Shown in pieces: positions 1-64,000 of a stretch of DNA of 64,000 nucleotides. The stretch comes from Podarcis gaigeae. Its lineage: Eukaryota. The notes below the pieces were generated by a model. That model was not told the DNA's origin and ran no database searches. It worked only from the letters and a program-made list of their open reading frames with translations. The stretch is taken from NCBI GenBank assembly GCA_964106915.2, contig OZ066921.1. One strand, given 5' to 3'. Made by a program: the position numbers and the translations under genes. Position 1 is the first letter of the stretch. The number at the start of each line of letters is the position of its first letter.

Positions 1-3000
1 CATGTGGTGTCAAGCAGACATTACTCTGCTCTGCTGCTGCTTCTTTCTGCTTCCTTTTTTTCCTCTCTTGACTGGGTGTTTTTTTTTTTTTTTGTAAGCT
101 TTCCAAGAGGGTCCCACTAGGCTGCAAGAGAACTGAGGCATTTAACCATTGAAAAAGCAGAATGCGTTTCAACGGTGCTTGCCACGACACAGGAAAATAG
201 GAACAGCATTGTAAAGCAAAATATTCAATGAGCCAATGCAACGCGGTGCTTTGTAGCGCATCGAGAGGTGATACCTCAGGGGCACATGCTTGGGATGAAG
301 AAGGTCCCAGGTTCAATCCCAAGCATCTCCAGTTAAATAGGATCATGCAGCAGGTGATGCAAAGGACCTCTGTCTTAGCTCCTAGAAAGAAGCTGGGCTA
401 GACAAATAGCTTAGAGACAAATAGCCTAGACAAATAGTCTAAGTTAGGAATGAGCAAGCAGAAGGCTGCTCACCCCAAAAGAAAACCTGGGTTCCTCAAA
501 CACTCCAGCTGAACACTGAGGCCCTTGCAACAGTACTTCCAACATGGTCCCAAAGGAGGGGAAGGGAAAGGACAGCATGGGGGTAGCCAATATGGTGTGA
601 TCCAGGTGTTGTTGGGGCTCAATCAGTAGGGCCAATGATGGGAGTCAAGAGTCATAATATGGAAGACAGCACATTGGCTGTTTCTGGGGTAGCAGGAAGG
701 GATAGTTCCTTGGGGGGTAGGAGTCCGTGTCATTTGCCACCCGTGGGGGCTGGTGATGTTTAGCTTCCATACCCAGTGGGAAAAATATGCCAGGAGAGTC
801 CTCAGCTTACAGGCTGTTTTCCTTCTTTCATTTCCTTCATTTTTCTATTCTGATTTATTGCTGTACAAATAATGAAAAACCTTAATAAAGTGATTTCAAA
901 AAGGCACACAGGCCTACTCTCTTAAAATTAGTGTTGAGGTTTTTTTGTTTTTGTTAAGTAACACAGACCTTGGAACTCACAAGACGCTGTTCATAAGCTT
1001 CTATCTACAGGACAGTTAAGATACATGAAGAAACTGCTGGTGGAGGTTCTGGGACAGAAACAGCTGCAAAGTTACTATCTCAGGGGCCTACATTTTGATA
1101 TGCCATTGGTGCTCGTCCAACACAGTTTCCTTGTGCAAGAGGTCCGTGTTCCCCTCCATTAACTTCTCAACAGAATTCTATACCTTAAGCATAGCTTAAG
1201 CTTAAATTACCAGACCAAAGTAAAACAAAATAAAAATTTAATACATCAGAACCCTTGCCCAGAAAAGACTCAAGCTAATACACGTCAGTTAAGAAGATAG
1301 TAGTTGGCAAGTTAAAATGATCTTGAAAAAGCATGTGTCTTGAAAAAGCATCAAAGCAAATAAGGATGTTAGACCTTGTAATACTTTTTTTTTTTTGGTA
1401 TGGGGTTCTGATACTGTTAGAATAAACTGCTGGAAGTTTGATTAGTAATAAGAACATAGCAGATTAACCTCCAACGTTTAGCCCTTTCACCTCCATCGAA
1501 TTACTGATCTTTATCTCATTGAGCTGTGCTAGCAATTGGCTTGGGAACATTATACCTTTCTAAGAGCTGTCAGTCTTTGTCAGTATCGCTACACAATGGA
1601 TTGGAACAGCGGGCTCTAAAGGACTGTGTCACCTTTATAAATGCATGGTGCTTTTTAAAAAATAGCATATTGAGTCCTCGCCACCCTCTCCCAAATATAT
1701 TGATCTATCTTTGATTTCATTTACAAATTAACCATTTATCCAAAAACTTACACCTTTTCTTATTAGTAACATTAGTATAATTTCAGGTAAACACGAAGGA
1801 TTTCAAATGGTCATCAAAAATTCTAATGAATACTGTTGGGAATAGGGTTGCTAAATTTTAGAAAATAACGGCTCCCTGAGATTCAGTTAGAAACGCATAT
1901 CTGGGTTTTCTCTTTTCTTTATCTGCATGGGCTGTGTAGGAATGTGGGTGAAAGCTTACATTATCTCAGTACAGATTCCTCCATTCACAAATGCCCTCTG
2001 TCCAGAAACTGTGTCTCCCACACAAACCAATGCAAATTCCTAAAATGTGTTCTGCTTTTAATGGCTGATTGCCCCCTTGCCCTATTTTCAGCAGAAGGTG
2101 CAAAGCTTGAAGCTCATTTGCCTTTCAGGGTAAAGTTAAGCAGACTACAGTATGCAAAACACCACATGGAATGAGGAAAGACTGTCTACAAGAGACCATA
2201 GCATTTCTTATATTCGGAGGCATCCCTGTCCATGATCTTTGCTTCTCTGTTCCACCAGTCTCCACCATCTGCTCTGGTTCCACCAGTCTCCACCATCTGC
2301 TCTCTCAAAGACTCCACCCTTCCACACTTGCTGCCCCATTTGCTTGAAACTGGTTCCCTGAACAGCAGCATGATGCCGCCTCTCTTATGCACTTCAAATC
2401 CACCCTCAAACCCTATCTTTCCAGTGAAGGCCTTGACAGGGCCCCCTAGTTCTGCTGCAGAGTTGGAGAAGTGTGGCCCTCCAGATGTTGCTCGACTCCA
2501 ACACCTATCAGTTCCAGCCAGTATGGCCAAGGACCTTTCACATGTAATGTGAGCATAGGGGAAGGTGGAGGTGAAATTGCTCTTCCTTGGCCACAATGCC
2601 TTTGTTGTGAGACAGATAAGTCCAGAGGTGGATTTAGGGCAGTGTGAGAAGTTTGGGGGCACTGGGGGCACAGCTGAGGAGGGCATCTTCTGAAAGCCTG
2701 GTAAGTGCTTACCCAGCTTTGGGAAGGAGGCATGAGGGCTCTGACAGGGTCCTAGAGTCTTCTTCCCTTCTTCCCAAAGTTTTGCATGTGCTTACTGGGC
2801 TTTGGAATAGAACCATAAGGGCTCTAGGATCTTGCCAGAGCCTTGCATCTCTTTCCCAAAGACTAGCACCTTGTCTATCTGGCTTAAGCTGGTGCTGCGA
2901 GGACTGGGGGAAGGGTTTCAAATGCTGGCCTTGCACAGGGCAGCATATTCCCAAGGTCCGCCCCTACTGTGGCTCTTCGATGATTGTTGGATTCCAGTGC

Positions 3001-4513
3001 TCATCAGTTCCTGCCAGCATGGTCAAAGGCCAGGAATGGTGGAAGCTGGTAGTGTCTACAGATTCCCCAACCCTGTCCTACTACAACCCAGCCTGGAACC
3101 AAGTGTAAGAGACAGCAAGTGGAACAAGTGCATATTGCTTTCCTGTTTATCCCTCCCTCCTCTTTCCCCTCTGCTGTCTTGTTCCCCACATGGAAAATTC
3201 CAGACTGCAAGCTCCTTGGTGGAGGAGGTCTGTTCACTTGAGCTCTGAAAACCCCATGCACATTGGTGGCACCACATGCATAATAAGTTGCCAAGGCTCT
3301 CGTGGATTGTTTGGAGGTGGGGAAGGGTGTGCCTGTTTCACTAACTGCAAGCTTAGCCATGTCTGCTCATAAGTAGGTCCTATTGAATTCAACAGGACTT
3401 ACTGCAAAGTAAGAGAAGTTAGGACTGCACAGCCTTTGTCTATTTTGTCCCTCTTGTTATCATAGAGAAAGGCACAGAATAAAAGAAGCACATGCCTGAT
3501 AAATGAAACAGCAAGGAAGGCAATCAGGGGCTAGGACTAAGCAGCCGGGATTGTCATGTTTTGTATTGCAGCCCAGAGCACTAACCTGGCCATCAAGGCA
3601 CACAGGTGGAAGTATGAATCAAAGTCCCATTGAAGACTCAATTTTCCCAATGTGTCACAATTGCAGAGCCACCTGTGAGCGGTAAGTTTCTGGTAACCTA
3701 CTGTGAAAATTAAGGAGACAAGAGCCCTCAGAATGACTCTTTCCTTTATCTTTGGTGTGAAGGTCTAGCAGATTAAAAGTTGGGTCTAAACTATAAGGAA
3801 ACAAAAGTCTCACCCCCCACCCCCATATTTAAAAATGGGATAGGTTGCTGTTGTGCACAAATGGTCTCCTGAAATTCTCTGCCTTGTCTGTGGGCTGGGA
3901 AAAAGGGAAGAGAATTCACTGGATTTCTCCAGGGGAAGGAGGAGAGATGGCAAAAGCACACTTCACTTAAAAAAGAAACTTTAGCCAGGCACCCAGTGGG
4001 CAGCACGCTTGCCTTCTGCACATACAGAGAAGCCCAGCCAAGGTGCTCAATGGGTTTTCAAGACAGCACCAAGACAGACAGCAGAGTGCAGAAAATGAGA
4101 GTGATCATTTGCAGAATGAATTATGGGTGGAGCCTGCTCACATGTAAAGCTGATGGGCCTTACAAACTCAAACACCAGTTAACAGCAGAAAAACAACAAC
4201 AGAAGAATGTGCCATCTTAACTGATAGTTTGGTTTCTAAAGGGTTTCATTATCATGCATGTATGTAACAATGCAAAAATTTCCCATGCCTTTTGAAGTAA
4301 ATTAAATGCAATCTAGAAATATGCAGGAAAAAACAGAACATATTTGTTAATTTTGTAAAAAAATGGAATATACAAAGAAAGCACCTATTACCATTGCCAT
4401 TTGTCAAGTATCACAATGGAAGGTGAAGCAACAGAATATGTTGAAATGAATTCTGTTCTGCTATTGAATGTTTCTGACCTTCCTAATGTCACCCCCCCCA
4501 AAAAAAAGAAAAC

Positions 4514-4650
4514 CAGGGATGGGGAGCCTGTGTCCCTCCAAATGTTGTTGGACTCCAACTCATAGCTGCAGACAGCATGGCTAATGCTCAGGGGTGATGG
4601 GAGTTGTAAGCCAGCAACATCTGGAGGGCCACCGTTTTCCTATTTCTGGT
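4514..4650. mobile_element. Older hAT-type palindromic MITE; degenerate relatives near 570-690, 2460-2530, 4735-4835, 8150-8250, 12425-12545, 13795-13870, 19465-19530, 60415-60530
   Basis: cagggatggggagcctgtgtccctccaaatgttgttggactccaactc...gggagttgtaagccagcaacatctggagggccac inverted architecture. Confidence 0.75.
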
Positions 4651-5532
4651 TTAAATAAAATGGATTTTAAAAGCATACTGGCACCATGACAGAATTCTTG
4701 ATGGTTCAGATGTCATGATGCCACCTAGCAAAACCAGCTTCAAACTGGTGCTCCCCAGATGTTTTATACTAAAACTCCCACCATCCTAACCAGTAGCCCA
4801 AAACATCTGGAGGACCCCAGGTTGGGAAAGGCTGAGCTAAACCTTTCCTATATCTCCTCGCTTTACATGCTGACTTAAGCACTTTAGGCCTTGACTGATT
4901 AAACCAGAGTCCCAAAATGGGGAACTCCAGTTTTGTGTCAGCTAACTATCCAGGATGTTAAAGCAGGAACAAACCAAACATTAAGATCCTGATTAGCAAA
5001 CTGACATTAAACCAGAGTTCCTCGTTTTAGATGTAAAAAAGGCACTCTGGTTTATCACAGAGCTGGGTTGAAAACTTTGAAAATTCAGATGCGTGGAGGC
5101 AAAACAAGCCTTCCTGAAAAGTAAAATGCAAGGAAAGAAATTTCTCCAAAATTTGCAGGAGCAGTTTGCTGTTTCCCTTACCATGAAGTGCTCAAAGGGG
5201 TTTCCATTTCCCCCCTTGCTTTTAAAACTTAAAAAGAAAAGCCCTACACCGCTCACAAAAGTGTGTGCCTCCTTCCGCAGCTTTCTGCAAGCTGCAATTC
5301 TTGGAATGCAAGTGATGATGCATCATGTTGCTCCCAAGGCATTCTGGGAAGTGTGTGCAAGGCTCTTTCCTCTGCTTCCTGTCAGTTGCACCTTCTTCAT
5401 GCACCGCCTCTCTTAACAAAGGGCCCAAGACATTCCAGGAAGTGTGACAAGCAGAGAGCTGTGGAGAGAGCCTTGCACTACGGTCAGTGCCTACCCAGCT
5501 TTCTGCTCCGATTTCACTTTCCTTTTCCAGAC

Positions 5533-5915
5533 ATCAAGTTACAAGAAAGGAGATTCCGACTATACATCAGGAAGAACTTTCTGACAGTAAGAGCTGTTTG
5601 ACAGTGGATCAGATTCCCTCGGGAAGTAGTGGACTGTCCTTTCTTGGAGGTTTTTTTAGCAGAGGTTGAATGGCCTTCTGTCAGATGTGATCTAGCTGAG
5701 ATTCTTACATTGCAAGGGGTTGAACTAGATCAGTGTTTCCCAACCTTGGGTCTCCAGCTGTTTTTGGACTACAGTTCCCATCATCCCTCACCACTGGTCT
5801 TGCCAGCTAGGGATGATGGGAGTTGTAGTCCAAAAACAGCTGGAGACCCAAGGTTGGGAAACACTGAACTAGATGACACTTGGGGTCCCTTCAGACTCTA
5901 CAATTCTCTGATTCT
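5533..5915 (+). mobile_element. CR1 LINE 3' end, interrupted by a hAT MITE
   Basis: Translates to KLQERRFRLYIRKNFLTVRAV (CR1 ORF2 C-terminus); ends in the CR1 tail ...gtcccttcagactctacaattctctgattctg. Confidence 0.9.
5731..5866. mobile_element. hAT-type palindromic MITE (136 bp)
   Basis: Long TIRs cagtgtttcccaaccttgggtctccagctgtttttggactac / gtagtccaaaaacagctggagacccaaggttgggaaacactg; perfect 8-bp TSD aactagat at 5723-5730 and 5867-5874. Confidence 0.95.
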
Positions 5916-6285
5916 GTGGGGGAAAAGTTGATTGTTATAGCATATGACTATCCATCTAGCTGATAACTAAAACAACCATTTCTTAATAGGAAGTGAAATT
6001 CCGCAGAACTTGAGAATTTGGCAAGACCACCTCTCCTTCGAAAGGATGTTGCCTCACCCTCATCCAAGGCATCTTATCTCATTGTATGCAGGAGGTTCCT
6101 GGTTCTACCCCCCAGCATCTCCAGATAGGTCTGGGAATGTCTCCTGTCTGAAATCTTGGGAAACTGCTACCAGTCAGTGCAGACAGTACTGAGCTACACA
6201 GACCAATGGCCATGCTTAGTATAAGCAGCTCCCTATGTCCCTATTTAAGCTGGTTCTTTATTGAGAGCAATGAAGGCTGGAATAA

Positions 6286-6470
6286 AGGGATGTAGCTTAG
6301 TAGGAGAGCATCTGCTTGGCATGCAGAGGGCCCCAGGTTCAATTACTAGCATCTCCAAGTGGGAATGGGAATGTCCCCATCTGAAATCCTGGAAAGCTGC
6401 TACCAGTCAGCATAGAAAGTACTCAGCTAGATGGATCAATGATCTGCCTCAATACACGGCAGCTGTCCTC
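6286..6470 (+). mobile_element. tRNA-Ala-like SINE with LINE-type tail; a second partial copy lies at ~6068-6243
   Basis: Head gggatgtagcttagtaggagagcatctgcttggcatgcagagggccccaggttcaat resembles tRNA-Ala with A/B boxes; body and tail are shared with many copies in the window. Confidence 0.75.
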
Positions 6471-6731
6471 GCTAATGTCACCCATGGCTCTGAAATGACT
6501 CTGATGCAAGACTCACAGTGGAGTATTTTTTAGTCTCACTTGCTTATCAAACTCAGCCCTATCAAACTCAGAAGGGGTCCAAGTAAAGTGTTATGCAGTG
6601 TTGAATCACACATAGAACTGAACCATAAGTGCTGACGTCTGTAGGTCCACTCTTGTTGAGCAGGGATAATTTATGTTATAAAAACTCACAATAAAACTAC
6701 GAAGCTTTTTAGAAAGTGTAAAATAAATGTA

Positions 6732-7204
6732 CAGTGGTACCTTGGTTCACAAACAGCTTGGAACCCAAATAGTACAAACCCAGAAGTAAGTGTTCCGGTT
6801 TGCGAACTTTTTTTGGAAGCCGAACGGGCTGCGTTTTGAGTGTTACGCTTCCAATTGGAGTGCCACACTTCTGAGTGTTACGCTGAGGTCTGTCTGTTTT
6901 TGCTCTTTATTTTGCATTTTTGTGGCTCTTTATGTTTTGTTTTTGTGACTGTGTGGAACCCAGTTCAGCTACTGATTGTGTGATTGCAGTACATTGATTA
7001 TTGCTTTCATTTTATGGCTCAGTGGTCTCGTTAGATAGTAAAATTCATGTTAAATTGTTGTTTTAGGGGTTGTTTTTAAAAGTCTGGAATGGATTAATTC
7101 ATTTTGCATTACTTTCTATGGGAAAGTGTGCCTTGGTTTTGCAACACTTTGGTTTTAGAACAGACTTCCAGAATGGATTAAGTTTGAGAACCAAGGTACC
7201 ACTG
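6732..7204. mobile_element. Tc1/mariner (Tigger/pogo-like) MITE
   Basis: TIRs cagtggtaccttggttc / gaaccaaggtaccactg, TA target duplication at 6730-6731 and 7205-7206; internal CpGs retained. Confidence 0.9.
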
Positions 7205-8354
7205 TAAATGGAGGAGGTGAAGCTATGCAGACAGGCACAGTCTGGATCCTTACTTGCTGGGGTTTTCAAGAGCAAGGAGTTTATAGCGTTCAACCCAATG
7301 ATATCTCTTGAGTGTATCCTGCAGATGGGAACAAGTTTTCCACTTCTTTCTGTCCCTTTGGTGTTCCTCACAACAACACTGAGAAATAGGTTACGCTGGG
7401 AGTGGTAACCCAGTAAACATCATGACTGAGTGGAGATTTTAACCTGGATCTCCCTGATCCTTACCCAACGTTTCACCACTCTGGCTCTGAAAGATTTTTT
7501 TTTAATTGGTTAGAGAGCACTGCGATTAATTATAATAAAGGTCACATCTCCCTTGAGAGCCAAAGCCTCAACCAGGCACCTACACCACAAGCAGCTTCTA
7601 ATCTATGTCCCAAACAAGAGGACAAACTTGCAGCTGTAAGCAGTAGCAGGAGACAAAGGAAATAATGACTCATAATGGTTGCGACTTTCATTACAGCCAG
7701 ACATGGGGGGGGGACGGGGACAAGTGACAATTAGGGTGAGATTTGTCCTCTTTCTCTCTTTTTGTCTCTGCACTCCCAGAATAGTATGAATTAGAACACT
7801 GTACAAGCAAAAAAGGCAAAGTAGTGACCCGTTGGAGATAAAAAAGGAGAGATTTCACTTGAATAATGGCTTCAAGAATACAGAAGTTCCCTGGGTTCAG
7901 TCCCTAAGTAGGGCTAGGAGGATAACTAGTGCCCGAAACCCTGGAGATCCATTGCCGGTTAAGTGTTGACGGCACTGAGCTAGATGGGACCAATGGGTTG
8001 GATTCAGTGTAAGGCGGATTCCTGTGTTTAAAATCACAGGACTGGAAGAGGACAAGGGAGTCATGCGGATCAACACTCTACCCTACTCCAAAAGTGGAGT
8101 TTCTCTTGCTCAGCTTCCATGACATTGGTCATTGATGGGAAACTCCCATTACTCTCTAGTTGTTTGACTCCCAGTTCTCATCAGTGCTGGTCAGGGATGA
8201 TGGGAGTTGTGGTCCTTCAGCAGCTGGAGAGCCGCAGAGCCTCCATGCCTGTGGTTAGAGCTGAGAAGGACCCCTGCAGACAGAACAACCCATGTGTGGG
8301 GGTCCTCTCTGTGTGATCAGTGCCAATCACACACAGGGTGGTCAATTACACATT

Positions 8355-8397
8355 GCCAAAAAAAAAAAAAAAAGAGGATCTGCATAATCAATTTATT
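8355..8397 (-). terminator. Polyadenylation signal with U-rich downstream element
   Basis: Plus-strand tttatt at 8392-8397 (minus AATAAA), followed ~20 nt later on the minus strand by a T16 tract and tgtgt. Confidence 0.55.
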
Positions 8398-8793
8398 ATT
8401 ATTATTTTTTGGTAAAATTTACATGTGGCAATTTATATGTATAGACCCAAATTTTCCTGTTAAAAATACACCTCTGATGTAAAAGAATTACAATATATCT
8501 CATCATAACAGGGAAGACACCAGGTGATTTGTTGCTGCTGACAAGGTGCTGCTAACCATTGATGGGCAAGTTAGCAGACACCTATGGTTCATATCTTTAA
8601 ACTGGACTTGGAATGAGCAGCGCTCAAATAGAGGGCACTTTGAAATAGAGGGATTTTCTGTGACATCCTTTCCAAATAGACGAAGTATGGTCACCCTAAT
8701 CATGCAGCAAGAGCCTTACCAGTTCTATAAGCAGGGAGTCTTCTCAGATCTAAAAATGAAAATGTGGAAGTTGGACACATGCAATCCTACACC

Positions 8794-8834
<41 letters not shown>

Positions 8835-10509
8835 ATCTCCCCCTAATGATCAGCATAACAATACATGCATTCAGACAATGTTTGAAAGGAGCAAGTGTCT
8901 TAAATCCTAATCCTGACAAACCTGTCAGATCACAGCCAAAACTGTAATGCATTCAGCCTTGTAAATAAATCCACAAAAGTTACTAGCCCACCCTCTCTCC
9001 ACTAAAAGAAAAATACTAGCCAGCTGGGAGCTAGAGGGCAGGGTGCCATCTTCCTTTTTGCATTTCCATGTGAGGCACAGAGGAGGAACAGTGAACTCTG
9101 TTCCTGCTGTACCAAACCAGGTGAAATTCAAGAATTCGCCTGCATGCAGCTTCTTCCTGCCTGTGCTAAGTTTGCACTTTGAAACAAGGCAGAAATAGCA
9201 GGCAGAAATAAGCAACAAAGAATGTGCTCATGAGATACATCCATTAATGAGGAACTTGGCCTGCCACAGGCATTAAACACAATAATCCTAGAGAAATTTT
9301 TGAAATTTACACCCCTTGTCAGCAGTCCTTAAAACATTTGGTAAGTGGATTACAGATATCCATAACTTATCTACTTTTTTCTTCCCATCTAACAAATGTG
9401 ATAAATGTAGAGATATACTTTCAATTTCCCCAAGGCTGCATGCACGCAGAGTGCTGTGATGGCACCGATATCATTCAAAAAATGCTTCAAATAATTAAAA
9501 CATTAATTCAATTAATCTCATAAGTGGCTTAAAATGCATTGCTCTGAGTGCTATTAACAGCCAGTTCATTGGTTTATCGGGACAGGATGGAAGATTAATC
9601 AAAAGCTGTACAGCTATATTTCTGATTAGAGAAAACAATACCGAACCAACTGCCCACTTAATTCTCTCTAGTGCTTTATTAGATGTGCCGATATTTGGTC
9701 CTGATGTGCTATATTCCCTTAATGAACACAATAAAGGAAAAAATAGTCAGTAAAGGGTTCAGCTCAGAGTCTCTATAAAAATCAGAGTGTTCACAAGGTG
9801 TTATACAGAGATTAATTTATAGATTCCTATTAATATACTGCAAGCTCTCTTTTGTATGACTATAAAATCTTATTTCTTGGCTGAGAAAGATAACATTCGC
9901 TATATAAAAGTCCCTAGTCATGACACACATTACTTTACATTTATGCAAAGCAAATGGCTCCTTCAAGAAAGTATTATGCTGAAAGGCTGGGAGAGGAAGG
10001 GGAAGTTTTGCAGGTAAATGGAGGAGCTCCTACCCCCCTCTAAAATTAATTAAAAAGGGTTAAATAGCTATCCTTTTAATGAATAATCCTATCACCTCTC
10101 TGGAGCTAGCAGTAGGATAGATAAACCCTTGGGATTATCTTTTACCTACAGATGCTCTTTGCTAAATTCAGGGAACAGACTATAAGCTCTAAGCAGAGCA
10201 AAGGGCTCACTCCATACTTAAATCTATACGTACTTATTTTATTTTATTTAAAAATGGCAGTCTTGTATTGAGAAAATGAGTATTTCTCCTGATCACAAAC
10301 AGATTCATTCATTGTAGGCAGGCAAACAAATAACTCTTTTTTTTTAAATAATAGATGTTAAAAAGTAACTTGGAACAATAGAAACATACCTACGGAATAG
10401 CTACTCAACGTGTAATGTCTATCACTAACCATTATATATGTCTGCTCCAAGACCTGAGCTACAAAAGGCCAAATTTTCTTAAAAGCATGTTGAAATATTA
10501 ATAGATATC
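8375..10509 (-). other. 3'UTR of the minus-strand gene
   Basis: Largely transposon-free block between the stop at 10510-10512 and a minus-strand AATAAA at 8392-8397 with a downstream U-tract; transposon fragments resume below ~8250. Confidence 0.55.
8797..8833. repeat. (CA)n microsatellite inside the putative 3'UTR
   Basis: Direct reading; (UG)n on the transcribed strand. Confidence 0.95.
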
Positions 10510-10540
10510 TCAAACTGTTGTCCGTCGAGGCCTGCCAGTC
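10510..10540 (-). CDS. Coding part of the terminal exon of an unidentified large gene: (R)TGRPRRTTV*
   Basis: Minus strand reads tctgatgtaatctttcacag|G ACT GGC AGG CCT CGA CGG ACA ACA GTT TGA. Canonical acceptor, retained CpGs, then ~2.1 kb of largely repeat-free AU-rich sequence ending at an AATAAA. Phase-2 entry matches the two upstream 40-nt exons. Confidence 0.7.
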
Positions 10541-11731
10541 CTGTGAAAGATTACATCAGAGTGGAAACAGCAGGGAAAGAACCAGGCAAAACAAAAACAC
10601 ATAAGCAGGGATAGTATGTTGCAGGTGCAAAAGAGATATTTCACACACTGACTTGGTGGGGCCTGTGGCCGGCTGCAAAAGTGATGGCTGCAGAACAACT
10701 GGCAGACGTATGAAGGCGGCAGTTAAGTGGCAGTAAGTCCCACTGAGTATCATGGGCCTTACATCTGAGTAAACATACACGGCATAAGTGGGGAACACTT
10801 TCCAGCCTGAGGGCTGCATTCACTTCTGGATAACCATCAGGGGTGGGCAGAGCAGTACAAGGAGTTTACATTTTACTTTAGTACAGTAGGCTAGCTTCTG
10901 CACCTGCCACCTCTGTCCTCCATGCACGCAAGCAAGAGACATTATCAGAGGACACATTCCAGCCTGGCAAAATACTCAGGGCTGAGTGGTTTGGCTGGGA
11001 AAGTTCTGAGGGAAAAATAGAGAGAGATCTGCAGGGCCACATTTGGCCCCTGGACCTAAGATTCTCCATGGACTTGTGCTGCTAACCTGTTGCGTACCTG
11101 TACCTGAATCTGCTCAGGCGGCATGGGATGTTATGATTGTGAACAAGTTGACATCAAATAGATACCAAAAAGTTTCTCATCAACAAAGTCCTTTCCAGAA
11201 AGGGAACAGAAGGATTTTTCCAGGTTTCTTCAGAGATGACCTACCTAACAGAATTCTCTTCACCAGCAGCAAACTCTCAATTTAAACAACCTTAAGATTC
11301 TTTGTATTAATTTCTGCAAATGCCAACACGAAATAACCCTTGGAAAATGACAACATACATGATGTCTTTAATTTACAAGGAACAACCACCAGCGTACTTC
11401 CCCAAAGGAAATTATCTGATAAAATACAATCAGGGAAGGGAGGAAGGTGACCAACGGTGAACAAACAATCATGAAAACAGGCCCTTGAGTCTGTCTCTTT
11501 TTAGAGCAAAGGAAGGGAAGATTCTGCTAATTAGTTTAAAAACAATTATATCTTGCTGAGGAGGTTATGCCAGAGCAATCTAATGAACAAAACTCAAATT
11601 TGTACAGAAAAATATATTTACCAAATAATAGGAGTCCTAATTAAACAATAACGTACCCAGTGTTTCAGTTAATGGCAACCTTCCTCATCAGCAAAAGACT
11701 GTACTTTTCTTGTCAAGGCAAGACATTTGGA

Positions 11732-11830
11732 AGGGCTGTAGCTCAGGGGTAAGAAAATCTGCTTTGCACGCAGAAGGCCCCATGTTCAATCCCTGGCATC
11801 GCCAGGTAGAACTGGGAATGTCCCCCGTCT
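11732..11830 (+). mobile_element. tRNA-Ala-like SINE head, 3'-truncated
   Basis: gggctgtagctcaggggtaagaaaatctgctttgcacgcagaaggccccatgttcaatccctggcatcgccagg continues into the SINE body ctgggaatgtcccc. Confidence 0.75.
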
Positions 11831-12553
11831 AAAATTATTTCTTATCTTTGTGTACTCTGTGCATCCTGCCCTTCAAATTATTTTTTCCCAGGTGGCTGCA
11901 CAGGATGAAAAAAAAGCAACACACCAAGTAAAAGGATAACATTAAAAATTGCATTCTTAAAAACTATATATAAAAGCAACATAAAACCAATTTGTTATGG
12001 AGTAAAACTGTTAGTAACCATAGTTACTATGACAAATCTTTTTGTGTTTTTATATTGTAAACTGCTCTGAGATCTTCAGATAGTACAGAAATTTAATAAA
12101 TAATAATAATTAAAAGGCTTGGGAAAATAAAACGGATTTTGCCTGGTCATGTGAATTACAGCTAGGACCCACTCCCTTCATTCCCATAGCTTCGGGAACA
12201 AGTAGATAGCCAGGCAAACAGGAGGGGAACCCACAGAACACTTTGCATGGCTTCACTCTAAGCTCTACCTGACCCTGCCCTGTGATGGGAGTCCAGCATT
12301 ATTGGCTTGATAGACAGAAGAGAATTTACACCGAGAATTCTCGTGTTTTAATTGAACACCCCAGTCGTTACACCAAACTGGCTACAATAAGAGGCTACAA
12401 TCTCATGAGCTCCGGCTATCTGATGATGGAAACCTTTGACTCTCCAGATGTTGCTAAGCTATAATCCTTGGTCATTGGTCATGCTGGTTAGGGGTGGGAG
12501 CTGTCATTCAGCAATATTCAGGCGGCCAGAAATTCCCCACTCTTGGCCTATCC

Positions 12554-13024
12554 TGTTATGAGGGCAGTGATAGTGGTGTCAGACCCCTCTAATCCCTGGA
12601 TCCAGGAAGTATTAAAAGCTAATCAAGCCTTCTAATTCCAGGAAATAGCCAAACTAGCTTCCTGGTGAGGTGACTGGAGATTAAATGGCTTTGTGTAAAA
12701 TGGCAAATGGTTGGGCCCCTCTCTCAACTCACTGATAGTGAGAAGGACAGTGATGTGAGCTAGAAGCAAAGCAACAAGCAAAGAGAGTGTGCTATGCTGG
12801 ATCTCTGCTTGAATTCAAGGCTGTGGCTATGGGAGAAACAAGACCTTCTTGGGGTGTTGATGCTGTGAACTCCATCATAGGTTCAGGTTGTATATATGTG
12901 TAAATAAACCATTTATCATATAGACACCACAGTCACTGCTGTGCCTCCTTTCCAAAACAAAACACAAACCTTGGGTAAGCACCTGGAATCTCGCACTGCT
13001 CAGAGATTGTGATGACGCACAACA
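12554..13024 (+). mobile_element. Probable solo LTR
   Basis: TGTT...AACA inverted termini, ~470 bp, internal AATAAA at ~12903; no clear TSD. Confidence 0.5.
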
Positions 13025-14973
13025 AAAAAAACTATATGAAAAGTGTCACATGGGAGTCAGAGAACACTGTCAGAGGGTTCCCTTCTCACTTCAATAATTG
13101 AAACCAAAGTTCCTCATTATTTAGAACAATGGAGGAAATGAGGAGAGAGAGAACATATGTAAGATCCAAAGCACCTCCAGCTTTATTAATCCCATCATTC
13201 ATTCTTCATAGCAGACACACCGTTTTTTTGTTTGTGTGGTTGCTCATGAGTGCTCTATCCTAGCATTAATCTTTCAGTTTGACAGAAAGAGCACTGAAGT
13301 CTTTGCATAGTGAATGTAGGTGGGTAGATGGGTGTGGGGAAACTGGGAAGAAATACAAGTCATTAGATGATATACAGTGAAGAGAAAAAAAGTATATTGC
13401 AATACTGTCTCCCTATGCTTTCGCAGGAGGCTTGGCTATGGAAAGAAACAAAAACATTGGGGAAAAAATTAAATACATTACTGGAAGGTGACCCAGCAAA
13501 ACTGAGACCCATGGATTGCAGAGGTTTGCAACATCTATTCACAAATTCTCCATTCCTGGCTTCTGTGCACTATGGTTCTTTCACAACTTAGGTGCAATAT
13601 ACAAGGGTGTGTTTTTCTGTAACAGTACTCACTGGTACAGAGTAAGGGCAACTTTGCCACCAATGGCAGACATCTTGTGCCGACACCCACAAACATGTTG
13701 TAATATACATATGTTACTACTACACTGGGATGGGAGCAGCTCCCTGTGTCTCAGATTATGATGTACTGGATCCATTGCCATGCAATTGAGCAGCAGTGGA
13801 AACCTGTGGCCTTCTAGATGCTGGACTCCAACTCACAGAACCCCTGACCACTGGCCATGTTGCCTGGACCTGGTACTAACTTCACACCTTTTTATACCTG
13901 TCAGCCTAAAAGTCACTGGGGGGAGAGCATTAGGCACTGCTCAGCCACAATTTGATATAGCTTCCTTTATGCCCTCTGTATCCTGTGGGTGCACCTAAGA
14001 ACCTAGGAGAAGCACCCTGAGCTGGTGAACCCTCAGGATAAATCTTTCACTCCAGATCTGAAAGAGACTGCATCCTGAAACCAAACAGCCAAGGATTCCA
14101 GGGACATTTCCTCCCTCATGCTCGGTCCTGACTAACCATTTGAACATGCAAACAAAAATCAGAGATTGGAGGGAATTAAAGGATTGCTGGTAGAGGATAG
14201 CCAATTGTGTAAACAAGTCCTTAAAGGATCAAATATAATTGCTGTCTTAGCTGCTTTTTTACCATCTGGTAACTGATGATAGGCAATGGGCAGGATGCTT
14301 ATATACCTATTTGCGGCATGTTCAAGCCATGTGATTTCCCATTAACAGTTTATCCCTCCTCATAGAGCTTCTATTTCCTGTAAGGGGATTGGGCTAATGG
14401 TGGTTTTTGACAAAAGTCATGTCACAGGCCTTTCTGTGTTAGTGAACAGCCTAAGGTCACTAAGTCAGACGGTCAGTCTGGAAAACAAATCCATATTCCT
14501 AATCTTTAAGGCTGATACAGCATAGAGATAACTGTGTGTGATTGTGAGGTTACATGAAGTACAACCAAATGAGAGAAACAAATTCTTCGGACAGCTAGCC
14601 AACTAATAAAGACTCCTAAAATACATTTACTCCCATTTTATTTAAGGTTTTTTGTTTGTTTGTTTTTTGGAGGGGGCAGGAATCTTGTCATGAAATTATT
14701 ACATTTCTTAAATCATCTAGAGCTGAGAGAAAAATTCATTACACAATTTGTGCTTCCCAAAATGAATGTACAAATGGAAATGCAGCTACCCTGTAAAATT
14801 CACACTTCTCTGAATTTTGCAATGCAGTTCTCCAACAAAAAGATGTACTAAAAAGCAAGTATTGGGGAAATGTATGCGAGGAAAATGCATTTTAGTGGGG
14901 AAATATGCAAAAAGCATTGTAGGAAAAATTGTAAAAATGTGCATATTAAGAGAAACGGACAAAACGGCTTATA

Positions 14974-15148
14974 CAGGCAGCAACCATTTTATGCATGTCC
15001 AATTGACACACGATCATGCACATACTCGTTGCTGCCAACTGTGAAGTGGCCCCAAAGGGCCGCATAGGGGCCAGGTGGGCTTATGCACACTCTGCCAACA
15101 TGAGCAGGGGTCAGGAATGAAACCCCTGCACAAAATGGTCGCTGCCCG
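14974..15148. mobile_element. Tigger-like MITE nested in an older AT-rich DNA transposon fossil
   Basis: TIRs caggcagcaaccatttt / aaaatggtcgctgcccg flanked by TA on both sides. Confidence 0.8.
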
Positions 15149-15322
15149 TATGGGTTTTTACTTAGACTCTTTAAAAACAACAACTAATGCAGAAGTGGGA
15201 TAAACAGAAGTTAAAATGGGTGTTTGTGTGAGAGAGAAACTATGACAGAAACCACAACTGACAGATTTGTTCATCCCGAAATGCACATCTTTGCACTGGT
15301 TGAATTTGAGAATGTTGCCTGA

Positions 15323-15669
15323 TGTCATGAACTGGCTGGACACAGAGCAATGGTGGGTGGAACCAGCTGGGGAGCCACCAAGGGAAGAAGACTCAGAGCC
15401 TGAGGAGTGGTGGTGGGACAACAACACTCTCTGATTACTTGGGGAAAACCCTGAAGAGGGGGGAACTTAGATGGCTGTGGGGAAGCAGGGATTTTCAGTC
15501 TCAGGAACTGATCCATGGGGCAAGACCTACTGGGGGATGAACTGCTATGCTCATTAGGCCTGGCACTCCATGAAGTCTTTGCAGATCACATTCTTGCTAA
15601 TAAAGAGTTAGCTCCAACTTCTTGGTGTGATTTATTGCTGCCTCACTCCTGGATTCCAAAAGGGCCTCA
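15323..15669 (+). mobile_element. Probable solo LTR
   Basis: Begins TGTCA, purine-rich first half, AATAAA at ~15599, ends CA; TSD not convincing. Confidence 0.45.
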
Positions 15670-17664
15670 TCTGTACTTATGAAGAAAGCTGCCTTATATC
15701 TACACAGACCATTGGATCCATCTAGTCAGCATTGGCTACAATAACTAGGAGCTCCCCATCATTTTAGACAGGACTCTTTCCTCTTCCTTTGCAGATGTGC
15801 AAGAAATTAAACCTTTTGCATGCAAAGCATGTGTTTACAGGCCTTCCCAACATGGCTGCGCATGGAAGAAACCATGTCAGTAGGACCTGCTGGGTTACTT
15901 GCTACTGGAAAGCAGATTGCCCAGCGGCTCCCACATATCACATCAATCAAGCCTTCCCAGAGATGCGGCACTTCTGGAATCTCCTACCCTTTGAAGCCTG
16001 CCAAGCCTTATCTCAATCTGTAATTTTTATGGACTGTTTATATTGCCAGAACTGTTTTGTAGAAATTTAATGAATATGTGTGCTATAATGTGTGTCAGCT
16101 CTGCTATAAAAACTGAAGGTAATAAAAAGATATGAGCATAAAGCATTAGTGACCTGTTTTCCAACTTTTTAGTTACCAATAAAGGTTAAAAAAATGATAA
16201 CAGATACAATGAATTCATAACTGTGAGTTCCTTGAGGTAGCACTCATTTTGCCCCACTGATCTGGGGAATGGCTGGACAGTCCATATTTTAAGATGGCAG
16301 ATGTACCAGTAAATACACAGACTTGTGAATAATACACGGTTTGAAATTAGAGTGCTTCCATTTTGGGTTTTAAAAGGCCAGAAGATTATGCAAAGCCAAA
16401 TTCATGAGTATTTTTGAACACTGTAACTTTAATTTTTCTGAAGCATTAAAGAAAACTAACGTACCCATACTGATAAGGGTACAAACATATATGTGTTATG
16501 TACTTATCATGCAGACCAGCCCGACCATTAGGCAAAGTGAGGCAGCTGCCTCAGGCAGCAGAAGCTGGGGAGGGGGAGTGCATGAACCTCCCACCCAGGG
16601 CTGTGCAATTGCCAGTCCAGTTGGGTTCTGTATGTGGAATGAGGAGGGAGCACCATCTTGTTCTTTGCCTCACAAGCAAAATATCCAAAATTCCATCTCA
16701 GTCCTAGCTAGTCCCTGCTCTCAAAGTGCCAAATGCATGGGCCTTCACTGCTATCTTGTCCTAAATTTCTCTCTGCCACAATGGCTCCAAACTTCCAGAG
16801 CCACAAAGGTGAAAAAAAATTAATGTTAACACAGATAGATTTGATTGGGGAATAATTTTCTGAGCTTTTCTACAAATGGGTGGAAGGTGAACCCTGGTAG
16901 AGATACAGACAAGATAACAGTGGGGTATGACCTGACTGACCCAGTGAAGCATCTGAAAGACCTCAACTGAAATCTTATTTATTTATTTGAGTGGATGGGG
17001 AAACCCAGCCAGATGGGTAGAGTATAAATAATAAAATTATTATTATTATTTGGGACATTCATATTCTATATTTCTCCCGTGTAAGAACTCCAGGCAGTTT
17101 ACAGGAGGTTTGCAGTCTGAACACGCCCAGACCAGACCTGCTTAGCTCCAGCTAAGTGGGTGCAACTTGTGTCCACAGACCATGACCTCATATCCACATG
17201 ATGCTATGACAAACTGAGCACCAAATTTAAAAAATGTATAGTGGCTCTGAAAACACACAGTGAAACAGAAAGTGAGCAGTTCAAATATTCATGTCATGAA
17301 TTCAACAGATGTAGACAGGGGACCTGCATCACTCAGGCTCAGCTCCCCCATCTACAATACGGGCCTAATAATTCTCTCACACACAAACACACACACAAAT
17401 ATGAAAACGCCATATCCAATGTATTATTATCAACGTGTAATAAAAGTAGCAGCCCTACCCAAAGTTTGCAGGCTGATCTGAGGTTAAAAACTCCCTCCCA
17501 ATTCTCTGCTCTACTTTTGTCACTGCTTCTGGTTTCTTCAGTCATTTCAAAAGATCAGGGATTCATTTTGCCAGGGCAGGACCATCCCTACCATTGAGCA
17601 AAGTAAGGCAGATGCTTCAGACAGCAGAATGGGAACATGAAAGGAAGCAAATGCCTTGTTATTT

Positions 17665-18103
17665 CACAGAATCATAGAAATGTAGAGTTGGAAGGGACTC
17701 ATTTAATCCAGCCCCCTGCAATGCAGGACTCTCAACAAGATCATACATAACAGATGACTATCCAACCTTAAAAACCTCCAAAGAAGCTTTAAAAAAAAAA
17801 ATCCAAGGAAGGGGAGTCCACAACCTCCTGAAGGAGTCTGTTCCACTGTCAAACAGCTCTTACTGTCAGAAAGTTTTTCCTTATATTTAGTTGGAATCCC
17901 ATTTCTTGTAATTTAAAGCCACTGGTTTCAAGCCTTATCCTCCAGAGCAGGAGAAAACAAGCTTTCTCCATCTTCCATGTGTCAGCCCTTTAGATATTTG
18001 AAGATAGCTATCATATCTCCTCTCAATCTCCCCTTATCCAGGCTAAACATACCCAACTCCCTCAACCGTTCCAGTTCAGTGTCATCTGCAAATTTGATGA
18101 GCA
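17665..18103 (-). mobile_element. Internally deleted CR1 derivative, copy 1
   Basis: Minus strand reads [10 protein letters not shown] joined directly to [13 protein letters not shown], then the CR1 C-terminus and tail. Confidence 0.9.
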
Positions 18104-19567
18104 ATACAAGTCATTGCTACTACATTTTTTACTGCAAGGAAGGGGGAGAGGTGCTAGTGGGCTTTTCTGCTTCTTGTGCCAAATAACTTAGCTGGCCTTG
18201 GGTATTATGGATTTAGAGTGGTTGCTATGTTTCTTGCAGTAAAGTTTCTTGGGCCCATTCAAAAATGAAAATGATAATGGTGATTATGTTATTTCTTCTG
18301 TGCAATGAGAACTGAGTGGGGTTTTTTTTTTTTTTGTGTTTGTGTGTGTGTGTGTGTGTGTAAGCATGGGAACAGACTTCCTAGAAGCCTGTCCTTGGCT
18401 CTTCTCCCTTCATTTCCATCAAACAGTCTGAGGCTTCTGACTGCAGTCTTGATGCAAGATCCCACGAGAAAGACTTCCTCTTCATCCCTCGCATCTTTTC
18501 TTGCTTTGCCTTGTGAAAAGCCTGCTGTGGATTGGGGAGCGGCAGGGAGAGGCAGAGCACCAGTCTGCTGCCTTAGAGGAAATATCTTTCCTGTTCAGCT
18601 TGTTATTCAAACACAAAGTGGATAAGCTGTGTTTGAACTTTGAAACACCTGAGCCTGAACTAAGCTTAGCAACCTGCAAAGAGATTGAGAACATAGCGGC
18701 TTAATTCACATTTGGCTCAGCTACACATTTTCCCAGTTAAGACATCAAATATGGTATGACAATGTATAATCTATCACTTAGGAATCTCTGCCTCTATATA
18801 CCTCTTCCTTCTCTTTTGCACCCCTCTCCCCAAGCAGCCAATCTCTTCCACTCATTTTCGGATATCTTAAAACACTTTCCATCAAACATCTGCAGTCATT
18901 CCTTCCCAATATTTTTTCTTTTTAAAAAAGCTACCAAACTCTACTTTCTCAATTTTATTCAACAGACTCCTGGCTGTTCCAATAACTGAGTAATCACACT
19001 GTAACCATTAAACTTTATCTCTCATTGTCGGGCAAGTATGGGCTCTCTTTTTTTTGTTAAAAAAGCATTAATTTCATATAGATCTTACATTCCCTATTAT
19101 AATAAAACATGAGCCTGCTTTCCAAACACTCACTTTTGTTATTACTATTGATCACCGGTGAGACAAGATTGATTTCTTTTAATTTCTTTTGTTTCTGTCT
19201 CCCTCTCTCTCCCCCGCCACCTCTGCCCCACCTCAGCAGCACAGAACCAAACATATCAGATGCTCTGCCATGCGACTCTGTTTCCAGAGCTCTGAATGTC
19301 CCTTTCAGGGGCATTGATTTCTTTCCAGGGGAACAAGGAATGGAATGGAGTATCTTGGAATGGGGCAAGAGACATTTTGTTCCAGGTCCCGTTTGTAGTA
19401 GAATTTAAAAAAAAAACCAAACAGGATTTTTTTTGGAGGGGGCATACCACACTTTGTGTCAAGAATGGGGAACCTTTGGCTCTGAATATGTTGTTGGACT
19501 CCAGTTCCCATCAGCACCAGCCCTGCTCTTATGCCATGCATTTCTGAACTCAAAATTTTTAGGAAGA

Positions 19568-19570
<3 letters not shown>

Positions 19571-19606
<36 letters not shown>
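19571..19606. repeat. (GT)n microsatellite
   Basis: Direct reading. Confidence 0.95.
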
Positions 19607-19609
<3 letters not shown>

Positions 19610-19612
19610 TAT

Positions 19613-20008
19613 TAGGGTTTGGAGATAACTATGATTCAGTCTGCATTTAAAGGATAACTCACTCAAGTCACACTTTCTAATACAATATGCTAGCTGAACC
19701 ATGGCCATCCTTAGAAATTCTCACTTCTCTGAATTTTGAAATGCAGATCTCCAGCAAAGTAATAATGTATACAAAACCCCCAACCAAACAAGAGTAGAGT
19801 GTGCCTAGCAACAACACACATTAGTGAAAATTATGGCATTAGTGCAAGTAGCATACACACATGTATTATATTTGGGGGAAGTGCTTTATAGGATATGTAA
19901 GTTAGCCAAAATTGCATTTAAAAAAATGCAAATTGCTGTGGAAATACAAAAAAACTGAACTTAAGGTTGGAAAAATGAGAATCTGAAATTGACATGCTGG
20001 CCCATCCC
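19613..20008. mobile_element. Old AT-rich non-autonomous DNA transposon with TAGGG...CCCATCCC termini (hAT-like)
   Basis: Shares the core cagccatccttcgaaattcgcacttctctgaattttgcaatgcagttctcc with copies near 14690-15320, 34770-35218, 42370-42520, 44016-44458, 45418-45825 and 58372-58537. Confidence 0.65.
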
Positions 20009-20059
20009 GTGTGTGTGTGTGTGTTTCTTTAATTTCTGGCATGGTCCATGCTTAGCTCT

Positions 20060-20560
20060 ATGAATACTTCTTAGGTAGCAAAAACTCCGTTACGCACACA
20101 ACAATCTTTTGACTGCAATGCAAATGTTTTGCGTTTCCACCCGCCCCCCTTTCCTGCCACACACCGCTCTCCACGGCAACTGCAGGCATATAATTTATTA
20201 ATAAAGTGCTCCTTTTATAAGGGAGAGTTAATCTAGCCTGCAGAGGCTCTCTGAAGGAAGAGCTCACTCAACCAGAGGCCCTTCTGAGCACAAACACCGC
20301 TTGTATAAAATATCACACAATATTATTTTATACTTCCAGTTTCAAAGGGCCGGGTACTTTCCCCCATTAGACTAACAAATTACAGCAATTGTGGTCAGTA
20401 ATGTGGAGGTTTCTCTGCCGAGCACTTGCCCCTCGGGAGGAAAGAGAGCAGAGGGGTGTTAAAGCAACTGGGCCTTCCACTCAGTGTGCTAAGTCGCTTG
20501 ATAATGCTTAGCTATGAGACGCCAGAGGCAGGCCATAACAGGTTTTGATGTGAATACTTA
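20060..20560. promoter_or_regulatory. Candidate conserved non-coding element / enhancer
   Basis: Repeat-free, CpGs retained, octamer ATGCAAAT (20118-20125), TAAT and TTTAT motifs. No alignment available. Confidence 0.35.
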
Positions 20561-20698
20561 GGGTCCAACTTTCTCTATTAACTAAGCAGGGACAGTTCCA
20601 GGTTTTTGTGGGCTGTTAGGCAATGGTGGGGGGGGGCTCTTTATCACTGCTCCACAAATTCTGCCTTCTCTATATTAACTCCATCCCCCCCTCCAACC

Positions 20699-21302
20699 TA
20701 GGGGTGGGGAACTTCAGGCCCAAGGGTCACATGCATACCCTCCAACATTCCACTGATGAAAATTGGGTCACACATCTTTCAGTGCTGTGATCTCGTGGGA
20801 GCCAGCTAACACATGAGAGCATGGCACCACTTGCAACCACTGGCTCATTCTCCTCCCCAAGCTCAGCAGCAGTGGCACTGGGGGGGGGGGAGGAATGGGG
20901 CACTTTGGGATCAAATAAGAAGCCAGCTTCTGTAATTATGGGACATCCCAGGAAAATTGGGACACTTGAAGGGTATGGAACTGTCACTCTCCAAGTCTCT
21001 CTATTGCGCTCGCAGATTCTCCCCAGTCCAAGTCTCCTCTTGACTTGCTTTCCCGCCCACCTTGAGTGTTTTGCCTGGATGGAATGTATAAACTAGGAAT
21101 GTATCTTGCTTGCCTAGATGGATGAGAGAAAGGGGTATGTGAGACTGTGTAGAACTAACTAGCTTATTTTCCAAAAATAAAAATACATTTATTACTCTGC
21201 CCACTTTTGTTTCTGGCCCCACGCACCACTGGCATGTGGCCCCCAGAAGGTTGCCCAGAAGTAAATGTGGCCTTTGGTCTGAAAAGGTTTTCTTTCCCCC
21301 TG
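20699..21302. mobile_element. hAT (Charlie-like) non-autonomous element with nested insertion; relatives near 10790-11070, 24130-24420, 59195-59560
   Basis: Termini taggggtggggaacttcaggccc / ggcctttggtctgaaaaggttttctttcccctg; internal segments recur in the other copies. Confidence 0.55.
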
Positions 21303-24300
21303 TTTTAACTGTATTTCATCCCCCTTTGACTCTTCCCTCTTTAAACCGAAACCAGTATTTTATAAAGTGGGAGCTGAAATAATATATACTGGACAGATAC
21401 TTTACTACAGAAGCACATGACTAAGGATTTGCTAGTCTAGATTCTGGAACTAGTTTCTACTACGATGCTGATTCAGTTCAGCTCAGGCTGGAATAATGAG
21501 AAACCGAGAAAAGCCAAAACGGACAGATCCACCACCTGAGAGCCAGCACCATGGAACTCAATGGGAATTACTTCTGAGAAGATGTATGTGGGCTTACACT
21601 CTTAAATTTAGTTTGAGAAGGAGGAAACTCAAATTCACCCTTGTTTCACCTTTCTCATCTAATTTTAACAGGATGCAGAGTATTTGAAAAAGTTAAGAGT
21701 CAACAACAGCAAGGCACCATGAGATAGCGTGGAAAGCCCCATTTATTCCTCTGTGAGCAGCTGGAAAATAGCAAGCTTGGCTCTAGTTCTGGAGGGACTG
21801 AGGCTGAGTAAGGCTGCCTTTGGTGCACCCCAACACACACACCCCAGGGCCCACTGTTACTTGGGTCCCCCATGGAGGTGCTCCTGAAGCTCCCAGCACC
21901 CCATTGCTTTTGTGAGCAAGCAGATGCTCAGCACAGCTCCAGGTAGCTAAGGCATAAGAAGAGCACTGCTTAATCAGAACATAGGGCTCTCTATAGTAAT
22001 ATTCTGTCCCCACAGTCCCCAGCAGATCACCCAATGGGAAGCCAACAATACCACTCACATTGTCTTAAAAAAACTGATGTTCAGAGTTCTTTTCTGAGCT
22101 TTGAACCTGCTGCCGCTATGCTGCATTTGCTGATCCCCACATTTTAGTATTATAAAACAGAGGTCAATGGAATTATGCATAGTGGGGAGAAAGCAGAGAG
22201 AGAAATAGAAAGATTTTTCTTGCCACCTTACAGAATTAAAACTTGGGGTCCTCCAACTGAATGGTTTGGCACTAGGATTCAGAAAAGACAAATGAAATTA
22301 ACATTTCACCTACACAGATAATTCACTTGTGGAATTCACTGCCACTGGATGTGGTTATGGCCTCTGGCTTAAGATGGCTTTGAAAAGTTTTTTGTACTTC
22401 TGCAAACTGTAGGTTCTCCCCAAGTCTGCTGATACCGCCTTCTTCTCTGTAGATGGTGCTCTTTTGGCCTATGTATGGAAAATAATTTTGCTATAAAAAT
22501 ACAGCTGCCTCCACCATCCTGGTGCCCTCATATTATTTTGGAATGCAACACAGCCATGCTAGTTGGAGATGATGGAGACTGTAGTCCAAAATGTCTGGCA
22601 AATGTTGGAACACAACTTAGCTCAATGAAACCTATACGTTCAGAGCTGCCACACAGTGTCACTGAATACCAGTTAGAAAGAAAGAGATCATAGGCAAATA
22701 TGTACCCTACATTGGGTCAGATCTTTGGTCCATCACTTACAATGACTAGAAGTGGCTCTCCGGGTTTCAGGCACAGTTCTGTCCCAGCCATACCTGGAGG
22801 TGCCAGATATTGGACCTGGGACCTTCTGCATGCAAAGCAGGTGCTTGGCCACTGAGTTGTGTGGGCAACAGTGGGAGAGGGTTCCTGCTTTGATTCCTTC
22901 CTTGTGGGTTTCCTGGAGCCAACAGGTTGGCCACTGTGTGAAGAGGATGCTGAACCAGAAGCAACTGATCCAGCAGGGCTTCCCTTAATGTTCTTATGAA
23001 ATCATTGGGATGTTCACTTGAAATCATCAAAGGCCACCTGAAGCGGCCGTTGCACATTTCCTGATTCTCAATATTATTTAATTTCTCTGCAGCATGCTGG
23101 CTTCACCTCCCATTGGTTCTCCCCCCCTCCTTCCAAATTGCTTTTGGGACTTAGAAAGGGTGCCAGGACTGTCTTAATTATTCCACATTACATTTATAGC
23201 TATGTGTTCTCTCCAGATATTTGAAGTAATTTTTTAAAAAATGAGGTGTCTGAACACTATGGCGAAATGGCCAAGAGTTGAAACATTTTAATGGAGTGGG
23301 AATTTGAATGTCTGCACTTGAAAGCATGGTTTATTTTGACTAGATTGCTTTTCTCCACGGTCATCCCTGACCTCCTGCATTACTCTCAGTGGATTATTAT
23401 TTTTTTCCACCAAGGGAGATTTTTAAGCATGGACCAGAGTAGATAAGTGATATGGTCAAAATCACTACTAGCAAGCCCTAGAATTACTGACCACTTTAAT
23501 AGCTCCTGCTGACCTCCAAATGAAACTTCACCTTTGGTTATTAACATGTCTTTCCACTTTTATGATTTTTTTGGAACATAATTTGTCACAGTTTTTATCT
23601 GCTCAGAGCAAACGCTAGGCTTTTAAAAACTGAGTTATCTTTTTTACAACTGCTAACAATTACACATCACAGAACAGACCGGTTGGAAAAACCAATTATG
23701 AAAAGACCCCGCGTGGAAAGCGTATTCAGTGTTGGGAAGTTTTGAATTATAGATTTTTGAAGTATAGCCATGCAGCAGTGCTGCGCATAGGAAATGGAGA
23801 GGAGAAACCCTGCTTGGAAATGGCTTGTGAGATCTACAAGATAAGATAAGGGATGTTGAAATTAATTGCCCTTGTTTTGTATTAGGGATCACCACTGTTG
23901 TTTTCACAGTGCACTGCTAACCACCGCCATGTATCTCCCACCATAAAGTGATACCTGCTAATTCATAGTGTTGCCATTTTCAGCCACTGAACGTTGGTGT
24001 CAATGAGTCAGAGCTTGGAAACGGTTGTCAAAATGTGCCGTGGCTTTTCCCAAGGCTATTGTGACATCCTCCAGGTGTTCTACTACATCTCCAGACCCAA
24101 TTCAAAGTGATAGTATTAACCTTGGAAGAAGAGATCTCTGGGCTGGGGGTCAAATGTGGCCCTGCAGTCATTTTTGTCTGGCCCCCAGGCCTTTTCCCAA
24201 GCCACACCCCTTCTCTCTGGGCCACACTCTTCACCAGCCCTGCTTCAAATCCTCATTGATGGCTTTCCCCTGGCTGGAGTGCATTCTTGGAATCTAATAA

Positions 24301-24530
24301 TGCCTCTCAGTTGCTGGGATTCACAAAGGTAAAATTTGCATTTAAATCTCAACCTCTAGCTTTGCCCACAACTGGCAAGTGGCTCCCACAAGGTTGCCCA
24401 AATGCGAATGCAGTAGTAAACCAGGGCGGAGGGAACCTTTCACCCACCAGAGGTTGCTGGACTCCAGCTTCCCCAGCCAGCATGGTCAGGGATCAAGGGC
24501 AATGGGAGCTGCAAGAGAATGAGAACAATA

Positions 24531-24955
24531 ATAGAATCATAAGAATTGTAGAGTTGGAAGAGACCCCAGGGTTCATCTAGTCCAACCACTTGCATTGTGA
24601 GAATCTCAACTAGATCACACATGACAGATGGCCATTCAACTGCTGCTTAAAAACCTCCAAGAAAGGACAGTCTACTACCTCCCGAGGGAGCCTGATCCAC
24701 TTTCAAACAGCTCTTACTGTCAGAAAGTTCTTTCTGGTGTTTAGTAGGAAGCTCCGTTCTTGTAACTGGAAGCCATTGGTTTGGGTCCCGCCCTCCAGAG
24801 CAGGACAAACGAGCTTCCTCCATCTTCCGTGTAACAGCCCTTTAGATATTTGAAGATGGCTACCATATCTCCTCCCAGTCTTCTCTTATCCAGGCTAAAC
24901 ATACCCAACTCCCTCAACCATTCCACTTTGGTGTCATCTACAAATTTGATGAGTG
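24531..24955 (-). mobile_element. Internally deleted CR1 derivative, copy 2
   Basis: Minus strand LIKFVDDTKV joined to [29 protein letters not shown] (ORF 24741-24926), then the CR1 tail. Confidence 0.9.
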
Positions 24956-27291
24956 CTGGCTCATACTCTTTGTCAAGCTTGGCAACAGCAGCACTGGCAG
25001 GGGAAACAGGGACATTCTGGGATCAAATCAGAAGCTGGGACAGGTTTCGTAATTCTGGGACTGTCCCTGAAAAACAGAAACTTGGAGGGCATGTTACAGG
25101 GGTGTGCTCAGCAAAAAGCTATGGGGATGTTCTTGCACTAATGTGGGGAGTATGGGTTGGTTTTTTTTTAAAAAAAGTTATAAATAAACCTCTGCAGAAT
25201 GCAGAACCTCTGGCTACCTTAAGTATTGTTAAGTGGCAACCTTTTGTTGAATATTTTAGAGACATTTCTAGTGTTCTTAATCTTTTGATAGGTTTTTGTT
25301 TGGTCCCTAGCCATGGTGGGAAAAGAACTTTTTTGTCTCAGGCCAAAAATCATGAATGGACCATGCCTGTCCCTCTAATCCACCAGTGCCTGCATTACAT
25401 ATGAAGGGATGATGTGCTCCAGGCAGCATTATTCTTCAACTGGAACGTTAAGCAGAGATCCTGCACAATTCTGAACATTAACCATCCCATGATAGCCATG
25501 AAGAAGAGCTACGGGTTTTATTAACCTCTGTGTACTGGACACACTGCACTGGGAAAATAATCATTAACCTCCTCAAGAATTTGTGCAGGGTCTCCATTGC
25601 AAACTGTGCTAAAAAGGAATTGTTCTCAGAAATGCCTTTCATAGTCAAAACACAATTACCTCCTCTCCCCAATATAAACTTTTGCAGAAGAGCTGCAAAA
25701 CCAAAAATGAAGAAGGTAATAAAGACTGTACAGAAATTTAATTCTTATTTTTGGCTAAATATGTATATATTCAGGGATGGGCACACATATATGTAAGAAA
25801 TTTCCCTGCTGTTTTAGAAACTAAGTTGTAACACGTGCGCACATCCACCCACCAACCTTAATAATAATAATTCATTTCAATGTAAAATAGAAGTTGGAAT
25901 GTAGGAAACCACAGTTGCAACTTAACACTCCATACCTAACACCATCCTATATAAACACATACACACCTGAGGAAGGAATAGCATGTACATGCAAAGGTTC
26001 TCCTATCTCCACACAATCAAGATTTTCCCTTCAGGTGAACAATTTCTCTAGGGTTGCTGGCAATACATTTGGCAACAGTGAGAAGGGGATGCATGCACAT
26101 ATAACACCTTGGCAGGTGGGAGAGAGCTCCTGTTGCATGGAGACTTGGTATAACCTTTTGCACCCCTTCTCATGCTTGCCAAATACAGAACTGGCAGGGC
26201 TCTTTTTTTAAAAAAAAATATGTACCTTGTACTCATGATATTTCTATTCTATGTAAAATAAAGATAGCTGCAATTGTAAGACACTTGCAATAAGGATTTT
26301 TTTGAATATCAGTATAGGATAAAGTAGACAAATAAATGTGGAGAGATACAGAGAGAGTGTTGCATGAAATCGGTCCTTCCACTACTTCAGCTGGGATTTA
26401 GCCTTAATTATTCTTTACATTGCAACTGTGGTACATCCTATTAACAACAGTTTGGCTCCTGTTAAGAACTCCCACTAGTCAACTTCAAAGAAAATCATGC
26501 CATGCGTCCCCCGCCCCATCCCCGCTCCCATGCACTCCGTGTGTCAAATGCATTTGTTTTAATCAGCCTTACAACTTCATTATAGTGACTGAACATGGAG
26601 CGACTGGGTGTTGTTGCTTGTATGCCGCAGCGTAACATTAATTTTAACACAGCTTCCATCTAGCCTGGTGACAGAGAATACTTGAGTGATAATTGTTTGC
26701 TTTGGTAAATGTCTTGGTGTCATTCTCACATTAGCTGATGCATTTTTAATCTGTGCCTGTTGCTCCTTTCTTCAATTTGTTCTCCATTCACAGTTATTTG
26801 GAGATCAGCATGAAGCAAGATGAGTGACTAATTTCCTACCAGTACTAGCAGTGGCTGTGTGTTTGTTTGCTAATAGGTTGGGGTCATGGAGAGACCCATG
26901 GCAAAGAGAGAGAACACCATGATGGCCCACTTCAGGGGTAATAATTTTTTTACCACCATGTGAACAAACAATGCTGATTCTCAGGTTCATGTGCTCCTCT
27001 TAAATGCGGGAAGGCAAGAGATAAAAAGCAGCTGCTTTTGGATTTAAACCAGCCATTGTACCCTGTGACATCGACATTCAAGGAACTAGGGTTTGTTTAA
27101 TCTAGCCCTGATTTCATATCTTGTTCTCACAAAGACATGATAGTGGTCTTCAAATATCCAAAGGTCTATCATGCAGTAGATGGAACAGAATTGTTTTCTG
27201 CTGCTTCAAAGGGAAGGACTGCAATTAATGGGTAGAAATTCCAGGAAAGCAGATTTAAGCTAAACATTAAAGAGACTTTCTAATGGCAAGG

Positions 27292-27433
27292 ATCAGAATT
27301 GTAGAGTTGGAAGGGACTTTGGGGGATCATCTAGTCCAACCCCTGGAACGTAGGAATCTTTCACCCAATGTGAGGCTCAAACCCATAACCCTCAGATTAA
27401 GAGTCTCATGCTCTACCAACTGAGCTATCCTGA
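27292..27433 (-). mobile_element. tRNA-Lys(CTT)-derived SINE with CR1 3' tail, inserted in an older plus-strand CR1
   Basis: Minus strand ggatagctcagttggtagagcatgagactcttaatctgagggttatgggtttgagcctcacattgggtg is close to tRNA-Lys-CTT and is fused to ggggttggactagatgat...cccttccaactctacaattct. Confidence 0.85.
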
Positions 27434-29675
27434 CTGCAAAGCTGTTCAACCCTGGAGCAGAGATGATGGGCCTTTCTTTGCCGGAGCCCAACCAATGTTA
27501 CTAGCTTGCAAAAATATTTACTAGCCTGCTGGTGGCTGGTAGTGGAAGGATGGAGAGCTCCATCCCTCTTGCAGCAAAGAACTGTTATTCTATGCCAGAT
27601 AGAGGAGGGAGCTTACACACTTTAGCAACCTTCCTAGTTTCTGTGCTGGGCTCAGAGGACAGGCAAAGCATTCTGTCCTTCCTCCACCACCATGCTCACT
27701 TTGCCCACATACAATTCCTTGTCACCTATAATTAGCAAGGCTGTTGTAACCTGTACTGCGGATCCTTCATTTAGCAGGATAAGATTACCTCTGAGATCCT
27801 TTCCAACTCCATGATTTTAACTCTGCAAGATTGGCCAACATTAGATCTAAAATGCCTTTTTATCCCCCCCCCCAAAACCCCCAAATTTCCCCCCTAAAAA
27901 TAGCTTGCTAATGTTGATAACAAATATGCTTTGTTATTTGGCAAGTGTCTGCTATTTTGGACTGGATTCTGAAATACTTGACAGTAACCAGTGGCTGACA
28001 CACAGCAGCAGTCAAGTCTGCACAGCATTTATACACTTAGCAGTCAGTTTTGACACTTATCTCACAAGCAGAAGTGAACAGTTGACAATATCTGATATAT
28101 GACTTGCTGTGAAATTTAGTCAATGTTGCATTAACTGTTCATGCAACCAATCCATAAATAAACAATTGTCAAATTTCGAAGTCCCATTTTGGCACCAACC
28201 TCTAAGCTTACAAAATTTCAAAAAATTGCCAAAATGTCAGTTCTGCTCTAACTAGTTTTAGGCCACTATGGCAGAATGGGAAGCTGAGGCCAAGAACAAA
28301 CTAGCCAACCTCAGGCCACCTAGCAGGTTCATGGTTAAGCCTGGAGATTTCCTGGCTCATAGCTGGCAGATAGAGCATGTTTATTTATGTCAGAACAGAA
28401 CTTTTAACTGAAGGTGGGACTTCCTATCAAATTAAAAACTGAACCCAATAGGGCACTGTTAATTTGTTACAAATGAATGCCATAAGTAATGAATCAGTGA
28501 TGAATGGGTATAAATGGCCTTTTTCAATATCCCATTCACACCCATCTGCCGCTCATTTGAGGTTGTGTGTGTCATTCTCTGGTGGTGGCTACTGCTTCAG
28601 TAGTCACTATTTTATTTTCCCAGAATGCCCTGGGTGTTGTGCCATTTGGGGGTAGGGTGGAGAATGGCAGTTCTGGGCAGCCACCATATTTGTGTGGCAG
28701 CAGCCATCCCCGCCAACCCCAACTTCAATGTCAGGAGCATTCTTGGAAAACAATATGTAGGTTACTACGAGGTAATTGCCAAAATTATGTCTTTTCAAAT
28801 TTCCAAAAATTCTTGGAGCACCCATAATCACACAACCTTATGTCTAAGTCATATTCTGATAATGGGTGATATCCAATGTTAGTCCTACTCAGAGTATACC
28901 ATGTAAAATCTATGGATTCAACTGATTTGAGTTGATCTACCCAAAGTATAACATAGTTGGAAATCACTAAATGGCCTTAACTTTTCTCATTTCTTCCTCC
29001 CATGGTGTTTTGGGAGAGTTTTCAGTCTCCTTCTGACTAGAGGCTGCTGTTTACAGTGGACAACTACCAAGAGCATAATAAAGGAGTCTCTCCTCCAGCC
29101 CCACCCCATCTGCTGCCCCAGCCTTCCCTAAAGAACACGAGATAAAGTGGTTTGCAGACATCGGGAGAACATTTGTATCTGTGATAAAGAATCAGTGTTT
29201 CAGGGTAGAAATGTTAACACTTTGAAATGGTAAATCAGAGCTTCTCACTTAACTTGTCAGCCTACAGAGAATAAAAAGTTAAAGCTCCAGCTGATATTTA
29301 CATTCATTTTCTGGGACACAGTAGCAGCAACAGAGAAAGAATGATAATAAAAACTAACACAGAGCACCTAAGTATCATGCAAACAGCTACAAAAGAATGA
29401 AAACAAGTTCTCTAGTACCCACTGCTTAATTAAAGGTTATCATCCAAATTGGAATCCCTTCTCTTTCATTTTGGATAAGTGGGAACCAGATCAGTGTGCT
29501 TGGTGGCAAAGGAAATGCACTCTTGTAATGCTCAGAAACACATATTTGCGACGATTAATTGTTGTAGTCACTAGCATAACGTCTAAGAATATGACAGGCA
29601 GGGTAAGTGTGGAAATGGGGTTAGTAGATTGAAATGACTATGCGTGGGGACCTGGTTCTTAGACAATTGCTTTAT

Positions 29676-30200
29676 TATAAAATTGGAAAGTTGGAAAGTA
29701 CTCTGAGGGTCACCTAGTCCAACCCCCTGCAATGCAGGATCTCAACTAAAAAATTCCTGACAGGTGGCCATCCAATCTCTGCTTAAAAACCTCCAATGAA
29801 TGAGAATCCATCTCCTTCCAAGGCAGCCCATTCCACTTTCAAACAGCTCTTACCATCAGAAAGTTGTTCCTGATTTAGTCAGAATCTCCTTTCTTGTAAC
29901 TTGAAGCCATTTGTTCAGGTCCTACCCTCTATAGCAGGAAAAAACAAGTTTGCTCCATGTGACAGCCCATTAGAAATTTGAAGGTGGCTATCATATCTCC
30001 TCTCAGTCTCTGCTTTTTCAAGCTAAACATACCCAGTCACCTCAACTGTTCCTCACAAGGCTTACTTTCCAGACAATTTATCATCCTGGTTGCCTTTGCT
30101 CTGCACATGCTCCAGCTTGTCAATATCTTTCTCAAACTGTGGTGCCAGGACTCCAGGCCGGGTCTGACCAAGGCAGAATACAGAAGTACTTTTCCTTCCT
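29676..30200 (-). mobile_element. CR1 LINE 3' fragment without the internal deletion
   Basis: Same 3' sequence as 17665 and 24531, but continues normally past cctcaactgttcc into tcacaaggcttactttccagac. Confidence 0.9.
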
Positions 30201-31391
30201 CATTATGTTGTTGATCTGAGTGTTAACTCAAATCAGTCCCTGTAGGTGTAGAATGAATGTTAAAAGAGGCATCCAGTGTTTGGGAAAAGATTAGGAAGAA
30301 ACCTTGTCTCTCTCTTAGAATGGACCAATGCCAATAAAAGTTTCTAAGATGTTGCCTGTACTGTTCTGAAGCAGCCTTGGAAGAAAACAACACGGTGCCG
30401 CCACCCCCATCACCACCAATAAAAGAAAGCCGCTGAAGGCATCTGATACCTGAAGCAAGAAGCAAAAAGAAAGAAAGAACAAAAGACACCATTCTATCCC
30501 TTCTTTAATCATCCATCTTCTTATGACTGGCATACAGCAGGAGAAGCAAGTAAAGTGACAATGTCTTATAATTAGCACACTGGGAATTGTCATCCTAAAA
30601 AAGCAGAAACTGACATAAGAAAGATTGGGGGGGGGCAGAGCATAACTTCAACTTTAGGCACTATAAACAACAAGAGAATAAGAGAACACACACACACAAA
30701 CATTTTTCCAGGGGCTGTTCTTCACATATGGCAGATCTGTCCCTGGGATATCGCCATATGTAAGGACATGGGGTTTTATGACTGATTTTCTGTAAGATTT
30801 ATGGAGATGATTTGCGATCAGCAATTTTTCAGAGAGCAAGTGAAAAAGTGGAAGATTGAACAGGGAGTGGGAGGGGTGGCTTTGAAAAACAAAAACAAAA
30901 TATCTGGTCTATGCAAATAAGAAGGAACAAGACACAGCATATCACTATTCAACCCATTAGAAGCAGTAGAATGAGGTGTGTATATATATGTCTATGTGCA
31001 TGTGTTTAAATGCACACATCTGAGGAAGCTGTGGGAACCAGGTGAGGACCATGTTCCATTCTGAGCAACGTCTTGAGGGCCAGATGCCAGTGATGGGTGG
31101 GGTGAGAGACAAAGCTGGGTACAAGCACAAAATCGTATCTTTGTAGTGCAGGCTCATTTCTGCACATACCCCTCTGTTCTCCACCCAGACCTCTTTTTTG
31201 CTCTTCAAAATACAGCAACCCTAAAAGAGGCCAACAGCTTCCCCATCCCTGGCTCTACAGCTTATACCTATTAACCATTTCCTTCAGATCTTGTAAACAG
31301 CTCCTAACCCAGCTAGTCACCCTCCTACCAGCCAGGTATGGGAAGCAGAGAAAGAGGAAGGACTTCGTTCAGAATTTGAAAGGCTTAGGAG

Positions 31392-31548
31392 CGTAGCTTC
31401 CCTTTTTTTGCAGGAAATTCCCTTATTCCAGCGCCATTTCCCGCTGCTTCCCGCTGCTATCCCAGATTGTTAGATATACCGTAGACTGTCCCCAGGACAG
31501 GTGAGACTGCTGATCCCTTATTTTCAAATCTGAAAGTTGACAGCTATG
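31392..31548. mobile_element. hAT MITE
   Basis: Right end aaagttgacagctatg, degenerate left end cgtagct; flanks cttaggag / cttaggat form a 7/8 match 8-bp TSD. Confidence 0.7.
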
Positions 31549-32320
31549 CTTAGGATGGAGCCTTAATAGTGTGCTATGATATGCACTGCTCCAGTGTCAC
31601 ACTCCTTCACCTTCCACTTGAAGACAAAACAAAACAAGAAGATTTAATATAAGAAGAAGAATACTGTAATAAAGAGGCAAAAAGAAAGAATATATGTGCA
31701 GAGTTTGGGTTTAGTGTTGGCATACTCTATCCTCTGAACTAAAGAACTATCCTCTGAACTAAAGAACCTTGTGAGTTATTGAACAAGTCCTCATCAATGA
31801 CAGCGACAGCTGGGAATTATGGGTAGAAAAGGATTGCCTCCTCCATTGATTACTGCATCTAAGAGATCTAACATACTTGGCACCTCTGCACTTGCTGTCT
31901 CCCTCCTGTCTGGTATCAGCCTCCTTATAAACATTTCCTTTCCTGTCTTCATTTATAATGAAGGCTGTGAATCTCCTCCACCCACCGCATTTCCTTCCTG
32001 GAAAGGAAATCCCAACTCAAATCCTCATCAAAGTTACATTAGTTGGGCAGGATTGCACTCACTGGAAGACACCACTAGAAGAATGTGGACAGTCTACTTT
32101 TCATTTCTTCCTCCTTACAAGTAGGCAAGCAAGCTTTCAGAACAGGGAATAAGCAGCAACTGTATTTCTGTGCAACTAAAAATTTGCTGCCTTACACAAC
32201 AAGCACATATGAGCAGCCTCTTGAACATTTTTAAGACCTCCCTTACATGTATCCCAACCTGTGTGCTTACACACACTTCAATGGTTGCTCTCCCACTGAT
32301 TGGTGTCCCTCCATAGAAAC

Positions 32321-32510
32321 CTAGGAAGCTGCCATATACTTAGACAGACCACTGGTTCATTTAGCTCAGTTCTGTCTATACTGATAGACAGCTGCTATCT
32401 AGGGTTTCACACAGAGGGTTCCACCCCCACCTGAAGATGCTGGGCCCTGTAATTGAACCTGGGACCTGCTCCATACAAGACAGACGCTCTACCACTGAGC
32501 TATGGCCCTT
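32321..32510 (-). mobile_element. tRNA-Ala-like SINE; other copies near 270-400, 7870-8028, 15680-15830, 22690-22860, 59610-59777, 60610-60770
   Basis: Reverse complement of the 6286 family: taggaagctgccatatact...attgaacctgggacctgc...ctctaccactgagctatggccct. Confidence 0.75.
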
Positions 32511-33201
32511 CCTCTGCAAATGTTTCTGCTCACATTAATTCTTGAGAAACATATTTAACATACCACAATAACTGCCCTCGTTAAGAGGAGCATGATTTAT
32601 CATCATCATCAACATCATCATCTTGTTAATCACCTTTTACACAATTGTTTCAAGGTGATGTAGAATAAAAACAGCAAAAAAAGCTAAACATGCCAAACAA
32701 ACAAACAAAATACAAACCCTGATACATTTAAAACAATACCAAATAGACATGTGTAACAAAGACCAATTTATCCAGCTGGGAAAATTTGTCAGAACAGAAA
32801 TGTCTTCATTTGTTTCCACAAAGTAGAGATAATGGGTATCTCAACAGGAATACTATTCCCTAGAACAGGGGCAGCAAAGGGAAGCCTATGTGTTTAGAGC
32901 TATTCACACAGAAGCTTCCATGCAATTGAGTATCAGGTTTCTTGACTGCAACGAAGCCTATGTGTGTATAACTGTATGTGCATAGACTGTCCTTTGTAGA
33001 TGTTTCACTCAACATTTGCTGCAATACACAACAATGCATACTTACTATTGTTTAAAATTAGAAATCCTTAAATATCCTACCATGTTCATGTACTCTACAC
33101 TTCCTGGAAAAGTTACAATGTGTGTATGTGAGCGAGTGAAAGTGGAGGAGGGAGAGAAGCTGCAGAAATACTGAAAGGAAGCATTTCAACCAATAATGTA
33201 C

Positions 33202-33241
33202 CTGGCAGGCTTCTGAGACAGCCTAGCATGCAGCGATGATT
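33202..33241 (-). CDS. 40-nt cassette exon B, alternative C-terminus xIIAAC* (stop at 33223-33225)
   Basis: ccttcattcag|AATCATCGCTGCATGCTAGGCTGTCTCAGAAGCCTGCCAG|gtacat. AG/GT flanked, same length as and 32/40 identical to 35415-35454; similarity stops at the splice sites. Confidence 0.75.
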
Positions 33242-34435
33242 CTGAATGAAGGCACTTGGGGGGAAATCAATAAGATTGATCATTCAGATGCTCGGCTTAT
33301 AGGTGTGGATCAGAGTTCTTGGAAAGCTAGAATGTAGGTGTTTTTTGTTTGTTTTAAAAAGGATGTTGGCAGGAAACCTTGATGGGTGTGACATTCACCC
33401 AAAGGAGGTGTGGTGGAGATGGTGGGGATGGATACAGAGGAGTCCTTCATCAAGAAAACAAGATGAATATACTGTGAAAATGCAACTATCCCCACAACCG
33501 AAAACATGCCCAAAACATAAGAGGTGGCCCATCTAGCCCAGCATTCTGTTCTCACAATGGCCAAACAGATGCCCATAGGAAACCCACAAACAGAACCGGA
33601 CAGCATCTGCAACTGGAGTGAGTGGTGTAGAACATAGCCTTCATAGCTAGGAACCATTGGTAGCTCTATCTTTTATTGTCACAAAGACAGATAGCAGCTG
33701 GATGCAGAATATTTCCAGTTTAGCCATGTATAAGAAATCAGAAGTAGGCTATGGGCTTCTTACTCCTGCCTACAAACCTCTCCTATGCAAATTCTGCCTC
33801 ATAATGTGTTTCAACCTTGCTGAAGTGTTATATCTGCACTGGTTAACATTAACTAACCAGAATCAATGTTAACCAGAATTGCCCTTGAAACAAGTTTGCA
33901 ATGCCTAGTTAAGAGGAAATCAAGGTACGTGTGTAACACTACACTATGGCGGAATCCAGCTATAGATGCGGGGAATTAATAAAAGGGGGAGGAGGAGAAC
34001 ATTGCACAGTCCCAATCTCCTAGTCTGGTTATATGAGGAATGTTCTATCTGAACATCAGTAACTTATCCACGATCATTTTCTTGAACTAAATTAAATTTG
34101 GTTTTACTGATATACAGTATATTATACATATGGCATAGCCAAGCACAATTACTTCAGATTGATAATAGGTGAAATATGTTCGCATTTATTCATTTCACAC
34201 TCACCATGTTTTGGTAGCAGGGAGTCCTTATGTCATTTCTTTATGACAGAAACACCTACCACAATCACACAGCTTTAAAGCCATGTCACTTTTTTGGGAG
34301 CCTGATTTGAATTAAAAAGTCATATTTCTAGCCATCTATTTTACCCCATATATGCCATTCAACTGCTTTGATCTGCAGTATTGGTGCTGTTACAGGTGCC
34401 ACATAATATCCATTCTGCATTTGTAAGAATGCAAC

Positions 34436-34740
34436 ATTTTAGTGTGACAGGACCTATACTTTGGAACTCCCTGCCCATGGATATCAGGTGGAAACGTTCA
34501 CTGTACCTCTTTGGCACCTGCTAATAACATTTTTGTTTAGGCAAGCCTACCAAGATATTTAGAATGTTGGTGCATGTAATCTGTTTTTAGCTTTGTTGTT
34601 GATTTTTTTAAAAAAAATTAATGTTTTAAATTATTGTTGTTGGTTGTGGAAAAACCTTAAAACAGTTTATAAAAAAAAGATAAAACAATTAAAATTAATA
34701 GAAACAGTCAAGCAGTTTATAAATTCAAATAAATAAATAA
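34436..34740 (+). mobile_element. L2-type LINE 3' end
   Basis: ctttggaactccctgccc...tttttgtttaggcaagcctac followed by a T-rich UTR and (aaat)n tail; homologous to 41620-42365. Confidence 0.65.
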
Positions 34741-35414
34741 CATAAGGAAAAGGGAATGTCACCTACTTTGAAACTAAAATGGATGACTCTCTCAAATTTC
34801 AGTTTGTCTTAGTTTCTCACCCCCCCCCCATCTCAAATTCAGTTCACCACAATTATTATTTCTGCCTCATTTGGAGAGTTGTTGTTTTTTAAATGAAAAT
34901 GCATCAACTTTTTAGTGGGCATTTCTCTTAACAGAAATATTTTCGTATGTCGTTTTTTCCAATATGAACACTTCTGCAAACACATTATCCTGATTCAATA
35001 TGTTTTCAATAATATGTGCATTTTTTTTCTCTGCACTTTCCCCTAAAAGAGGCAGTCTTGAACACATTTTTGGATTGGAGAAGTCAGTCACAAAATTCAG
35101 AGAAGTACACATTTCAAAAAACAACCTCATCTCAGTTTATGTATTGTTTTGAGAAATGCAAATTAGATCAGTTTGCATTAACATCTGAACCATAGTGTAG
35201 CTTCTTCCTCCATCCCTACATGCCAAACCATTTGACCCACATCCACAAAGGTGTTCTTTTTTCTTAAGGTGTAAAAAAAGATATAATGGCTAAGCAAAGG
35301 GGGCAAATAAATGGAAAGAATTCAACAATTTCAAAGGAATGGAATTAGCAGAAACAAGTCCTGGATGTTGCCGCTATGAATATGTTAAAACACCTATTAT
35401 TAGTTAAACCTCAC

Positions 35415-35454
35415 CCGGCAGGTTTCTGAGACAGCCTAGCACGTTGTGATCATG
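35415..35454 (-). CDS. 40-nt cassette exon A, alternative C-terminus xMITTC* (stop at 35436-35438)
   Basis: ttgactaataacatgcacag|CATGATCACAACGTGCTAGGCTGTCTCAGAAACCTGCCGG|gtgagg. Good donor, branch-point-like CTAAT, and TGC-TAG at the same exon position as in exon B. Confidence 0.75.
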
Positions 35455-37747
35455 CTGTGCATGTTATTAGTCAAACCACTTTGCCTGCTAAGTAACCTCA
35501 TATTTCTATAATGTTATCAGCGGAATGTCACCAGCAAAAGCAGTGCCAAGCCAAACCTCAACAGAAAACCAGCCAGAACCTGAACCACCGATTTTAAAAT
35601 AACTATTGGATCAGAGCTGCATATTGTGAAGGACCATGATAGTCCTTCTATGAAGAGAATGAACAGAATTGATTTGAAAGGGACAGTTTTGCAGCAGCAG
35701 CTTCTGTGTAGTTTATTTAGTCAATATAGAAATAGTGATTTTACATATTGCTCCTTCTAATAGCAAGCTCAGATGTCGAGTTTGGATGGGACTGGAGCCA
35801 AAATGAGGCCACTTTAGCAGTGAAAAAAGAAGAGGGAGGCATGTGTGTTTTCAGGGAATCCCTAGTTTTGCAGTTTGTGCATGTATATATATATATATGG
35901 TCTAAAATGGGGAAGCCCTCCTTCTAAAAACAGCAAAAACAAGGACCAAATATGCTCAGTAGCCACAGAAGGTTGAGTATCAGTTGTAAAAGAAAAACAG
36001 AAAAAAGGAGGGGGGATAAAGAGGAGTGGAATATCCTGCTTGGAAGGAATGGAAGGCTGAAACCCAGAAGCACTCCTGTTGGGAGTGAGGAAGGATAGAG
36101 CACATTTTGTTGCTGCATCCTACTTATATTGAACACATTATATACATGATGATTTGCTGACTATTTCTTCAATCTTACCCATGTCTGCATCGATTCTTGT
36201 TATATGAGCGCAATGGGGCTTACTCCCAGGCACATGTGCATAGAATTGCACTTAGATTTTTATTAGTTTCTGCATATTACCACAGATGCAGCAATAGTGT
36301 GTACAGATCACACCTGAATAGGCTCACATGGCAAATACTGTTCGGTTGCTTAGACTGTGACTGCTCATTGTCCCTGTGCTGCAGCTTATTATATAGCTTC
36401 CAGCTAGCTTGCTCCCCATGTCCAGACTCCTTAGAGTAAATACAGGAACAGGGTGTCAGATGCGTATCCTGAAGCCAAAAGAGAGGGGTTTCCTATTTCT
36501 TTGTTAGCCAAGGGAGACGAGAGGCATGCTACCCGAAGATAATAACAGGGGAAGAAATCAATTCTCTTATGTTGTTACACATCCTTGCGTGCAAGTAAAC
36601 TTGACAAGAATGAGAGTGCATTTCTACTGTGCTAAGGTCATTTGAAATCATTAGCACAGGCTGATATTATCGGCGGGGGGGACGGGACTAAATAAGGTGT
36701 ACTCACTCTGGGAGGTTCTTTCTAACTGCAAGCAGGCAGAGAGGTACAAGAAGACCTGAAAATTCTGTGCTCTGAAATTAGATCACAGACACATACGCAT
36801 GCGCACACACATACAAAAGCTCCAGGAATAAACTGTGCCGACTCTGTCGCAAAGAATCCAAACTCACAGGGACAGCCTACACACATTCAGCAGGATTACC
36901 CTCCACAGACATGCCCCCAAAGCAGGAGCAGCATAGTTGCATGGCCAGCAGTGGATGCAGGAACAGGGCTAGCATGCACAGAGCTCCCTCTCTCTCTCTC
37001 CACGCTCTGTTCATTACACAAAGGAAGGAATGGCCAAATAAGGTGGGTGGAGAAAGACTTTTCCGCAGCTGTGACCTGGTTTTGGAACTCCTTCCCAAAA
37101 GAAGTTCAGCTTTGATGCCACATAAACTGCTATTCCCCACACTATAAAACATTCTTTTTTAAAGGAAGGTCTTTGGGCAGGTGTCTTAACTTTCCTGGAA
37201 CTTGTTCTAACTTTTTTTTTTAGCTGAGTACCTTCATGATGGTTATTTAACCTTAATTATTGTTTTTAAAATGGCACTGTTATCTTTAATGGGCATTAGT
37301 CATTTGAGGTATTTTGGGGAGGGGGGAGGACAGGATGAAAAAGTTATCAAAAGGAAATAAAATACTGGGTGGTATTCAACTATGTTTCACTCAGAATCGA
37401 CCTGCTGAAATTAATGGAATAACTTAGCCATGTTCATTCATTTCAAGGGATCTACTCCTGAGTAAAATTTGTGGAATACCACCCATTGCTTTGTGTTCTA
37501 TATTTTAAGTGTGTGTGTGTGTGTGTTCCCACTCGCACACCCCTTATAGAGAGACAGACATATGCAAAGAGATGGAGCGGGGAAGTGCGAGAGAGACAGA
37601 GGGACCTTTGGGGACCTTTGGACCATAACTTGGTATAGAGATATTAAGATAAAAGACAAAAAAAGCCCAAGGTCAGCCCAGCACATTTTGCTACTTGAGG
37701 CAGAGCAGGACATGCTTCCTGAAACACACACCAAGTCAAGGTATATA

Positions 37748-37827
37748 CAGGGTGAGTCCTTTAAAAGAGGCCCCATGGATAGAGAGTACACATGTTCCAC
37801 AGGGCCTCTTTTAAAAGAATCACCCTG
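37748..37827. mobile_element. 80-bp mariner-type mini-MITE
   Basis: TA|cagggtgagtcctttaaaagaggccc...gggcctcttttaaaagaatcaccctg|TA. Confidence 0.85.
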
Positions 37828-37999
37828 TAGTACCAAAGGCTGGCCAAGTTTTACTGACACTGGAGACAGAGAATCCCACAAACTTCTCTCTCTCACACAC
37901 ACACCCCTGTAGGAAAAGTTCAATGCTAACAGTAACTACACAACTAACCATTTGCTGCCCATTCATGACACTCAAAACTACCTGCCTAGTACGGCCAAC

Positions 38000-38720
38000 T
38001 CATTCTGCTAAATGGTAGGGATGGCCCAGAGAAAAAAATACCATCCACGTATTTGCTGTACCCCACAGCGTGCAAGAGGACGCTAATATAAGTGAACTTT
38101 CAAAAGCAGCAGCAGGACTGCAAATGAGACATCTGAAAAACACTCTCTGTAATTCATAAAAGAACCGAGAGTAAAACAACTGCACGCCGCTTTTTACGCC
38201 GCTCTCCTTAGTCTCCTCCGCTGCAATGCAAATGGGTTTCAAACACATCCCAGGCTGCTTCCCCAGCAAGATTAATATGCAGGCTGCATCTCTGAAGTGG
38301 ACATAATGTCAAACAGATACATCACAAAGGAAATGTGTATTATTATATAATGAGTCAACACAAATATCATTATCGCTGCTCCAGGTACCTGCTGGCAATG
38401 ACAAGCCTGTGATACGGCTGCTGGCCTGAATACAACCTAGCTGTGTAATTGATCGAGCACTCCCTCTCCCTCTCTTTCTCCATCGCCACTGTTCCTTGGC
38501 TCTCTTGCTGAATCCACAGGGGTTCTTCATTCTCCATCCTTTCACAGGAGGCATCGCCTCTGAAGACAGACTTCCTTGCTTGACGCAACAAGATTAAGCA
38601 ATTTGCTTTTAATTAGTACTGCAGTCGTTTCCCAAGCTTAAATGGCAGCTGAACCTAGAAAGCAGACTGTCTCTTAAAAGTTTAAAGTTGATTCCCTGTA
38701 TGCAGAGAATTTTGCAGCCT
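38000..38720. promoter_or_regulatory. Candidate conserved non-coding element / enhancer
   Basis: Repeat-free with many CpGs, octamer ATGCAAAT (38226-38233), AP-1 site TGAGTCA (38351-38357), TAATT motifs. Confidence 0.35.
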
Positions 38721-39189
38721 ACTGCTGGGAAAAGTTCTGCCTTGGGTTGCCAGGGATGTGCTTGCTGCTAATTTTATTTTTGCATTTTATTTTATGGGGG
38801 GTTTAAGCTGCAGGCATCAGTTAATAGCGGCATAACGAATGGCAAATGGGGAAAATGTGACACCCCATTTTTTTGTTTTGTTTACAGGACCTAAATTGCA
38901 CCCAAACAAGACACAAAGCTTTCCCATTCTCCAGAGCAAGCCTCCATACTCTTGATGTGAAAGCCAACTCTGTTTCCTTTCAGTGAACACCAGTGCGGTG
39001 CTGAAATTTCCCCCCACCCTTTCTTTAACCCACTTCCCATCATTTTGGCAGTAAGTCACGGTCCCGTCAGCACAAGGATTTCAGCTTGTGCAGTGGGACT
39101 TTCCTCCCTGCCCATGTCCCAGAAATCTGTTCTAGGGGTTCCCCTGTGGGTTGCATGCAAGGGGAGGAGAGGGAGGAGGAAGTCCCATT

Positions 39190-39257
39190 GCAAGGGCAGG
39201 TCCAGCTAATGCAACCCATTTGCACTAATGGATTGCATTAGCTGGACCTGCCCTTGC
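39190..39257. repeat. Near-perfect inverted repeat (31-bp arms, 6-nt loop)
   Basis: gcaagggcaggtccagctaatgcaacccatt-tgcact-aatggattgcattagctggacctgcccttgc; one mismatch. Confidence 0.95.
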
Positions 39258-41571
39258 TGAGTAAATTCAAATACTAGGAAAGGGGAGAGAAAGTTTTACT
39301 GAAATTCTAATGGATGGGGGCAAGTTCTTGCTATGCCTACCTTACTTTTGAGGTGGCCATGGGGTTTTGTGAATGCCACTCCTCTCTGGGAATAGAGATA
39401 GCATGCCTCTGAAGGCCAGTTTCTGGGAAACTTGAGTAGGAGGCTTCTACGGCTTTTATATCTTGCTTGAGGTCTGAATCTGATTGGCTACCATTGGAAA
39501 TAGGATACTAGACTACACCCAGTAGGGCTCTTCTGATGTTCATCATAATCATATCCTGTATCTCTTATGATCAGGCAGTGAGCACCATTGCATACGCAGT
39601 CAAAATGGCACCCCTCAAACAAAAGAGAAGAGGGATCAATAGGCTTAGGATGACACCAAAGTTTGCAGAAGTTAAAAATCTGTTGGGGGGATGGAAGGAC
39701 AGCCTAGTGAGCAGCACAAGTCTGGGGAAGGGAATGGCAGGAAAGAAGGGATGGGATAGAATACCTGGACTCCTGAGCAGGCCGCTCCCACCCTGGTACA
39801 TTTTGAAGCAGGTCCCACTTGAATCTTTAAAAATGAAGCCTCAGAGGCAGTGTGCTACTTCATACCTGTTACTGGGTGAGAGGCCACCCTGGCAGCAGCC
39901 CTTGGTGAATTTATTATTACGGTTTAATTTATTTAGAATCCAATTTCTTGCCAAAGTGGCTTCTAAGCAGTTTACAAGTGCTAAACCAATTATAAACATA
40001 TATCCAATATCTAATTACAAAGTACGCAATGCAACGATTTCATCAAAATGTTAAAACTATCTATAATGAAAGCATGGCATAAAAAGAAGCCAATTGAACA
40101 GCATAAGCAGCAACTGAAATTATTAGAGCAGGAGGTTCAAGTCAGGAGATAAGGGGAAAGCTGGTCTAAACAGGTGTCTTTTCAAGAGCCAGCAGAATAT
40201 TGATACTGGCTTACTGGGTGGACATAGGTGGGCAGAGGCGCTGAAAAGTTCAACAGTTCAAGCTGCCCAATATTCCTTTCAAAGCCACCTTCCTGGTGGC
40301 ACTGAGAAGAGAAATGCCAGGCAGTGCCATTGCAGCCTCTGGGCTTTGCCCTCTGCTTTATGCATTGCTTCCTGATGCTTTGTGGGGGAAATCAAAATGG
40401 CAGCTACCAGTAGCAGCCCAGCACTTCTTGACCCTGAACCTTAAATAATATAAAATAAAATAAAATTAGGAGGTACTAGTGTTGGCTGTGGTGGACCCTC
40501 TACAACAGATCCAGTTCAGCACGAGAGTGGGACTAAGTCTTTCTTGTTCCATTTCCATACTGATTCTGAGGCGGAATCAAAAAAAGAAAGAAAGACGTAC
40601 TTCTAAGGAAGGCTGAGGTGTGCTACTCTGATAACAGATTTTTCTTTTCTTGCCTTTTAAAAAGCTCCCTAATGGGTAATTCAGCTGCCCACAGCCTGCA
40701 GTCACTCTCAAAGGGAATTTTGTCCATGTGGGCAGTCATGCTTCCTCCTGTACAATTCCATCTGAGAAAGAGTCTAGGCTGCCAGTGGCCGAATGACCTG
40801 TTGGAGAGCTTTTTAGAAGACAAGGGGGGAAAACTGCCAGCAGAAAGAGGCAGCGGTGCAGTTCTTGGACTCCTTTGTAAAGGACTGCAGATTCTTACAC
40901 AGAAAACTGGCCTGCCAATAAGCACAACTCTCCCACCCAGCCACAACAAGCACCCAGACAAAAGTACAGAATAAAAAGTACAGAATAAATTCACTCATAA
41001 TGAAAGAGAATTTCAAGCAGCTAATATCTGAATTACAATCCCTGCAACACGTGAATCAAAGAAATTACTGCTATATTTGCCACAGTTCTAGAAGCCTCCT
41101 TATTTTCACTTGCCCAAATAATTCCTGTTTTCTGGCCAGTATTCATGGATTTCGAAAAGAAAAGTGGTTGAGAAACAGATTGTGCACATTTTTATACATG
41201 GTCTAACTATTATAGAAGCAACACACCCCTTTACCTGAACTTCTCATTCTTTGTGCTTTTAGTCTCCAAGAACTTTTTTTTAAACGAGGTTCTGCATAAT
41301 ACACGTTTTACATGTTAATAATTCACTTCAGAGTTGTTACATCCTTGCTGTACATGGAAGTGCAAAATCATGCTATGTGCAACCTGTGGAGTACACCCAG
41401 TTTCCCTCAAGCCACACTTTATATACTTGCGCTTGACTGTTCATGCAGTCAGGATAATGGGAATTATATGGAAATTGTGCTGCTCAAGCTGTTAGGAAGC
41501 TTTGATTGACAGGCGTCTGGACTTTGGGGGAGTACTATATAGCTCATCAATAAAGAATAAGTAAGTAGAGT

Positions 41572-42365
41572 AATACTACTACTACTACTACTACTAATAA
41601 TAATAATAATAATAATAATAATTTATTGTATTTATTTTTAAGAAATTATGCTTTGCTCAATTATACAAAGCCTCAAAGTGGTTTACAAAAAGGAAAAGAA
41701 GATAAAAATCATCACTAAAAACAATTAATAACAATAATTAAAAACATGTAAGAAATTAACAATAAACTAAAAAATGGATTAAAGCATTCTAAATATCTAG
41801 GTAGGCCTGCCTAAACAAAAATGCTTAAAAGTATATAGTGAAGGTACCTGCCTGATATCAACAGGCAGGGAGTTCCAAAGTGTAGGTGCTGCCACACTAA
41901 AAGATTGTGTTCTTACTAATGTGGAATGGGTATTATGTGGCAGCTGTAACAGCGTCAGTTCCCCAGATTAAAGTAGCCAGGCATAGGAGCCAACTCCTAG
42001 GGAGCCACTGCCATTCCAATAGTGTGTGTACACTGCATCTTGTGATTGATTATGCGGGGCGGGGCTTACCTTACCTAGAGTTGGTACCCTTGAAGTCAAA
42101 TGGGCATATATGGGGTGAGGCAATCTTGCAGGTAAGGTTGTTATGGTCTTGATATACTAACACCTTGAACTTGACCCAGTAGCAGATTGGCAACTAGCGC
42201 AGATCTCTTGAGTGGAGGTGTTTTATGCTGACGAGGTCCAACTCCTATCAACAATTGTGCTTCAGCATTCTGCACTAACTAAAGTTTCTGTATCAAGCGC
42301 AAGGGAAGCCCCACATAAAAGGCAATGCAGTCTTAAAGTGACCAGTGGATGAACTACTGTGGCCA
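41572..42365 (-). mobile_element. L2-type LINE 3' fragment with (TAC)n(TAA)n tail and a small nested insertion (~41980-42070)
   Basis: Simple-repeat tail then taggcctgcctaaacaaaa...ggcagggagttccaaagtgtaggtgctgccacactaaaaga...accttgaacttgacccagtagcagattggcaact; homologous to ~58840-59125 and ~43050-43335. Confidence 0.7.
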
Positions 42366-43339
42366 GGTTTAATTTACATGATTTATACCATTTTGTATAC
42401 ATTTTTTGGCTGGAGAACTGCATTGCAAAATTCAAAGTAGTGTGAATTTCAAAGGATAGCTGTGTTTCCGTCCAATTTTTGTTTCAGGAAGTGTGAATTT
42501 CCAGAACAAATCTCTCCCCCGTCTCAGAATGCTTCCATGTGCACCACAATACTGGCAGAGGGGAAAAAATATCTAATCCACCACTGGAGTTGCCTCCAAG
42601 GCTGGTGTATCGTATTTTTCTATCTTCAGTTGCACGGCTTGTTTGAGATATGAGCTACTGCTGCGTTTACATTTGTGCCACTGCTTCAATAATCGAACGA
42701 GGCGCACAGTCCATCATGCATTAACAAGAAGCTTTGATTTGCCAGTGCCTCTTTAGCAACACTCTCACTCTTTCCTCATCCAACCCAAGAGGAATAAGCT
42801 TCAATTTCTTCCAGAAATTGGATGTTATCAAAAGGCCAGGTGCTGTGTGGAAAAACTCTATGGCATCAAAGGCAAAGCTTTCTTCCTATAGGACCTTCAG
42901 AAAACCAAGGGCTACTTTCTAAGTTGTGATTTTGTGGCATGTGGTTGCTCTTGCAAGTTGTTTCCCATGTCAAACCATATTTCAAAAACTGTATGGGCTA
43001 AAGATATGTGGATGCATGTGTGATTGCTGACAGGAGTGAGACCTTGTCATTATATTATACCCCTTCTCAGAGATCTGCACTGGCTGTTGTTACTGAGCCA
43101 AATTCAAGGTGCTACTATTAGTATATAAAGCCCTTAATAGCCTGCTGATTTAAAGGCTTCCTTTATTCCACATGTGGACACTCAACCTCTTTAATATGTG
43201 GACCTGCCACTTTTACAAGTGGTAAAATGTTCCCCATTTGCAAGGAATCAATCTCTAAGCATGGCAGCTCCTATTCTCTGGAACTTCCTGCCAGTTAATA
43301 TTTGGCAGATGTCTTCACTACACTGTTTTCAATCCTGTA

Positions 43340-43686
43340 AAGGTAAAGGGACCCCTGACCATTAGGTCCAATCGCAGACGACTCTGGGGTTGCAGCGCTT
43401 ATCTCGCTTTACTGGCTGGGGGAGCCGGCATACAGCTTCCGGGTCATGTGGCCAGCATGACTAAGCCACTTCTGGCAAATCAGAAAAGTGCACGGAAACG
43501 CCATTTACCTTCCCGCTGGAGCGGTACCTATTTATCTGCTTGCACTTTATGCTTTTGAACTGCTAGGTTGGCAGGAGCAGGGACCAAGCAACAGGAGCTC
43601 ACGCCGTGGTGGGGATTCGAACTGCTGACCTTCTGATGGGCAAGCCCTAAGCTCTGTGGTTTAACCCACAGTGCCACCCACATCCC
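43340..43686 (-). mobile_element. Sauria SINE, full length
   Basis: tRNA-like head gggatgtgggtggcactgtgggttaaaccacagag, core agtcatgctggccacatgacccggaag, (acctt)n tail; short TSD cctgta. Confidence 0.95.
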
Positions 43687-45917
43687 TGTATCGCATAGTA
43701 ATACAGGGAATGTAAGAGTATGCATACCAAGTCAGATTTCTGGCCCATCTACTGACTGAATGGGAATGACCAAATGAGTTTTCTAGGGTTTCAGACCTGG
43801 TTTTTCCCCAGCTTGACCTGCAGATGCCACAACTTCAACCACTGCTGTTCATCTGCCACTGCTGCTCTGCCACTGCTTTACTGAACTCCTAACCCAGCAA
43901 TCACAATTTAAAAGTGCATTGAGCACATGTGCATATTGCTTTTAAAGACGGCCAGTCCTTTTAGAAAGGGCAGAGCAGTGGTAGTCACTGGGCAGAAGCC
44001 TCAGAAAGGCAGTCATAGGAGTGGGTGAATCTGTCAATTCTGGTTTCTCTCAGTTTCTCATTTTTTCCCCAACCTTAAACTCTCCATATTTCCACATCAG
44101 TTTGCAATTTGCAATTTATTTACGTTTTGTAAAGTCCTCATGACAATCAACAGCATTTTAATGCAATTTTCTCAAAGATGCACATGTTGGTATGCATTTT
44201 TGCCTCATATACATATTTTTGCAATGCAGTTTTCTCTAAAATAATGTGCTTTAGTATGTCATTTTCACAAATACATGCACCCTTGGTCTATGCATTTTTG
44301 TACAGATTACTCGGCTGGGAAACCGGACTGTGAAATTTAGAGAAGTGTGAATTTCAAAGGGTGGCTGCATTTTTTTGTTCTTATATTGTTTGAGAAGTGT
44401 GATTTAGAGAAGGCTCCCATTTAAATGTGAACTGAGTCAAAGTTCGCCCCATCCCTAGTCGGAGGTGAACCCTTGCAGGTAAGAGGAGTGCTTGGAAGAG
44501 GCAGAGCAAGGAGCTATACTTGAAAATTGCTTATGTGTTCCCAAATGTGGGTTGGTGCCTGTCTTTCTGCTGCGATCCCACAGAATGCTTCTCTTTCAAT
44601 TGGCACTTGCCAGCTTCTTTAATACATTCGTTTGACTGCAAAGGGTTCTCGGTGACTACTTTGGAAATAGCTCCCTAATGATGCTTGACAATGCCCTCCT
44701 CCCTTTGAAGGGGGGGGGGATGCAGCTACGCAGGAGCCTAATCCCACAAAAGAAGGCAATCTTGTTAACCTCTGTCTCTATCCTTTCTGTTTAGTCACCA
44801 CCTTTAATGAAGCACAGAGGAGGAGGGGGGAACTCAACCTCCGCAGAGACACGGTGACTTTACATGGTCATCTCTTGCTATAGGTGAAAGTACTGCACGC
44901 ATGCACGCACACATCTTTATCTCATGCCCAGCCCTTTCTCCTTGCATCCCTTTAATTGTCAGAACTGGAGGAAATCCGGACTGAGGTAACTAACACTTCA
45001 GCAGCAACAGAATAGCTTCACTTTAGGCAATGAATTTTTAATAAGCTGAGACTGCAGAGGGAAATGTTTCGGGGCCGAGCTCTGCGCTGCTTATCTGATG
45101 GGGAAGGTCAGTGATTGAAGGGAGGGAGGGCATGGATGAGAGAACAGATCTGACAAAGCTCTTCAGCTGAGATTTCAGGTTGTCTCTCACACAAGCAGAC
45201 CTTAACCTATTACAGCCTCCTTTCCAATATAGCCACTTGCATATGCATTTGTCCAGCCTTCCCCCTCTTCATGCATCCACAATAAATTTAGAGGGAGGGA
45301 AGAGAGAGCTGTACTTCTCATTTTGCAGAAAATACTGAGAGATCTGGGTGCTCCATTTGGTGGAGTGGTACTTAATTCTGTTTGCAGGCGGGCAAATTGG
45401 TGGGGTGTGGCTAACAATAGGGGAGCAATTCAGTTCAGTTTGCATTTAAAGCAAACCTACCTAATTTTTTCATTTTCTGAAAGAATACGCAAACCGGAAT
45501 ACAGCCATACTTCAAAATTCCCCTTTCTTTGAATTTTGCAATGTAATTGCCCAGCCAAGTAGTTTGTACAGAAATGCATATATTCGGGGGAAGTGTGTTT
45601 AAACATTATGTGTTGTTTTCACAAATTGCATTATGTTGCAAAAATATGTATACTGGCAAAATTGCATACGAAAATGTGTATGTTAGCAGAAATTCACAGT
45701 GAAATGTTGATGAAGAAATAAATTTTAAAAGATGCACAAACTGATGTGGAAAACAGGAGAACTGAATTTGAGATTGGTAAAATGAGAAACTGATAGAAAC
45801 TGAAATGGACCAATTTGTACATTACTCAGAGTGTTTTCCTCTGTGAATACTGTTCTGCATAAAACCTGCACTGCTGTGGGATGCAGCCAGATTATACTCA
45901 GTTATATATTGAGGATT

Positions 45918-46271
45918 AAAGGTAAAGGTACCCCTGACCATAAGGTCCAGTCGCAGACAACTCTGGGGTTGTGTGCTCATCTCACTCTATAGGTTGAGGG
46001 AGACGGCGTTTGTCCGCAGACAGCTTCTGGGTCATGTGGCCAGCATGACTAAGCCGCTTCTGGCAAACCAGAGCAGTGCATGGAAACACCATTTACCTTC
46101 CTGCTGAAGCGGTACCTATTTATCTACTTGCACTTGATGTGCTTTCAAACTGCTAAGTGGGCAGGAGTTGGGACTGAACAATGGGAGCTCACCCCATCGA
46201 GGGGATTCGAACCGCCGACCTTCTGATTGGCAAGCCCTGGGCTCTGTGGTTTAGACCACAGCACCACCCGC
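45918..46271 (-). mobile_element. Sauria SINE, near full length
   Basis: Same head, core and tail as 43340. Confidence 0.95.
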
Positions 46272-49200
46272 TGTGGTATAAAATAAAGTCGTAGATGAAA
46301 CACAGGATTATAAACATAAAGGAAGAAAATTTGCAAGATACGTGTAGTTTATGTATCACTTTTTTGAAAAAGAAATAAGTACCTGAAAAAGCATGGTGTG
46401 TCTAAACAAAATTCAAACAACCAGGCAATGTTAAATCATATTTGCTGTTACCCTATGAACTAGATTTGCAAATGCTTAGAAGGAATTATCAGTGGTTCCA
46501 GCCTCTGTGTATACTTTTCACATTTTTCTCTCAAACAGTTCTCTTTCCTTCTTAATCTTCTCCTTTGTCACATCTGTATCTCACAGCTGCTTTACCAGGG
46601 TCAGTCTCTATTTTCTAGTGCCCATCTATCCTTATTTTGCTTTTGTGGGGAGAAGCATGCCCAGTGGAACTTACTCCAAACTAACCATGTATTTGATTAG
46701 AGCTATGGTCATTTCCCCTGAACTGCACAGGTTCCTATTTTACCAAAATATGCAATCTTGTGCACACTTAGGGAAGGGCAGACATTTGCTTAAGTCAGTG
46801 GTGGGGAACCTTTTCCACACAGACCTAATTAAACCTGCCGTGTCTTCTTATTTAGCCTGCAAAGTGCTTTTAAAAAACAAAAACAAAATATGTCCACCCA
46901 TCCATAACTTGATGTCATAGGATGTCATGTGCTAGACAGGTGACGCACTGAATTCCAAAGGAAGAATGCATTCCTGATTCTCCCTTTCCATGCGCTGCTT
47001 CGCTTTTTAAATTTGGCACCATTCCCCATCACCATACACTTAAGAGTGTGCTACCAGTTCTTCCTTTGAAGCCTCAGCTGTCGCTTGAATTCAAGGGAAG
47101 AATCTTTGCCACCTTTTTGAATCCAAGCCATGGAAGGAAGACTCTCCCTTTGAAGCAATAGTTTTAAGTTTAAACATCAGATTTTTGGCATTCAATAAAT
47201 TTTGCAGCTTGTTTTTGTGTGTGTATCTCAACAAAATTTAATACTCTGCCTTAGATCAGAGCTACAAGTTTAGGCAAATAAGAGACATAATTTGGTAGAA
47301 GAGATGTAATTTGGCAAAATACACTTTGCCATATTAAAGATTTTATAATGTGCATAAATATTAATAAAAATACACCAGTTCTGATGAAACAATATAAGAC
47401 AAGAATGAACATGTCCTCTCAGATAAGCTGAAACAAAACACTCACTCTTTCTCCCTTGTTTTGGTTCCTAATTTTGATTTCATGTGTGGAATGCTTTTGG
47501 GATTTATTTTTTTAAAATAATGGCTAGAGGCCTCAAAGGCTGGAAGTGACCTGGGCCTCTGCAGAGCTCTGAGAGGGCCTGTTCCTAATGAAGTCATTAG
47601 AAGCATGGCCAGGCCTGAGTCACAGTGGCTCAGTGGAATCCAAATATCTTACAATGGCCATCAGTGGCATCCAACTGGCATTCTGCCACTGACAAAAATA
47701 ATTTGTCAACAGACTGCGGAATGAGGCAATGTTCAAATATTTCCACTGCAGTCCTTCACCCCAGAAATCTGCCCTAGGGTGTTGGGGGCCCTCTGAAGCC
47801 GATTTTAAGGTATAGGGAGCTGCAGGGAGGAAACTGCCAAATATTGCCTCACCCTCCAGTCTCCTGATGTATTCCTTGTGTTAGCAATGAAGGAACACCA
47901 ATTGGAGACCACTGTGAAGAGTTTCCTAGGTGTTTGCATCCCATAAAGAAGAAAAAGAATGTAATACCTGGCCTAGAAATGAGGACTGGGTATAAGAACA
48001 ATTGACTTGCTGAAGTCTACTTTCTCATTCAGCCGTCATCTACATAGTACCCATTATACTGGGCAGGAGTAAGAGATAATGACATATATGGAGTGGGTGG
48101 GGGAAGGTTAGTAGGACCTCATTCTAGGGATGTATAAGGAAATAATCAACCCTATTGGAGAGGGAGGGGAAGCAGGCATTGAGGGGATAAAAGGGATTTT
48201 AAAGCAAAGATGTAAAGTGTTGATTAGGAAGGCAAATATGACAGGGGAAGGGGGGAGCAGAGAGAAAACTAAATTGCCCATGGGATGAATAAAACAATAA
48301 CAGATTTGTTATAAGTACGAAAAGGAGGGGAGATTAACAGGGAGAGCCTCTTGCACCACTGGAAGGAACATGCAAGGGAGTTAATAACACAAACAGAATC
48401 TCTGGAGGAAGAAATGGAATAATTTATTCTTGAAAGATCAGCAAGGCAAACCATAGGTGAAAAAGATAGAGATGGTCCTTCTTGCAGCAGAACCCAGAAT
48501 AAACTAAAAAGGAAGTGTGTCTGCAAACCACAAAATGACACAGCAGGGTGAACTGTTGTTACATCACCTTCTACACAATCGTCTCAAGGCAGCATGCAAT
48601 AAAAACAGTAAAACCAAGTTAAATCACAAAAGTAGACATATCTAAAACAAAATTAAAACAATAGAAATATAAAATAGATCATGGCAGAGATCTCTTCATT
48701 TGTCTTAAAAAGCTTGTTGGTACAGAAATGTCTCCAATGTCCCCATGGGCCCCTGTGCTAATCCACAGAACAGGAGCACCTTCACTGAAAGCATTGTCTG
48801 GCGTTATTACAGAAGAATCTCTTCTGCAGACTGCAGGGATCTACCGGGTATATAAGGTATATTTGGGGCATGTAGGATCTACCGTGTTTTTTACTAAAAA
48901 ACCCTGAAATCCACCAATCAGAGCGAGGTGTGAAATAGTGGCTTGGGTTAAGACTATACTAAGTATTAAGGACCAGGATGACTCCTTGCAAGTGTTCATT
49001 CCAGTAATTTGTGAAGCAAAAGTTGTTTTAAACTGTTCTTAATATTTTAAATGGCTGTGATACAGCTTGGGTCCTTATAGTGAAGAGTGGGTAATAAGTG
49101 GAATTAACAGCAACACTGGAGCAAGCTCACAATTCCTTTTGCATAAAAATCCCTTCCTGGTTTTCCCTAAAGCTTTTCATTTCAGCAAACTATTTTATTT

Positions 49201-49445
49201 TTTAGGTGGGTGACTTTTTAGTTGCTGCTATTGTTAGACATTTGGAAAACAGAAACCTTTGCCAATCTACTGCAAGAATCATCTGGAGATCTACCAGTAG
49301 ATCCAGATCTATCTTCTGTCAACATCTCTGGTGTAGATATGCCCAAAGAATGGATCAGTACAGTCTCATATCTGATATGGCCTAGCCAGTTTTTGACAAC
49401 AGCATGAAAGGCAGAAGGAGGATTTACAAAGCAGCGGGCATAATC

Positions 49446-49446
<1 letters not shown>

Positions 49447-49481
<35 letters not shown>
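49447..49481. repeat. (GT)n microsatellite
   Basis: Direct reading. Confidence 0.95.
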
Positions 49482-49482
<1 letters not shown>

Positions 49483-51289
49483 ATTTAAACACAGCAGAGC
49501 ACTCTAGATTAATGCTTAAGGCTAGCAAGTATGGCATAAAAACCATTGTCCTTGAAAGACTTCAGGAAATGGTTAGGTGATTAAGGGCAGATTGTAATGG
49601 TAAAACTTTATGGGTCAGAGAGGAGGAAGGTGATGTGGTGAGCACATCTTTCTAGAGGTCACCATTATGACAGTTCCGTATTTTCAACTGGGCACAAAAA
49701 TCTATTCTGAAGAAGCACAATCGGTAAAAGGTTGGTTCTATATGCACCCACACCGTGGACGAAATTTAACTCTGGGCTGAAATCAATGTGAATTTCGTTT
49801 TCGTGGACGGAAGGATTAAGATGACGTGTGCCTTTGCAGATGGCCAAAAAGTGGCGGATCAGCAAATCCGACAACCTACAAGATTTGAGTCAAAGTCAAA
49901 GCGATCCTGGCCAAACCTCAGAAGAGCTGTCTGTCACCGCCTGGTGCTAAATACCTGCACCAGGATGTCTGCTTGCAAGAATGGAGTGGCGCCTTTGCAG
50001 TGCCAGCAGAATGTCATGGTTTGAGGACATTGTGGTGGCACAGAAGACTGCAACCCATTATGTACAATTACCGGCATAGCTAATCTTATGAATGTGCTAT
50101 TAGACCCATATTGAACACACCTTTTGGAAAGCAAACAAGAATAATGAAATCCTGACATGGTGTGCGTTTTAGTTTATGTGCTACAAATTTACACCCTAGC
50201 CTAACCTAGAGGCTCAGAGCACCCTTCAACTTTTTAAAAAGTTCCTCTCCTTTGTTGTGCATTGGTCTCCTTGAACTTCTGTGAAGCCTTAACCTCTTTA
50301 AAATGCCATTATAAAAAAGAGCAACAATATCTACACCGGGAGTAGCAAGAAAATAAATTGTGATCTTCTGGATTGTCAGATTATTTGCAGTTGATCGGCA
50401 GGAGTTTCTTAATCTTAATTGCTTAACAATAGTAAGGCATCCCCCTTCCATAAATTAGGCTGTCTAAACCCCTCCCATAACTCTGTTGTAGGTATATATA
50501 TGCAGGTCATCCCAGTGAATATATGCCCATGGGATGCGGCAGGTTCCCCTAAGCCACATTTTTTTACATCTGACTATGGCTGGCAAACCTCAAACTTCTA
50601 GCAAAAAACAAAATCACAGACTTCTTCCCCAGCACAACCCTCACATTTGATCCCGATCTTTCTTATTCTGTCCTCCCAAACCCTCCCAATTTCACAAACC
50701 CATGTCCACTAAAAAATTGTATCAAAGAAGTAAGCTCAGGTCCAGGCATTCACTGCAGAACATGTGAAGCTTCTTATAGGAACGCCTTCTGAGTTATGTC
50801 ACACACAAATGGGCAACATACCCCAACCGATGCATGATTGGCTGAGTTTGAAGGGGGCTGGTTCATCACACAAAGTGTTTCCAATAGTCATAAGCAGCCC
50901 ATTCTTTGTGTGACGATCCAGCCCTGCCTTCAAAACTCATCTGATCATGGGCCTGTTCTTGATCCACCTATGTGTCATGGAATGCACTACAGCAGATGCC
51001 AGTAGCACTGGTATTGATTTTAGGGGAGAGAAATAGAACAGAATCCAGCCTCATAAATCCCTGACAGAACGAGAAACTAAGCAGCAGGATGCCTGGTGTC
51101 TTCACCATCTCAGGGGCAGCTGCAACTGATTCTAGGATTCCTATAAAGGAAACCTACATCAAGACTAGAGATGTTGGTGCATTTCAGGAGTCAGGGAAGA
51201 GGGAGTCCTACCCACTTACAACAGAGTGCAGGTCAATAAAGAACAAATGCAGTGTACGATAGGGAAATTCTTTGTTGGGATTACAGCTT

Positions 51290-51460
51290 TGTGTTATTCA
51301 TGCTTATCCCAACAAGCTGTTTCAGGCACAGATAGCGATCGCAAATTGATTAATTGATTAATCACACCTGCTAATTACATCTCACAAATAGGCAAAATTA
51401 ATATTTCATGCTGGTCTTAAAAGGGATTAATTTCCTACAGATAAGCCAGAAAGATGGTGG
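51290..51460. promoter_or_regulatory. Candidate homeodomain-site-rich enhancer
   Basis: aaattgattaattgattaatcacacctgctaattac: overlapping TAAT/ATTA sites and E-box CACCTG, with GGATTA and AGATAA nearby. Confidence 0.35.
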
Positions 51461-51660
51461 GGTGGGTTGCACAGACGATGGCATGGAGGAAGTTTTATAA
51501 CATAAAAAAGTATTGTATTTAAGCAGGTCAAATACTAGTAAGAGTAATAGTTGGCAGCGTAATAGCAGTCAGTCTCATTCCTAAAGTTTTTAAAGTGGAG
51601 ATACTCACTAAATACAGACACATATTTATTGTATCATTCATCACCTTTTCATCCTAAAGA

Positions 51661-52036
51661 GGGAGCAGATGGCACTGTGGTCTAAACCACTGAGCCTCTT
51701 GGGCTTGCTGATCAGAAGGTCAGTGGTTCGAATCCACGCAACGGGGCAAGCTCATGTTGCTCTGTTCCAGCTTCTGCCAACCTAGTAGTTTGAAAGCACA
51801 CCAGTGTAAGTAGATAAATAGGTACCACTGCGGTGGGAAGGTAAACACCATTTTTGTGCGCTCTGGCTTCTGTCACAGAGTTCCATTGCACCAGAAGTGG
51901 TTTAGTCATGCTGGCCACATTACCCGGAAAGCTGCCTGTGGACAAATGCCAGCTCCCTTGGCCTGAAAACAAAATGAGAGCCGCACCCCACAGTTACGTT
52001 CGAATGGACTTAACTGTCCAGGGTCATTTACCTTAC
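51661..52036 (+). mobile_element. Sauria SINE, full length
   Basis: Head gggagcagatggcactgtggtctaaaccactgag, B box ggttcgaatcc, tail tttaccttac; TSD catcctaaa on both sides. Confidence 0.95.
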
Positions 52037-52160
52037 CATCCTAAACCATGCCCAAGATGCTATATGGATAAAATATACCTTTATGAATATGTACAGGTCT
52101 ATTTTCAAAAGAGCAGCAGTGATTTAGAATAGAGTTTAATTTATTTATTGCCTTTTCAGA

Positions 52161-52214
52161 AAGGAAGGAAGGAAGGAAGGAAGGAAGGAAGGAAGGAAGG
52201 AAGGAAGGAAGGAA
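52161..52214. repeat. (GGAA)n microsatellite
   Basis: Direct reading, about 13 units. Confidence 0.95.
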
Positions 52215-53150
52215 GGGTGGGTGTCCTGGGCAGCACACATGATAAACAACGACTGCAATACAGAAAAATAATCAGTAAGCATTTCAGTAACAATGGCATC
52301 TAATTATTTCATTAATATTATTACTTACAAACTAGGGAAATTCTCAAAGTATTAACCAATTAACCAGTTATTCTGCACTAAATGGGATGGCCCTTTCACC
52401 ATCTGCTTTATGGAAGTCAGAATGTTCTCTTCATGAGCAGTTATATTTCACCATGAAAGAGATGAACAAAACAGCCTACTTCCATTCTGTATCAGTTTCA
52501 TGTCCCTTCCATCTATTTTTCTGTGGATTTTTAAAAAATGCACTAAAAAACCTCATTTAAATATGTATTTTTGTATATTTTTGTATGGACCAATAAAATG
52601 CACATTTAGTATACGTTATGTGTGCACATTCTCCTAATATAAGCATTTTGTACACAATCAAAAACACTCATTTTTTGGCACACATTTTTGGGAACAAAAT
52701 ATTTGCCACAAAATTAAGGCAGGCAATACAATTGCTAACAGCATACCAATCCAGGTCTGAATCAAGTCCTCTCTACTACAGCCATCTCTCAACTTCAGAT
52801 CTTTAAATACTAGCATACTTTTAAAGATGTAAGAAAAATAAAAAAAGGCTTAATTAAATAATGTAGTTACCTAATCAACACACACTGGGCTGAGCCTTTC
52901 TGAACTTTTAAGTATGCTTGTGTCCTGTTGAAGTCAATAGCAACAAATTACATTTTTAAAGCTGCAATCATCCCTGGGAGTAAGCCCCACTGAACTCAAT
53001 GGGACTTCTGAGCAGGCACGTATAGGATTGCATTGTAAGTTTTACTGACTTTTAAAGACAGATGGGGCTTCATTTTTGCCCCTCTGGCTTGCACCCTTCC
53101 TCACTGTTTACTACTGAGCCATGGCTGGCTCCAGGAACTCTGTAGGGATG

Positions 53151-53363
53151 CAGTGGCGTAGCGTGGGTTGTCAGCACCCGGGGCAAGGCAAGTAATTTGC
53201 GCCCCCTAACCCGTGGATTTGCACCCCCTAACCCGTGGATTTGCACCCCCTAACCCGTGGATTTGCACCCCCTAACCCGTGGATTTGCGCCCCCTAACCC
53301 TAACCCCCAGATGTTGCGCCCAGTGCGGCCGGCCCCCCCTGCACCCCCCACGCTACGCCACTG
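53151..53363. mobile_element. Young hAT MITE with an internal 22-bp minisatellite
   Basis: TIRs cagtggcgtagcgtggg / cccacgctacgccactg; 8-bp TSD tagggatg / cagggatg; CpG-rich; internal (cccctaacccgtggatttgcrc)n. Confidence 0.9.
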
Positions 53364-53968
53364 CAGGGATGTGGCTGCATTTCAGCATTTGACGAGCACC
53401 CTTAGCCCTGAAGTAGTAAAGGGAAAACTGTAAATTCAGCACCTTCAAATACTAAATCGATTTTGTCTTCTTTTACTGTAGCAGACAACTACAGAAAATG
53501 ACGCACACCAAGGAAAGAATCTCGATCTTGATTTTTTACAGCAGCCTTTATGAAGCCTGTATTCAAGCGTGTGAGAACTGCATCCTAGGAATGCCGAGCC
53601 CTTATGAATAGGAAATTCCTGGAATTCATTTTCTTATGATACCAGCAGGAATGCTCCTTCACAATTTCTCCCCTTCTGTCTTGTTTGCTTTTGCTTTTTG
53701 AAAAAGTTGTTATTTTTCATTTCACTAAGCAGAAACTTGTATTAGGTAGCAGCAAAGATTATCAGTGAATGAAAACAAAAAAGACACAAATAATTAAGAG
53801 GCTATTGAGTATTGCACAAACAAGCCTTGCAAAGTTTAATATGACTATCTATTTCCTACTCTGGTTTTTGTTTTTGTTTTTTTGTTTTTTGCAACCCTAC
53901 CTTCATAAGGAAAGTGAGATTTTTTAACTTTTCTGTGATAGCAGGAAATTCAGTATACTATAATCCCC

Positions 53969-53971
<3 letters not shown>

Positions 53972-54043
<72 letters not shown>
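53972..54043. repeat. Compound (CT)n(CA)n microsatellite
   Basis: Direct reading. Confidence 0.95.
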
Positions 54044-54049
<6 letters not shown>

Positions 54050-56178
54050 TTATATAAAGCCATTTGCTACTGCTCATATGAAAACAAACTATTTCATTAC
54101 GGAAGGCAAGACACAGACTTGAAATGGGATGAGTTGAGTAGGATTGCCTTGTAGGGGCTATTAAGTGTTACGTTATGACCTACATGTGTACATATGGACA
54201 GTGAAAGGGCAAAGAGCACATACTAAATAGTCCCTTGCCCCTTTTGACTAGCCCATATAAAGGCAGAAAGCAGGCTAGCCTTTATACAATGGTCCAACAT
54301 AAAGGATGCTGAAGTCAAAATGCCAAGAACAACATACTAACAGCTTCCCTTAGGTGCCTTGGAATTTATTCCGTTTCTCCTCTCTTCACTTCATCTCTGA
54401 CAATGCCGATTTCATCAACCTTTATTCATGCTGAATATGTCCACATAGGTATTACACCAGTCGCCAACACATCTGTGCTCAGATCCAATGTTCCACAAGT
54501 GCCACAAATCACTCACTGAGACCTAAACGAAGAGCTCCCAGCTCAAACATCTGTTTGCAAAATCAAGAACCAGCCTCATAGGCAAAAACTCTTCAAACCT
54601 CACAGGAGAGATTCCCAGAAAGAGTCCCAAGGGTCAGATGGACAGGTCTGGGGCCTGCATTTGGCCCCTGTGCCTAGTGGTTGGAGTGCTAGACTAGGGC
54701 CAGAGAGATGCAGGTTCAATTCACCAATCAGTCATGAAGGATGATCATGGGCCTTAGTCAAAAATGATAACCCAGAGTTGTTACAGGGATAAAATGTTTG
54801 TGTGTGTGTGTGTGTTTGAGAGAAGAAGAGACCATTGTATATGTGACCCTGAACTCTTTAAAATGTAAAAAATAAAAAAAAAATTCTCTATCTGGCAGGT
54901 GCCCTTTTGGAATTGAAAAACAATTGAGAGACAGATTGTGTGAGTAAGTCAAACCATAGCCCTCTCCCCAAATCACAATGCATCTTCCCAGGCCACACCA
55001 CTCAAAGACCATACTCTCACACCCTAAATGAGTAATGCCTCTTAGAATTATAGAATTGTAGACTTGGAAGGGACCACAAGGGTCATCTAGTCCAACCTCC
55101 TGCAATGCAGGAATATTTTGCCCAGCATGTGTGGCACTTGGACTGAAAACAATTCACTCCTAGATTAAAAAAAACCTTTCAGACAGATTGTGTGTGTATA
55201 TGTATGTGTGTACACACACACACACACACACACAAATTTAAATATAATTTTATATCCCAGTGAAATAAATAGCATGTGACTGGTACAAAAAGTGCTGAAC
55301 ATTTCTTTATCTCCCACCTACGTTGTGGAACTAAACAGAAACAATAAGTCACAGTGCAAGACAAATAGCCCTGATCTGAAACTGTCGACCACAGCACATT
55401 TTTAAAATTTGTATCATGATAGAAAGGCTTCTCTAGTGCTGAATGTAGAACACAGGTGCAGAGTAAAAGATATACGTTTTCGGGATAATGAACACACACA
55501 CAAACCCACCCCTCCCCAATGTACAAAGACCGTGGTAGATGCACCCACACCACAGAGTAGCTCCCAAAGCTGGATCTTTAGAGAAAGGGGAACACAAAGA
55601 ACTAATCTGAGAGCACTTTGACACTCCTTGTTAAGACTTTCAGGATTTTCATAGTGTTTGCACATACAAGACCTCACCAGTTGAAGCATACAAAGTTGCA
55701 ATGGAAACAAGCCACTTTATGACCACATTGGGGAGAATTTATCTTGTCGATTTCATAGGCAGATACGCAGATGCCTTATAATGAGTCGGGCCGTTGTTGC
55801 AATCTATGGAAGGTATTTGCAGAATTTGTACTGTTAAAATGGAAAGGTGTGTTGAAATTTGGGAAGGTTGGATAGTTATAATGGAATGGCCTCAGGGAGG
55901 GGTGCACATTTTTGTTTTTATTTCTATTATTATTATAAATAAAAAAACAAGGGCACCTAGGAGGAATAGGGAATGAAAAGAAAAAAATAACTGAAAATGG
56001 AAAGAAACAAAGAAATGAATCCATCGCCCATGCCTGCAAGGTGTCCCCCATCATGCTAACACACACACATTTTCAACACACAAGCATTCTTTATGTACAC
56101 TTCCATTGCAACAATATTTGTACAAACAAATAAAAAACAATATGCAGGAGGGCTTCAAGTGCACACTGGAAATTTAAT

Positions 56179-56390
56179 GTAAAGGTAACGACTCTGGGGT
56201 TGCGGCACTCATCTCGCTTTACTGGCCAAGGGAGCCAGCGTACAGCTTCCGGGTCATGTGGCCAGCATGACTAAGCCGCTTCTGGCGAACCAGAGCAGCG
56301 CATGGAAAGGCCGTTTACCTTCCCGCCGGAGTGGTACCTATTAATCTACTTGCACTCTGACGTGCTTTCAAACTGCTAGGTTTGCAGGAG
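56179..56390 (-). mobile_element. Sauria SINE, 5'-truncated
   Basis: Core and tail present, tRNA head absent; 11-bp TSD ctggaaattta (56166-56176 and 56391-56401). Confidence 0.95.
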
Positions 56391-58112
56391 CTGGAAATTT
56401 AGGCTTGTACAATTAAATAGAATTAAAGCGCTCTGCCACCCTAATTACAGCAACCTTGGACTTTGCATGGTTAGGAAAGTGACAGGCAAATGTACTGAAA
56501 AGCCTGAGATGAATGAATGACTAACTGGAGATGTATGAACATTCCACAAGCAAGGTGAATGCAGGATGCATGCTCACAGTCATATAACCTCCCTGCAAAC
56601 AAATCAGAACAAATGTTCAATAAAGACCGGACATAGTCTAACCTGCACATAAGCTTTATGCAAGTAAATCAGAACGAATGCTCAATAAACAGCTAATCTG
56701 GAGGAGCCCAGATTTGTTATTTAAGCTGGCCACAGGATCCTTTACTGTTTTACCTGCAACAAAACCAAGAGAGCTTCTCTTCCAAGTTTCTAATTAAAGC
56801 CTCCTCTTCCCTCCGCTGCCAGCCATGTAGAAAGAAGTGCTGTGTTTATATTTCTTTCTCAAATATGCATACATTTTATGGAAACTTTCATTCTCTACCC
56901 AAACACTACACCTGGTAGAATGGGAAGGAAACAGGGGGTTGAATTGCCCACCACATCCTGCCCTCCATCTTTAAAGATTATTTTGTCCTGCTGTGTTGTT
57001 GTTTTTTTGGTTTGTTTTTTAGAAAAAGAAAAAGGAATCAACAAAGACAAAATTATCAGGAGGATGGCTGGTTGTTTCAGTGGAAGTTCCTCTTCCCTAA
57101 CATTACTCTCCTTCGAGGCAGAAGTCGAGCCCATCAACATTTCAGTTGAACTCTAGTCACCGCTCATTCACAACCCCCACAGAGCCATCCTGGCTCTATA
57201 TTATGCTGAGAAGCATGAATTAAGTTACTTCCCCTATCCAAAAGAGCATTACACAACCAGAGCCTTACTGAAGGGCAAAAAAAGAGAGAAAGAAATGTGA
57301 ATGTCCATGGGAAAATTGTACAGGCCCAGAAGTGGTGATATCTCACTAAATTGGGCCCTCAGTGTGCGGTCGTTGTGGAGATGAAAAGTGGCCAGTGTGT
57401 GTAATATATATATGGGATATGGATAATAAGGAGTGCCTGCTATAGTATTCATTAGGCTTCTTTTAAAAACATCCCAAAGAACAAAAAAGCCTCTGTGCGT
57501 CTTTTCAGTCAGATTTTTATATAACTTTTGATGCTGAGGCTGGGCTGAAATCCTTACGCACCCCTTGAAAATATTCTGTGAAAATGTGGTCTGGTTTTCT
57601 GCTGCTTTCTTTGAGAAGCGGGGCTGTGTCTGTCATTAGACAGAATGAGGCAGGTGCTTGAGGAGGGGGCCTGCAGCAGAAAGGATCAATGGATATCCAT
57701 GCTACACAGCTTACCTTTACTCCCTAAGCTAGCCTGTAGTTCTCAGCTGCAGTAGAGGCCACCATCACATCACCAGTGTTAAAGCAAGATTCACCTGCCA
57801 GACCAGTCAGTTTTTATATAATGGAAGTGAAGGTGGGTACCCTTTTGTCCTTTACCTCAAGCTGCAAAACAAATTAAGACAGCCCTAGCAGGATGGGGAG
57901 GAATTTCTGGTAGGGGTCACTGCTTAACTTTATTAGGTCCTGCCTCAAAGCTGCAGTGAGAAGGCTTTGTTGTGAGTGGTGTGGATTTGGGGCGCAGAAG
58001 AACTCTTGGCCATCTTGTAAAGTTAAGCAAGGTAAGCAGCAATTCTGCAAAGCAATTTCACATGAAAATTTCACTGATACGTGTATTTTTTATGAACACG
58101 TTACCCTAGTAT

Positions 58113-58359
58113 CTCCTGCCCACCTAGCAGTTCGAAAGCACGTCAAAGTGCAAGTAGATAAATAGGTACCGCTCTGGTGGGAAGGTAAACGGTGTTTCTG
58201 TGTGCTGCTCTGGTTCGCCAGAAGCGGCTTGGTCATGCTGGCCACATGACCCGGAAGCTGTACGCCGGCTCCCTCGGCCAATAAAGCGAGATGAGCGCCA
58301 CAACCTCAGAGTCGGTCATGACTATACCTAATGGTCAGGGGTCGCTTTACCTTTACCTT
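58113..58359 (+). mobile_element. Sauria SINE, 5'-truncated
   Basis: Core and (acctt)n tail, no head; 12-bp TSD ttaccctagtat (58101-58112 and 58360-58371). Confidence 0.95.
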
Positions 58360-61300
58360 TTACCCTAGTATATGCATTATTGTACACTTTGCTTGGATGG
58401 AAAACTGCATGGCAAAATTAAGAGAAGTGTGACTGCTGAAGAATGGCTGTGTTTCAGTTAGTGCATTGTTTTGGAAAGTGAAAATTAGGTAGGTTCAGAT
58501 TTGAATACAAGCTGAATCTGATTTCTCCCACATCCCTAATTATAGAATCATAGAACTGCAGAGTGGGAAGCGATCCCAAGGGTCATCCAACCCCCTGTAA
58601 TGCAATTGTCACACACAGAGATACATATGCCTCCCTCCTCAGGCAGAAAAATACCACACTCTAAGAGGGATGATCCCACCCTCCCGCAAGTGCAAAATAT
58701 TTAAGAAAGAAACCCATTTCCTCCCCCACAGTACTCAGTGACATTTGTGGGTTTGCCAACTGAAATGGCATGTGATTAGGAACTGCAGCCAATACCATTA
58801 AATAAATACCATGCATATAATTTGTTAACAAAATTTATGTACTGCTTGGTTATAAAAAACAAACAAACTTCTAAGCAGCTTTTTTTTAAAAAACAACAAC
58901 AAACCATTGCACTTATTGGTAAAGAACAGCTAAAATGGGAATTTAAAAACATGATTAAAATCAACAATATGCTAAGGAGAATTTAAAACACATCTACTTT
59001 TACACATCTGGATAGGCTTCCCTAAACCAAAAGGTTTTAAGGAGGTGCTGAAAAGGAGGCGCAGCGAAGGCACCTGCCTGGGGTCAATAGGCAGGTAGTT
59101 CCCAAGCGTAGGTGCTGCCAGGGATGCATGTTTGCAGAAACCAAATTTCCTCCACTAATTATTCACACTTTACATTTTCAGCACACATTTTGAGCAGGGG
59201 GAAGGGAACCTTCTTCAGCTTGAGAGCCACATCCCTTCATCCTAGGCTACCTTTCAGGGATGGCATGCCAGTGGTGGGTGGGGCCAGAGGCAAAAGTGGG
59301 CGGAGCGGTGCATGCAGCTATTAACCTCTATACAGTAGGCTACATTCCAACAAAGCAAATGTTTCTGTGCATACATGCATACATTGCAGACACACCACTC
59401 CACCCTGCCAAGCGAGAGACATTTCCACAGTTCAAGGACACCTCCAAGTCAAGCAAAAGCATACAAGGAGGGTGTGGAGCGGGAGAAGGCACATGGTGTG
59501 GCTTGGGGGGGATTGTCCTCAGGGTCAGATAGAGAGGCTTGAAGGGCTGTATTCAAATATAATGTGTGAACTGGCCTTCAGGAGTATGAAGTAAATGTAA
59601 TTCATTTGTGGCGGAGCATCTGAGTTGCATGCAGAAGGTCCCAGACTCAATTGCTGGCAAGTAGGTCTAGGAGAGACCCCTGTCCAAAACTCTGCTGCTC
59701 ATTAGTGTAAAAAAATACTGAGCTCAGTAGACCAATGATGGTCTCACTCAGTGTAAGGCAGCTTTCCGTGTTCCTAAGATCCTGTCGATGAACAAGGGGC
59801 ATAATAGGTCAATGCTATCAGCAAAGTAATGAACTTTTGTTTGCTGGTGGGGGGGGAGGGGATCCACATGATCAACCTGACACTGAGTTGAAGCAGAAGC
59901 GTGGGTCAATTTGACCCATGTTGCAACCAGAGCTGTGAAAGTACTCAAGAGGTTCAGGGAGGGAAAGGGGAACATTGCAACGAAGCTGTGCTTGTAACCG
60001 CTGAGATACAAATCCAATTTAATCCCCTTGTTACAAAATACCATCTTGCAATCTGCAATTCCTTGAAAATTATCTCTCCCGACCTGTGCACTGCCCCGCT
60101 AGGATGTTTGGCACAGTGGCTTGCATTATCATGTTTAAAGTAGCAAGAAGCTTTGGCAGTTGAGATAAATCCAGCCTGACCTTGCATCTAGCCGCAGCAT
60201 TTCTTCACTCCAGCCCTTAATCATTCTAAAAGTGGACATGCAACTAAATGGGGGGGGGGGTGCTGCAAGCCAGTCTTTGGGGGGCTGTGCTGGAGCTGAC
60301 GGCCATTTCCTGGGGATGCTGATTCTTAATAATAAGGAACACTGAACACCAGAGAGCTGTTTTTTTTGGGGGGGGGGGGTGAATGAACATTCTGGTCCGC
60401 ACTGACATTACCAGCCAATGGGGAATCTATGGCCATCCAGACATTGTTGATCCACAACCAGCATGCTGACTGGAGCTAATGAGAGCTGGAAGCCAACAGC
60501 ACCTGAAAGGCCATAGCTTCTCCAACTACATCTTCAGTCTCCTGAAATATTGTGCTTCTTTCTTTTCTGCCAACTCTCATGGGCTGGGAAAGGACAGCAG
60601 CAGAGGAAGACCATTTCTCCATCTAGCTCAATGTGGTCTTCATTCACTGGCAGCAGCTCTTCTGGATTTCAGGCATGGAACATACCCAGCCTTACCTGGA
60701 GATGCTGCGGATTGGAACTTGGACCTTTTGCGTGTGAGGCAGATGCTCTGCCTCTGAGCTACAGCCCCACAAACAGGGAGCAAGGCAGCAATTATAAGCT
60801 CAGCTCCTCACCTAGCTGGTGTGGTAGAAAGGAATGTCACGCATAGGTGTATGAATGGGAGGCACCATTCTCACAAGCACAATGTAAGAACGTTAAGGTG
60901 GGTCCTGAGGAGAAAGTCCTAATAACACATAGCAAACTGATCAAAAACAGTGTATAATTTGAGGAGAAAGGAACAGAGAGGTTTTGTCTTTCTTAGCTCA
61001 GGCCTTAGACAGAGCAGGGAGACATACAACCAAACCTACAGAGAAAACTTTCCTCAAAACTACACAGCAAATCACAGCATGTACTACCTCAGTGCTGCAT
61101 TGCTTGGTTGCAAAATGACATCTTCACCTGTCCCTCTTTTGGCTAGTTGACTTTAACATTAACAGAATTAACCCTTAAGTTAGAAACTGCATGATCACCC
61201 CTGTTGCACTTCCAACAGGTCCATCTAATCCAGCACCTGCCTCCAAAAGTGGCCAACCAAATGCTTTTTAGGAAGCCCATAAGCAGGGCATGAAGACAAC

Positions 61301-62206
61301 AACCCTCAGGAATTATATGCCTTAGCAACAGGAAATCAGAGGTACACTACTAAAATCCCTAAAGGTTCCCTTTAGCTATGATGGCACCAGCCAGTGCAAA
61401 CAAAAATCTGTCCCTCAGATAAGTAGGGCCAGCAAGACATTGCTGCAAAGGATGCTGCCAAGATAGCCAATTAAAGTTCAGGTCAATTTAGCCTGGTTTG
61501 TTCCAATTTTTGTTAGAGGCATAATGTGATCTGCAGTAAACAAACACTCCAGCATTCAAAACAGGAAGAAGTGAGAGAAAAGCCAGTTCCTTATGTTATC
61601 AGGAACTATTTAAAATGATAATTCAGCAAATTGTATGTCTAATTCCGGAAAGGGGTGAGGAGAGAAAGCCAGACAGCAGAGAAACAGGCAGAAAGAAACC
61701 TGGCACAAAAAGGAAACATAAAATGGACAGCGCAGACTGAACTGAGTAAGAAGAAGCCGTCATTTCATGTAGGTGCCTGTGAAGGAGGCTTCGCTTTGTG
61801 AGAGGCTTCTGGGTGCCCTTAGCAGCTGGTAGTTCCAACAGCTGCCATAGGAGCAGCAGGGATGGGGAACAATTTCTAGTCCGTGTGCTGCAGTCGCTTC
61901 TGCTTGTAGGCCCCTGTGCAAACCAAGGCATTGTCTTCAGTTATTTTGTTAGTTATTTCTGGAGAAAGATATCGAGGTGACTGCTATTGCCTTCAATTTC
62001 TGCAGTCTTTGTGTAGCCTTGTCAGGCCCACCTGTTGGTCATTAGAGGTGGAATCCCTATGCCTACCTTCTCAAAAAGTATATTTGAGAGACAAGGTGCC
62101 TCCAAATACCAGTTGCTGGGAATTCACAAGTGAGGAGAGCGCTACCGCACTCAGTACCTGCTTGCAGGCTTCCCATAGCCAACTGGTTGGCTGCTGTGAG
62201 AATAGG

Positions 62207-62592
62207 TAAAAGGTAAAGGTAAAGGACCCCTGGATGGTTAAGTCCAGTCAAAGGCAACTATGGGGTTGCGGTGCACATCTCGCTTTCAGGCTGAGGGAGC
62301 CAGTGTTTGTCGACAGACAGCTTTCCGGGTCATGTGGCCAGCATGACTAAACCGCTTCCGGCACAACGGAACACCATGATGGAAGCCAGAGCGCACAGAA
62401 ACACCGTATACTTTCCTGCCACAGTGGTGCCTATTTATCTACTTGCACTGGCATGCTTCTGAAATGCTAGGTTGGGAGGAGCTGAGACAGAGCAACGGGA
62501 GCTCACCGTATCATGGGGATTCGAACCGCCAACCTTCTGATCAGCAAGCCCAAGAGGCTCAGTGGTTTAGACCACAGTGCCACCCACATCCC
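62207..62592 (-). mobile_element. Sauria SINE, full length, nested in an older CR1-type tail (~62050-62670)
   Basis: Head, core and tail present; the host sequence ctgctgtgagaatagg resumes as agaatagggtgctggactagatgg...gttcttatg. Confidence 0.9.
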
Positions 62593-64000
62593 ATGCGAAG
62601 AATAGGGTGCTGGACTAGATGGACTGTGGTCTGGCCTGATCCTGCTGCAGGGACCTTCTTGTGTTCTTATGAAATAGAGAAGCTATTTCAGGATCAAAGA
62701 GCACCCTTCTCTATCTGCTCATCCATGCTTTAATCTGCAAATTGCAAAAACATTAACATTATTGATTGATCAGACATCAATCCCACAGGAAATTTAATTA
62801 AATTAAAATGTGTCACTGAACAGTCCCCCTGCATCACATATAAATCTTTGGGGAAGTCCACAATAGACAGCAGCGATTCATATCATGTTTTCCAATTTAA
62901 TTTATTCCCTGGCCATTTTCTATCTCATAGCTTGATAATCAGGGTGTGTATGTGTGTGTTCAGGAGCTCACAGTAGGTCTGTTTAGTCTAAGGGGCATCC
63001 CTTTCACACAGATCTCTTCAAAAAGCTTCTAACCACTTTGGCTTTCAGATAATAACTTCGCCATGTATTATTTACAGTTGATCTGAGTTGAACCAGACCA
63101 CTGCCAGGGCAATGCCTCTATTCAACATGTTGCTTTTACAGAATTGACCTGCACAGAGCAACTTCTAAGCAGAGTGTTAACATTTTAACACCCTCTCCAA
63201 CTACCAGTACAGCTGTACGTTCTGCCCCTGAAGGTAGTTGAACCTTGAAGAAGAGAGCAAGGAAGTCCCTTTCATTAAATCAATTCCTCCCCTAAAGGTC
63301 TACTGCTATACGAATCCTAACCCAGTTTCTCCAAAGAATGCTGCACAGCTCACAGTAAGGAGAGAAAGAGAGAGAAAGGAGTCAACCAGAACAGATGTTA
63401 CCCTCAAAATGCTTAAACAGCCAGACCTCCACCATTTTGTGCCAATGGAATCCATATACTGCAGCATATTATTTATTTTAATTTATAAGAAACATTAATA
63501 AATAACCAACTTCTTTAAATAAAATCACCCCAAAGGTTTGGGTTCACACAAGTTCATCACCTGAGGAATGCAATGTCAGGTGATGAGAGGCCCAGATCAC
63601 ACAGCATGGGCTCCCCAGGGAAGTTGGGCCAGCATCAACTTTATGGTCTTTTCTGTACCAGGTGAACATTTGCTTATTTATTCAATCAGGCCTTTTAAAC
63701 AACATGTGTTTCACAGTCTGGGGACTCTCAGTTTTAAATTGAGCATTAAATTGTATTTTAATTGTGTTTCTGTTTTTTAATTAATGTGTTATAGTTTATA
63801 TTGCTTTACATTGCATTTCAGTGCATCATTTGTATGTTTGTTTACTGCTTCATGAGCTGTCCAGAGACCTCTGCTTATAGAGTGGCTGAATAAATTAGTA
63901 AAATAATAAACAAAATACCCTCATACCTTCTCAAATGTGTGAGTAAACCAGCCCTAAATTTACCCCAAGAATACACCTATTGTGTCCAAGTATATTATGC

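Follow-up and report, generated by a model that had tools for sequence, protein, structure and literature searches.

We examined two 40-nt segments, A and B, on the minus strand of a 64,000-nucleotide stretch of Podarcis gaigeae DNA (contig OZ066921.1, assembly GCA_964106915.2; hereafter the window) that, judging from the sequence, very probably represent duplicated alternative exons; the upstream exons of the Podarcis gene concerned would lie beyond the window. A G/U-rich intronic element upstream of A, termed D, is predicted to pair with both exons. The best overall explanation, to which we assign slightly less than an even chance, is that A and B are tandem-duplicated phase-2 exons arbitrated by D and included one at a time or not at all, so that the protein would end in one of three tails.

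Two probable homologous 40-nt exons

The geometry given in a preliminary description of this DNA, made from the letters alone, was confirmed: A and B are 40-nt minus-strand segments located 2.2 kb apart, each with CAG before it and GT after it (Table 1). Direct comparison gave the claimed identity of 32/40, and TGC-TAG is indeed found at exon nt 14-19 in both. The flanks are unrelated, again as claimed, with identities of 3-8/20 that are at background level and include the shared splice dinucleotides. An identity of at least 32/40 has a probability of 1.4e-12 per pair, or ~0.006 over all pairs in the window, and elsewhere in the window, both strands included, neither 40-mer is matched at more than 25/40. 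The other placeable AG..GT look-alike pairs in the window are SINE, CR1-like or microsatellite repeats. A repeat finder returned an ungapped A/B repeat of 45 nt which starts exactly at CAG and ends at GT, and the chance of its ends coinciding with these two signals is about 0.004. The restriction of the homology to the interval between the splice sites, together with the presence of two copies, supports the suggested origin of A and B as homologous exons made by duplication. Identity is uneven along the exons (7/13 in nt 1-13 and 25/27 from nt 14 on; Fisher p = 0.008), being highest at and after the stop, a point absent from the earlier reading. A repeat family was ruled out as the source, there being two copies only, and so was a plus-strand reading, as splice signals and pairing occur on the minus strand only. 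A snoRNA or miRNA reading was also rejected; the Rfam matches were confined to tRNA-like SINE heads and one MITE hairpin.

Table 1. Features of the window discussed in the text
Feature	Positions	Strand	Remarks
Exon A (candidate)	35415..35454	minus	40 nt; TAG at 35438-35436
Exon B (candidate)	33202..33241	minus	40 nt; stop TAG, 33225-33223; contains an RBFOX-type TGCATG (33232)
Branch-point consensus, also a QKI-type ACTAAY motif	35464..35473	minus	branch A 13 nt before exon A
Second QKI-type ACTAAY motif	35399..35404	minus	directly after donor of A
Element D (core)	35543..35576	minus	intronic, G/U-rich; complementary to nt 13-40 of A and B
Putative last exon T, start	10510..10540	minus	9 codons in phase 2 up to RRTTV, followed by a stop
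Open frame 0 of T	10358..10540	minus	60 codons; would be entered on skipping in phase 0 or when the A/B stop is read through
Putative 3' UTR	8390..10509	minus	AATAAA at 10248 and 8397; inferred extent

Splice sites were ranked using rough matrices made for this analysis (3495 GT and 4414 acceptor sites). Both donors are strong, ranking 33 and 138, and the acceptor of B is fair (rank 473). The acceptor of A is weak (rank 1585) but has a consensus branch point at -13; its lack of a pyrimidine tract counts against the best explanation. QKI-type ACTAAY motifs occur on both sides of A, alone among 251 AG-40-GT segments. A and B are homologous, equal in length and phase, situated in one intron cluster and each provided with its own splice sites, and we are confident that both are exons.

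An intronic element predicted to pair with both exons

In a scan of 28-41 kb, D, which lies 89-122 nt upstream of A, was the best duplex partner for A and B alike. For the predicted core duplex between exon nt 13-40 and 35543-35576, the free energies are -34.6 (A) and -35.7 kcal/mol (B); the value for B does not constitute an independent test, since the core is common to the two exons. The duplex can be extended to 35525, covering the 5' parts of the exons, and then reaches -36.5 (A) and -40.2 (B) with 33 and 35 pairs, including 6-7 G-U pairs. When the strongest site within 300 nt on either side was used, 0/150 shuffles (mean -22.6, sd 2.4) matched or beat the A core (-34.4 kcal/mol), and the whole of A beat 148/150. 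When 250 AG-40-GT segments were compared against their own flanks, A took rank 1 on raw energy and rank 3 after GC correction; B, with no partner in its own flanks, took rank 141. Locally, the probability of pairing is 0.95-1.0 at nt 13-22 and roughly 0.8-1.0 at nt 33-40, except for the unpaired nt 35. The pairing on the opposite strand reaches only -23.

Both differences between A and B in the core (nt 32 and 39) place A or G opposite U, and both versions pair. In the predictions D resembles a docking site, engaging the two exons in the same register. The sequences that it would select are exonic (nt 13-40) and not intronic, the flanks of A and B being unrelated. The fold of the whole region is no better than shuffles (z -1.03), five other 40-mers of the window pair with D as well as A or better, and D is located within a hydrophobic 42-codon frame that follows the strong acceptor at 35647. 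Based on these predictions we marginally favour a functional role for the pairing.

The acceptor at 35647 (minus strand; rank 26 of 4414) is 193 nt upstream of A and would yield a 233-nt exon containing both D and A. The phase-1 frame of this exon ends in a 22-residue hydrophobic stretch and its phase-2 frame has 11 codons; no homologue was found.

Reading frame and protein endings

The acceptor at 10540, proposed as the start of the terminal exon (T), exists and ranks 118 of 4414. The three phase-2 tails were reproduced as described: A ends the protein in xMITTC, B in xIIAAC and skipping of both in xTGRPRRTTV, each followed by a stop. The assertion that entry must be in phase 2 was not borne out, because phases 0 and 1 also yield coherent products. 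Phase 2 is the best single choice but is only modestly favoured (P about 0.05), and we consider the odds that it is correct to be even. It is favoured because of three features. Within nt 1-13, A and B differ at six sites, which occupy phase-2 codon positions 3, 3, 1, 3, 1 and 3 (P = 0.049); in the other phases most of them fall on positions 1-2. GC content in T steps from 0.58 to 0.19 immediately past the phase-2 stop (nt 29-31), with UTR-like AT-richness after nt 31. Lastly, a class I PDZ-type motif (S/T-x-V) is present at the C-terminus of the phase-2 frame of T.

Nonsense-mediated decay (NMD) follows a rule of 50-55 nt between the stop and the last junction. In phase 2, the distance from the stop to the last junction is 21 nt when a single exon is included and 61 nt when A and B both are, so only the double form would be degraded, provided that T is last. 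The poly(A) signals in the 3' region (Table 1) fit a terminal T. However, a strong donor (10389) and an inner acceptor (10453) are found within T on the minus strand, and T may instead be an internal exon of 151 nt ending at that donor. The share of words of 8400-10540 found in one RNA assembly is 0.06; the 151-nt exon alone would give 0.057, and partial coverage could explain the value equally well. DNA runs under three species labels contain 80-97% of the words of the same interval. Frame 0 of T runs for 60 codons without a stop (dinucleotide shuffling, P = 0.013), a feature for which the best explanation has no account. Further downstream on the minus strand, well-scoring candidate exons were noted at 8749-8720 (30 nt) and 3894-3814 (81 nt).

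Among the alternatives to phase 2, entry in phase 0 ranks first, and we regard it as unlikely. A and B would both be open (core LGCLR.LP) and would act as frame-shifting cassettes choosing among the three frames of T, with tails of 60 aa upon skipping, 33 aa with one exon and 36 aa ending RRTTV with both. The two exons would not need to exclude each other, there being no bar to double inclusion in this phase; if T were internal they would be poison exons. Both exons are stop-free in phase 0, with 13 homologous coding residues compared with 5 in phase 2, and their conserved core comprises 7 identical residues and one synonymous change. Phase 0 also accounts for the long frame 0 of T, reaches the T stop at nt 29-31 when A and B are joined, and is consistent with the strength of donor 10389 and the word share of the 151-nt exon, a share also obtainable from partial coverage. 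Against this, 7/8 A/B changes are on codon positions 1-2, T is AT-rich and UTR-like past nt 31, and the pieces searched gave no protein or family match.

Entry in phase 1 appears slightly less probable again. B would be the usual penultimate exon, giving a 22-aa basic tail ending RRTTV, and A a duplicate whose first full codon is a stop, truncating the tail 35 nt ahead of the junction and so safe from NMD; the A+B form (75 nt) would be an NMD target. As B is open and alone reaches the same stop in T, the GC step and the PDZ-type end fit as well as in phase 2, and the core holds eight identical residues. In this phase, however, 4/6 of the early changes fall on codon position 2 and the common TAG would be incidental.

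That A and B are not coding exons at all, being non-coding or UTR exons, a small local duplication or a decayed hairpin arm, we consider improbable: 28 kb of upstream sequence without a coding exon, the weak acceptor of A and the lack of database support fit such a reading, but it leaves aside a homology bounded exactly by both splice sites, the restriction to two copies, the strong donors, the QKI-type motifs flanking A and a pairing confined to the minus strand.

A proposed docking mechanism

Returning to phase 2, we propose that A and B are alternative exons produced by a single tandem duplication close to the 3' end of a large gene on the minus strand. The output would be a switch between the basic class I PDZ-type tail RRTTV, which may bind PDZ domains, and two 5-residue Cys-ended tails (MITTC and IIAAC). 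In either exon D would pair with nt 13-40, reaching the 5' splice site, but it would mask only one exon at a time. Being nearby, A would be caught first and would be off by default; D would move to B if QKI bound around A or if folding were slower. QKI around A and the RBFOX-type motif in B could set the choice between tissues. NMD would remove transcripts with both exons and spare those with one. Skipping of both exons needs another cause, because a single docking site masks one exon.

The ancestral arrangement was most likely a stem formed by D and one exon, in which exon duplication amounted to duplication of one arm. We propose that the post-stop, non-coding part of the exons is the most conserved because pairing with D must be kept, and this would account for the likeness of non-coding exon sequence between the paralogues.

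Possible recoding of the common stop

The predicted duplex between exon and intron surrounds the A of the UAG, which has a 5' U and a 3' G as neighbours, as expected of an ADAR site. Intronic complementary sequences are typical of conserved editing sites (PMC4053846). In addition to the best explanation, and not as a replacement for it, D might be an editing-complementary sequence (ECS) common to both exons, an option that we consider rather improbable. Editing of the UAG A (35437 in A, 33224 in B) would give tryptophan, and the 13-codon exon would then read into frame 0 of T, adding a 68-aa extension. D would both arbitrate splicing and present each UAG to ADAR, for a repertoire of one PDZ tail, two tails of 5 residues and two edited tails of 68 residues, to which we likewise give only a small chance.

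The stop falls where the stem is most stable (pair probability 0.99), UAG matches the neighbour preference of ADAR (PMC4053846), the frame reached is the one open for 60 codons (P = 0.013), and stop-to-Trp editing in humans is recorded for PEX14 and IQSEC3 (PMC8897444). However, editing is at a low level in the human cases known. The target A faces U35548 between two G-U pairs, with no A-C mismatch, the 5' side in A has only 5 continuous pairs, and the post-stop differences between A and B are non-synonymous in the frame concerned. Leaky read-through without editing was rejected on account of the UAG-G context, which is not known to be leaky.

Stop-to-Trp editing also underlies the amber/W site of HDV. 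It occurs in fungi as well, at PUK1 and DBF2 (PMC4817773, PMC13123824). As in ADAR sites with an intronic ECS (PMC4053846), the duplex here is an imperfect one between exon and intron, with about 26-35 pairs and the UAG inside; it differs from ADAR recoding sites in that the A is opposite U, and any editing here is hypothetical. No case of one ECS serving two duplicated exons was found in the literature searched. If the stop were edited, ADAR stop recoding would be tied to exon choice in a vertebrate, where an equivalent of the amber/W switch would be combined with mutually exclusive splicing.

Comparison with known systems

We consider that A and B very probably form a pair of duplicated alternative exons of a type already known in general; the predicted common intronic partner sets them apart. 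GRIK3 has a 40-nt cassette. Literature hits for the B40 and M43 exons of RBFOX show that such 40-nt exons exist, and the RBFOX and GRIK3 exons resemble A and B in being 40-nt exons that change the C-terminal frame. We take their sequences to be different from A and B, and the RBFOX pair presumably has no internal stop.

C-terminal substitutions derived from tandem exon duplication make up 77/236 human events (PMC8373072, PMC9741552). A and B are like these events in being homologous exons of equal length that would swap a C-terminal tail. In contrast to the catalogued events, A and B are internal cassettes, each having a stop and a donor of its own, and not alternative poly(A) last exons, and skipping of both yields a third tail. 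The catalogue requires at least 8 homologous residues (PMC8373072), compared with 5 here in phase 2 and 13 in phase 0. Duplicated exons that alter few terminal residues fall below such cut-offs for homologous exons and could nevertheless toggle PDZ-type binding.

In ATE1, R1 and R4 compete for R3 at exons 7a and 7b (PMC7797038), and duplication of one arm has been proposed as a route to competing RNA structures (PMC6071210). The docking and selector sites of ATE1 and Dscam share with our locus one site complementary to two homologous sites of duplicated exons, and A, B and D fit the duplication of one arm of an ancestral stem, as in the one-arm model (PMC6071210). Here, unlike in ATE1 and Dscam, the exon itself, mainly in its post-stop part, makes up the duplicated arm, and the common site is upstream of both exons. 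The ATE1 elements are also intronic and proven by compensatory mutation, whereas the pairing of D is predicted only. A docking site with the post-stop sequence of the exons as its selectors would allow the one-arm duplication model to be tested cleanly.

Gene identity and other features of the window

No convincing coding exon was found upstream of A in 35.7-64 kb of the window. We therefore place the upstream exon outside the window. Searched separately, the exon pieces gave nothing usable in the PDB, protein homologue searches, exact look-ups, the ESM Atlas or, as peptides, in papers; Pfam gave only hits below the cut-off, and a search of representative proteins only three low-complexity repeat proteins. 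In metagenome scans, the exon core pattern had no match and the T pattern had one (L001 6528-6560), on a GC-rich, bacterial-looking contig, which we attribute to chance. NKAIN1, CBFB, NFATC3, GRIK3, CAMTA1 and SLC6A2, which we considered as candidates based on synteny, do not appear to fit. The gene may already carry an annotation of these isoforms.

On the minus strand, the acceptor at 30449 is the second strongest of the window and has GT immediately after it (AG-GT, recursive-splice-like); from its sequence, a further alternative last exon is possible at this site. The strong acceptor at 40565 (minus strand; rank 33) precedes an exon that opens with the same five bases as B and has a 32-codon phase-2 frame, for which no real homologue was found.

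Near-perfect or long inverted repeats, probably MITE-like, are present at 39190-39257, 37746-37829, 40640-40833 and 5751-5846, the last with below-threshold miRNA matches in Rfam. By eye and by mutual similarity we recognised Sauria-SINE-like copies and CR1-like fragments at about 43330-43680, 45920-46280, 51680-52040, 56190-56380, 58120-58360 and 62230-62600, and at about 17700-18100, 24600-25000 and 29700-30200; the window's repeats resemble Sauria SINEs. tRNA-like SINE heads occur at 6286, 11732 and 60700. Repeat-free, motif-rich stretches at about 20150-20500, 23640-23900, 26500-26700 and 38000-38600 resemble conserved enhancers by eye only. A short tandem array with a G-rich unit of roughly 20 nt is located in a small GC-rich insertion at about 53210-53310.
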